Below are positions 1 to 64,000 of a stretch of 64,000 bases of DNA, in pieces. The notes beneath the pieces are model-generated. The model did not search any database, was not told the DNA's origin, and worked only from the letters and a program-made list of their open reading frames with translations. Origin of the DNA: Puniceicoccales bacterium (GTDB lineage Bacteria; Verrucomicrobiota; Verrucomicrobiia; Opitutales; JAIRLM01); the NCBI GenBank assembly GCA_031275345.1, contig JAISOW010000005.1, positions 413 through 64,412 of the forward strand. Reading direction: 5' to 3'. The first letter of the stretch is position 1; each line of letters opens with the position of its first letter. Both the position numbers and the translations under genes were made by a program.

Positions 1-8419: not shown

Positions 8420-10364
8420 CTTTTTTTGCCTGGCCAATCTTCCAAACCTTCTTATCTTGGAATTCGAACGCCCGCCAATGGCCGCGGGAACTGTGGGCGC
8501 AGACCGGTTCGAGTAGGTTTACAAGTGTCACCTGTGCGGCATGAAACTGATTCACAAAATTTGTATACGCGACACAATTTTGAACACATTCTGCCCAGGG
8601 ACGTGATTGTTCTTTTGTCCACTGATCACGCGCTTCCGAGTCCATTTGGTCCTCCGCCACCATGGTTGGCGCCCCCAGTAAAGGGTCAATGGCACACAGC
8701 TCACCGTTGAGATCTTCATAGGTTGGCAGTTTGGGGAATTTGCCGCTTACCTTGCCCTGCTTGGCGAAGAAGTCCCACAATTCTGCCCAGCCATCGTAGG
8801 CGCCCCCTTCCCATTTAAATTTGATGGGATATCTTCCGTCCGTATTCGGGGCATCATCATAAACAAGGACCGGTTTGGGCGGCTCAAAATCATAGGGCCG
8901 TATGGCACGGTAGTTCGATAAATTGGTGGAAGTGAACAGTATAAGTTCAGCATCGATGTAAGATAAAAGTGAACGGCCATGGTGCACGCATGTGAGCAAA
9001 ATGTCATACTGATCTCCCCATTTGCCGTCCTGGCGCACAACTGTGAGAAGACGATTCATGAAACCCAATTCACAGTTATTGGTCAAGGGACAATAAGAGG
9101 TAATGAATGTATTGTTAAGCAACAGCTTGCCAAAGTTTTGCATGCCATCATGTTTTCTGATACATTCCTTCATTTGCTTCGCAAGCTCGCTTCGAGCTTT
9201 ACTAACAACATCTTCTGCTTCGTTGATAGCATCTTGTGCGGCCTTCTCCTGTTTGGTAAGAGACTGTTGTTCATCACAATCTCGTACTTGGATACCACTT
9301 TTTTTCTGCCGTTCTTGGATGGCAGTAAGTCCTTTTTTTACTTCGATAAATACTTTTTTCTGCTGTGCCCGGGTGTCGTCAAGTTTTTTTTCTTCTTCAA
9401 CAAGTATTGCGATGGCAGGCAATAGCGTGGTCAATTTTGGGAATTTTTTCCCCAAATTCTCTTTCGACTGTCCCTGTTGACACAAATCTTTTGCCTGGTA
9501 CACGTCCTTCAAAAATTTTTCCACGTCATCGAGTGACTTGGAGGGAGCGCCCTTGCAGCCCAGCAATTCCAAGCCGACATTCAGCGCGTCATTTCGCATT
9601 TGCCGCTGGTTTTTTGGATGGCCGGTTATTTGTTGGGCAAGTGTGAAAAATGCGCAATTTCCTGCGGCGCCGCACTCGATGGGTTGTATCGCCGGCGGCC
9701 ACGTCATAGCTGGCAGAATTGCTTGGACCATATCCGTGCTTTTCAGGTCTATGCTGGTGTCCGGCGGGAAATTTGAAGTTGCCTGGGGCGTTGGCAACTG
9801 ATTCATCGGTGGTACATTCACTGGTGATTCGTCCACAGATAGCTCGTTCGCAGATGGTTCATTCACCTGTGATTCGGTCACCCATGGTGCTGGCTGTGAA
9901 TTTGGCCCTACCATATCCTTCCATTCCCCATCCCGTCGTGATTCTTTCAAGGCCGATTCTTTTTGACCTATGTCCGAAGAAGAATTCTGTTCCGGTGGGG
10001 ACGATGGTTTCACCGACGTCCCGTTCCACATCCTCCTTGGTTCCACAAAAAGCAGGAAATTTTGTAGGGATGGCGCGTCGCTCTGCACAACCATTTGCAC
10101 CACTACCCAGCAAAATGCCGTGGGAATCCACAGCACCAAATGCAACATTCCCAATCCGATGGCACATAGACGGGAAAAACAGGTCGCCACTTGGGCTTTT
10201 GGGTCGGTGACGGCAGTATTCATGTCGTGCTTGCAAAGAATGGTAGTGTCCGTTTTTTGGGAGACTTGTATCAGGGAACTCATGGCAGCATCCGGTAGAA
10301 TTTCCACTCCATACACAACCCATGCAAGCGTGCGGCAGTGGCGGTTTATATCGCAAAAATGCAC
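8412..10364 (-). CDS. Putative secreted OTU-like cysteine protease (deubiquitinase-like) with hydrophobic hairpin and coiled-coil insert
   Basis: 650-aa ORF. It has a GNCAFF Cys-loop (Cys codon 9654-9656), a C-terminal GHWRAF His motif, and an N-proximal hairpin LCAIGLGMLHLVLWIPTAFCWVVVQMVV. An alternative start at 10283 (MSSLIQVSQ...) is plausible. Confidence 0.35.
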   Translation of the reverse strand: MHFCDINRHCRTLAWVVYGVEILPDAAMSSLIQVSQKTDTTILCKHDMNTAVTDPKAQVATCFSRLCAIGLGMLHLVLWIPTAFCWVVVQMVVQSDAPSLQNFLLFVEPRRMWNGTSVKPSSPPEQNSSSDIGQKESALKESRRDGEWKDMVGPNSQPAPWVTESQVNEPSANELSVDESPVNVPPMNQLPTPQATSNFPPDTSIDLKSTDMVQAILPAMTWPPAIQPIECGAAGNCAFFTLAQQITGHPKNQRQMRNDALNVGLELLGCKGAPSKSLDDVEKFLKDVYQAKDLCQQGQSKENLGKKFPKLTTLLPAIAILVEEEKKLDDTRAQQKKVFIEVKKGLTAIQERQKKSGIQVRDCDEQQSLTKQEKAAQDAINEAEDVVSKARSELAKQMKECIRKHDGMQNFGKLLLNNTFITSYCPLTNNCELGFMNRLLTVVRQDGKWGDQYDILLTCVHHGRSLLSYIDAELILFTSTNLSNYRAIRPYDFEPPKPVLVYDDAPNTDGRYPIKFKWEGGAYDGWAELWDFFAKQGKVSGKFPKLPTYEDLNGELCAIDPLLGAPTMVAEDQMDSEARDQWTKEQSRPWAECVQNCVAYTNFVNQFHAAQVTLVNLLEPVCAHSSRGHWRAFEFQDKKVWKIGQAKKAS

Positions 10365-10374
10365 GGTTTTACAA

Positions 10375-10395
10375 GGAAAATTGTCCCAATTCTCC
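10375..10395. promoter_or_regulatory. Quasi-palindromic element GGAAAATTGTCCCAATTCTCC
   Basis: Intergenic, upstream of the OTU-like gene. It is related to the element at 11428-11451 and to the GGAAATGTCCA arm at 699-709. Confidence 0.3.
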
Positions 10396-10480
10396 TCTTT
10401 AGGTTAAAGAACATATTCGTTCCATTAAAGCAGAAAAGCAAAAAAACTTTGACAGAGTAACTCATTTATGAATTCTGACC

Positions 10481-11344
10481 CTAGGCCGTTGGGGACAGTA
10501 GTTTTTTTAGATAGGCAATTTGACCGTTGTGGATTTTCGAGCGACTCGTGAGCTCTAGTTCCTTCGCATAGTCCTTGGTGACCAAGACAAGCCCTGGAGT
10601 CCTTACGTGGCGTAAAAACGCAAACCTTTCTGTGCTGGCCACACAATCATGGGGCATTACAATGGATAAATGCTGTTCCTGAAGTTCGCCATCGACGCAC
10701 TTTAAATTTTTTTCTCCGACCTGCCGGCGCAGTCCGGATCCCATGCCCAGTGGGTTAAGACATAGGGAAAGCCATCCGTTCTTTATGGATAAATAACTGG
10801 CAAACAGTGCTCCCATGGAGTGGCCCATCAACAGAGGACGAATTTCGGTGTTGGGATATTTCAATTTGCACCGTTGCAACCTTTCATGCATAAAAGCTGT
10901 CGCATCCTGCATTTCCCGGGTCAGAGAAAGTCCTAGCACGTTCCTAATGACGCAGAGAAGTTGTTGCCAAAAATTTCCACTACTGAGTCCGGTAAAGTAG
11001 ATTGGTAAAAATGCAAGTGGCCTGTCCGATTGACCTCCGCTGGACGGAATCAGGTCGTAAACTTTGGCAGCGACTGCTCCCTGTACTATTTCCTCAGAGA
11101 CATGACCCGACACGAGCACGGTTGTGCAGGTTGACAGGAGTTGGAAGAGCGAAGTGTCTCCTTGTTTTGTAACATATTGCTCTCCTGTTTCCCGATAAAG
11201 TTTTAGGGACGAGCGGCAGGACAGGGAATAGCTCACCGCCGTGGTACGTGCATTCGCATAAGCACCATCCTCCGAATTGGTCAATGCATCCTTGCCAGAC
11301 GCAGGCGTAAACGCGGCCACGTGGTCGTTGGGCGAAACTCGCAA
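10481..11344 (-). CDS. Alpha/beta-hydrolase (lipase/esterase-like, GxSxG)
   Basis: 287 aa. It has the nucleophile elbow LLMGHSMGALFASYL. It uses a non-ATG (TTG) ORF start. No further family assignment is possible by eye. Confidence 0.5.
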   Translation of the reverse strand: MRVSPNDHVAAFTPASGKDALTNSEDGAYANARTTAVSYSLSCRSSLKLYRETGEQYVTKQGDTSLFQLLSTCTTVLVSGHVSEEIVQGAVAAKVYDLIPSSGGQSDRPLAFLPIYFTGLSSGNFWQQLLCVIRNVLGLSLTREMQDATAFMHERLQRCKLKYPNTEIRPLLMGHSMGALFASYLSIKNGWLSLCLNPLGMGSGLRRQVGEKNLKCVDGELQEQHLSIVMPHDCVASTERFAFLRHVRTPGLVLVTKDYAKELELTSRSKIHNGQIAYLKKLLSPTA

Positions 11345-11427
11345 ATAATTTAGTTTCTCATAAAATCAACCTACGGTCAAGCCATTTTTCTACCCAACGC
11401 CGACGAACCTGGCTTTAGAGATGTGGA

Positions 11428-11451
11428 GGAAATATTGTCCATTTCCATGGA
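11428..11451. promoter_or_regulatory. Quasi-palindromic element GGAAATATTGTCCATTTCCATGGA
   Basis: It has the inverted repeat GGAAAT/ATTTCC around TTGTCC. Its reverse complement contains TCCATGGAAATG, identical to 694-705. It lies about 90 nt upstream of the hydrolase gene. Confidence 0.35.
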
Positions 11452-11533
11452 TGAACTGGGCGCGAATTGCCATTGGCCTGGATTGGCGTAGAATCTGATT
11501 GCCTGCTCCTGGTTTTTTTCCAGGTTCGGCCCG

Positions 11534-12112
11534 ATGGAGCAGGATGAAAATGGGCCGGCGGAGTGGAAAGTTCTTGGTAGCAATCAGATATTACAACTGC
11601 CCCACATTTTAACAATTGACCAGGAGCGCTGGCGTCAGGTGCGATCCGGTCGGGAAGGAAATTTTTACCGCTACCATTTGCCGAATTGGGTCCAAGTTGT
11701 GGCCGTTGAGGATGGGGGAAGTCGGCTAATTTTAGTCAATCAGTATCGCTTTGGTCTGCGGAGCATTGCCCTGGAAACTCCAGGAGGCAATGTGGAACCG
11801 AACGAATCTCCACTCGCAGCGGCACGGAGGGAATTGCTAGAAGAGACCGGCCACCGGGCCGAACGCTGGCAGTTGCTGGCTGCGCTCCATCCCATGCCCG
11901 CCTACAGCGACAATTTTTTGCACATTTTCCTAGCCACCGGCTGCCGTCGCATTGCGGACCAGCACCTGGATTTTTTTGAGGAAATTACCGTCACCGCCAT
12001 GGCGGTGGACGAGGTGTACGCCAAACTTTCCGATGGGACATTGAACCAGGCCCACGTGGTCATTGCCCTGCTGCTGGCAAGGGAACATTTGCAAATTGGC
12101 CCAAAGAAATAG
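11534..12112 (+). CDS. NUDIX hydrolase (ADP-ribose pyrophosphatase-like)
   Basis: 192 aa. The Nudix box is GGNVEPNESPLAAARRELLEETG. Confidence 0.8.
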   Translation: MEQDENGPAEWKVLGSNQILQLPHILTIDQERWRQVRSGREGNFYRYHLPNWVQVVAVEDGGSRLILVNQYRFGLRSIALETPGGNVEPNESPLAAARRELLEETGHRAERWQLLAALHPMPAYSDNFLHIFLATGCRRIADQHLDFFEEITVTAMAVDEVYAKLSDGTLNQAHVVIALLLAREHLQIGPKK

Positions 12113-12255
12113 CAGCCAACCCCAGCCAATGGCAAGGACTGGTGCCGTGCCGAGCGCAGACGACGGTTCGCCATCCACGGCGACAGGGCTCGGCAAAATT
12201 GTCCGTGAGCCACCGCATCTTCATCATTGTTCTTTGTGCGATGTCTAAAAAGTGC

Positions 12256-13884
12256 TTAGGGATGGGAAGCCGCGCAGAATGGGGCAAGTAGGGACCGCAG
12301 AGCCGAGCGGCCGATGGCGCAATCCACCGTGAACTGGCCATTGCCAAGGCGCAGGAAACAGCAGGCCGAGGAGTCGCACAGCGGTGGCGTGATGCGAAGA
12401 CAGACTGCCACGTCTCGTCCGATGTCGATGGCATTGATGTCGGACAGCGATGCCTGCCGCAGCTGCCCTCTCAGGATGTCATCGATCGTTGTCCGCATGG
12501 TTGTTTCACAGCTGGCGATGGCCACAAGGTCCCGCAGGGTGCAAAAATAGGAATTGCGGTAGGAGCAATCTTCTTCCCCGTCTGCCGTGGTGCGGCATTC
12601 CGCCAGACATACGTGGATGACCGGAACTCCGCGGTGGACAAAACTTTGCCGTTCCACATTCGCCTCCACCCGCAGGGAAACATCCTGTGGCAGCGTAGCA
12701 AGGGATGTGCGCAGGGTTGGGACAACCTTGGTGTAGAAAAAGCTCACGCCATCCGCCAATTTTTCGTAGGAAATGTTGGCAGTCAGTAGCTTGCGCAGAC
12801 AACCATCCTGGCCACGGCCCGTTGCCGCCACCCCATTCAGCGTGCCCAACAGGCCGTGGAGCTGGTTGTATACGTCCCGCTCCGCCACGCCATTCAGCCC
12901 CTGCTGGCCGTAGGAAAAGAAACCATCCAGAAAGTATTCCCAAAATTGTTCCAAACGGCGAGGGTTGTAGCGGGCAAGCATCTGTGCCGTGCAATCGGCT
13001 GGGATGAGCCGGGCCAGCGGATCCATGTCCATCCCATCCAATGACTCATTGAAAAGAGTGGCCAGATCCGACCCGGGCGTGGCACAGAATGTTGCCTGCC
13101 ATGCCAGGCCCTTTTCCGTCACATCGCAAAATACTAGCACCCGTTCCAGCGAATCGCCAAGGTTCAGCACCAGGTTGAGCAGGGCAAGCGTTGACATGCT
13201 GCCGTTGAGATCTTGCAAAAATTGCAAATTGCGCAGTGTTGAGCGCTCCAACAGAATGGCTAGTCTGCGAATCAGTGCCGGACAGCAGTTTATGCACACA
13301 TCATGGGCGCAGGGCAATCCCGCCATGGGGACAAGCCCATCCAGCAGATCTTCCCGGCCCAGCAATTTTTCATCCTTTGCCAAAAATACCCAGCCACCCC
13401 ACGGCGCCGCCTTCATTCCATGCAGGGCAGCGGCGGAAATCACCGGGCTGGATCCACTGGCACGGACGCATAAAATCCAGCCGGCACCGGCGCCGTGGTC
13501 CACCAAAAATGCGTGGCAAAAATCTTTTTCGGAAATGCCTGGAAAATCTGGATAGCCAACAAGTCCTAGCAAAACCTTTGGAGCCAAACAATTTTCCCGC
13601 ATCACATCCTCTGCCAGGGCCATCACCTCGCCGCCCAGCTGTTTTGGAGAAGCCATTTGCACGTGGCAAAGCACGGGACATTTCTCAGCCATTTCCGCGG
13701 CACGGCATGGGCAGGCCAAACATTTTTCCGTACCCAATGGATCCGCAACCAACGGCCCGTCTGCCAGGACAAGGCCCACCACACACAACCCCAAACACCG
13801 CCACGCCATCACGGTGCTGAGTATGGCGAGAAAATTTTTCGTGCCAAAATTTTTTTCAAATTTTCCCAATGGAAAAGTTCCCAT
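12256..13884 (-). CDS. Hypothetical exported/membrane-anchored protein occupying the position downstream of ftsQ
   Basis: 542 aa. It has an N-terminal hydrophobic anchor (FLAILSTVMAWRCLGLCVVGLVL), is Cys-rich, and has backbone-like GC. No FtsA/FtsZ motifs are present. Confidence 0.55.
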   Translation of the reverse strand: MGTFPLGKFEKNFGTKNFLAILSTVMAWRCLGLCVVGLVLADGPLVADPLGTEKCLACPCRAAEMAEKCPVLCHVQMASPKQLGGEVMALAEDVMRENCLAPKVLLGLVGYPDFPGISEKDFCHAFLVDHGAGAGWILCVRASGSSPVISAAALHGMKAAPWGGWVFLAKDEKLLGREDLLDGLVPMAGLPCAHDVCINCCPALIRRLAILLERSTLRNLQFLQDLNGSMSTLALLNLVLNLGDSLERVLVFCDVTEKGLAWQATFCATPGSDLATLFNESLDGMDMDPLARLIPADCTAQMLARYNPRRLEQFWEYFLDGFFSYGQQGLNGVAERDVYNQLHGLLGTLNGVAATGRGQDGCLRKLLTANISYEKLADGVSFFYTKVVPTLRTSLATLPQDVSLRVEANVERQSFVHRGVPVIHVCLAECRTTADGEEDCSYRNSYFCTLRDLVAIASCETTMRTTIDDILRGQLRQASLSDINAIDIGRDVAVCLRITPPLCDSSACCFLRLGNGQFTVDCAIGRSALRSLLAPFCAASHP

Positions 13885-13991
13885 ACTTTAAAAACCTAGG
13901 CCGGCAATTGCCTGTCGGAGAGTTTTTCCACCGGTGCGGGATGTATGGTCCGTGGCGAAAAAAGATGAAAGTTGGCAGGAAATTGAAAAAT

Positions 13992-14897
13992 TTAGTTCCC
14001 GATTTTTCCAAAAAAGTGGCCCGGCTTGACGTAGGCTTTTCCAGGAATGGTCAAGTCCACGCGGCTAAGAGGCAGCAGCTTCTTTTTTCGCCAATCCGCC
14101 AAAATGTAGCCCAATTCCTCCAGTTGCTGCGGCAGGTTATCCATGCGTAGCCGCAGGTGCTGCACGTCCGGACACTGCACTTCGAAACAATCCAAAAAAT
14201 TTTCCATACCAGGCTCGACGGTGATGACGCGCCAGGACGCAACCAGCTGGCCATCGATTTCCGCCGCGGCTCGCAGAGCTTGGCACAGTTCGGCCACACC
14301 CGCCAGCGTTCTGCCAACGACGGCACCGGCCATGCCGCGCAGCAATGGAAGGTCCTGCCAATTCGCCGGTGGAGGATCCAGGGCCACAAAAACCATGCCA
14401 TCGGCCGCCACCAGCAGTGTTTCACCATCGTCCAGCGGCGGCAGGCGTAGGACAGGGACCCGTTCGACGATGCGCAGCCGCAGGTCATCGGGATAGGAGC
14501 GCTCCACCTGGGCCGCCGCAATTTGGGGACAGGCCAGCAAGCGGCGGCGACAGAGTCGTACGTCAATTTCTTCCAACGAAATTTGCCGTGGAAGTTTTAG
14601 CAGGCGCACAATCGTGTCCTTTGCCAAAGCCCGGTTGCCAACGATGTGAACGGTTCGCAGCCGGTGGGCGACGGCGATGTGGCTCCGCACGCGGTGGTAG
14701 CCAATGCGCACCCCACGGCCGACGGCAATGGCAATGGCAAGTGCGGCGAACAGGGTCAGTATCACGCGGGCAAAGCCACCAACTTTTTTTCTTTTTGCCC
14801 GAGCCTCGCCCTGTTCAGAACTTTTTGCCAATTTCGTGGCCGCCGGCTTGGCCGTAGCTGTTTTGTCCGTTCCCTTCGCCCTTTGCACCTTTTTCAT
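13992..14897 (-). CDS. ftsQ: Cell division protein FtsQ-like (POTRA)
   Basis: 301 aa. It has a basic N-terminus, a single TM segment (ILTLFAALAIAIAV), then a POTRA-like VHIVGNRALAKDTIVRLLKL. Its position after ddl also supports the call. Confidence 0.65.
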   Translation of the reverse strand: MKKVQRAKGTDKTATAKPAATKLAKSSEQGEARAKRKKVGGFARVILTLFAALAIAIAVGRGVRIGYHRVRSHIAVAHRLRTVHIVGNRALAKDTIVRLLKLPRQISLEEIDVRLCRRRLLACPQIAAAQVERSYPDDLRLRIVERVPVLRLPPLDDGETLLVAADGMVFVALDPPPANWQDLPLLRGMAGAVVGRTLAGVAELCQALRAAAEIDGQLVASWRVITVEPGMENFLDCFEVQCPDVQHLRLRMDNLPQQLEELGYILADWRKKKLLPLSRVDLTIPGKAYVKPGHFFGKIGN

Positions 14898-14900
14898 GGC

Positions 14901-15839
14901 CTATGCTGCTGCTGCCGCCGCCGCACGGTCCTCCCAGGCGCGGGCCACGACCGTTCGTAGCAGTTCGTCGGGCGCAATGCCAACCCCGGCGGCGCTGTCC
15001 GGGTAGAGGCTTGTTGCGGTGAACCCGGGAATGGCATTGATTTCCAAAAAAAAAGGTCGCCCGTCCGAATCCATTAAAAAATCCACCCGCGCCCAGTCGC
15101 GGCATCCACAGATTTTAAAAACTTGCAGGGCCAATTGCCTCAGCAATTTCTCCGCAGCTTTTTCGATGGGTGCCGGGCAGATGTGGCGTACCTGCCCCGC
15201 GCAGTACTTGCCGGAATAGGAAAGAAATTCTTGGCCGTGTTCAATTTCCACCACGGCAAGCGCCCGATCCTCCAGCAGCCCAACGGTAAATTCCCGGCCA
15301 GAGCAGAGAGGTTCCACCAGCCAGTCACCGGCGCCACGGCCGGCGACCGCCGCATTCCATTCCTGTGATCCGTGAATTGGCCGGCAAAATAGGCTGCTGC
15401 CCATGGCGTCCGGCTTGAAAAAAAATCGCTGCGCAGACAGGTCGTGGCACAGTTCGGCAAACGACGGCGGCCGCATTTTTTGGGAAAATGTGCGGGATGG
15501 AAGGATCGGTACACCGGCTGACGCCACCCGTTCCTTGGTTTTACTTTTGCAAATTGTGAGCTCCATGGCTGCATGGCCACTGCCAACGTAGGAAAAATTT
15601 TGCCGCTCTAGCAAACGCTGTAGCCGCCCATCTTCGCCAAAATCTCCGTGAATGATAGGAAAAATCACCGCCATAGCTGGGTCCAAATCTTTTGGCAGGA
15701 CGTTGTCCTCCAATTCCATCAGTCGGCAGGGCAGCTGACGGCGCAGCACATCCCATGCCCTTCGGCCAGAATTCAGGGATATTTCCCGTTCTCCGGAAAT
15801 TCCGCCCGATAAAATGACCAGCTCCCGTTCTCTTTTCAC
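14901..15839 (-). CDS. ddl: D-alanine--D-alanine ligase
   Basis: 312 aa with full-length Ddl-like ATP-grasp sequence (ILSGGISGEREISL...EINAIPGFT). The GTG start overlaps the murB stop (GTGA at 15836-15839). Confidence 0.85.
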   Translation of the reverse strand: MKRERELVILSGGISGEREISLNSGRRAWDVLRRQLPCRLMELEDNVLPKDLDPAMAVIFPIIHGDFGEDGRLQRLLERQNFSYVGSGHAAMELTICKSKTKERVASAGVPILPSRTFSQKMRPPSFAELCHDLSAQRFFFKPDAMGSSLFCRPIHGSQEWNAAVAGRGAGDWLVEPLCSGREFTVGLLEDRALAVVEIEHGQEFLSYSGKYCAGQVRHICPAPIEKAAEKLLRQLALQVFKICGCRDWARVDFLMDSDGRPFFLEINAIPGFTATSLYPDSAAGVGIAPDELLRTVVARAWEDRAAAAAAA

Positions 15840-17965
15840 AGCTGTCCCACCCAGTGGTCCGACAGGTATTCCACCTCGGTTAGAAGGTCAACGGCGAAGC
15901 GCCGCTCCACCTCTCGCTTGGCATGGAAGATGAGGCCCAGCACATCGTCGCCGCACGCGCCGCCAACGTTGACGATGAAATTGGCATGCTGGGAAGAAAT
16001 TTCCGCCCCACCACGGCGCAGGCCGCGCAGACCAGCTTCGGAAATCAGCTCCCACGCCGGCCGACCTCCCGGAGGGTTGCGAAAAATGCTGCCGGCGCTC
16101 GCCCCAGTTGGTTGCCGTTCTCTTCGCATGCGGACAAGTTCTTTCTGCTTTTGCAAAATTTCCTCCACCGGTCGGCACTCGTTTGGCAATGACAGTGATG
16201 CTTCCAAAAGAATGCTATCGGATGGCATGCCCCAGCTGCGGTAGCGGAAGGGAATTTGGCTGGTTTTGCGAAGTTCGCCATTGCCATCTAGGTAAGTGAT
16301 GCATCGCACCATTGCTCCGATGCTGCCGCCGAATGCTCCCGCATTCATGCGGACAGCCCCTCCCACAGTCCCTGGTATGCCGAGGCAAAATTCATAGCCG
16401 CCAATGCCATGTTCGGCGCAGAACCGTGCCAGGGACGACAGCATCAAGCCTGCCCCAACCAACAATTCATCTTCCCGTGCCAGACAGTATTCCCAGCAAG
16501 GTCCCCGCAGACGGATGGCAAGGCCGGAAAAGCCGCCATCGTCTACCAATAGCTTGGACCCATTGCCTAGTAGAAATTTAGGCAATTTCGCCCGTTCGGC
16601 ATTGGCAAGCAGCATGCGCAGTGCATCGGTGCTATCCGGTTCTGAAAAAAACCGTGCTGGACCGCCAATTTGCAGGGTTGTCAATGGGGCAAGTGGCACA
16701 TTTTCCCGAAAATTGGAGCCATCGCCACGGCGGCATAGTTTTGTAAAAAATAGGTCGCGAATGCGCCGTGCATGGGCTTCAGCCAGGCCATGGATTGGGC
16801 CAGCTCCTACGAATAGCAGGGTCGTTTCCTGTTTTGATTCCACCGGCAACTTCTCCAGCAGCTGGCCACCGCCAAGGAAGGGTATGGCAAGGGCAGCGGC
16901 TAGCCGTTCAGCCGCTCCAAGTGCCAGGTATGGCTCGTAGGCCGCATAGGTTGGCAGCAATACGGCCGATGGAACGGTGGCAAGGACGGAAAAAAATTCA
17001 TCGAAATGTCGGGCGGTCCTGGAATAGCGATGCGGCTGAAAAATGACCTGGCAACGATCCAGGGAAAATTCTCGCAAAAACGCAGCTATCTCCGTTGGAT
17101 GGTGGGCATAGTCCGCCACCACGCGCACGGAGCCGGTTCCCATGAGCACGCTTTGCCGCCTGTGGACGGCAACGGATGGGAACTGGAACGGGGCAGGGCA
17201 AAGAAAGTCGGCAACCATCCTGGCGGCGGCGGCATTGAATCGGTTGTAGATGGTTGTGCCACTGGGACATAGTCCATCGGGCAGTGGCTCAATGGGACTG
17301 CAATGGTTTTTTCCCAAAAAAGTGCGCAAAAAGGGGTGATCTCCATTGAAAAATATACGACCCTGCGTGCGGTCAAAGAAGCGCAAAAATGCACTTTGCA
17401 GGGCCTGCTCCGTCCCATGGTAAGCTTCGTGGTCCATGGACAGGTTGAGGGCGAGGGTGATGTCAGGGGAAAATAGTTCAAAGGATGGTTCACTCTCATC
17501 GATCTCTGCCACCGTCCAGGCAGCTCCTTCGTGGCGACCGGGGGGAGAATTGTCGGCAAATAGCCCGCCCAGTAAAAAGTTGCAGCCAAAGCCGCGCGAC
17601 CGCAGTAGGTGGATGAGCATGGCCGTCGTGGTTGTCTTGCCGTGGCTGCCAACGACGGCAATTAGCCTTTGCCCCTGCAGGACGTCGGCCAGGCATTCAC
17701 CCCGCGATTTTATGGAAATTTCCCGGCGCCGTGCCGCCAAGAACAGTGCATCATCCCGGCGCAGGGCCGCGGTGTGAACAAATCGGTCGCAGGCCGGCAA
17801 TTCTCTGGGCCGCGGCAGAGTTTCCACCCCGGCGCGTTTGAGAAGAAATGCTCGGCGCCTGTCCAAATGATCGTCGAAGCCAAGCACTTCCTCGCCCAAA
17901 TCGCGCAGAAACAACGCCAGCGGCAACATGCCAGCCCCGCCGATGCCGGCAAAAAAATTTTTCAT
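15836..17965 (-). CDS. murC/murB: Fused UDP-N-acetylmuramate--L-alanine ligase / UDP-N-acetylenolpyruvoylglucosamine reductase
   Basis: The N-terminal part is MurC-like (FFAGIGGAGMLPLA, VVGSHGKTTTTAM). The C-terminal part is MurB-like (LAPLTTLQIGGPA...GNGSKLL...SAGSIFRNP). The start is placed at the ATG at 17963-17965, overlapping the murG stop (ATGA). The 852-aa ORF extension is rejected. Confidence 0.8.
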   Translation of the reverse strand: MKNFFAGIGGAGMLPLALFLRDLGEEVLGFDDHLDRRRAFLLKRAGVETLPRPRELPACDRFVHTAALRRDDALFLAARRREISIKSRGECLADVLQGQRLIAVVGSHGKTTTTAMLIHLLRSRGFGCNFLLGGLFADNSPPGRHEGAAWTVAEIDESEPSFELFSPDITLALNLSMDHEAYHGTEQALQSAFLRFFDRTQGRIFFNGDHPFLRTFLGKNHCSPIEPLPDGLCPSGTTIYNRFNAAAARMVADFLCPAPFQFPSVAVHRRQSVLMGTGSVRVVADYAHHPTEIAAFLREFSLDRCQVIFQPHRYSRTARHFDEFFSVLATVPSAVLLPTYAAYEPYLALGAAERLAAALAIPFLGGGQLLEKLPVESKQETTLLFVGAGPIHGLAEAHARRIRDLFFTKLCRRGDGSNFRENVPLAPLTTLQIGGPARFFSEPDSTDALRMLLANAERAKLPKFLLGNGSKLLVDDGGFSGLAIRLRGPCWEYCLAREDELLVGAGLMLSSLARFCAEHGIGGYEFCLGIPGTVGGAVRMNAGAFGGSIGAMVRCITYLDGNGELRKTSQIPFRYRSWGMPSDSILLEASLSLPNECRPVEEILQKQKELVRMRRERQPTGASAGSIFRNPPGGRPAWELISEAGLRGLRRGGAEISSQHANFIVNVGGACGDDVLGLIFHAKREVERRFAVDLLTEVEYLSDHWVGQL

Positions 17966-19236
17966 CGCCGCAGACCCTCTTCGATGGAGACTGCCAATTT
18001 TTCGGCACCGTTGGCCATTTTCATCCGCAATTTGAGCAAATTTTTTTCCATCACTTCCCGCTCCTTCGAATGTTCCCATTCTCCGATGCGGTTCAGCAAT
18101 TTCCCCAGCTGCTCCTGTGGCAGATGAATTGCGGCACCATTCCGTTCCATGGCCAATGCGTTGGCCGTTTGGTGGCCATTGGCCGCATGGGGATAGGGAA
18201 CGAGGAAGGATGGCGTGGCACAGGCGGTTAGTTCCGCAATTGTTCCGGCACCTGCCCGGCAAATGGCCAGGTCCACGGCAGACAGCAGCAGATGCATGGC
18301 GTGGCAAAATGGGAAATATGTCAAAAAATAGAACGTTCCTCCACGGCCACGGCTGAACACTTTTCGCTCCCAGCCACCTAGCCCGGTCAAACAAATCCCA
18401 TGCCAGCCGGCCGCGGCCAGCTGCTGCCCATTGGCTGCGGCCCAGTCCACGAGGACCCGTGCCCCCTGACTACCCCCCATCACCAGAAGCAGATTTTCTT
18501 CCAATGGCAGTGCCAACCGCCTCCGTGCCTCGCCGCGGCCGCAGGGAATAAAATCGCTCCGCAAAGGATATTCCATGGCCACATGGCGCCGTTTTTTTGC
18601 CAGCGCGGTGGAATTTTTTAGGGCATGGGGCACGTAGATCCGGCTGGCGATGGGAGCAAACAGGCGCACCGCCTTCCCGGGACGCTGGTTGACTTCGCAG
18701 AGGAAAATGGGTCGGCGCAGAAAAAATGCGGCAAGGCAGGGGCCGAATGCGGTAAACCCACCAAAGCTTACAACCCCGGCAACGGAATGCTTGCGAATGA
18801 GTCGCAGGCAGATCACGAAAGAGCGCAGGGCGCCCCATGCGGCGCGGAGCAGAACCCGCGGTTTTAGGGAAAAGCCGCTGCCCGGCAGTACAAGGAAGGC
18901 AATATTGGGATAGGACTGGCAAAATTGCCCGTCGACGGACTTGCCACTGATGGCCAACAGAGAGCTGCGGCCGATGGCGCATAGCCGCTGGGCAAGGGCA
19001 ATGCCCGGCACCACGTGTCCCCCCGTTCCACCACAGGCGATGAGAATCTGGCCCTCTTTTGCGGGAATCTGACCGCCTTCGGCGAAAACTTGCCCCGTCC
19101 CCGCTGGAGCCAGACCTGCTTTAATGGGATCTCGAACCGTTTCTGCTGGATCGCAGCCCTCCGCAGCACCTTCCGCAGCAGCGTCCGCAAAATAACGATG
19201 GTCAATGGGCCGTCGCATGCGCCACGGCAGCTTCAT
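17962..19236 (-). CDS. murG: Undecaprenyldiphospho-muramoylpentapeptide beta-N-acetylglucosaminyltransferase
   Basis: It has ACGGTGGHVVPGIALA and the C-terminal MurG-like ...AGAGTIAEL. An N-terminal extension of about 60 aa is present. The ATG overlaps the rpsT stop (ATGA at 19233-19236). Confidence 0.8.
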   Translation of the reverse strand: MKLPWRMRRPIDHRYFADAAAEGAAEGCDPAETVRDPIKAGLAPAGTGQVFAEGGQIPAKEGQILIACGGTGGHVVPGIALAQRLCAIGRSSLLAISGKSVDGQFCQSYPNIAFLVLPGSGFSLKPRVLLRAAWGALRSFVICLRLIRKHSVAGVVSFGGFTAFGPCLAAFFLRRPIFLCEVNQRPGKAVRLFAPIASRIYVPHALKNSTALAKKRRHVAMEYPLRSDFIPCGRGEARRRLALPLEENLLLVMGGSQGARVLVDWAAANGQQLAAAGWHGICLTGLGGWERKVFSRGRGGTFYFLTYFPFCHAMHLLLSAVDLAICRAGAGTIAELTACATPSFLVPYPHAANGHQTANALAMERNGAAIHLPQEQLGKLLNRIGEWEHSKEREVMEKNLLKLRMKMANGAEKLAVSIEEGLRR

Positions 19237-19508
19237 ACCCTGGCCGTGGCCTGGGAAAATACCATGGAAGCAAGCCTGCGTTTGCCGCGATTGGCCCGAT
19301 TTGCATGGATGACGCCGTATTTGACAGCCTTATCCAGGGCAGAGGCATAGGCGCGGGCAACCCGGACGGCCATTTCCCCATCGCCCGATGCACGCGCCGC
19401 CGCCACACCCTTTGCCATGGTGCGCAGCTCCGAAACAACGGAGCGGTTGTGCATGGCCCGACTGGCCGAACGTCGAATATCTTTGCGGGAAGATTTAAGA
19501 TTCGCCAT
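19233..19508 (-). CDS. rpsT: 30S ribosomal protein S20
   Basis: 91 aa, beginning MANLKSSRKDIRRS...NRANRGKRRL, which is typical of S20. Confidence 0.85.
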   Translation of the reverse strand: MANLKSSRKDIRRSASRAMHNRSVVSELRTMAKGVAAARASGDGEMAVRVARAYASALDKAVKYGVIHANRANRGKRRLASMVFSQATARV

Positions 19509-19651
19509 GATACGCCGCGACCTTATCTCGACTCTGGCCGTCGGATGTCAATCCGTTTTTGCAAAATTCTTCGCGTGGACAGTCGGCCATTTTTTCCGCG
19601 GCACAGCGGGATGGTGCTTGCCGAATTGGGCAGCTCTGCCACCTTTGAGCC

Positions 19652-21370
19652 ATGCTGGTGAGCGTTGGCATGGACCACAGGGGCGTGGCACTGCGGTCCG
19701 CCATCCTGCACTTCTGCTCTGCCCGTGGATTTTTGGTGATTGATCGTGGAACGGCCGACGGCTCTGCGCCGGTCGACTATCCATTGATTGCCCATCCCGT
19801 GGCCCGCGATGTGCAATTCGGACGGGCACGGTTCGGAATTCTGGCCTGCGGCAGCGGCCTTGGCATGGCGGTGGCGGCCAACCGTCTACCGGGCGTACGT
19901 GCGGCCCTTGTCCTGTCCCGGGAAATGGCAAAAATTTTTCGTCGACACAACCATGGCAATGTGCTGTGCCTGGGTGCTCGCTGGCAGGAGCCGGAGGAGG
20001 TGGCTCCGCTGCTGCAGTATTTTTTTGATGAGGAAGAGGACGGTGGGTTACGCCATCGGCGAAGGGTTGCTCTGCTGGATGGCGGGTGCTGGCCGTACGG
20101 AAAAGGAAGTGCCATGGAAGGTAAAAGCGCTTTAGCGACAGAGGATCCGGAAATTTTTGCGGCCATTGGAGGGGAGCGGCGACGCCAGGAAGAATATGTT
20201 GAACTCATTGCATCGGAAAACTTTGTATCACCCAGCATTCTCGAAGCGGCGGGATCCATCCTGACCAACAAATACGCCGAGGGCTATCCCGGCCAGCGGT
20301 ACTACGGCGGCTGCGAGTTTGTTGACCGGGTGGAGTCCTTGGCCAGGGACCGAGCAAAGAAACTTTTTGGGGCGGAGCATGCAAATGTGCAGCCGCACTC
20401 CGGATCCCAGGCAAACATGGCGGTGTACGCGGCCGTGCTCAGGCCGGGCGATCGCATTTTGACCATGTCCCTGAGCCACGGGGGCCATCTTACCCACGGC
20501 TATGCAAAGAATTTGAGCGGCATGCTCTACGAGGTGACACACTACGGGACGGATCCCGAATCCCAGCGGCTGGACTACGCCGCCATGGCCCGCATTGCGG
20601 AAAAGGTGCGGCCAAAGCTCGTCACCGTTGGAGCATCTGCCTATCCGCGCCAAATAGATTTTCAAAAGGTCGCCGAGCTAGCCCACGCCGTTGGTGCCCT
20701 TGCCATGGCGGACATGGCCCACGTGGCAGGCCTGGTTGCGGCTGGCCTGCACCCATCTCCGGTTCCTTTCTGCGACCTCGTCACCGCCACGACCCACAAA
20801 ACTCTGCGGGGCCCGCGGGGAGGACTCATCCTATGCCGCAAAGAATTTGCCAAGGCGATCGACGGAGCCGTATTTCCCGGCATCCAGGGCGGGCCGCTCA
20901 TGCACATCATCGCAGCCAAGGCTGTCTGCTTCCGGGAGGCAACTGGACAAAAATTTCGCGACTACCAGCGGCTGGTGCTGGAAAATGCGGCCGTTATGGC
21001 AAAAACTTTGCAAAATCTTGGCTTTTCCCTGGTTGCGGGTGGGACGGACAACCATCTATTCCTCATCGACCTGCGCAAAAACCTGCCGACCATGGATGGA
21101 AAAATGGCGCAAATTTTGCTGGAGCGGGCCCACATCACGGTGAACAAGAACACCATCCCGGGAGAAACGCGCAGTCCGGTTGACACCAGCGGCGTGCGGA
21201 TCGGAACGCCGGCCATCACCTCCCGCGGCATGGGCCCGGCCGAGGCACAGCAGATTGGCCAATGGATTGCCGAAGTGCTCATGGCCAATGGCAGTGAAGA
21301 GACCATCGCCACCGTGCGGGAAAATGTGCTGGCCCTATGCTCCCGCTTTCCACTACCCTATCCGGGATGA
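19652..21370 (+). CDS. rpiB-glyA: Fusion protein: ribose-5-phosphate isomerase B domain + serine hydroxymethyltransferase
   Basis: The first ~145 aa are RpiB/LacAB-like ([11 protein letters not shown]...[14 protein letters not shown]). The remainder is full-length SHMT (LIASENFVS...[12 protein letters not shown]). Confidence 0.85.
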
Positions 21371-22074
21371 TGGAACGCAGCCGCCGTGGATTTTCGCTCA
21401 TCGAGCTGTTGGCGGTCCTTGCCATCCTTGGCGTGCTGGCGGCACTGCTCACGCCGGCCGTCGGGTCGGCCGTGGCGAAGGCACGGCGGCTGCGGATGGC
21501 CAATCAGCTGCGGCAGATTGCGATTGCCCATGCCAGTTGTCGCGATGACCGTGCCGCGGCGTTGGATCTGGACCGGGCCACAAATTTAGCCGAATGGGCA
21601 GCAGCACTTGCCTGGCACAGCGGCGTCAACGATGCTGCGCTTTACGTGGTGCCAGAAGACTTTCTTATCCCGGCCGGTTTGCCATTGCCGCGGGCAGTAC
21701 TTGCTTCGCATGGCCAACGGCCAGCCGATGATTTTTCCCAATTTCCCCTGGCCTTCACCGCATTGATCCGTCTGCCAGCCAACGCCAATCCATCCACCAC
21801 GCCCCTTGCCTATGGCCGTGGGCTGGACCCGGCAACCGGGTTTTGGAAGCCGAGCCAGGGGGACGACGGGGGCATATGTGGAACGGATGGCGGCTGGATC
21901 GTATTTCTCGACGGCCACGTGCAGTTTTTTCGTTCATTGGACGAGGACGGTGGGGCACTGATTCGCCATGGAGACGGCGCTCCAACGGCCGACATTCGAG
22001 AAACGGTTCCTCCCGGCGTCCGGGCCATAAACTGGAAGGGAGTTGTCTGGGAGCGGACCAATGGGCCTGGCTAA
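21367..22074 (+). CDS. Prepilin-type N-terminal cleavage/methylation domain protein (pseudopilin-like)
   Basis: The sequence [27 protein letters not shown] is followed by a C-terminal ...[14 protein letters not shown]. The ATG overlaps the glyA stop (ATGA at 21367-21370). Confidence 0.75.
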
Positions 22075-22131
22075 AATCGGCAGGTGGCAAAACCTGGGCA
22101 ATAATCGTAAAAATTTTGTTGACGAAGAATT

Positions 22132-23262
22132 TTGAGATTTATTCGCTGGCCCGTGCGCGGGTTTTCCCACTCCAACTACGTTGCCTATCTTCGGCGCGCA
22201 CTCCGCTTTACCTGGCGCGATGAATTGCTCTTGGAGCTGGCCGTGGGAGGAGAATTGGAGCAAAAAAAACTTGCTCAACTGTTTGATGGGCTGGACATCG
22301 CCCACGAATGCTACCGCTTCAACCTGCTCCTCGCCCTGATTTGCGACCGCATGGATTTTCACGGAGTACCGGAGAACTTTGCTCCGCGGCTGCGTGGCAT
22401 TATCCGCTACTACCACTTCCACAATGCAGCCCTGCTGTCAAAATTTAGCATTCTTGGCCGGGCATTGAACGCAAAAGGCATCCCAATATTGCTGTTGAAG
22501 GGCGCCGCCATGCGGGCGATGGACGACCAGAACCGTCCCCGTGCCATGGGAGATGTGGATTTTGCTGTGCCGGCAACGGAGCACAATGCGGTGCTGGTGG
22601 AGGCGAAACGGCAGGGATTTTCCATGACCCACAGGGCGCGCCATGCCGTGGATCTGCGCAATGGGCAATGCCAAATCGATGTGCACCGAACAATTTTTCA
22701 CGACAGCCAGGGAGCGGCAGCGGAGGAAGAAATTTGGCGAAGGGCCAGTCCTGTCCATTGCCACGGCGTGGATGCTCTGCTGCCAGCACCGGAGGACATG
22801 TTCCTCAGCCTGGTTTGCAACGAATTCCGCAACATTCTCTACTCCGACCGCGACCTGCAGTATTTTCAATGGATCCACGACTGTGCCTTCCTATTGCAAA
22901 AATTTCCCGACTTTGATTGGTGCCTGTTGCTTGCAACGGCCAATGGCGTTGGCCTGGTGACGCAACTCAAACCAATGGTGGGAATTTTGCGCTCCATGTT
23001 GCCGGCGCTCGTGCCGGAAGAACTTTCCGCCGACCGGTGGAAGCTGCAGGGACGTGAATTGGACGGCATTGCAAAAAATTTATTGATCCATGCTACGTCG
23101 ATCAAAAATTGGGAACGCAAGCGGCTGCGCCTCCTTTCCTGCCGTTCATTGCGGGATGTACGCCACTACATTTCCACAAAAATAAAGTATCGGCTGCTCA
23201 AGTGCGTCCGCAAGTGCCGACCGCTGCGCCGACTGGCCGTTGGCATCCTGGTGCACCCATGA
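22132..23262 (+). CDS. Uncharacterised nucleotidyltransferase family protein (PF14907-like)
   Basis: 376 aa. The stretch GIPILLLKGAAMRAMDDQNRPRAMGDVDFAVP matches the family pattern LLKG...R..GD.D.lv. The start is uncertain. Confidence 0.6.
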   Translation: MRFIRWPVRGFSHSNYVAYLRRALRFTWRDELLLELAVGGELEQKKLAQLFDGLDIAHECYRFNLLLALICDRMDFHGVPENFAPRLRGIIRYYHFHNAALLSKFSILGRALNAKGIPILLLKGAAMRAMDDQNRPRAMGDVDFAVPATEHNAVLVEAKRQGFSMTHRARHAVDLRNGQCQIDVHRTIFHDSQGAAAEEEIWRRASPVHCHGVDALLPAPEDMFLSLVCNEFRNILYSDRDLQYFQWIHDCAFLLQKFPDFDWCLLLATANGVGLVTQLKPMVGILRSMLPALVPEELSADRWKLQGRELDGIAKNLLIHATSIKNWERKRLRLLSCRSLRDVRHYISTKIKYRLLKCVRKCRPLRRLAVGILVHP

Positions 23263-24323
23263 ACGGAACCGGGGAAAAAAATTTACAAAACGCCAAGCGC
23301 TGGCTACGGCTGGCGTTTGCCCAGTTGGATCGCCGCTTCCGCCGGGCAACGGCCGGCTGGGAACCGGAAAAAATTTATCTCAACATTGCCGGTGTGTCCA
23401 TGCGCGTTGATTGCTACGTGAATGAACTGGTTGACCCAATTCGGCAGCAGCTGGCCTACTGTTGCCAGGATGGGGACGATGGGGACCATGAAATTTTACT
23501 AAACATTTGGAATGAACAACTTGCACCATATGTTGCGATTCCGGAATGGGCCTGCCACTCGAACCACCTGCGCACAATCGTAGAATATTCGGAGCCGCAT
23601 TGGGCTTTTCAGCGGCTCATTGCCCACGACCGGGAGCGGCGCATTGGCTACCTCCTCAATCCGGTGCGCAGTGCGATGGAAGTTTTTGTGCGCGGCCATA
23701 TTCTAGTTAAATCCATCTATTTGGCTCTTCTAGAGGATAATAGATCCCTATTCCACGCCGCAGCGATTGGCTGGAAAAATCGGGGCGCGCTCATCTGTGG
23801 CCGGGGGGGGCGGGGCAAGAGTACGCTTGCCATCTCCGGCATGATTGGTGGCTTTCAGTATGTTTCCGACGACTACCTGATTCTCGAAAAAAATGCAAAT
23901 GGTCTTTGTGCCTACCCCATCTATTCCATTGTCACATTGGCGGAGGAAATGCAGGCAAAACTGCCGCCGCTGTGGGGCGACTACCTCTATCCCAATTACA
24001 ACGGGAAAAAGGACGTGATCAAAATTTCGGCCCGCCACGATTTTTTTGCCCCACGCCTGCCCATCGTGGTTGGAATTTTTCCAGAAGTGCGCACAGGAGA
24101 AAAGCCAGCCATCGAAGCAATGCATCCTGGACGCGCGATCACGCAGGCTGTCCATTCAACAATTGTCCAGACCCAGTTCCAGGAGTTGCCAAAGCAGGTT
24201 CGCCGCCTTTCGTCATTGCTGCGCAGCCTGCCCTTCTACCGCTTTTACGTGGGGGAATGCCTGGAGGAAAATGTGGCGGTTTTGCGAAAATTTTTGGAGA
24301 AACAAAATGTACCAGCTGAATGA
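23259..24323 (+). CDS. HPr-kinase-related P-loop protein (HprK C-terminal-like)
   Basis: The stretch LFHAAAIGWKNRGALICGRGGRGKSTLAISGMIGGFQYVSDDYLILE contains a P-loop at 23799-23825. The ATG overlaps the upstream stop (ATGA at 23259-23262). Confidence 0.6.
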   Translation: MNGTGEKNLQNAKRWLRLAFAQLDRRFRRATAGWEPEKIYLNIAGVSMRVDCYVNELVDPIRQQLAYCCQDGDDGDHEILLNIWNEQLAPYVAIPEWACHSNHLRTIVEYSEPHWAFQRLIAHDRERRIGYLLNPVRSAMEVFVRGHILVKSIYLALLEDNRSLFHAAAIGWKNRGALICGRGGRGKSTLAISGMIGGFQYVSDDYLILEKNANGLCAYPIYSIVTLAEEMQAKLPPLWGDYLYPNYNGKKDVIKISARHDFFAPRLPIVVGIFPEVRTGEKPAIEAMHPGRAITQAVHSTIVQTQFQELPKQVRRLSSLLRSLPFYRFYVGECLEENVAVLRKFLEKQNVPAE

Positions 24324-24729
24324 TCAAGAAGTTTTTATGGATGTGTCCGACGGCATTGCCATCATTATCAATTTTGAAAGTGGCATCTATCATGGAGCCA
24401 ATCTGTTGGGAACATGGGTACTGGAACAGCTCTGCGCCGGCCATGGCCAGCAGGAAATTTTGGCACAAATTCAAAGACTGCCCCGCTGCCCCGATGACAT
24501 GGAGGAACGGCTGGCCTCGTTTATTGAAGACCTGCGGACGCTCCACATCCTTGCGGATGGTGGTCCGGCTACGAACGACAAAATAAAACCTCCGGCGGCG
24601 AAAATGGCAAAGGAATCGAAGTTTAATCTAACCATAACGACCTACAACGACGCCCAGGACCTACTATTCGCCGACCCAATCCACGAGGTTGACGAGGCAG
24701 AGGGCTGGCTGCCGGAAAAGAAAGGTTAA
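24307..24729 (+). CDS. PqqD-family / RiPP-recognition-element-like protein
   Basis: 140 aa. MYQLNDQEVFMDVSDGIAIIINFESGIYHGANLLGTWVLEQL...ILAQI follows the PqqD-like pattern. It overlaps the upstream gene by 17 nt. Confidence 0.55.
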   Translation: MYQLNDQEVFMDVSDGIAIIINFESGIYHGANLLGTWVLEQLCAGHGQQEILAQIQRLPRCPDDMEERLASFIEDLRTLHILADGGPATNDKIKPPAAKMAKESKFNLTITTYNDAQDLLFADPIHEVDEAEGWLPEKKG

Positions 24730-24893
24730 ACGCAGGATGGAAAATTTCCGATTCGGCCGGTAACTTTTTTTCATTTGGCAAATTGTGTAGGTCGTTAGCC
24801 AATGCAAACTTACCAAACCTGCGCACGCAATTTGTCCCAAAAACGAAAAATTTTCTTGGCCGATGCTGAAAAATTTTCTATCATTGCGCCACT

Positions 24894-25319
24894 GTGGATA
24901 AAATAGTATCTAGTGTGAAGACCTGGCTTGTTACCGAACAGAGCACCGTTGAGGGAAATTTTAAAGGAAATTTCAAGGCTCCAACGAGCGTAAAGGACTT
25001 TTTTCAAAAAATTTGGACAACGATAAAGGAAAACCCAGGCCGGTTCATGGCACTTGTAGTGTCGATTCCTAGCACGATTATTTTCGGAGTATTATGTCCA
25101 CCACTGCTCCTGATTTTCATTCCGACTCACCTTGGATTTTCGCTGCTTTGCCTTAATGTCACACTTGCCAAATTTCGTCCTTCAACGGTGGAGGAAAATC
25201 TGGCCAAAGGGAGAGAATGCGTTGGACAGGTTCAGGATAAAGCCAACGAAGTTGGGGAAAAAGTCGTCAACACAGGTGAAGCCGCTGTAGGTCGTTTCTC
25301 GGCTTTGTTTGAAGATTAA
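24894..25319 (+). CDS. Small Inc-like membrane protein (bilobed hydrophobic domain)
   Basis: 141 aa with a GTG start. The hydrophobic domain is FMALVVSIPSTIIFGVLCPPLLLIFIPTHLGFSLLCLNVTL. The N-terminal motif is NFKAPTSVKDFFQKIWTTIKE. Confidence 0.45.
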   Translation: MDKIVSSVKTWLVTEQSTVEGNFKGNFKAPTSVKDFFQKIWTTIKENPGRFMALVVSIPSTIIFGVLCPPLLLIFIPTHLGFSLLCLNVTLAKFRPSTVEENLAKGRECVGQVQDKANEVGEKVVNTGEAAVGRFSALFED

Positions 25320-25604
25320 AATGCCGGTAAAAACTTCAAGGAGCCAACGGGCGCAAAGGCCTTTCTCAAAAAATTTGGGACGGCGCTAAAGAAACACTCA
25401 ACCCAATTCTGGGTGGCCGTATTTCTTTCCGGTGGCACGGTTGTGGTGTTGGTTTGTACGAAAAATTTAGCCAGCTTTGGGGTGAATTGTTGCTGCGTAA
25501 ATTTTTATGCTGCAATAATCCGGACGGCGAAGGTTTTTTCAAACAAACTTTTTCGCCGAAAATTTTGCGATTTGCACAGGCATTTTTTTCTCTACCGCTG
25601 CTGA
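25320..25604 (+). pseudogene. Tandem paralog of 24894-25319, apparently frameshifted at its 5' end
   Basis: NFKEPTGAKAFLKKFGTALKK (from 25332) parallels NFKAPTSVKDFFQKIWTTIKE. The only ATG (25321) is in a different frame, and an A5 run at 25329-25333 lies between them. Confidence 0.35.
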
Positions 25605-25957
25605 TCTTGCGGCTCGGCCAGGTTCAGCAGTAGGAGCCAAATTGCGCCGATGCAAAAGGCAACGACCAGGCCCGGAATGAGCCAGTTGAGTGCTGTGACA
25701 ATTGTCACAGTGACAATGCCTGTCGCGATGGTGATGCCGGAACAAATGATGGCCAGTTTCGTGGTGGTTGCGGCGACCAGAAAAACGGCTGATGTGAAGG
25801 TCAGGACCGCAACCAGCGGGTGACGACGAAGGAACGATGGAGAAGAACCATTTTCTGCTACGCTACTCACAAATTCATTTATGGAAAAAAGTGTTCTTTT
25901 GTCAATGAAAATGGCGAAATACGCGGCAGCTAGGATAGCTGGCTGGCAGTGTCGCAA
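25592..25957 (-). CDS. Hypothetical polytopic membrane protein
   Basis: 121-aa ORF with long hydrophobic stretches (VAVLTFTSAVFLVAATTT..., IVTALNWLIPGLVVAFCIGAIWLLLL). The start is uncertain. Confidence 0.35.
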   Translation of the reverse strand: MRHCQPAILAAAYFAIFIDKRTLFSINEFVSSVAENGSSPSFLRRHPLVAVLTFTSAVFLVAATTTKLAIICSGITIATGIVTVTIVTALNWLIPGLVVAFCIGAIWLLLLNLAEPQDQQR

Positions 25958-26277
25958 ATGGCAAAAAATTTTCCAGTCTGCCAGAATCTTTTAGGTATAG
26001 GATTCGTTCACTATAACAACTTCCTTGCCCTTCATCAACGCTTTGTGTTGGAATCGTCTCCGAAACTTTGCGAAGCTGAATGTCATTAGCATATTTCCCT
26101 GGGCAAGCTTGCGCCAGGCAATGGGGATCAATCCTTGCTCCACTTCGTCTGCTACGACGGGAAAAAGGCTCGCTTTCTTCCCCTGCACGCATTCCAGGCC
26201 AGTGGCGGTTTCTTTGGCCTCGGCCGCCACGGCAAACGGGATTAGCGGCTGATCCTGGTCCGGAGGCGACACTCGCC

Positions 26278-26730
26278 ATGAACTACTACGTTGGTCCCAA
26301 GGAATATGCCCGACTGGAACGGATGGGACAAAGCCAGGATCGGGTGATGCAGTGCGGCTGGTTCGGTTTCATTGGGAAAATTTTACTGATTCTCATGATG
26401 GGAATCCACTGCCTGGTGCCCAACTGGGGCTGGCCAATCATTCTGCTGACCTTATTGGTGAAGCTGCTCCTTTGGCCATTGACCGGGGAATAGGTGCGCT
26501 TTTTATGGGCCCTGAACCGCCTGCAAAGGCCAATTTGAGAAATCCCAGCCCGCCATAAAAACCATCCCAAAAAGGTGCAGGAGGAAACACCGCGGCTGTT
26601 CCGGGAGGAGGGAGTCAGCCCGGCCGCCGGCTGTCTGCCAATTCTGATCGAGGTGCTGGACCGAGCGAAGCGGCAACTGGCCTTGGAAAATTTTTGCGCG
26701 GTGACCGAAGGAGTTCTGGAACTATTTTAG
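26278..26730 (+). pseudogene. yidC: Fragmented yidC (membrane insertase) remnant
   Basis: NYYVGPKEY...NWGWPIILLTLLVKLLLWPLTGE ends at the stop at 26491-26493. The YidC-like sequence then continues in another frame (HPKKVQEETPRLFREEGVSPAAGCLPILIEV) before diverging. The N-terminal periplasmic domain and the C-terminal TM segments are missing. Confidence 0.6.
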
Positions 26731-26809
26731 GACGATCCGCAATTGGCATCCAAGGCACGGGAATGAATGATCCTTTTGCTGGCCGACTACGTGCGCAGGA
26801 CATTGTCCG

Positions 26810-36550: not shown

Positions 36551-37333
36551 ATGAGCGGGGTCCCAATTGATGCACAGCCACAGATGGAGCGTGCCATTTC
36601 TCCGGACGTGGCCCTGCCCGCCGCGGAAATCCTACAAAAGGCGGCGACGGCCGGCATACTTGCCAAATTTGGCCGGGAAGCGATACGAAAAGTTTGCGTG
36701 GTGGGCGATGGACAAAATGTTTTTTTCAATCCTAGAGATCCTGCCAATGCCCTGCGTGTGCACAATGTTAGGGTCGAAAATTTTTCCGATCCCAACGTGG
36801 CGCGCCTGGCCGCCATACTGCGGCAGGCATTGTCCAACAAGGATGTGGGCGGTGTGGGCATCAATGCCAATCAGATCGGAGTCAACGTGTGCGCATTTGC
36901 CGTCTCCATCGGCCATTGTCTGAAAACGCCAAAACTATGCACAAAATTTGTGTTGGACGGAGAGGATTGGCTACAAAGACCTGCGATTGTGATGGACCCG
37001 TTGCTTTGCTTCAACGCAAAAATTCTCAAAAAATCAGCGGCAACTGCGGTGGGCAGTGAAGGATGTCTGTCCATCGATGACCCGAATGGGCCGGCAAAAT
37101 GTTTGAGCATTATGGTTCGGCGCAGTTTGAAAATTACGCTGCAGTTCCAGGATGAGGACGGTGCGGTCCACACACTGGAAGTTGACGGCTGGTGTGCCCG
37201 AGTATTTCAGCACGAACAGGCACACGACGATGGTGAGCTGATCACGGACCATGATCCCTTCTGGCGGAACAAAATTCATCCGCAGCGGCTGACTCCGGAA
37301 CAGGAAATGGCGGTGCTGCGCGCCGCATGGTGA
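36551..37333 (+). CDS. def: Peptide deformylase with N-terminal extension
   Basis: It has the GVGINANQIG, EGCLSI and HEQAHDDG (HExxH) motifs. At 260 aa it is longer than typical deformylases. Confidence 0.7.
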   Translation: MSGVPIDAQPQMERAISPDVALPAAEILQKAATAGILAKFGREAIRKVCVVGDGQNVFFNPRDPANALRVHNVRVENFSDPNVARLAAILRQALSNKDVGGVGINANQIGVNVCAFAVSIGHCLKTPKLCTKFVLDGEDWLQRPAIVMDPLLCFNAKILKKSAATAVGSEGCLSIDDPNGPAKCLSIMVRRSLKITLQFQDEDGAVHTLEVDGWCARVFQHEQAHDDGELITDHDPFWRNKIHPQRLTPEQEMAVLRAAW

Positions 37334-37340
37334 GAGAGGG

Positions 37341-37907
37341 TTGGCCGCAGTGCGTGGTTTGCTGGATGCGCTGGCCCGCGGCAAGTGCCGCTACGTTGCC
37401 AATGTGCTGGCTGGAAATCTTTCTGCAAACCCTGCCCGGGAAAGGGTGGAACTATTTTTCCAGGCCATCCACTCCAGCGAATTTTCTCCAGCCGCCTGGC
37501 CCCTGCGCTGTGCCGTCGTTCTGCGTCTGCTGGGCCGTTGGCTGCGCCGCGATAGGTCCGGCTCGGTTCGCCTGGTTCTGCACTGGCTTTGCCTATCTCC
37601 CCGCTCCCGCCTGGCCCTGCGCATTCTTCTGCGCCTGTGCCGGGGTGTGGATGTTTGGAATCATCTTTACTGTGCCGCGGCCCGCGCACTTGGCCATGCC
37701 AGGCTGGCACCGGCGGAACAGTTGCATCTTTGCCGACTTTTGCTCCAGGAACGGTTGTCCGAAGATGCCGCTATGTTGGCGAGGTTGCTGTTGGAACGCC
37801 GGCCGGGCGATGGCGAGGCGCGGCATCTTCTCTGGTCCGCCCTGATGCAAATGGGGCAGTTGGACAGAACCGGAGGAGGACCGGGTTGGGATGGGGAAAG
37901 TTATTAA
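37341..37907 (+). CDS. Hypothetical Leu/Arg-rich helical protein
   Basis: 188-aa ORF directly after def with backbone-like composition. No motif recognised. Confidence 0.35.
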   Translation: MAAVRGLLDALARGKCRYVANVLAGNLSANPARERVELFFQAIHSSEFSPAAWPLRCAVVLRLLGRWLRRDRSGSVRLVLHWLCLSPRSRLALRILLRLCRGVDVWNHLYCAAARALGHARLAPAEQLHLCRLLLQERLSEDAAMLARLLLERRPGDGEARHLLWSALMQMGQLDRTGGGPGWDGESY

Positions 37908-37926
37908 CAATCCCCTGTCAATAAAA

Positions 37927-38102
37927 TGGGGATAACTGGAGGTTGCATCCCGAAAAAAAATGTTTGTAGCTTTCCCACGTTGGCCATTTTTGGAGAGATA
38001 GGCCTTTTGGGAAGCCATATCTGCGGCAATTGGAGCCATCGTGGGCCGGGAGTGCGATCTCCTGGGAAGCGTCGTTGCCCCGTGGCATGTAGATGTGAAT
38101 AA
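37927..38102. promoter_or_regulatory. dnaA upstream region with two DnaA-box-like 9-mers
   Basis: The sequence tggggataa (37927-37935) is TTATCCCCA on the other strand. The sequence tgtgaataa (38094-38102) is TTATTCACA, which fits TTATNCACA. A purine-rich RBS aaggtg lies just upstream of the ATG at 38137. Confidence 0.3.
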
Positions 38103-38136
38103 CTCAAAAAAAATAGAAAAAAAGAAGGTGAAGAAA

Positions 38137-39477
38137 ATGTCCCAGCTGTGGTTGAACTTGCGGGAAGATCTGCGCACCTTGCTCGCCGAGGATGTTTTCC
38201 AGGCATGGTTTGATGACCTAAAGCTCCTAAGGGAGGACGGCGACACACTGGTGCTGCAGGCTCCCAATGAATTTGCCACAATTTGGATCCGCGATAACTA
38301 TAGGACACTTTTGGAAAAGCGTCTCAGTCTCCTGGCGGGGCGTGGCATTGCCGTGGAATTGGAGGTTGCTCCTGAGAATGCGCCAGCCGGACAGGCAGCG
38401 CCTTCCACCTCCCGGGCAGGCCAGCGGAGCATGGCAGCAATTCGCAAATTTGACGAGGCCGACCTGATCAATCCCCGCAACACGTTCGACAATTTCGTCG
38501 TTGGCCCAGGGAACCAGCTTGCCCAGGCCACCTGCGTCGCCGTTGCCAACAATCCCGGTCGGGCCTATAACCCACTGTTCCTCTACGGTGCGACCGGCCT
38601 CGGCAAGACCCATCTGCTGCAGTCCGTTGCCCACGGAGCGCTCAAAATGCGGCCTCGCCTAAGGATCGTCTACACTTCGACGGAAAAGTTTACCAACGAA
38701 TTTATTCGCGCTGTGCAAGAAAATGCCCTGGGAAAGTTTCGGGAAGTCTATCGCCGCGTCGACATGCTGCTCATCGATGATATCCACTTCCTTTCCGGAA
38801 AGGAGCGCATCCAGGAAGAGTTTTTTTATACCTTCAACGAACTGTTCGAGTCGCAGCGGCAAATTTGTCTCTGCAGCGACCGGCCGGCGGCGGAAATTTC
38901 TCGCCTGGAAAGTCGGCTCGTATCCCGCTTTCAATGGGGCTTTATGGCCGATATTCAGGCACCGGACCTGGAGACACGCATTGCAATTTTGCGAAAAAAA
39001 TCGGCGGCCATGCACCTGTCCCTGCCGGAGGATGTGGTGCAGCTGTTGGCAGAAGGGGTTTTGACGAATGTGCGCCGCCTGGAAGGTGCCCTCAACCGGG
39101 TTGCCGGCTACATGGGCCTGTCCGGCCGGCAGATCAATTGCGACGAAGCACGCCGCCTTCTGCAGGACATTTTTCGCGAAGAAGCGGCGCGAACCGTACA
39201 CATTGACCAGGTGCAGCGGCTGGTGGCAGAGTTTTATAAAATTACGCTGGCCGACCTTTTGGGCAAAAAACGGCCGGCCGGCATCGCATTTCCCCGGCAG
39301 GTGGCCATGTACCTTTGCCGATTGCTCACGCCCTACTCCCTCCAGCGCATTGGCAGCGAATTTGGGGGGCGGGAGCACGGGACGGTGATCCACGCTTGCA
39401 AAACCGTCGAAGGGGCAATGGAGCAGGATGCCGCCGTCCGCAGTGCCGTGGAAGCTTTGAAGGAGATGATTCATTGA
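38137..39477 (+). CDS. dnaA: Chromosomal replication initiator protein DnaA
   Basis: It has the Walker A LFLYGATGLGKTHLL, the box VII/sensor region, and a C-terminal DNA-binding domain (...IGSEFGGREHGTVIHACK). The start is placed at MSQLWLNL. Confidence 0.9.
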   Translation: MSQLWLNLREDLRTLLAEDVFQAWFDDLKLLREDGDTLVLQAPNEFATIWIRDNYRTLLEKRLSLLAGRGIAVELEVAPENAPAGQAAPSTSRAGQRSMAAIRKFDEADLINPRNTFDNFVVGPGNQLAQATCVAVANNPGRAYNPLFLYGATGLGKTHLLQSVAHGALKMRPRLRIVYTSTEKFTNEFIRAVQENALGKFREVYRRVDMLLIDDIHFLSGKERIQEEFFYTFNELFESQRQICLCSDRPAAEISRLESRLVSRFQWGFMADIQAPDLETRIAILRKKSAAMHLSLPEDVVQLLAEGVLTNVRRLEGALNRVAGYMGLSGRQINCDEARRLLQDIFREEAARTVHIDQVQRLVAEFYKITLADLLGKKRPAGIAFPRQVAMYLCRLLTPYSLQRIGSEFGGREHGTVIHACKTVEGAMEQDAAVRSAVEALKEMIH

Positions 39478-39523
39478 TTGGCGTGCCCTTTTTTCTTGTT
39501 TTCACCGGCCGCTGGGAAAAGAT

Positions 39524-40135
39524 TTGGCCGTGGACCCGTGGCTTTCGATCTTTTTCGCATTCCTGGCCGGCTATGCGCTGGGATCCATTCCGTTCGGCGT
39601 ATTTCTGGCGCGTTGCCGGGGAGTTGCAATTCTGTCCTGCGGCAGTGGCAATCCCGGTGCGACCAACGTGTGCCGCTGCGTGGGCCGTGGCATGGCCTGG
39701 CTGGTTTTTGCGCTGGATGCGGCCAAGGGTGCAGTGTCCATCGGTTGCCCATCCTATCTAGCCCCCGGATGGCCGATGCTGCCAGCCGTGGCATTCACCG
39801 GTGCCGTGCTGGGCCATTGCTTTTCCCCGCTGCTCAGCTTTCGCGGCGGCCGTGGAGTTGCCGTAGCCGTTGGCGGATTGGCAATTTGGATGCCAAATGT
39901 TCTCTTGATTGCTGCCATCACCTGGCTCGTCCTATTTTTTACCACCCGCTTCGTGTCCCTGGCATCGCTTGGCCTGGCCCTCACCCTGCCCCTTTGCTCC
40001 TATCTGTTTGGCAAAACTTTTTGGGAAAATTGTTTCATCACTGGTCTGGCCATTTTTCTGCTGCTACGCCATCTGCCCAACATTCATCGCCTGCTGAGCG
40101 GTACGGAGCATCGCTTTGGTCGAAAGGATGGCTAG
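39524..40135 (+). CDS. plsY: Glycerol-3-phosphate acyltransferase PlsY
   Basis: 203 aa with FLAGYALGSIPFG and GSGNPGATNV motifs. Confidence 0.85.
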   Translation: MAVDPWLSIFFAFLAGYALGSIPFGVFLARCRGVAILSCGSGNPGATNVCRCVGRGMAWLVFALDAAKGAVSIGCPSYLAPGWPMLPAVAFTGAVLGHCFSPLLSFRGGRGVAVAVGGLAIWMPNVLLIAAITWLVLFFTTRFVSLASLGLALTLPLCSYLFGKTFWENCFITGLAIFLLLRHLPNIHRLLSGTEHRFGRKDG

Positions 40136-40138
40136 GCA

Positions 40139-41290
40139 ATGGGCGGCGACGGTTTGCCCGACCAACTGCTGCGGACGATCGTCGACAATGCCTGGCACTG
40201 CGGCGCATCCGACGTACACCTCGAACCGGGAGTCGATTGGCTGCGCATCCGTCTACGCATCGATGGCCAGCTTGTTCTTGAAAAAATTTTGCACCCATCC
40301 CTGCACGATGCTCTGCTGCGCCGTCTAAAAATTCTTTGTGGCCTTGCACTGGATGTGACCCAGCTGCCACAGGATGGCAAGTGGCTTTGGGAAAATGGCG
40401 ATGCTATGTGCGATGTCCGCGTTTCCACCATTCCATTTCTCCACGGCGAGGGTGCCGTTCTGCGCCTGCTGCGGCGGCCCACCATGGAAGATGGCTTGCA
40501 ATCCCTCGGCTTTCCCGCCAAACTTGCCACCCGGTTGTATCGACTGGCCGAAGTAGGCGACGGACTTTTTCTACTCGTTGGACCAACCGGCTGCGGCAAG
40601 TCCACCAGCGGCCATGCAATTTTGAAAAGTTTGTGCGATGGAACGCGGAAAATTCTTTCCGTCGAAGATCCGGTGGAATTTACCCAAAGCGGCGTGGCAG
40701 CTGTTTCCGTGGCTCCTGCCCAGGGTTTGACCTTTGCCACGGCCCTGCGTGCCGTTCTTCGCCAATCCCCAGACGTGATATTTCTCGGCGAAATTCGCGA
40801 CGAAGAGACGGCGGCCATTGCCGTCCAGGCCGCACTCACCGGCCATTTTGTCCTGGGAACCCTCCACTGCCTGGATGCGGCACGGGCCGTTCCCCGGCTG
40901 CGCCAGCTGGGCGTCGAAATTTCATCCATCCGCGCCGCCCTGCGCGGTGCATTGGCCCAGCGGCTGGTGCGACAACTCTGCCCCCATTGCCGAACCCTGC
41001 GTTTTCCACAATTAGCCTGGGCCAGATGGCTAAATCTTGATCCGGCCCGGCCCGTTTTCCATGCAACCGGCTGTGAACATTGCTCCGGCAGTGGCTTCAA
41101 GGGACAGACCGTTCTGTGGGAACTTTGGGAGCCACGCCTTGGTCAGGGGTGGGAAGATGGGCCGGAACAAACTTTGCAAAATTGTCTACGAAGCCGTGTT
41201 CTTGCGGGTGATACGACGGCCGAGGAGGGCTATGCCGCCCTCGGAGAACTTGGCGGCGGAGCGGCACCGTCCGGCTGCGGCAGGGGCTAG
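40139..41290 (+). CDS. GspE/PilB-family secretion ATPase (short form, no N-terminal domain)
   Basis: It has the Walker A LLVGPTGCGKST, an Asp box and His box, and the tetracysteine CPHC...CEHC typical of GspE/PilB. Its 3' end overlaps the convergent dapF ORF by 105 nt. Confidence 0.75.
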   Translation: MGGDGLPDQLLRTIVDNAWHCGASDVHLEPGVDWLRIRLRIDGQLVLEKILHPSLHDALLRRLKILCGLALDVTQLPQDGKWLWENGDAMCDVRVSTIPFLHGEGAVLRLLRRPTMEDGLQSLGFPAKLATRLYRLAEVGDGLFLLVGPTGCGKSTSGHAILKSLCDGTRKILSVEDPVEFTQSGVAAVSVAPAQGLTFATALRAVLRQSPDVIFLGEIRDEETAAIAVQAALTGHFVLGTLHCLDAARAVPRLRQLGVEISSIRAALRGALAQRLVRQLCPHCRTLRFPQLAWARWLNLDPARPVFHATGCEHCSGSGFKGQTVLWELWEPRLGQGWEDGPEQTLQNCLRSRVLAGDTTAEEGYAALGELGGGAAPSGCGRG

Positions 41291-42067
41291 CGGCAAATGG
41301 TTGGATCCGATGCTGACCTGGACGACCGGCCCTGCCAGCTGCAAAAAATTTTTGGCGATGGTAACGTGCAACGTTCCTCCAACCATGTTAACCCGCAGCG
41401 TTGCATCGCAGCCAAGGTGACGGTTTGCAACGGCGGCGCAGGCCGCTGCACCGCTGCCGCAGGACGACGTTTCCCCCACACCGCGTTCGAAGATGCGCAG
41501 GGCGATGGACCGTTTGTGCAAAATGCGCAGAAAATGAACATTGATTTTTTTTGGGAAATGGGGGTGGCGGGAAAGGATGGCCGCCACCCGGCGCCAGTTT
41601 TGCGGAAATTCGTCGACGGGAATGGCTAGGTGTGGGTTTCCCCAAAAAACGACGTAGCCTGCGATTGGGCCAAATTGAGTCAACAGGATGAGCTTGTCAG
41701 CGGCAACGAGCGGCGGAGCCATCCGGGCAGTGACATCGCCATTGGCCAAAAATCCACAGGAAGCGATGCCGCCGATCGTGGCGATTTTTCCTCCAGACAT
41801 TTTCCAGAAATTATTATCCAGCAAAAACTTGGCGAAAATTCGCACCCCGTTGCCGCTCATTTCCGCCTCCGAACCATCCGGATTCCAAATGCGTAGATCG
41901 GCACTAGCTAGCTGCAGCCGACTGCCAATTAGCAGTCCGTCGGAATGGCATGCGGAGCAGGCATCAATGATGATATTTTTTTTTGCAAAAATGGCATCCG
42001 GCGGTGCGATGAGATAGCGATTTCCCAACGCCTGGTAGCACCGCCATTCCATTGAATCCGATGGCAT
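41186..42067 (-). CDS. dapF: Diaminopimelate epimerase
   Basis: It has ALGNRYLI, GNPHLAI and ERGVGETSSCGSGAAA motifs. A C-terminal tail of about 35 aa lies beyond the conserved core. Confidence 0.85.
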   Translation of the reverse strand: MPSDSMEWRCYQALGNRYLIAPPDAIFAKKNIIIDACSACHSDGLLIGSRLQLASADLRIWNPDGSEAEMSGNGVRIFAKFLLDNNFWKMSGGKIATIGGIASCGFLANGDVTARMAPPLVAADKLILLTQFGPIAGYVVFWGNPHLAIPVDEFPQNWRRVAAILSRHPHFPKKINVHFLRILHKRSIALRIFERGVGETSSCGSGAAACAAVANRHLGCDATLRVNMVGGTLHVTIAKNFLQLAGPVVQVSIGSNHLPLAPAAAGRCRSAAKFSEGGIALLGRRITRKNTAS

Positions 42068-42159
42068 GCTGTTCTCAATGTTTGGCCAAAAAGTTTGGCA
42101 ACAGGTTTTTTAGCACCGGCCGGTCAGCGATGGCATATTCGTGGCGGATCGGGAAAAAA

Positions 42160-43113
42160 TTACGGAGGAGAAGCACTGATTTGCAGGGAAGGTACGTCAT
42201 CCTGCCAGATCAATTTGCTGTCGTACGGGATGGAACCGAAAACGGTGCTCAAAGGCACTATTTTTTTTGGCATTTGAGGCTGCTCCGGCGGAGCGGATTG
42301 GTCCACTGGCCGCTGCAAAACAGATTGCTCCGCGGATCGTAGCGAAAGGACCGGACCAGCCGACAGCGATGTGGCTGTCCCAATTATCTCCGCCAAAGAT
42401 GGTTGTTTCTGCGGATTCGGTGAAATAACCCGGACTACTGTCCAATTCGGTGGAGTGGTTGAAATCGTTGGTTGCTGTGAAGAAAGATTTTGAGCCATTG
42501 AATTTTGCAGTGGAGTTTGTTGCTGCGGCGACAACGAAGTCATGGGGCTCATCGACAGCGACGCCTGATGCGACACGGTCGGATCCGTTGGCGATGGAGA
42601 GAAGGAGAGTTCGGTCGATGACAGCGAAATAAGGTGGCTTATTGATGATGACGAAGTGGATCCCTGCGGGGAAGCGGAACGTTCATGCTGTTGGAGTGGA
42701 TCGACTTGTGGCATTGGTTGCTCCACGGAAGAGGGCTGCGCCGGCAGCGACGATGAGCTGATCGATGCAGTGGATCCCCCATGCTGATGGAGTGGATCGA
42801 CTTGTGATATTTGTTGCTCCACGGAAGAGGGCTGCGCCGGCAGCGACGATGCGCCGGCCAACGAAGCGGAGTAGGCCATGCCGGTTCCCAATTTCGGTGC
42901 GATTGGCGGGAAAACAATTTGATCGTGCAGAGCAAAAATTCTCGTGACGACCACATTTGCTATGGTCTCTTTCCTTGGCAGGCATGCCTGCCACGAAGGA
43001 TATGGCCCTATAAAGGAGGAATGGGTCATGCTTTCCATCCTTTGATTGCTAGAAAATTTCGCCAACGATTGCAATAAATCTTTTAAACAAAGAGAGTTGG
43101 CGACGCCAACCAA
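42160..43113 (-). CDS. Ser/Pro/Gln-rich low-complexity protein with a 32-aa tandem duplication
   Basis: 317-aa ORF. SSLPAQPSSVEQ(Q/P)..QVDPL(H/Q)QH is repeated. No enzymatic motif. Confidence 0.4.
   Translation of the reverse strand: MVGVANSLCLKDLLQSLAKFSSNQRMESMTHSSFIGPYPSWQACLPRKETIANVVVTRIFALHDQIVFPPIAPKLGTGMAYSASLAGASSLPAQPSSVEQQISQVDPLHQHGGSTASISSSSLPAQPSSVEQPMPQVDPLQQHERSASPQGSTSSSSISHLISLSSTELSFSPSPTDPTVSHQASLSMSPMTSLSPQQQTPLQNSMAQNLSSQQPTISTTPPNWTVVRVISPNPQKQPSLAEIIGTATSLSAGPVLSLRSAEQSVLQRPVDQSAPPEQPQMPKKIVPLSTVFGSIPYDSKLIWQDDVPSLQISASPP
42693..42851. repeat. Direct tandem duplication, 96-nt period, two copies
   Basis: The segment 42693-42755 is nearly identical to 42789-42851 (ggagtggatcgacttgtg...gttgctccacggaagagggctgcgccggcagcgacgatg). 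It is in-frame within the S/P/Q-rich CDS. Confidence 0.8.
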
Positions 43114-43152
43114 TGGACCTATTCCAGCCGCGGCTGGCCATGGAAAATTGGA

Positions 43153-43803
43153 CTAGACAATCAACGTCCCATCCGGACCAATGGATCGCACAATGGCATC
43201 GGCGAGGCCGTATTCGATCGCTTCCCGCGCATTCATGTAAAAATCACGGTCCGTGTCGCGGCGAATTTTTTCCAGCGGCTGGCCGGAAGCTTTGGCCAGG
43301 ATGAGATTCATTTCCTCCCGCGTCCTTTCCATTTCCTCCGCCTGGATGTTGATGTCCACAGCCGGCGCATAGATCTGTCCGGAAATCAATGGTTGATGGA
43401 TTAATACCCTGGCGCCTGGGTATAGCAGCCGTCTTCCTTTCTTCGGTGCGCTGAGAATGATGGAGCCCATGCTGGCCGCCATGCCCATGACGATGACAGT
43501 CACCGGTGCGGCGATGAGCTGGATGGTGTCGTAGATCGCCATGCCAGACGTGATGCAGCCACCCGGCGTATTGATGTGGAGCATGATGGGCCGGCTCGCA
43601 TCCTGTAGTTCCAAATAGATAAGTTTCTCCACAACGTCTCTGGCACTGCGCTCATCGATGGCACCCCAGAGAAATATCCTGCGGCCATCGAGTAGCTTTG
43701 CCCTCACACGCCAATCCGGTCGCAATAAATCTTCGGCGCCCTTGCATTCGCATTCTTCATCCTCATCATCTTCCATCATCTTCCTCCACCACAATGTCTT
43801 CAT
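43153..43803 (-). CDS. clpP: ATP-dependent Clp protease proteolytic subunit
   Basis: It has INTPGG and the catalytic-Ser motif GMAASMGS, with full ClpP-like sequence. It has an acidic N-terminal extension. The ATG at 43801-43803 overlaps the fabV stop (ATGA). Confidence 0.85.
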   Translation of the reverse strand: MKTLWWRKMMEDDEDEECECKGAEDLLRPDWRVRAKLLDGRRIFLWGAIDERSARDVVEKLIYLELQDASRPIMLHINTPGGCITSGMAIYDTIQLIAAPVTVIVMGMAASMGSIILSAPKKGRRLLYPGARVLIHQPLISGQIYAPAVDINIQAEEMERTREEMNLILAKASGQPLEKIRRDTDRDFYMNAREAIEYGLADAIVRSIGPDGTLIV

Positions 43804-45008
43804 TGCCAGACCGTGCCATCCCATCGCTGCAGGGGCAGATCCGTTTCCACCGCCTCCAGCGGATCGATGCCGGGTAGGCCAAAGCCAAACAAACGCAAAA
43901 AATCTTTGCCATAGCCGTCTGGATCGGCCAATTCCCACAAATTTTCCGTTGTGACCAGCTGCCAGCGGCGAAGCACCTCGTCCTGCACTCCCTGGTCCAA
44001 TTCTGCTCCATCGAGGCGCAGCCGGCCATCTCCATCCACCACGCCGTCCGGCAATTTTTCCGCAAATAGCCGCTCCATCTGTCCGATGCAGGTTTCGTGG
44101 GTTCCCCGCTCCTTCATGACTTTAAAAAGCAGGGCAATGTAGAGGGGAACGACGGGAATTGCCGAGCTAGCCTGCGTCACAACCGCCTTATTGACTGCGA
44201 CATAGGCCTTACCTCCCAGTGGACGCAGCAGGGCGTCGATCCTTGGCACTGTCCCATCGAGATCTTTCTTTGCCATGCCAATCGTGCCATCGCGGTAGAT
44301 TGGCCAGGTCAATCTGGGGCCGACGTAACTGTAGGCAACGGTTTTCACCCCGCGCGCTAGCACACCAGCAGCAGCCAGCGCTTCCATCCATAGCAGCCAG
44401 TCTTCGCCTCCCATGACGGCCACGGTTGCGGCAATTTCCTGTTCCGTTGCCGGTTCCAACGCCACGTCGCACACCACATTTCGATCGGTTTGCAGAGTTT
44501 TTGAAGAAAAGTTGGCACCGATTGGCTTGAGTACGGAGCGGAACACCTCGCCCGTCAGCGGATGGATGCGCTGCGGTGCTGCCAAGCTATAGACAACGAC
44601 ATCAACCGGAGCAAACCGAGCCTTGAGCAATGCCACCGTATCCATTTTGACGGCCTGGGAAAATGCATCGCCGTTGATGCTCCAAACCTGGCGGCCCAAT
44701 TCCCTGGCGCGCCGTTCCAGGGCAATGCTATTGTACCAGCCAGCCGACGCCGTGCGGTCTCCCTTGGCCGGCCGTTCCAAAAATACTCCAAGGCTATCGG
44801 CTCCAAGGCCAAACGTTGCGACGATGCGGCTGGCCAGCCCGTAGCCGGTCGATGCTCCGACCACGAGCGCGGTCCTTGCCCCCGCCGTCCAGTGTCTTTG
44901 CCGCACGTGGGCAATCTGCTCATCCACGTGGGCTGCACAGCCGACGGGATGGGCTGTTGTGCAGATGAAACCGCGAATTTTTGGAACTACTACGACCCGC
45001 TTATCCAT
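43800..45008 (-). CDS. fabV: Trans-2-enoyl-CoA/ACP reductase (FabV family)
   Basis: The sequence MDKRVVVVPKIRGFICTTAHPVGC...GASTGYGLASRI is characteristic of FabV/TER. About 400 aa. Confidence 0.8.
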   Translation of the reverse strand: MDKRVVVVPKIRGFICTTAHPVGCAAHVDEQIAHVRQRHWTAGARTALVVGASTGYGLASRIVATFGLGADSLGVFLERPAKGDRTASAGWYNSIALERRARELGRQVWSINGDAFSQAVKMDTVALLKARFAPVDVVVYSLAAPQRIHPLTGEVFRSVLKPIGANFSSKTLQTDRNVVCDVALEPATEQEIAATVAVMGGEDWLLWMEALAAAGVLARGVKTVAYSYVGPRLTWPIYRDGTIGMAKKDLDGTVPRIDALLRPLGGKAYVAVNKAVVTQASSAIPVVPLYIALLFKVMKERGTHETCIGQMERLFAEKLPDGVVDGDGRLRLDGAELDQGVQDEVLRRWQLVTTENLWELADPDGYGKDFLRLFGFGLPGIDPLEAVETDLPLQRWDGTVWQ

Positions 45009-45592
45009 GAATTGTTGCTCCCCGATTGACGTTCTGCCGCCGTCCGTCCCTCGCCCTTTCGAACAATGAGGGCAATCTGGTGCTGGGTGATGCCGATGAG
45101 AAGGCGCTGCCCATCCCATTCCACCACGGCAAGATGGTGGTGCGTTCCCAGGCGGAGTGTGTCCACAACGGCCAGCTGCCCCGTCCTACGCTGGGCGGAA
45201 AGCCACCCGCCCCGGCGGCGAAAAAACACCAGCAGGCCACCGGCGGCGACCAGCGACAGAAGAAAGACGCCGGCCCGCATCCACGCCGTCCCAACGTTCA
45301 GAGACCTGCAGTCCGGCACTGCCGCCCCACCATCGCCGTCCCGAAAGGCGGCCGGCAGCCGACAACCATGCGGTGGCCGCTGCACATCCCGCAGCTCCAT
45401 CTCCCGGTCCAACTGGCTACGATCCGCCGTGCCCCCACCGCCGTCGCAGGACATGGCACCGGCTGCGCCAGCCCAAATGGCGGTCGGTGGCCGACAGCCC
45501 TGCGGCACCTGCCGGTGCACATCCCGCATCCAAATATACGGTCCGGCCAGCAGAGCTGCGAAACAGATCAGCAGCAAAAAAAAGCGGCGCAT
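44990..45592 (-). CDS. Hypothetical membrane protein with FliO-like C-terminal region
   Basis: It has a signal-like N-terminus (MRRFFLLLICFAALLAG), an internal imperfect repeat (RDV[HQ]R..GCR.P), and a TM segment (VFLLSLVAAGGLLVFF). This is followed by LAVVDTLRLGTHHHLAVVEWDGQRLLIGITQHQIALI. It overlaps the fabV start by 19 nt. Confidence 0.3.
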   Translation of the reverse strand: MRRFFLLLICFAALLAGPYIWMRDVHRQVPQGCRPPTAIWAGAAGAMSCDGGGGTADRSQLDREMELRDVQRPPHGCRLPAAFRDGDGGAAVPDCRSLNVGTAWMRAGVFLLSLVAAGGLLVFFRRRGGWLSAQRRTGQLAVVDTLRLGTHHHLAVVEWDGQRLLIGITQHQIALIVRKGEGRTAAERQSGSNNSWISGS

Positions 45593-46436
45593 GGAAATGT
45601 CTTGGCAGAGCTGCACCGCGGTGCAATCCAATTGCGCAGCCGTGGCAATTTTTTTTGTTCCGAGCGGTGGACCGCTGGCCGCAGGTCGGCCACACCGCAT
45701 TGCTCCGAACGAGGCGCATCACCTGTTGCACGTCCTGCGGGCCGGCGCCGGTGATCGGATCGTGCTTTTCGACGGCAGAGGAACGACGGCAACCTGCTCC
45801 ATCGTTGGAGTGGATCCCTGCATTTTGGTACCGGGACCGGTGATTGTACACTCTCCCCAAAAGCCTGCCCTGCACCTATTGGTGGGACTTGGAAAACAGC
45901 AGGCCATGGATCTGCTGCTGCGCCAGGCAACGGAGCTTGGCGTAGCAACCATCCATCCAATCATGGGAGATTTTTGCACGGTGCTGTGGCGGGAAGAACG
46001 CTGCGCTGGCCGCCGAAGGCGCTGGGAGGCCATCATTTTGGAGGCGGCCAAGCAGGCAAAAAATCCTTTTTTGCCGGTGCTGCACGGACCGAAATCTCTG
46101 GACCAGATTTTGGCCAAATTTCCTCCAAATGCCAGCGGCGTTGTCGCATCGCTGCAGACTGCGGCGATTTCCTGGCGCACCCTGCGCACGGCATGGGACA
46201 CAGATGGCATGCCGGATGAGTTGTGGCTTGCCGTCGGTCCGGAAGGCGATTTTTCTCCCAGCGAAAATGGTCAACTTCTTGGCAAAGGCTTCACACCACT
46301 TTCCCTTGGGCCGCGAGTGTTGACGATGGAAACCGCGGCCCTGGCATTGCTGGCGGCATGTCAATTGGACTTGGCAGGGGTTGCCATTGAGGCCGGCACG
46401 TGCGGTGGAAGGATGGATACGGCCGTATCGTGTTGA
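45591..46436 (+). CDS. rsmE: 16S rRNA (uracil1498-N3)-methyltransferase
   Basis: It has ...IFFVP...NEAHHLLHVLRAG...LAVGPEGDFSPSE...LSLGPRVLTMETA. The start is uncertain (ATG at 45591 or 45597); the upstream part of the 456-aa ORF is rejected. Confidence 0.75.
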   Translation: MEMSWQSCTAVQSNCAAVAIFFVPSGGPLAAGRPHRIAPNEAHHLLHVLRAGAGDRIVLFDGRGTTATCSIVGVDPCILVPGPVIVHSPQKPALHLLVGLGKQQAMDLLLRQATELGVATIHPIMGDFCTVLWREERCAGRRRRWEAIILEAAKQAKNPFLPVLHGPKSLDQILAKFPPNASGVVASLQTAAISWRTLRTAWDTDGMPDELWLAVGPEGDFSPSENGQLLGKGFTPLSLGPRVLTMETAALALLAACQLDLAGVAIEAGTCGGRMDTAVSC

Positions 46437-48703
46437 AAAACTAGGACGGAATGCGCCGGCAGGTGGAGCGTGAGCTTTTGGGCAAAGCCATTGCAGGACT
46501 CATCCGATGTCCATCCTTCTCCAAGATTGCCGATGCCACTGCCGCCGTAGAGCAGGGCATTGCCGTTGAGAACCTCGCGCCATCGCCCACTCCGCGGGAC
46601 ACCAACGGCGTAGGCATTGAAATCCTGCCAGGAAAAATTTCCAACCACCAGCACCAGCTCATCGCCGCCCCGGCGCAGGTAGGACAGTACGCCGCCCTGG
46701 CTGTCGTCCGGATTGATCCAGCAAAAGCCGGCCGGATCATCGTCGTAGAATCCAAGCCAGGGCCGTGACAGATAGAAGCGATTGAGATCTCGTATCCAAA
46801 GTTGCAATCCCCTATGGTTGCAATGGTGCAGCAGGTGCCAGTCCAGACTGCGGCCATGGTACCATTCGTCGTGCTGGCCAAATTCTCCGCCCATGAAGAG
46901 AGATTTTTTTCCAGGCCAGGTCCAAAGATAGCCGTAGAGTGCGCGGAGCATGTCGGCCTTGCGATCCATGGATGAGGATGGCATGCGGGCCAACAGTGAG
47001 CCTTTGCCGTGGACAACTTCATCGTGGGAAAGGGCTAGAATGAAATGTTCGCTGTACTGGTACAGCATGGCAAATGTGAGCCGGTGATGGGCCGCCTGGC
47101 GCTGGCCAGCTGCCTGGGAAAAGTAATACAGCGTGTCGTGCATCCAGCCCATGTTCCATTTAAAATCAAAGCCCAATCCGCCCAGATAGGTGGGGTGGGA
47201 AACCCCGGGATGGGTGGTGGATTCTTCGGCAATTGTCAGCACGCCAGGGAAAAGTCTGTGGACCCATTCGTTGTACTCGCGAAGAAAAAGGACGGCATCG
47301 CTATCTTCTTCCCCGCCCTGCGGATGGGGCAACCACTCCCCGTCGGATCGGCCATGGTTGCGGTGTACGATGGCGGCCACGGCGTCCACCCGAAAGCCGT
47401 CGATGTGGAACCGTTCACACCAGCTCAATGCGCTGGCGATGAGGAAATTTCGCACCTCATGGCGGCCAAAGTTAAAGGCAAGCGTGCCCCAGTTTCGGTG
47501 TTCGCCAATGCGCGCATCTTCGTGCTCGTAGAGGCAGGTTCCGTCGAAGCGGGCCAGGGCAAAGCGATCTTTGGGGAAATGGCCCGGGACCCAGTCGAGG
47601 ATGACGCCGATGCCGCGGCGGTGCAGGGTATCGACGAAGTGGGCAAAGTCGTCCGGATTGCCAAAGCGGGAGGTTGGGGCAAAGTAGCCGGTTACCTGGT
47701 AGCCCCAGGAGCCGTCGTAGGGAAATTCTGTGATGGGCAATAGTTCCACGTGGGTAAAGCCCAGTTCATTGCAGTAGTCGGCCAGCAGCGGAGCCGCTTC
47801 GCGGTAGGTCAGTGGCCGGTCATTCTCCTCGGGAACCCTGCGCCAGGAGGCAAGGTGGACCTCGTAGATGGAAATTGGTGCCCGGTAGGGAACAAAGCTG
47901 CGTCGTTCCGCCATCCATTCCCCATCCTGCCAGTCGTGATTTACCCCAATTCCGGTCAGTGCAGCGGCCTCTGGAGCACGTTCATAGCAGAGGGCACAGG
48001 GATCTGTGCGCAGTTGTAGTTGGCCGTTGGCATCGATGAGCTCATATTTGTACAGCCGTCCGACCGGCAGGTGGGGAACGAACAGTTCCCAAATTCCGGA
48101 AAGACCAAGCTTGCGAAGGGGAAGCTGGCGGCCATCCCAGTCATTGAAGTCTCCCACCAGGGAAATCCGGCGGGCATTGGGTGCCCAGACGGCGAAGCTC
48201 AAACCTTGCACGCCATCAATCGTGCGACGGTGGGATCCTAGCAAATGGTGGATGCGTTCCGCCCTGCCCTCAGCAAACAGGTGCCGATCATATTCGGAAA
48301 TTGTGGGTGGAAAGCGGTAGGCATCTTCCAATTCTACGCGGCGGCCATCGGCGTAGCTTGCCAGAAGCCGGTAGGGTACAAATTCCGTGCCGGGCAGTGT
48401 GCACTGGAATAGACCACAGTCCGTAAGTGACTCCATTGGAATAATTTGCTTGCCTTCATCCAATAGAACGGCGCAGCCGACGGCATGGGCAAGAAATGTT
48501 CGTACGGTGCCGTGGCCATCTTCCAGGTGCCAGCCCAGGATGTCGTGAGGGTTTGGGCATCGCGCCTCCGCGATGGCAAATGCCTCCCTATCCCTCAAAG
48601 TCACGGCAAAATGGCTAGCGGTTGACCGCTTTTTTTGCGAACGAAAAAATCGTTGCCATGGTATTTTTTGACCATGGAATGAGACCATGGGCAACGGGCG
48701 CAT
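46361..48703 (-). CDS. glgB: 1,4-alpha-glucan branching enzyme
   Basis: 780-aa ORF with GH13 motifs [15 protein letters not shown] and ...EESTT.... The start is uncertain. The 3' end overlaps the rsmE ORF by 76 nt. Confidence 0.85.
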
Positions 48704-49748
48704 CGAGGAGTTTTTGGCAAAGGACCGGGAAAAACTTTTGCAGCACGAATGCAGAACAATTGAAAAAAAGCTGCTCCATCTGCCGGGACCGGATTTTGTG
48801 GAACGGGTTTGGCAAAATTCAGACCGGCCAGCGCCGGTGCTGAACTCATTGGCGTGGCTGCACCGGGCAGGACGGCTGGGGGGAACCGGCTACCTGTCCA
48901 TTTTGCCGGTGGATCAGGGCATTGAACACTCGGCCGGTGCCAGCTTTGCCGCCAATCCTCTCTACTTTGATCCGGAAAACATTGTCCAGCTAGCCATAGA
49001 AGGTGGCTGCAATGCCGTGGCATCGACGCTCGGTGTGCTGGGCGCGGTTGCCCGTCGCCACTGCCACAGAATTCCGTTCATTGTGAAGCTGAACCATAAC
49101 GAACTGCTAACCTACCCCAATAAGCATGACCAGGTGTACTTTGCCCAGGTGGAGCAGGCCTGGGACATGGGCGCCGTGGCTGTCGGTGCCACCGTGTACT
49201 TTGGGGCAGAGGAATCGATGCGCCAGCTGCGGGAGACGGCGGATGCCTTTCAACGGGCCCATGAACTCGGCATGGCCACCATTCTCTGGTGCTACCTGCG
49301 CAACTCCGGTTTCAAAAAAGGCGGCATGGATTACCATGTGGCGGCGGATCTCACCGGCCAGGGAAACCATCTGGGTTGTACCATCGAGGCCGACATTGTT
49401 AAGCAAAAGTCACCGGAAAACAACGGTGGGTTTGCGGATATCCAATTTGGCAAGTGGGATGCGCGCATGTACAAAGAACTGTGCACCAACCACCCCATTG
49501 ACCTGACCCGCTACCAGGTGGCAAATTGTTACATGGGCCGCTGCGAACTCATCAATTCGGGCGGTGCATCTTCCGGCGGTGCGGACGATTTTACGGAGGC
49601 CATCCGCACGGCCATTGTCAACAAACGGGGCGGTGGCGCGGGACTCATTTCTGGCCGCAAGGCATTCCAACGACCCATGCGGGAGGGCGTGGAACTGCTC
49701 AACACGATCCAGGATGTGTACCTGGACAAAAGAATCACGGTGGCCTAG
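48687..49748 (+). CDS. fbaB: Class I fructose-bisphosphate aldolase (FbaB/DhnA type)
   Basis: 353 aa. [13 protein letters not shown]...FIVKLNHNE... matches the DhnA-type class I aldolase layout. Confidence 0.75.
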
Positions 49749-49858
49749 GGCCTGATCAAGGGACCTTGGTCCACAGGGTTTGCGTTTTTTATGGCTCGGA
49801 CGGGGGTCGTCGCCGGGCCAAAAATCTGGAAAATCTCCGGTAATCTGAAAAGCCGCGT

Positions 49859-49892
49859 GGGCCGGTTGCACTGTGCAACCGCCCGTGGTTTT
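49859..49892 (+). terminator. Rho-independent terminator candidate after fbaB
   Basis: GC-rich hairpin gggccggttgca-ctg-tgcaaccgccc with one bulge, followed by gtggTTTT. It lies about 110 nt after the stop. Confidence 0.4.
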
Positions 49893-50079
49893 CCACTGGC
49901 CTAGGGAGGTGCCATGGCTGTCCGTGCCGCAGATTTTTTGCGCTCCGTATGCCACTCGAACTGGTGGCAGCGCTAGCTGCCCGTACTTAAATCCATCCAA
50001 ATTTTTGGAAATTGAGTCGTAGCATGCCGTCCCGGTGAGCTGCGGCTTTTCATGCTCCCAATTTAGTTCGAGAAAAAAA

Positions 50080-50795
50080 ATGAAACGCAATGGTGCGGTG
50101 GCTGAGTCCACCCAAAGTTTTTTTGGCGAATTTGGAGGCTCCTTTCTGCCAAAAGTTTTGCAGAAGGAAATGGACAAGCTGTCCGCCGCCTATGAAGATG
50201 CCCGGCACGATCCCGCATTTTTTGCGAAATTGGATCACATTCGCCGCCACTACCAGGGGCGGCTGACCCCCATCACCCATGTTCGCAATTTGTCCGCAAA
50301 AGTTGCTGGGGCACAGATCTTTTTCAAACGGGAAGATTTGAACCATACGGGAGCGCACAAGCTCAACCACTGCATGGGAGAATGCCTACTTGCCAAGCGT
50401 CTCGGCAAAAGACGGGTCATCGCAGAAATCGGGGCAGGACAGCACGGCCTTGCACTGGCAACGGCGGCTACATTTTTTGGCCTAGAGTGCGAAATTCACA
50501 TGGGCGAGGTGGACATGGCCAAGGAACAGACAAACGTGCAAAAAATGCGCCTACTGGGAGCCACCGTCGTTTCTGTCGGCGTGGGGCAGAGAACCTTGAA
50601 GGAGGCGGTGGACAGCGCCTTTGCCGCCTATTTGGCGAATCTGGAAACCTGCCTCTACTGCATCGGTTCAGCGGTTGGTCCGCACCCATTTCCCACCATG
50701 GTCCGCGATTTTCAAAGCGTCGTCGGCCGGGAGGCAAGGGAGCAGATGCTGGAAATGACGGGCCATCTCCCGGATGCGGTGGTTGCCGGTGTGCG
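50080..50795 (+). pseudogene. trpB: 3'-truncated tryptophan synthase beta chain
   Basis: It is TrpB-like from [10 protein letters not shown] through HTGAHKLN (PLP Lys) to ...LPDAVVAGV. The expected GGGSNA and the C-terminal third are absent. The reading frame runs into the convergent antiporter gene. No trpA is adjacent. Confidence 0.6.
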
Positions 50796-53183
50796 TCAAG
50801 CAGCCGATCCGACCCTTTCCCATCCGTCGCGAAGCCGGCGGATGGCGCCACCTTCGCCCACAACCACCAAAATGTCATTGGCTTGCAGGATTTCCGCTGC
50901 ACTGGGTAGGCTGATGGGACCGGCGGCGCGGCGAATTTCCACAACACTGACGCCGTAATGGCGGCGCAAATTGCTTTCCATCAATGACTTTCCAACTAGG
51001 GCATGCAGCGGCTCCACGCCAATTTGCGCAATTTCAAAATCTTCTCCATCCGCCGGCGCCGAGGACTCCGCCGTGGATAGAAATTCCTGCGCTCGCTCCA
51101 AATTTTCCCGCGTTCCCAGGAGGAGAAGTTCATGGCCGGCCAGCAGGGGCAGGTCCGGCCTGGGTGCGTAGCTGAGGTAGTGGCCACAGCGCAGGGCAAC
51201 GGCGTTGACTCCAAAGTTTTTTGCCAGGGCAAGCCCTTGAATGCAGCAGCCGCTGCGCCCTTCTCCGATGCGCACCGAGGCAAGGTCCAGTCCAAGCGGT
51301 GCAAGATTTTGAATTTTTTGCAGCATGGCCTTCCGCTGCTGTGCTAGCTGAGATTGTACGTCCCGGTCAAAAGTTTCAATAAAATATTCTCCAATTTTTG
51401 CATTCAATTTGAGCACCTGGCTGCGCAACAGCAACCCCGCCACGGCCAGTATGAGAACAAAGGCATAGAGGGGAACGCCGGAGGGAAGGGACGGCGCTGC
51501 CACGAGAAGAAATGTGCCACTGAAAAATAGCACGACGAGCAGCAAAATGGCCGATTGAAATATGCCACCCAGGCGGGGAACCAAAAAAGAGGCCCGCGAA
51601 CCCGACTGGACCTGGGGTAAAGCATTGGAAAGTAGAATGAACAGAAGGACCCGAGTCTGGCGCACGATTTGCAGAGCACAGGGCAGGGAAACTACGGCGG
51701 CAATGCCCCAGATTCCGGCATCCACGGCGGAAACCCAGCCGGGCAGGAGTGGAGCGGCAAAGCGGGTGGCAATGGATGCGGCCACGAGGATGGCCAGGAA
51801 CAAAAATGTGTCCATGACAATGTAGACCAGCGGTTTTGCTGCTAGCTGCACCAGCGTGTTTTTGGAAAGTCTGCCGCGGATAATCGCCAGGGCGGATTGG
51901 TAGAGATGGCCCAGCTTTTGCAAAGATTTTGGCATCCATCGGGCCAATTTTTTGCAAATTTTTTCGCCGTGGGGCCCGATGAGGGCGGTGCAGATGATTG
52001 TGCCCATGGATGCTCCAACGGCGATATTGAGCAGGCCACCGTCCGTCACGCCCAGGCCGCTGCCGAGGGCTGCGATGACAAAACTGAATTCGCCAATCTG
52101 CGCCTTGCAGAGGGAGGCGCAAAAGCTGCCGGCCGCATCCTGGCCGCTGAGGAATAGGCCAATGAAACAGGAAATGATTTTTAGGGAAAATACCGCGATG
52201 GTGAGGAGAAGGATGGCGGTTTTGTGGACCCAAAGGGTTGGCAGGTCAACCATGAGTCCAACGGAAAGAAAAAATATGGCGGAAAATAGGGTGCGAATGG
52301 GCTGCATGCGGCCTTCCATTGGCTCCGCAAGGGCCGTTCCGGAGAATACGGATCCGGCCAAAAATGCACCAAGGGCCAGGGAAAAGCTGGAAATTTCCGC
52401 CAAAAGGCCGATGCCGAACAGGATGCCAACCGTTACGACGGTTAGCAGTTCATCGGAATGAAATTTTTGCAAAGCGCGAATCAGCGGCGTGGCGGCGAGC
52501 CTCCCCAGTAGAAATACGCTGACAACGAAGGCGCCGACAAAGAAAATAACGCGGCCCATGGCGTCCCATGCAAAATGGCCGGTGATGGCAATACCGGACA
52601 GGATCACCAGCAATAGGATGGCCAAAATATCTTCAAAAATTAGGATGCCGATGCAGTATTTGGCAAATCCCTTCCTTTGCATGCCACCGGCATCCAGGAT
52701 GGGCAGCGTGATCATGGTGGAGCTGATGGCGAGCAGACCGCCTAGGAACAGACCATTCAGCCCACCCCAGCCCAGGATCGGTGCCAAGGTGCGGCCTAGA
52801 AATAGCATGAAAAATGTTTGGAATAAAAGCGCCAGCATGGATGGAGCGAATAGTTGGCGCAGCTTGCGAATTTCAAATTCCAGCCCCATGTAAAACATGA
52901 GGAATAGCACACCCAGCTCACTTAACTGCTCTATGACGGCCTCATCGTGGATGAGATTATGGTCATTGGATGGCAGGCCAAGCAGTACGCCAGCAAGGAT
53001 GTAGGCAAGCAGGGTTGGAATGTGCAGTGCGCGGGCAGCCAGCGCTGCAATGCTTGCCATGAGCAGCAGCAGGGAGAGGTCGTGGATGATGTGCACGGCC
53101 GCCACTTTTCTAAAACTTGGCAAAAAAACAAGGCAGATTTGTCCAGTAAAAAATACTTGTCCGCCGTTGTAGCTGGACGACAA
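50796..53183 (-). CDS. Monovalent cation:proton antiporter (CPA2/Kef-type) with two RCK/TrkA-C-like C-terminal domains
   Basis: The N-terminal half has about 12 hydrophobic helices ([15 protein letters not shown]...). The C-terminal half is soluble and ends ...[17 protein letters not shown]. The start is uncertain. Confidence 0.75.
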
Positions 53184-53218
53184 TGGGCCATTGCCGGCCG
53201 TGCCGGCGGGGAGGAGCT

Positions 53219-54244
53219 ATGGCAAAGAGGGTTGGAATCAACGGGTTTGGCCGCATTGGCCGCCTGATTTTTCGGGCAATGGAAGAGCTAGATTTGCGGG
53301 CAAAGGGCGTGGAGGTGGTGGCTATCAATGATTTGGTGCCGGCGGATAACCTGGCCTATCTGCTCAAATACGACTCCACCCAGGGCCGTTTCCCTAAAAA
53401 TGTACGGGCCATCGATGAAAAAACGCTCGAGGTCGATGGCCACCGCATCGCATGTTTGGGAGAAAAAGCTGGACCGGCTGCACTGCCGTGGAGACAGCTT
53501 GGCGTGGACATTGTTGTGGAAAGCACCGGGTTGTTCACCCAGGCAGAAAAAGCGCTGGGCCACCTAGAAGCCGGCGCCAAAAAGGTGATCATTAGTGCAC
53601 CGGCCAAGGGAGATGGCGTAAAAACCATCGTGCGCGGAGTGAATTGTTCCACGCTAACCCGCAATGATCACATCATTTCCAATGCATCCTGCACCACCAA
53701 CTGCCTTGCGCCCGTTGCAAAGGTTGTGCTGGAAAATTTTGGCATTGAAGAAGGGCTTATGACAACGATCCACAGCTACACAGCCACCCAAAAGACGGTG
53801 GATGGACCGTCCGGCAAGGATTGGAAGGGTGGCCGTGCGGCGGCCATCAACATCATTCCTTCCACCACCGGCGCCGCCAAGGCCGTTGGTTTGGTTTTGC
53901 CTCAGTTACAGGGGAAGCTCACCGGAATGTCGTTTCGTGTCCCAACGCCGACGGTTTCCGCCGTTGATCTTACGGTGCGCACGGAAAAGGCAACCTCGTA
54001 CGCCGCAATTTGTTCCGCCATGAAGACAGCGGCAGCCGGTCCGCTGGCAGGAATTTTGGAGTATGTGGAGGATGAGGTGGTTTCCAGCGATTTCATCCAC
54101 TGCCCAGCTTCGGCCATCTTCGACGCCGGCTCTGGCATTGAACTCAACGCAAAATTTTTTAAACTTGTGGCTTGGTACGACAATGAATGGGGATACAGCA
54201 GGCGTTGCGTCGAATTAATTGGTCTGGTGGCCGCCCTGCTTTAG
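53219..54244 (+). CDS. gap: Glyceraldehyde-3-phosphate dehydrogenase
   Basis: It has [11 protein letters not shown] and SCTTNCLAP motifs. The RBS ggaggag is upstream of the ATG at 53219. Confidence 0.9.
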
Positions 54245-54314
54245 CCAAAAACCGACTTTTTTTCCCAAAAAAGGCCGTCCCTTGTGGGTAAGGAGCCAGC
54301 CGGTGACGCAATCC

Positions 54315-55412
54315 ATGCGGAGGGACGGGCTTTCGTCGGTTGTGTCGTCAGGAAACGATTTAAGTAATGGACTTGACGGAGTGGATTTTTCAGTGCACTT
54401 TTTCGACATGACGGTCCACGAGTTTTCAAAAGGTAGTGTTTTTTCAAAGAGTCTTGAAGTAACCAAAAAACCACGCTGGAAAACGAATGCGACCCCATCT
54501 TCCCCTGGCAAGTTGATTCTTTATCGCACGGCGTTTGTGGTCTTTTGTTTTTGTTCGTTCTGCCTATTGCCTGTCACGCTGTTGGTAATGGCGATTTGCA
54601 AATATGCCTACGGCAGTGCCATGAAGCCATTCAAAATGGTACACCACCTACTGTGGAATGGCGGTATTTCCGACAACCGTTGCCAGCAGCGATCGCAATT
54701 TACGATAAAAGGTCTGTCAAGTGATGGTCAGACAACAGGAAAGGACACAATAGGGACTATATTGGGATACCTGACCCAACAGGTACGGCAGAAAAACTTG
54801 GAAAATGCGAAAGAAATTCTTAGGACGAAATGCGATGATGGTTTCACTGTCCTGGAGAGTATGAGTCGTTTAACCGGCAATCCAGCCATACGACAGGCGA
54901 TATGGGAGTTGCTGACGACATTGGTGCGGCACGGACAGAAGGGGCTTGTGCAGGAATACTATTCCTTTGTGCAGGGAGAACTATTTACGGCCCTACCATC
55001 GGATGGTCCTGCTAATTGGCGGGCTGGGCTTGAGTTTCTGACAGCAGCATGGCTAGGAGGCAGCCTAGATGATGTTGCCGCAGTAAATGTTTTCCTGGAA
55101 TCGAATTTGCCCTTTCTACGGAATGTGTTGCTATCTGAGTCTGACCAAGTGAGGTGGGCGGCGGTGGAATTATTGAGGGCATTGGTAAGGAATCCTGTAA
55201 AAAAAGATTTTGTAATTGAGGTCCTTGCGTCCAATGTCGACAATCAGGGCTCTGTGCTACAAAATTTTACTGGCAAGTTCAATGGTTGGATGCTCGTTGA
55301 ATTGCTAATAGCTTTGTACGCCAGCCCATCACCATATCAATATTCGGGAAATCTTATGCCACAACTCGAGGAAGATGTTCGCAATTTCCGCGCAACAAAT
55401 GGGACAATATGA
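54315..55412 (+). CDS. Hypothetical protein with hydrophobic hairpin and HEAT/ARM-like helical repeats (Inc-like)
   Basis: The hairpin is LILYRTAFVVFCFCSFCLLPVTLLVMAICKYAY. Helical repeats follow (AIRQAIWELLTTLVRHG, VRWAAVELLRALVRNP). The start is uncertain (54219, 54315 or 54408). Confidence 0.45.
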   Translation: MRRDGLSSVVSSGNDLSNGLDGVDFSVHFFDMTVHEFSKGSVFSKSLEVTKKPRWKTNATPSSPGKLILYRTAFVVFCFCSFCLLPVTLLVMAICKYAYGSAMKPFKMVHHLLWNGGISDNRCQQRSQFTIKGLSSDGQTTGKDTIGTILGYLTQQVRQKNLENAKEILRTKCDDGFTVLESMSRLTGNPAIRQAIWELLTTLVRHGQKGLVQEYYSFVQGELFTALPSDGPANWRAGLEFLTAAWLGGSLDDVAAVNVFLESNLPFLRNVLLSESDQVRWAAVELLRALVRNPVKKDFVIEVLASNVDNQGSVLQNFTGKFNGWMLVELLIALYASPSPYQYSGNLMPQLEEDVRNFRATNGTI

Positions 55413-55616
55413 GAGCAAATGAAAATATTTTATTTACAAATAGCTTTCAGTCTCCTATGAAGCAAAGTTCATATTCGCTGTTGCGATGGGGCAGTGGTCG
55501 CGCAAATCGCGGATAAAATTTGAGGACATTGAACCCCATCCCGATGGTGTCCTCAATGGGGCAATGCCGATCCTAGCTCCACGGGACCCGGGAGCAACCG
55601 AACCTGTCCTGCAGCC

Positions 55617-56540
55617 ATGGATTTTGGCTTGCATTGGAGGCCATTTCGGATGACCATGGGACCGGTGGTGGTGCGGTTTTTTCAAAAAAACTGGTTTTGG
55701 CCGGTACTTTGCATGCTGGCCATCGTACTCTGGCGGATTCTGCCGGTGGCTACCGATGCCGTTGATCGGGCAGCCCACGTGCTGTTCTTTCTTTTTCCCC
55801 ACGTGCCAGTCAGCAATGCCATGGTCACCGGATGGATCCTGTCATTGGCGACGATCTTTGGCGTGCGAAAAATTGTTGGCCGCAAACCTACCGTCGTACC
55901 AACGCGGGGCCAGGCACTTGTGGAAATTTTTGTGGAAAAAATGCAGGCGCTCTTTGAACCGATCGTTGGTCAGCGCACATTGCCCCATGTCCTACCCCTG
56001 CTGCTTGTGCTGTTCAGCTTCATTTTGCTGCAAAATTGGTGCGGGCTGCTGCCTGGCATTGGTTCCATAGGCCTGCGCAATGCCGACGGCCAGTGGCATC
56101 ATCTTCTGCGTCCAACGAATGCTGATCTCAATGCCACGCTCGGCCTTGCACTGGCCGCAACGGTTGGCTGGGCCTACACCGTGCTCCGCCACGCCGGCCC
56201 GCGGGTATTTCTCCACGACACATTTGGCAATCGGGCCGACCGCGATGAATTGCCATTTCCTCTTTACCTTGCCATGGGCATCGTATTCATTGGCGTCGGA
56301 CTGGTTGACCTAGTTTCCATGCTTTTTCGGGTTGTGTCCCTTTCTTTCCGCCTCTACGGCAACGTTTTTGGCGGAGAAAGCCTTATTGCTCGCATGCTGG
56401 CACTTTTTGGCTATTTGGTTCCGGTGCCATTCTACTTTCTCGAACTATTGATCGGCCTCATCCAGGCATTGGTCTTTACCCTCCTAACGGCTGTCTACGT
56501 TGGCCTGCTCACCAACCAGCACGGAGGAGGAGATCGGTGA
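55617..56540 (+). CDS. atpB: F-type ATP synthase F0 subunit a
   Basis: It has the conserved Arg motif LSFRLYGNVFGGE and the C-terminal LIQALVFTLLTAVY. No other atp genes are adjacent. Confidence 0.75.
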   Translation: MDFGLHWRPFRMTMGPVVVRFFQKNWFWPVLCMLAIVLWRILPVATDAVDRAAHVLFFLFPHVPVSNAMVTGWILSLATIFGVRKIVGRKPTVVPTRGQALVEIFVEKMQALFEPIVGQRTLPHVLPLLLVLFSFILLQNWCGLLPGIGSIGLRNADGQWHHLLRPTNADLNATLGLALAATVGWAYTVLRHAGPRVFLHDTFGNRADRDELPFPLYLAMGIVFIGVGLVDLVSMLFRVVSLSFRLYGNVFGGESLIARMLALFGYLVPVPFYFLELLIGLIQALVFTLLTAVYVGLLTNQHGGGDR

Positions 56541-57340
56541 GCAACTTTGGGCTGGTCTTTCACGGCGGCAAGGCAGGAGTGCACGAGCTGGCAAAGGAAA
56601 TCATTGAATTTTTGCGCCGGGCTGGCCACGAACTACGGGTGGCAGAGCTGCATGGCCGGGAAAATTTTTCCGTGGCCGGACTAGATCTGTGCATCACGCT
56701 GGGTGGCGACGGGACTCTGCTTGCCATGGCGGCAGAGGCAGCCATGGCCAATGTTCCCATCCTCGGCATCAATGGGGGCCGCCTTGGCTTTCTCACAGCC
56801 ATTAGCTCGGAAAATTGGCGGAAAGAATTGCCCCGCATGGTTGCAGGGGAAAGGACGGAGCTGCGGACAAGGCTGCTCAGCTGTTCCTGCGGTGGTCACA
56901 CTTTTCACGCCCTCAACGATGTGGTACTAAAAAGCCGGGGCAGTGTTCGCCTATGTACCATGGCCGTGCGCGTAGATGGGGAAGTATTCAACAGCTACCG
57001 GGCCGACGGACTCATATTTTCCACCCCAATCGGCTCCACCGCCTACAATCTTTCCGCCGGTGGCATGGTCGTTGCACCATCCGTCCCGGCCATCGTCATC
57101 TCGCCAATCTGTTCCCACACCTTCGCCAACAGAGGCATTATCCTGCCAGCCAATGCGATCTGTTCCGTTGAAACCGGATCAACCATCCCCCACCTCTGCA
57201 TCGATGGACGGGAGGTGCCGACCGTAGATTCGCCATCTCTGCACATCACAACCGGGACGACCGTTGCAACCCTATGGCGGCGTAAAGATTGTTCCTATTT
57301 TTCCATTTTGCGTGAAAAGCTTTTCCGGCAACCATTTTAA
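56537..57340 (+). CDS. nadK: NAD kinase
   Basis: It has GGDGTLL, NGGRLGFL and ...STAYNLSAGG motifs. The GTG start overlaps the atpB stop (GTGA). Confidence 0.85.
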   Translation: MSNFGLVFHGGKAGVHELAKEIIEFLRRAGHELRVAELHGRENFSVAGLDLCITLGGDGTLLAMAAEAAMANVPILGINGGRLGFLTAISSENWRKELPRMVAGERTELRTRLLSCSCGGHTFHALNDVVLKSRGSVRLCTMAVRVDGEVFNSYRADGLIFSTPIGSTAYNLSAGGMVVAPSVPAIVISPICSHTFANRGIILPANAICSVETGSTIPHLCIDGREVPTVDSPSLHITTGTTVATLWRRKDCSYFSILREKLFRQPF

Positions 57341-57413
57341 AATGATCGAGTTTGTTTCGGAGCGATTTGCATTTTGTATTTGACTTTTTTCCGGTGCGCC
57401 GCATTTTTGTCCA

Positions 57414-58715
57414 ATGCAATCGGTATCTTCCCCTGGGGAAATTAAAAAAATACTCCCACCCCTCGAGGTGAGCTGCAGAATTCGCCTGCTGGAAATTGTG
57501 CGGACGTTTGTCCTGCGCGTTGGCCATGTCTCCGTTACGTTCGCCCAATTTTTTTGGCGGCTGATCACATGCCCGTGCAGCAGGCAGTTCGATGAAATTT
57601 TTACGCCTTTCCGGGCATTTGCCTTGCGTTGGCACATGTTTGGTACGCGATCCAGCATTCAGAATCGCTTTTACAAAGCACTTCTAGACGTCGTCAACGA
57701 GCAGCCCGACAGCAGTAGTGATGTATTGAAAAATCTAGCCAATGCAATTGGCTGCATGCTTGAGCGGAATAGGGAAGATGAAATGTTATACTGCATTGCA
57801 GCACTGCTGAGCGCCTTGCCGAAGTGTGAAAGCGACACCGAAGCAGTCAATCTTTTGTGTGATTCCGTGAATAAGTTGCTGTGGCGAATTCACTTATCAA
57901 ACCATGATGATGTCTGCGACAGTATTCTCAGCTACGTTAGGAAACATGTGAGCGACGCGGCTACCTATCGGTTGTTAGAAAAAGTGAAGAATGGAATGGT
58001 CAGACCGAGGTCTTTTATTGAAAAAAATAAATATCCCATGACTCTACCATCGACCATTGTAGCCTGCGAGGGTACCCCAGAATTGCAGGTTATCCTGGCC
58101 GAGATTATGCAGAAATGTAGCTTTGGTTTAAAGAGTCGAGAGGCCTTTAGTGAAGTACTATCCATCCTGCCGATTGCCTGCAATGACAAATCGGTAACCG
58201 ATATCCTGGGCAATGTCGCAGGCAATCTGATGAATATGGCTATGAACGGGACGGAATTTGTGGAAAGTTTCGACGACATCCTGCGTAGCATAGAATACGA
58301 ATCGAACAACGAAACTGGTTTCCTGTCTCTGGGCGACAAAATGAGGATCGTTGTAGGCGGCAGATCGAACAGCGAAGCTATTGTCCGGTCTCTGATCATT
58401 GCTCTGAAGACTGCCGTTATACAAATTCCGCATCGGCTGTCTACTTGTGCAATTTATTATGGAAAATATAAAAGTGATTTATCACTGAAAGTGGATCTAG
58501 AATCCCTCAAAAAAAGGGTGCAGGAGTGCATTAAACGTTGTTCAAATAATGCCGAACTAACTTTGGCCCTGGAGAATGTTGTAAAAAAGATTGAAGAATA
58601 TTGTCATCTCGAGCCAGAGATAGCTGAAAATCCAGCCTGTATCTATGATCCATTTTCCAAACGCTATAATTCCATCTTCCATTTTTCCGATTACCAGATT
58701 GTTGACGACGTTTAA
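57414..58715 (+). CDS. Hypothetical helical protein (ORFan, AT-rich)
   Basis: 433-aa ORF. The real start may be the Met at 57636 (MFGTRSS...), because the first ~220 nt are compositionally different. No motif recognised. Confidence 0.45.
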   Translation: MQSVSSPGEIKKILPPLEVSCRIRLLEIVRTFVLRVGHVSVTFAQFFWRLITCPCSRQFDEIFTPFRAFALRWHMFGTRSSIQNRFYKALLDVVNEQPDSSSDVLKNLANAIGCMLERNREDEMLYCIAALLSALPKCESDTEAVNLLCDSVNKLLWRIHLSNHDDVCDSILSYVRKHVSDAATYRLLEKVKNGMVRPRSFIEKNKYPMTLPSTIVACEGTPELQVILAEIMQKCSFGLKSREAFSEVLSILPIACNDKSVTDILGNVAGNLMNMAMNGTEFVESFDDILRSIEYESNNETGFLSLGDKMRIVVGGRSNSEAIVRSLIIALKTAVIQIPHRLSTCAIYYGKYKSDLSLKVDLESLKKRVQECIKRCSNNAELTLALENVVKKIEEYCHLEPEIAENPACIYDPFSKRYNSIFHFSDYQIVDDV

Positions 58716-58748
58716 GTTATTAATCGAAATCAGTGCCAGGTTTGAAGT

Positions 58749-59280
58749 TTACGATCGGGAATGTGCCGAGTAACATCCGTGTGCTGCCCCCATGCGGAAA
58801 TTCTGACCCGCAAAGATGAGGGCAACATTCCCCGTGCGGCCAGAAACCTCGATGGCCTTTACAGGGCGATCGGTGTCAGGGGAACCTTCATATTTTGAAT
58901 CAGATTTTTCCGGCGTAAATGTGATCATTGTCTTTACCCGTGACGAAGGTCGTTTCATTTTGCGCCGAAAATGTAATCCATCCAGAGCCCTGTACATTTA
59001 CAGCAAATGTAGACTTGTAACCAACAGCATTATAGCAATGAATTGCCTTCGTAAAGTAATCGCCAGGAGCGGAGATATCATACTCGCCGGCAGACTCTTT
59101 GCTCCGCAATGTCCAAGTCCGTAAAAAAGATGCGGACGCCGTCGCTCTCGGCCGTTCCTGAGTTGGAAATGGTGGTCCTTCCACAGGCAGCCGAAACCCA
59201 ATAGGCTGTGACTGGCAGCAGCGCTAGCAATGCAAATAGGAAAAGATCCGCTAGCCCGGAGGAAATGACTGCCTGTTCAT
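58749..59280 (-). pseudogene. Signal-peptide/lipoprotein-like gene broken across three reading frames
   Basis: The ATG at 59278-59280, 3 nt after the tpiA stop, reads MNRQSFPPG then a stop. A shifted frame gives LADLFLFALLALLPVTAYWVSAAC.... Two further frames carry ...SAGEYDISAPGDYF...TGKDNDHI and ...TFTPEKSDSKYEG.... The frame shifts lie near homopolymer runs. Confidence 0.3.
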
Positions 59281-59283
59281 TCG

Positions 59284-60048
59284 CTAGGCACAGCTGCGGG
59301 CATGGGCCACTATGGAGGAAAATTCATTGGCATCGAGGGATGCACCCCCCACCAATCCGCCGTCGATGTCGGGCTGTTGGAACAAATCCATGGCATTGGC
59401 TGCCTTGACGGACCCGCCGTACAAAATGCGAATGTGCCGGGCAACTGCATCGCCAAAAAGCCGTTGCAGCAAGCTGCGAATGTGGCCATGCATCTCCTGG
59501 GCCAGGGCAGGCGTCGCCGTTTTTCCCGTACCGATTGCCCAGACCGGCTCATAGGCCACCACCAACCGCCTTGCCTGGTCCGTCGCAATGTTTTCCAACG
59601 CCGTAATTAGCTGTTGCTCCACCACCCAAAACTGCCGACCATCGTCCCGCTCCTTAGCCGATTCTCCCACGCATAGAATTGGCACAAGACCATTGGCTAG
59701 GGCAGCCTGCACCTTCAATGCAATCAAGGGGAGAGTTTCTCCAAAAATGCTGCGCCGCTCGCTATGGCCCAAAATCACGTGGGTGGCGTAGAGATCTCGC
59801 AGCATGGCGGGCGAGACTTCGCCGGTAAATGCACCGTCCCGTTCCCAGAACATGTTCTGTGCCCCCAGCTGGATGGAAGATTTTTCCAAAAATGGTGCCG
59901 CAATGGCCAGGGATGGGAATGGGGGGCAAACAACAACGGAAACGTGTTGCATGGGAGGAATTTGTTCCAATAATTGGCGCAGAAATGGCCCTGTTTCCGA
60001 CGGCAATCGGTTCATTTTCCAATTCGCCACGACCAACAGCCTGCCCAT
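59284..60048 (-). CDS. tpiA: Triose-phosphate isomerase
   Basis: It has VVANWKMN, GHSERR and AYEPVWAIGTG motifs. Confidence 0.9.
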   Translation of the reverse strand: MGRLLVVANWKMNRLPSETGPFLRQLLEQIPPMQHVSVVVCPPFPSLAIAAPFLEKSSIQLGAQNMFWERDGAFTGEVSPAMLRDLYATHVILGHSERRSIFGETLPLIALKVQAALANGLVPILCVGESAKERDDGRQFWVVEQQLITALENIATDQARRLVVAYEPVWAIGTGKTATPALAQEMHGHIRSLLQRLFGDAVARHIRILYGGSVKAANAMDLFQQPDIDGGLVGGASLDANEFSSIVAHARSCA

Positions 60049-60101
60049 GGCGGCGAATGTGGCTAAAAATTTTTCCGTTGCAATGGGAAACCCAGCAAAA
60101 T

Positions 60102-61310
60102 TCAGCGAAAAAACGGATAGATGCGGAGCAGCGGCCGTCCTAGGACGGCCGGCAGAGGAATGGGGCCAAAAAAGCGGCTATCGTAGCTGTTGATAGAATT
60201 GTCGCCGAGAACGAATGCGTGGTCCGGCGGGACGGTGGCAACGGTCTCCAGCAATCCCATGGGAATGTAGCCCAAAAACGGCGAAATATGGCCGTTGTTT
60301 GCGGCCATGGGAGTTGAAAAGTTGGCCGGTTCTCCGTTGGCCCACAGCTGGCCATCGGCAATGGCCAACCGATCCCCTCCCAGCCCCACCAGCCGCTTGA
60401 TGTAGTAGCGATCGTCGGGGTAAAGCCGCGGCACGGCGCGGGTGGCAAATACCACCGCCTCGCCCCGACGTGGTGGACGGTAGTGGGCCGTGATCCTGTC
60501 GACGAGTAGCACATCGCCGTGGATGAGCAGGAAGCGTAGCAGCGGTTCGCCAGCTTTCGCCGTTTCACCGGTTCGCAGCACGGCCTGCCCAGCTTCTCGA
60601 CCGGATGGATGGTTTTGCAGAATTTGGCTAAGGCGGACAGCCGGAGAATTTGGGAAAAAACGACGCACCAGCAGGCTTTCCACGTCGAAATCTTCCGGCA
60701 CGGTGATGGCAATGGAAGTTGAACCTACCAGCAGCTGGTAGCGGCGCATGCGCACGGGCCAAATGCCACAGCGGCGTAAAATAACAGGGTCATAGGACAG
60801 CAACGAACCCTGGCGCCTAGCCCTTGCTCCACCGTTGAGAGGGATGGAAATTTCTCCGGAATTTGGGCTAACAATGGAATAAAATTTTCCACCGCGCAGC
60901 AGCTTTACCGCCAGACTGGGCCACCGTGGTGCCGTCCAAATCTCAGCCCCCATGCCCCTGTGGGTTGGCCACATGGAGTTGGTTGGTATGGAGAATGGTT
61001 GGACAAAAAATGTGCGGATGGCAAGTGCGGCGATGGCGGCCACAAGCAGTGCTTCTCCATTTCCCGCAAAAAAGCGCTGGGGCCATAGGGGTCCGCCGTA
61101 GGTTGCCAATAGCTCCCTCACCCGCTCCGAGGCAACCACACCCTCCGAAACCGACGGCATGGGGTGGTGCAAAATTTTTTGCATTTCTTCGCAGACCACC
61201 GTCGGCAATAGGTCCCTACGCCATCGATACACCTGCCGCAGAGACCGCAGCAAAAGACGGCCCGCCCGCCGCTCTCGCCAGGTACACCAGCGGGCCATCC
61301 AGATTCCCAT
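60102..61310 (-). CDS. lepB: Signal peptidase I
   Basis: It has IPTNSMWPT (catalytic Ser), a K-containing box, and GDNSINSYDSRFFGPIP. At 402 aa it has a large insert. The start is uncertain. Confidence 0.8.
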   Translation of the reverse strand: MGIWMARWCTWRERRAGRLLLRSLRQVYRWRRDLLPTVVCEEMQKILHHPMPSVSEGVVASERVRELLATYGGPLWPQRFFAGNGEALLVAAIAALAIRTFFVQPFSIPTNSMWPTHRGMGAEIWTAPRWPSLAVKLLRGGKFYSIVSPNSGEISIPLNGGARARRQGSLLSYDPVILRRCGIWPVRMRRYQLLVGSTSIAITVPEDFDVESLLVRRFFPNSPAVRLSQILQNHPSGREAGQAVLRTGETAKAGEPLLRFLLIHGDVLLVDRITAHYRPPRRGEAVVFATRAVPRLYPDDRYYIKRLVGLGGDRLAIADGQLWANGEPANFSTPMAANNGHISPFLGYIPMGLLETVATVPPDHAFVLGDNSINSYDSRFFGPIPLPAVLGRPLLRIYPFFR

Positions 61311-61750
61311 GCGTGCTTAGACTGGTCAAAAATGATTGCGCCACAAGGAGAAAAATTTTTATCATCTTCCGAACCCTGCTGTTCGCATTGAGCAAGCAAA
61401 ATTTTTTAGGAAAAGGCAAAGTCACTGGAACACAAGAATTTGCGCAACACCAATTCAGCTGAAGTTGCAGAACACCATCCCATTTGCCTTGGACCAAGAT
61501 TCACGCGAACCATCGCGATGCCAATGGCCGCCAAAGCTGCCTTTCACGGTTGAAAGCGGACAAAAATTTTGGCGATTTTGCGTTTTAATATCCAATGGCA
61601 GAACAAACTCTGCATCCGTCGCTACGCCTATGATGAACACGAACCCATCGGCGGTTGAACTTCATGCAAATCGCAAAAATCCTTTCACAAATTTTAGCTC
61701 CCATCGGCATCGGGACGGATTTTGGCCCATTCCTGCTAGTCGGGCTCCTG

Positions 61751-62113
61751 TCAACTGTTGTGCTGTCTGCCGTGCTGTCTGCCGAGCAGTGCCTGCACAT
61801 TGTTCCCCTGCCAATTGGCGAGCGGTGCCTGAACATTGTTCCCCTGCCGATTGGCGAACTCTGCCTGCCAACCGGCGAACTCTGCCTGCGCCTCGGGCGG
61901 AGGGGTTACGATGGATCGACTAGAGTCGGCAGAATTATACCTCACCGCAGCCCAGATGGGGTTTGTGGGATCGGGGTTTCTATCCGACACCGCCCGCAAA
62001 ATTTTATCTTCCCGCTTTTTCATCGAAGGAACCGTGTATTGGGACATGAACGGCTGCTGATGTGCGGGTGTACTTGGTTCGGAGTGCCTAATAAATTTCT
62101 GACCACAATCCAT
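61751..62113 (-). CDS. Small hypothetical protein with C-terminal tandem repeats
   Basis: 120-aa ORF ending ...QAEFAGWQAEFANRQGNNVQAPLANWQGNNVQALLGRQHGRQH. A plus-strand ORF (61655-62137) is also open across the repeats, so the coding strand is unresolved. Confidence 0.3.
   Translation of the reverse strand: MDCGQKFIRHSEPSTPAHQQPFMSQYTVPSMKKREDKILRAVSDRNPDPTNPIWAAVRYNSADSSRSIVTPPPEAQAEFAGWQAEFANRQGNNVQAPLANWQGNNVQALLGRQHGRQHNS
61760..61889. repeat. Nest of short tandem repeats (12-nt x2, 36-nt x2, 21-nt-period x2)
   Basis: The repeats are gtgctgtctgcc x2 (61760-61783), a 36-mer gtgcctg[c/a]acattgttcccctgcc[a/g]attggcga.. x2 (61789-61860), and ggcgaactctgcctgc x2 (61853-61868 and 61874-61889). 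All periods are multiples of 3. Confidence 0.85.
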
Positions 62114-62365
62114 GGGAAGCTTCAGCGAAAAATTTGACCGCGAGTCAAGTAAAAAAAAAGAAAATTTTGTGCACCATCCGCCTAGAAAGAAGAACTTCTG
62201 GCCATATTTTTCATTTTTATGGAAAGCTGATCGTCTGCCATCGTCGGGAATGGCCAGGGAAGCGGTCAGCCAGAAGAGGCTGAAATTTTTAGCGCAGGAG
62301 TAAATTTTTCGCCGACGCCATCGGCCAAATTTGGGACTCTCCCCGCAAGGGAAAAATTGTTTTTG

Positions 62366-63076
62366 TTACAAACGACGCCGTTCGCCAATGGAAAAGATTT
62401 TTCCGTCTGCCACAATCCAGTGATCCAACAGGCTCACCTCAATGAGCCGCAGACAATGGCCGAGGGCACGGGTCATGCGCTCGTCGTGCTCCGATGGCAA
62501 TTCGCTGCCATTGGGATGGTTGTGGCAGAGAACAATGGCAAAGCAATTGCGCTGCATCACGCGTTCAATGATTTGTTTGGGCAGCGGAACGACGTGCGTC
62601 GCCGTACCGGTGGCAATGCGTTCCACTCCTTCGGGTAGCAGGGAAAGATTACCGTCCAGATAGGCAATTTCCAGACATTCCATGCGCTCGCCGGCAAGTC
62701 GTGTCAGCCAAAGTTCCTGCAGTGCCGGCCGCCAATTGTCGCCCGTGTATTTTTCGAAAAAAATTTTTTGTTCCGCATAGAGTTTTGCAATTTTTCTCAC
62801 CAGACAAAAAAAAGCCGCAGCGCCGCGGTCCATGCCATCAATCTCCTGCAGTTCCTGGAATGGCGCATCCAGCATGGCCCGCAGGGATGCGAAGCGGGCC
62901 AGCAACGCATTGGCCATTTTTTTTGGCTCGCGTCGCGGGACGGTGGAAAATGTGAGCAAAAGTTCTACAATTTCATGTGGTGTAAACTCTTCCATGCCAG
63001 AGCGTTTTATTCGATTGCGCAGCCGCTCTCGGTAGGCGTTGGCCGGCGTGGGGCCATCGCACGTTTTCCGTCCCAT
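62366..63076 (-). CDS. radC: RadC-family JAB/MPN domain protein
   Basis: It has the HNHPNGSELPSEHD metalloprotease-like motif and an N-terminal HhH-like region. The start is placed at the ATG at 63074-63076, 16 nt after the sctL stop. Confidence 0.8.
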   Translation of the reverse strand: MGRKTCDGPTPANAYRERLRNRIKRSGMEEFTPHEIVELLLTFSTVPRREPKKMANALLARFASLRAMLDAPFQELQEIDGMDRGAAAFFCLVRKIAKLYAEQKIFFEKYTGDNWRPALQELWLTRLAGERMECLEIAYLDGNLSLLPEGVERIATGTATHVVPLPKQIIERVMQRNCFAIVLCHNHPNGSELPSEHDERMTRALGHCLRLIEVSLLDHWIVADGKIFSIGERRRL

Positions 63077-63092
63077 GGCAGTGGGGCATGGC

Positions 63093-63779
63093 CTAGGACG
63101 CCGCCAAGGTTCTTTCCAAAACTTTGCGGATTGCCTCCAGTTGTACGTCCAGGCTGGCGTCCACAATGCCGACCTCCGTTTCGATCAGACAGGTGTTTTT
63201 TTCCAATCGACCATCGGCCACCACCTCCACCATGGTTTGTAGATGTCCTCCTCCCTTGGAAAGTTCGGCAATGCTGGCCCTGGCTGCCGGAGCCTGGTCC
63301 GGGCAAACCTTGAGCACGGCCTGGCGCTGGTTGCGAATCACCTGCAAGGAGTTGGCCACGATGCGATGGACCAATTCTGTGTCGGAAAATTCTCCAATAA
63401 TCCGGCGCAGCGCACGCATCACCATGTTGAGAACCACATCGGCATAGGCGGAAAAATTCTGCACATTTCTGGCGCACATTTCCATCATCTGCTCGGCCAT
63501 TTCCTGCTTACCTTCTGCCAGGCCAACCTCATAGCCTTCCTGCCGCTTGGCATCGAATGCAGCCTGGGTGGAATCCGTAAGCTTCTTGGCTCTGGCGGCG
63601 GCCTCTGCTTCCAGATTGGCTGCCTCTTTTTTTGCATTGCCAATCACATTGCTGGCAATGGTTTCGGCATCCCGAATAATTTCTGCCGCACTGCGCAGGG
63701 CCAAAAACTCATCGCTCCGCAGGACACGCTTCCCAGGTACGACCTCCCACGTCCTTGTTCTGTCAAGTACCCACACCAT
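63093..63779 (-). CDS. sctL: Type III secretion stator protein SctL (YscL/CdsL/FliH family)
   Basis: 228 aa. It has an N-terminal ...KRVLRSDEFLALRSAAEII and a coiled-coil. The C-terminal NTCLIETEVGIVDASLDVQLEAIRKVLE closely parallels the YscL/CdsL C-terminus (GGCIIETEAGIINAQLDVQL, from memory). Confidence 0.6.
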   Translation of the reverse strand: MVWVLDRTRTWEVVPGKRVLRSDEFLALRSAAEIIRDAETIASNVIGNAKKEAANLEAEAAARAKKLTDSTQAAFDAKRQEGYEVGLAEGKQEMAEQMMEMCARNVQNFSAYADVVLNMVMRALRRIIGEFSDTELVHRIVANSLQVIRNQRQAVLKVCPDQAPAARASIAELSKGGGHLQTMVEVVADGRLEKNTCLIETEVGIVDASLDVQLEAIRKVLERTLAAS

Positions 63780-64000
63780 GATGTTGCACCCCCTTCTTCG
63801 CCGCAACGATGTGCCGCCGCAGCCGCACCAAAAATTGCCAAAGCACATCCGCCTCCTGTTTTCCTGTGCCACGGACAACCGGCCACCGTTCATCCACAGG
63901 AAATTTGAGGGGAAATCGTTCCCGTAGGGCAGGTGGCAGGTCAAATAGACAGGCCGCAACGCAGCGCCGTCCCGCCGTAACCGTTCTTTCGGCCAACGAT
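63763..64000 (-). CDS. Partial ORF upstream of sctL (runs to the window edge)
   Basis: The open frame overlaps the sctL start by 17 nt. It is in the position expected for another T3SS component, but no motif is recognisable in the ~77 aa visible. Confidence 0.2.
   Translation of the reverse strand, partial: SLAERTVTAGRRCVAACLFDLPPALRERFPLKFPVDERWPVVRGTGKQEADVLWQFLVRLRRHIVAAKKGVQHHGVGT

Follow-up and report, generated by a model that had tools for sequence, protein, structure and literature searches.

A termite-gut Puniceicoccales gene trio is a stripped-down copy of a nucleotidyltransferase, kinase and RRE cassette that almost always heads glycosyltransferase loci

In the 64 kb stretch of a termite-gut Puniceicoccales genome analysed here (the window), three overlapping genes lie on the + strand in the order NT, K and Q, encoding a nucleotidyltransferase, a P-loop kinase and a small protein with a peptide-binding (RRE) fold (Table 1). 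The trio and its overlaps are present as described in the initial annotation, with NT and K sharing an ATGA overlap (23259-23262) and K and Q overlapping by 17 nt (24307-24323), an arrangement best explained by a single translationally coupled operon. The public gene call begins NT at an alternative GTG start (22153; 369 aa). The upstream region of NT contains 7 promoter-like sites, compared with 3.2 +/- 1.5 in shuffled sequences. An RNA element or terminator near the trio was discounted, with an Rfam scan of positions 19000-27000 giving no match at E <= 1 and terminator-like sites showing no enrichment.

Table 1. Coordinates of the NT-K-Q trio and associated features in the window.
Feature	Coordinates	Strand	Remarks
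NT (PF14907, NTP_transf_5 nucleotidyltransferase)	22132..23262	+	376 aa from TTG 22132
K (P-loop kinase, HprK/PEPCK fold)	23259..24323	+	354 aa
Q (140 aa)	24307-24729	+	lasso-B1-like peptide-binding (RRE) fold
Sigma-70-like promoter match	22077..22105	+	just 5' of NT; 9/12 consensus positions; weak evidence
Q residues 1-84, RRE (PqqD-like) domain	24307..24558	+	AF2 pLDDT above 90; Foldseek TbiB1/TfuB1
Q residues 85-122, variable linker then helix-strand-helix extension	24559..24672	+	AF2, pLDDT 77-90
Q residues 123-140 + stop, near-invariant tail motif DPIHEVDEAEGWLPEKKG	24673..24729	+	alignment of 80 sequences

The gene 5' of the trio encodes a prepilin-type N-methylation protein and starts where an RpiB-GlyA fusion gene stops, in agreement with the glyA-coupled pseudopilin described previously. 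This pseudopilin had also been put forward as a candidate target, a role that is unsupported because the sister species does not keep it next to the trio; the flanks differ between the two species, and the ORF upstream of the trio at locus L001 is unrelated. The region 3' of the trio has a low GC content and holds only small or orphan ORFs, with a decayed yidC remnant containing in-frame stops (26080-26800) situated ~1.4 kb 3' of Q. The T3SS context of the window amounts to one gene, encoding a FliH/SctL-like stator (63093-63959). All three ORFs of the trio are intact and retain every family-invariant residue, and comparison with the sister species gives dN/dS values of 0.16–0.18 across all three genes (0.17 for NT and 0.18 for K) at a dS of about 1.5. 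The trio also stands alone on the sister Puniceicoccales contig, and in Puniceicoccales is a module cut down to its core, yet under purifying selection.

The assignment of NT to PF14907 is upheld by a Pfam match of 100.2 bits (E=1.9e-28) against a cutoff of 31.2, with the motif K-G...G-D-V-D and a later D-V-H (D-x-H) conserved in an alignment of 76 sequences. PF14907 proteins carry a Pol-beta-like NTase motif, in a fold that differs from that of the sugar-1-phosphate nucleotidyltransferases. K scores 16.1 bits against Hpr_kinase_C (PF07475; cutoff 33.3), over residues 164-214 only, its PDB sequence match 3tqf has E=0.48, and precomputed annotation gives a weak match to Pfam PF27840 ‘ScmC’. The AF2 model of K (pLDDT 87.7) nonetheless has the PEPCK/HprK P-loop fold, with Foldseek matches to ATP-PEPCK (E 2e-10) and HprK/P (E about 1e-6), and the previous description of K as HprK_C-like is thus sustained at the level of fold and not of sequence. 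The model resembles full-length PEPCK, a small-molecule kinase, more than HprK/P, and aligns with it along its full length at a TMq of about 0.5. Invariant residues across 60 K sequences comprise the P-loop G186-K-S-T189, D204-D205, H147, and H166. The catalytic motifs of both enzymes are therefore intact in these alignments, answering an earlier concern that the GDxD motif of NT and the P-loop of K might be degenerate.

The window Q protein alone falls short of the Pfam threshold for PqqD (PF05402; 20.0 bits against a cutoff of 23.4), and most of its homologues carry a precomputed PF05402 match. The Q family, which was gathered by profile search (a single-sequence search with Q gave 3 proteins), has a profile that matches the lasso RRE TbiB1 (E=2.6e-7), with which Q shares the core TG.Y.G.N..G, and the AF2 model of Q matches TbiB1 and TfuB1 with target-normalised TM scores of 0.80–0.85 (Foldseek, probability 1.0). 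The PqqD-like description of Q accordingly stands at the level of fold, though not at the Pfam cutoff; the model places Q among the PqqD/RRE folds, and peptide binding is predicted. Following this domain is a family-specific extension (F106.L108....Y113.DAQDLLFA), which the PqqD domains of K-PqqD fusions from other genomes also carry. Such natural fusions, together with one of K to Q (P0003), link Q physically to K. Q is single-copy, and no cleavage or export signal was detected in it.

The most informative feature of Q, on which the initial annotation was silent, is its near-invariant C-terminal tail, with the family consensus ADPIHEV..E..GW.P and an AF2 pLDDT of about 50, which predicts disorder. 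Mean pairwise identity among 80 Q sequences is 0.83 in the tail, 0.57 in the RRE core, and 0.28 in the linker. Searching 1.84 billion representatives with the 45-aa tail (phmmer) returned Q proteins or fragments only, apart from two repeat proteins that were judged spurious and the product of one chimeric contig. Departures from the motif are the replacement of His126 by Glu in one homologue (L093) and the loss of D123 and GW in the K-Q fusion P0003. The tail has no invariant hydroxyl residue, with Y113 replaced by Phe in some homologues, and the window Q cannot present a canonical Ser acceptor there because Ser, Thr, and Tyr are all absent past residue 113. K-PqqD fusions coincide with a ‘DSIGYTKEET’ tail extension in 37/38 loci, a co-occurrence confounded by shared ancestry, and Q is kept even where K has its own PqqD domain, the fused domain lacking the tail motif.

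Rather than the isolated curiosity of a PVC symbiont that it first appeared to be, the trio belongs to a large cassette family linked to glycosyltransferases and found across at least eight bacterial lineages. About 80 species-level genomes share the NT-K-Q order, every one from uncultured gut, rumen or termite bacteria, and the order is seen in 83/91 loci, the remainder being cut by contig ends; the Q family itself comprises more than 1,100 sequence clusters at 90% identity. The 80 species-level genomes include Melainabacteria (40), Alphaproteobacteria (14), Desulfovibrionales (6), Elusimicrobia (5), and Bacteroidales (4), with one each from Deferribacterales, Planctomycetota, and Puniceicoccales. 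Members show 30–45% identity and share both the gene order and the Q tail. Glycosyltransferases are found in every non-Puniceicoccales locus that reaches past Q, in variable arrays in which methyltransferase genes are also frequent and radical SAM enzymes are often present, many cassettes having none of the latter. Two GT2 orthogroups recur, one of about 327 aa in 59 loci and one of about 222 aa in 51/80 loci. The trio therefore almost always heads a variable glycosyltransferase locus, with the trio without glycosyltransferases an exception confined to two Puniceicoccales species. An apparent Q-GT2 fusion (L090) was an artefact created by masked N's, and a small protein encoded 3' of Q (‘u112’) was set aside, being found in two lineages only (Deferribacterales and Planctomycetota) and reading as a transposase-tail remnant by sequence.

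Pfam scans of about 50 window ORFs of at least 100 aa, including all those of at least 500 aa, revealed no Asn-synthetase-like cyclase, transglutaminase-like protease, ABC exporter, GT2 or radical SAM gene, and the absence of cyclase, protease, exporter, and precursor reported previously for the vicinity of the trio is borne out across the whole 64 kb. The components of a lasso cluster (cyclase C, B/B2 protease, and a precursor with a [Y/W]xxP leader) were likewise not found among the scanned ORFs, with no convincing lasso leader ORF close to the trio and no LPP-type leader motif in a six-frame translation of the window. The sole S26 peptidase of the window (60102-61310) lies 36 kb off, amid housekeeping genes. 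No small-ORF family is shared by the two Puniceicoccales, and the small ORFs past Q in the window (such as a 34-aa ORF at 24802-24906) were rejected as having no counterpart in the sister species. A separate precursor was also sought among 813 intergenic ORFs (30–130 aa) by all-against-all BLAST, which gave only an XRE regulator in 6 loci, and a co-conserved small ORF of the kind that the initial annotation proposed to look for did not emerge across 80 loci. No exporter or peptidase recurs across the family arrays, in which ABC transporters account for 2/85 unassigned in-operon genes. Family HMMs detected no glycosyltransferase or radical SAM pseudogene fragments in six-frame translations, and a defence-system reading was dismissed, with PADLOC-DB giving no match at E <= 0.01 for NT, K or Q. 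The lack of a lasso maturase, earlier considered unusual, is no longer unprecedented because a cyclase-free family combining a kinase, a discrete RRE, and an NTP transferase, the LPPs (LppA/K/B/S/D/N), has been published by Popov et al. (Nat Commun, May 2026; PMC13381572).

The cassette appears to assemble, on its target, a sugar chain attached through phosphate, and we favour, with the chances evenly balanced, the reading that NT-K-Q forms the conserved core of a module in which an RRE guides phosphorylation and the phosphate is then capped. In favour of this reading are the preserved gene order, the link to glycosyltransferases, the intact catalytic motifs, the low dN/dS, the RRE fold of Q, and the fusions that connect Q with K. 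The RRE domain and near-invariant disordered tail of Q would gather the polypeptide target and the enzymes, K would transfer phosphate onto the target, and NT, a member of the Pfam family of PsmN, would act on that phosphate, most likely joining a sugar to it through a phosphodiester. In nearly all other carriers, the adjacent GT2, GT8, and DUF4422 glycosyltransferases would lengthen this primer into a strain-variable glycan. Because the Puniceicoccales keep only the priming trio, their product would be no more than a phospho- or phospho-hexosyl adduct, unless genes elsewhere supply enzymes that lengthen it. The proposed chemistry, step order, and peptide target are drawn by analogy from PsmK and PsmN, the former phosphorylating a C-terminal Ser and the latter then placing hexose(s) on the phosphate (PMC6993621), and from LppK, which polyphosphorylates Ser3 of LppA (PMC13381572). 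The NT step is the least secure, since LppN showed no activity in a heterologous host (PMC13381572) and the mechanism of PsmN is unsettled, its authors having been unable to exclude a role as maker of the donor substrate (PMC6993621). Standing against the module are the failure to find a precursor, a recurrent peptidase or an exporter, the scores of K and Q, which lie under all named-family cutoffs, and the modelled structure of K, which appears closer to PEPCK than to HprK/P.

Alternatively, Q may be its own substrate or carrier, an RRE-fused ‘precursor’ whose tail K and NT would phosphorylate or nucleotidylate (with glycosylation following in other carriers), in a self-contained cassette. 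Besides the enzymes, Q is the sole conserved polypeptide of the cassette, and its tail is its best-conserved segment, yet is predicted to be disordered, as is typical of a recognised peptide. The confinement of the tail motif to Q proteins, the persistence of Q beside K-PqqD fusions whose PqqD domain lacks the motif, and, subject to the confounding by ancestry, the co-occurrence of these fusions with the tail extension point the same way, and self-containment would account for the horizontal spread of the cassette among phyla. However, the want of an invariant hydroxyl in the tail, the substitution or loss of His126, D123, and GW in individual homologues, and the single-copy nature of Q, with neither cleavage nor export signal, make such a role unlikely, and no GT2 enzyme is known to add sugars to Asp, His or Trp. 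Extended to a pathway, the idea of a modified Q would make NT-K-Q a new class of ribosomal glycoconjugate pathway, with a ‘precursor’ fused to its own recognition element and the Puniceicoccales trio as its minimal version; K and NT would activate the Q tail by phosphate chemistry on a non-hydroxyl residue such as His or Asp, and cytoplasmic GT2 arrays would build a strain-variable glycan upon it, without leader cleavage or dedicated export. This too we regard as doubtful.

A kinase and a nucleotidyltransferase at the head of a glycosyltransferase locus is also the classic layout for sugar activation, and K may instead phosphorylate a sugar or small molecule that NT activates (as an unusual NDP-sugar or phosphodiester donor) for use by the glycosyltransferases, with Q acting as a scaffold only. 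The full-length alignment of K with PEPCK, the lack of precursor, peptidase, and exporter, and the donor-making role left possible for PsmN (PMC6993621) are consistent with a non-peptide acceptor. Such an acceptor would, however, leave the conserved RRE, with its B1-like core and near-invariant tail, unexplained, and appears distinctly improbable given the Pol-beta-like NTase motif of PF14907 in place of the sugar-1-phosphate nucleotidyltransferase fold, the action of the kinase/NTase/RRE set on ribosomal peptides in all characterised cases, and the purifying selection on a trio that has no glycosyltransferases. That the trio represents displaced tailoring genes of a lasso- or LPP-type cluster elsewhere in the genome, of which 64 kb was examined, is very unlikely: K, NT, and a discrete RRE are indeed standard accessories of paeninodin-type lasso and LPP clusters, however no cyclase, B2 protease, SpI peptidase or MsbA exporter lies beside the family in about 80 loci, lasso and LPP systems with such accessories are reported from Bacillota, and the sister Puniceicoccales also carries the trio alone on its contig. 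The decayed yidC, the low-GC downstream region with its small or orphan ORFs, and the absence of glycosyltransferase genes would suit a non-functional remnant left by glycosyltransferase loss in a decaying host-associated genome, but the intact ORFs with their family-invariant residues, the low dN/dS, the conservation of the trio alone in two species with differing flanks, and the absence of detectable glycosyltransferase or radical SAM fragments render this most improbable.

The trio is a pared-down version of a gut-bacterial cassette that is widespread, previously undescribed, and normally equipped with sugar-adding enzymes. Its carriers include human, ruminant, and termite Melainabacteria, Elusimicrobia, and Alphaproteobacteria, lineages whose surface and secondary chemistry is essentially uncharted, and the cassette joins the recently recognised peptide phosphorylation chemistry of kinase/NTase/RRE sets to variable glycosyltransferase loci. 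The conserved 14-residue motif of Q offers a concrete handle toward finding the target, and the Puniceicoccales trio, with three genes in 2.6 kb and no glycosyltransferases, is a natural minimal construct suited to tests of core function. If Q is the target, the cassette would follow a logic new to ribosomal natural products or to protein glycosylation; otherwise, the analysis still delimits a new and widespread branch of the LPP/paeninodin tailoring machinery.

SynChlorMet, HPr-rel-A, and HprK-rel-B (GAK) are, to our knowledge, bioinformatic pairings of HprK-like and PqqD-like proteins with no identified precursor, SynChlorMet consisting in TIGRFAMs of the HprK-like ScmC, the PqqD-like ScmD, and the radical SAM/SPASM proteins ScmE and ScmF. 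The likeness to HPr-rel-A drawn by the initial annotation does not hold, with K scoring 27.4 bits against TIGR04352 (cutoff 200) and Q giving no match to the PqqD model of that system in NCBIfam, where its only matches are ScmD (19.7, cutoff 100) and lasso_PqqD_Strm (18.7, cutoff 70). K reaches 45.7 bits against HprK-rel-B (TIGR04355; cutoff 200), over residues 157-219 only, and 12.7 against ScmC (cutoff 125); the trio resembles SynChlorMet in its HprK-like and PqqD-like pair but differs in having no SPASM radical SAM partner, the window containing no radical SAM gene. Thus, of the family searches suggested previously, that with PF14907 was positive and those with PF07475, PF05402, TIGR04352, and TIGR04355 fell below their cutoffs. 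Mycofactocin is a cytoplasmic RRE-dependent pathway ending in GT2 oligoglycosylation (MftA peptide, MftB RRE, MftC radical SAM, and MftF GT2), with, as far as we know, no exporter, kinase or NTase. The pathway starts from a separate small peptide as precursor and always requires a radical SAM enzyme, a component missing from many NT-K-Q cassettes, and the cassette GT2s give sub-threshold matches to the MftF model.

The closest characterised systems are the LPPs of Bacillota and the tailoring enzymes of paeninodin and pseudomycoidin (PsmK and PsmN). Like the cassette, the LPPs are cyclase-free sets of kinase, RRE, and NTP transferase, often among polysaccharide or glycosyltransferase genes, with LPP clusters often found within capsule loci and restricted to Bacillota (PMC13381572). 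The LPPs differ in their archaeal-type SpI peptidase, MsbA-like exporter, and precursor with a YxxPxVLxHQxIxFETxxS leader, all absent from the window and non-recurrent in the family, such that the window holds only the kinase, RRE, and NTase portion of an LPP system; the sole LPP-like relative found is a Clostridium perfringens plasmid cluster, with a kinase 24.5% identical. In contrast to paeninodin and pseudomycoidin, the trio is ordered NT-K-Q, lacks a cyclase, B2 protease, ABC exporter, and precursor, and occurs in gut lineages of Gram-negative bacteria and Melainabacteria instead of Bacillota, with Q bearing a 55-residue extension that finishes in a near-invariant motif lacking from lasso B1 proteins. 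The analogy to paeninodin-type tailoring drawn at the outset is nevertheless the correct one, with the same three kinds of protein present in both, namely an HprK-like P-loop kinase with a DD metal site, a D-x-D NTP-transferase, and a discrete PqqD-like RRE, and with an NTase, an HPr kinase, and a GT2 also found together in lasso clusters of Butyrivibrio (PMC7533575).

The three plus-strand genes at 22132-24729, encoding a PF14907 nucleotidyltransferase (NT), a P-loop kinase of the HprK/PEPCK fold (K), and a PqqD-like protein with a C-terminal tail motif (Q), represent in the window the minimal form of a widespread, uncharacterised cassette, and the main finding accordingly exceeds the window itself. 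The ORFs and their coupling are as initially annotated, with NT and K sharing an ATGA at 23259-23262, K and Q overlapping by 17 nt, and a prepilin-type gene lying 57 nt upstream of NT. K has the same sequence as "hypothetical protein LBP65_02335" from a Puniceicoccales MAG, its nearest relative (66–68% identity) being found in the sister Puniceicoccales MAG Roe453_bin74, and homologues of 30–46% identity are abundant in metagenomes, with an identical NT-K-Q order in each of six neighbourhoods inspected. A degenerate-pattern scan, taking one genome per species, yielded 80 loci, all from uncultured organisms sampled from gut, rumen or termite. Going by record titles, 40 belong to Gastranaerophilales and other Melainabacteria, 14 to Alphaproteobacteria (some of them Rickettsiales-labelled MAGs), 6 to Desulfovibrionales and delta-proteobacteria, 5 to Elusimicrobia, and 4 to Bacteroidales; Deferribacterales, Planctomycetota, Puniceicoccales, and "Heliobacteriaceae" have one each, and 7 are unclassified. 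Our own ORF calling with phmmer labelling recovered the complete trio in 83 of 91 loci, the remainder being truncated by contig ends, and a profile built from seven Q sequences retrieved 1,146 clusters at 90% identity. Full-text searches of literature outside subscription journals turned up no account of an NT-K-Q-glycosyltransferase cassette, nor any mention of the tail motif of Q.

Features of the window and of the plasmid-borne relative
Feature	Location	Strand	Remarks
NT	22132/22153-23262	+	PF14907
K	23259-24323	+	P-loop kinase fold (predicted)
Q	24307-24729	+	PqqD-like / RRE fold (predicted)
Large ORFs without Pfam match	26810-29989, 30293-31399, 31815-34295, 1772-3280, 3453-4865, 8412-10364, 12256-13884		368-1059 aa
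MurC-MurB fusion protein	15836-18394	-	
RpiB-GlyA (SHMT) fusion protein	19652-21370	+	
Decayed yidC remnant	26080-26800	+	several in-frame stops break frame
dnaA	38041-39477	+	
FliH/T3SS_SCTL stator (FliH/SctL-like)	63093-63959	-	above Pfam cutoffs
RiPP-like cluster (L092)	Clostridium perfringens plasmid NZ_CP148590.1, 48864-55757		56-kb mobilisable plasmid

Membership of NT in PF14907 is clear (100 bits, cutoff 31), and its GDxD motif is intact, with K-G...G-D-V-D and the following D-V-H conserved across 76 homologues. The proposed assignments of K to Hpr_kinase_C and of Q to PqqD fail by sequence score (16 versus 33 bits and 20.0 versus 23.4 bits, respectively) and hold at the level of predicted fold, structure prediction settling the folds of both. 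The K model (AF2, pLDDT 87.7) matches ATP-dependent PEP carboxykinases over its full length (E 2e-10, TMq ~0.5) and HprK/P at E ~1e-6, and the P-loop is intact, with G186-K-S-T189, D204-D205, H147, and H166 invariant across 60 homologues. The Q model (AF2, pLDDT 85.6) superimposes on the lasso RiPP recognition elements (RREs) TbiB1 and TfuB1 with target-normalised TM scores of 0.80–0.85, and TbiB1 is also retrieved by the Q family profile (E=2.6e-7).

Every non-Puniceicoccales locus reaching past Q carries 1–11 co-directional genes after the trio, mostly glycosyltransferases, some of these genes preceding the trio instead in a few loci. GT2 orthogroups of ~327 aa (59 loci, often multicopy) and ~222 aa (51 of 80 loci) recur, as do GT8, Gly_transf_sug, and DUF4422 (18 of 85 otherwise unlabelled genes), and many loci contain radical SAM enzymes (~320–350 aa), FkbM methyltransferases, epimerases, and sugar-nucleotide genes. 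The smallest complete cassettes consist of the trio and three GT2 genes (relatives' loci L005, L015, L022, and L087). ABC transporters account for two of the 85 unlabelled in-operon genes, and Wzx, Wzy, and an initiating phosphoglycosyltransferase are not among the 25 most frequent of the 67 families to which such genes belong. The co-conserved small ORF envisaged in the initial annotation did not emerge, the survey of orthologue neighbourhoods showing no small-ORF family conserved around the cassette. Of peptidase-like genes, the cassettes showed only those for DUF1796 (putative papain-like cysteine peptidase) proteins, lying within five glycosyltransferase arrays (e.g. L018 13639-14355). Four Gastranaerophilales loci (L018, L027, L054, and L077) have a second, divergently transcribed NT paralogue upstream of the main operon (about 6300-7900, minus strand), paired in the first three with a ~220-aa GT2. 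The window (64 kb) and the sister contig (12.4 kb) have no GT2, GT8, or radical SAM homologues, and family HMMs run on six-frame translations detected no pseudogene fragments of such genes; the glycosyltransferase-less trio is thus a lineage-specific minimal form.

Q is 137–164 aa in length, exceeding a lasso B1 protein by roughly 55 residues, and in the AF2 model the RRE fold (1-84) is followed by a variable linker and a confidently predicted helix (98-104), strand (110-113), and helix (116-122). The C-terminal stretch is modelled at a pLDDT of ~50, yet is the best-conserved part of Q, with the consensus [FY].....EY.DAQELLLADPIHEVKEE.GW.PEK and a mean pairwise identity (80 sequences) of 0.83–0.85, whereas the RRE core reaches 0.57 and the linker 0.28. 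Beyond GW.P the tail takes three forms, either stopping (window, Elusimicrobia, Bacteroidales, and Deferribacterales) or extending as "...DSIGYTKEET.EREKK.E" or "...SALNPD.EDVARREAK..". A phmmer search of 1.84 billion representatives with the 45-residue window tail found the motif confined to Q-family proteins and fragments. Many K proteins of ~500 aa, common in Gastranaerophilales (e.g. P0063, L008 5297-6817), have their own C-terminal PqqD-like domain, which keeps the strand-helix extension and is devoid of DPIHEV..GW. In every case a separate Q bearing the tail lies downstream, and in 37 of 38 loci these fusions accompany the "SIGY" extension, a correlation confounded by shared ancestry. 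A true K-Q fusion, P0003 (L091 1185-2777), contains a full Q with the divergent tail AKPMHDISEDG. The tail histidine is nearly, not absolutely, invariant, since L093 (1444-3657), a locus of the order GT2-K-Q that lacks an NT gene ahead of K, has the tail DPIEMIEYEGW, with Glu in place of His; this lone example, from a contig of 3.7 kb, may link the histidine to NT.

Precedents for the chemistry come from pseudomycoidin, whose C-terminal Ser is phosphorylated by the HprK-like PsmK and whose phosphorylated form gains one or two hexoses in a step that requires the PF14907-type PsmN, D-to-A mutants of both enzymes being inactive (PMC6993621), and from linear polyphosphorylated peptides (LPPs), where a linear precursor, presented by a discrete RRE, receives several phosphates at Ser3 from LppK (PMC13381572). 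By analogy, Q would bring target and enzymes together, K would phosphorylate the target, NT would add a capping sugar to the phosphate, and the chain would then be lengthened by the glycosyltransferases, the pathway in the window's genome either ending at the priming step or having its later steps outsourced. The data show the folds, motifs, synteny, glycosyltransferase association, and selection, and the cassette may well direct such RRE-guided phosphorylation, sugar capping, and glycan extension; its chemistry, and a peptide as its target, are what we infer from these precedents. The initial annotation's interpretation of a stand-alone phosphorylation or nucleotidylation system is partly supported overall.

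A conserved, disordered, and family-restricted tail is as expected of an enzyme-recognised peptide, whether it serves for docking or as a substrate, the data fitting either. Q itself might be the acceptor or carrier, a reading that we regard as unlikely. The tail has no invariant Ser, Thr or Tyr, and the window Q has none after Y113, arguing against a canonical HprK-type Ser acceptor there. An RRE-fused, self-contained glycoconjugate precursor is similarly doubtful. A trio that activates a sugar or other small molecule, with Q serving as scaffold, appears quite improbable. That these are displaced lasso or LPP tailoring genes is very unlikely. The orphan state originally noted stood up to testing: the 64-kb window has no cyclase or B2 protease, no SpI peptidase or exporter, and no precursor bearing a leader, which places the trio outside both classes. 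The decayed yidC, remaining as ORFs 26080-26493 (end of YidC_periplas and start of 60KD_IMP) and 26575-26730 (60KD_IMP positions 51-76), suggests gene decay just 3' of the trio. A dead remnant is nonetheless barely credible, the trio being maintained with dN/dS ratios between the two Puniceicoccales species of 0.17 (NT), 0.18 (K), and 0.16 (Q), which are approximate because dS (~1.5) is near saturation.

The surrounding window is rich in housekeeping genes (ftsQ-ddl-murC/B-murG, rpsT, rpiB-glyA, cysS, def, dnaA, T2SSE ATPase, fabV, glgB, gap, atpB, nadK, tpiA, lepB, uppS, dapF, and clpP), with dnaA suggesting proximity to the replication origin. Scattered among these are large orphan ORFs of lower GC (0.46–0.51 versus 0.55–0.61), which may encode secreted or effector proteins specific to the lineage. 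A weak dual-specificity phosphatase motif was seen in ORF 5529-7424. Support for the type III secretion system (T3SS) initially proposed comes only from the FliH/SctL-like gene, with no other T3SS or flagellar component among ~50 ORFs scanned; as this gene lies near the 3' end, any such cluster would run on outside the window. In the sister contig (L001), 202-nt direct repeats (6857-7058 and 10183-10384; 96% identical), part of a GC-rich family with more copies nearby, bracket the trio; in the window the trio has no flanking repeats of this kind.

The suggested likeness to the HPr-rel-A system was not borne out, with the trio falling below the curated models and failing HprK-rel-B and SynChlorMet as well (bits/cutoff for K: HprK_rel_B 46/200, HprK_rel_A 27/200, ScmC 13/125; for Q: ScmD 20/100). 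The closest functional parallels to the trio would be the kinase/nucleotidyltransferase/RRE tailoring sets of paeninodin-type lasso peptides and LPPs. Butyrivibrio lasso clusters combine the same kinase/nucleotidyltransferase pair with GT2 genes (PMC7533575), and LPP clusters often lie within capsule loci, LppN being silent in a heterologous host (PMC13381572); the experimental anchors for the proposed mechanism are all from Bacillota. The only plasmid-borne relative (PLSDB), at 24.5% identity, is the C. perfringens cluster L092, comprising genes for a radical SAM enzyme, signal peptidase I, a 550-aa PqqD-family fusion, a second radical SAM enzyme, an HprK-like hypothetical protein, and an ABC transporter. 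This rSAM-SpI-PqqD fusion-rSAM-kinase-ABC layout is of the LPP kind rather than the NT-K-Q kind, and presents an LPP-like cluster in a cultivable host.
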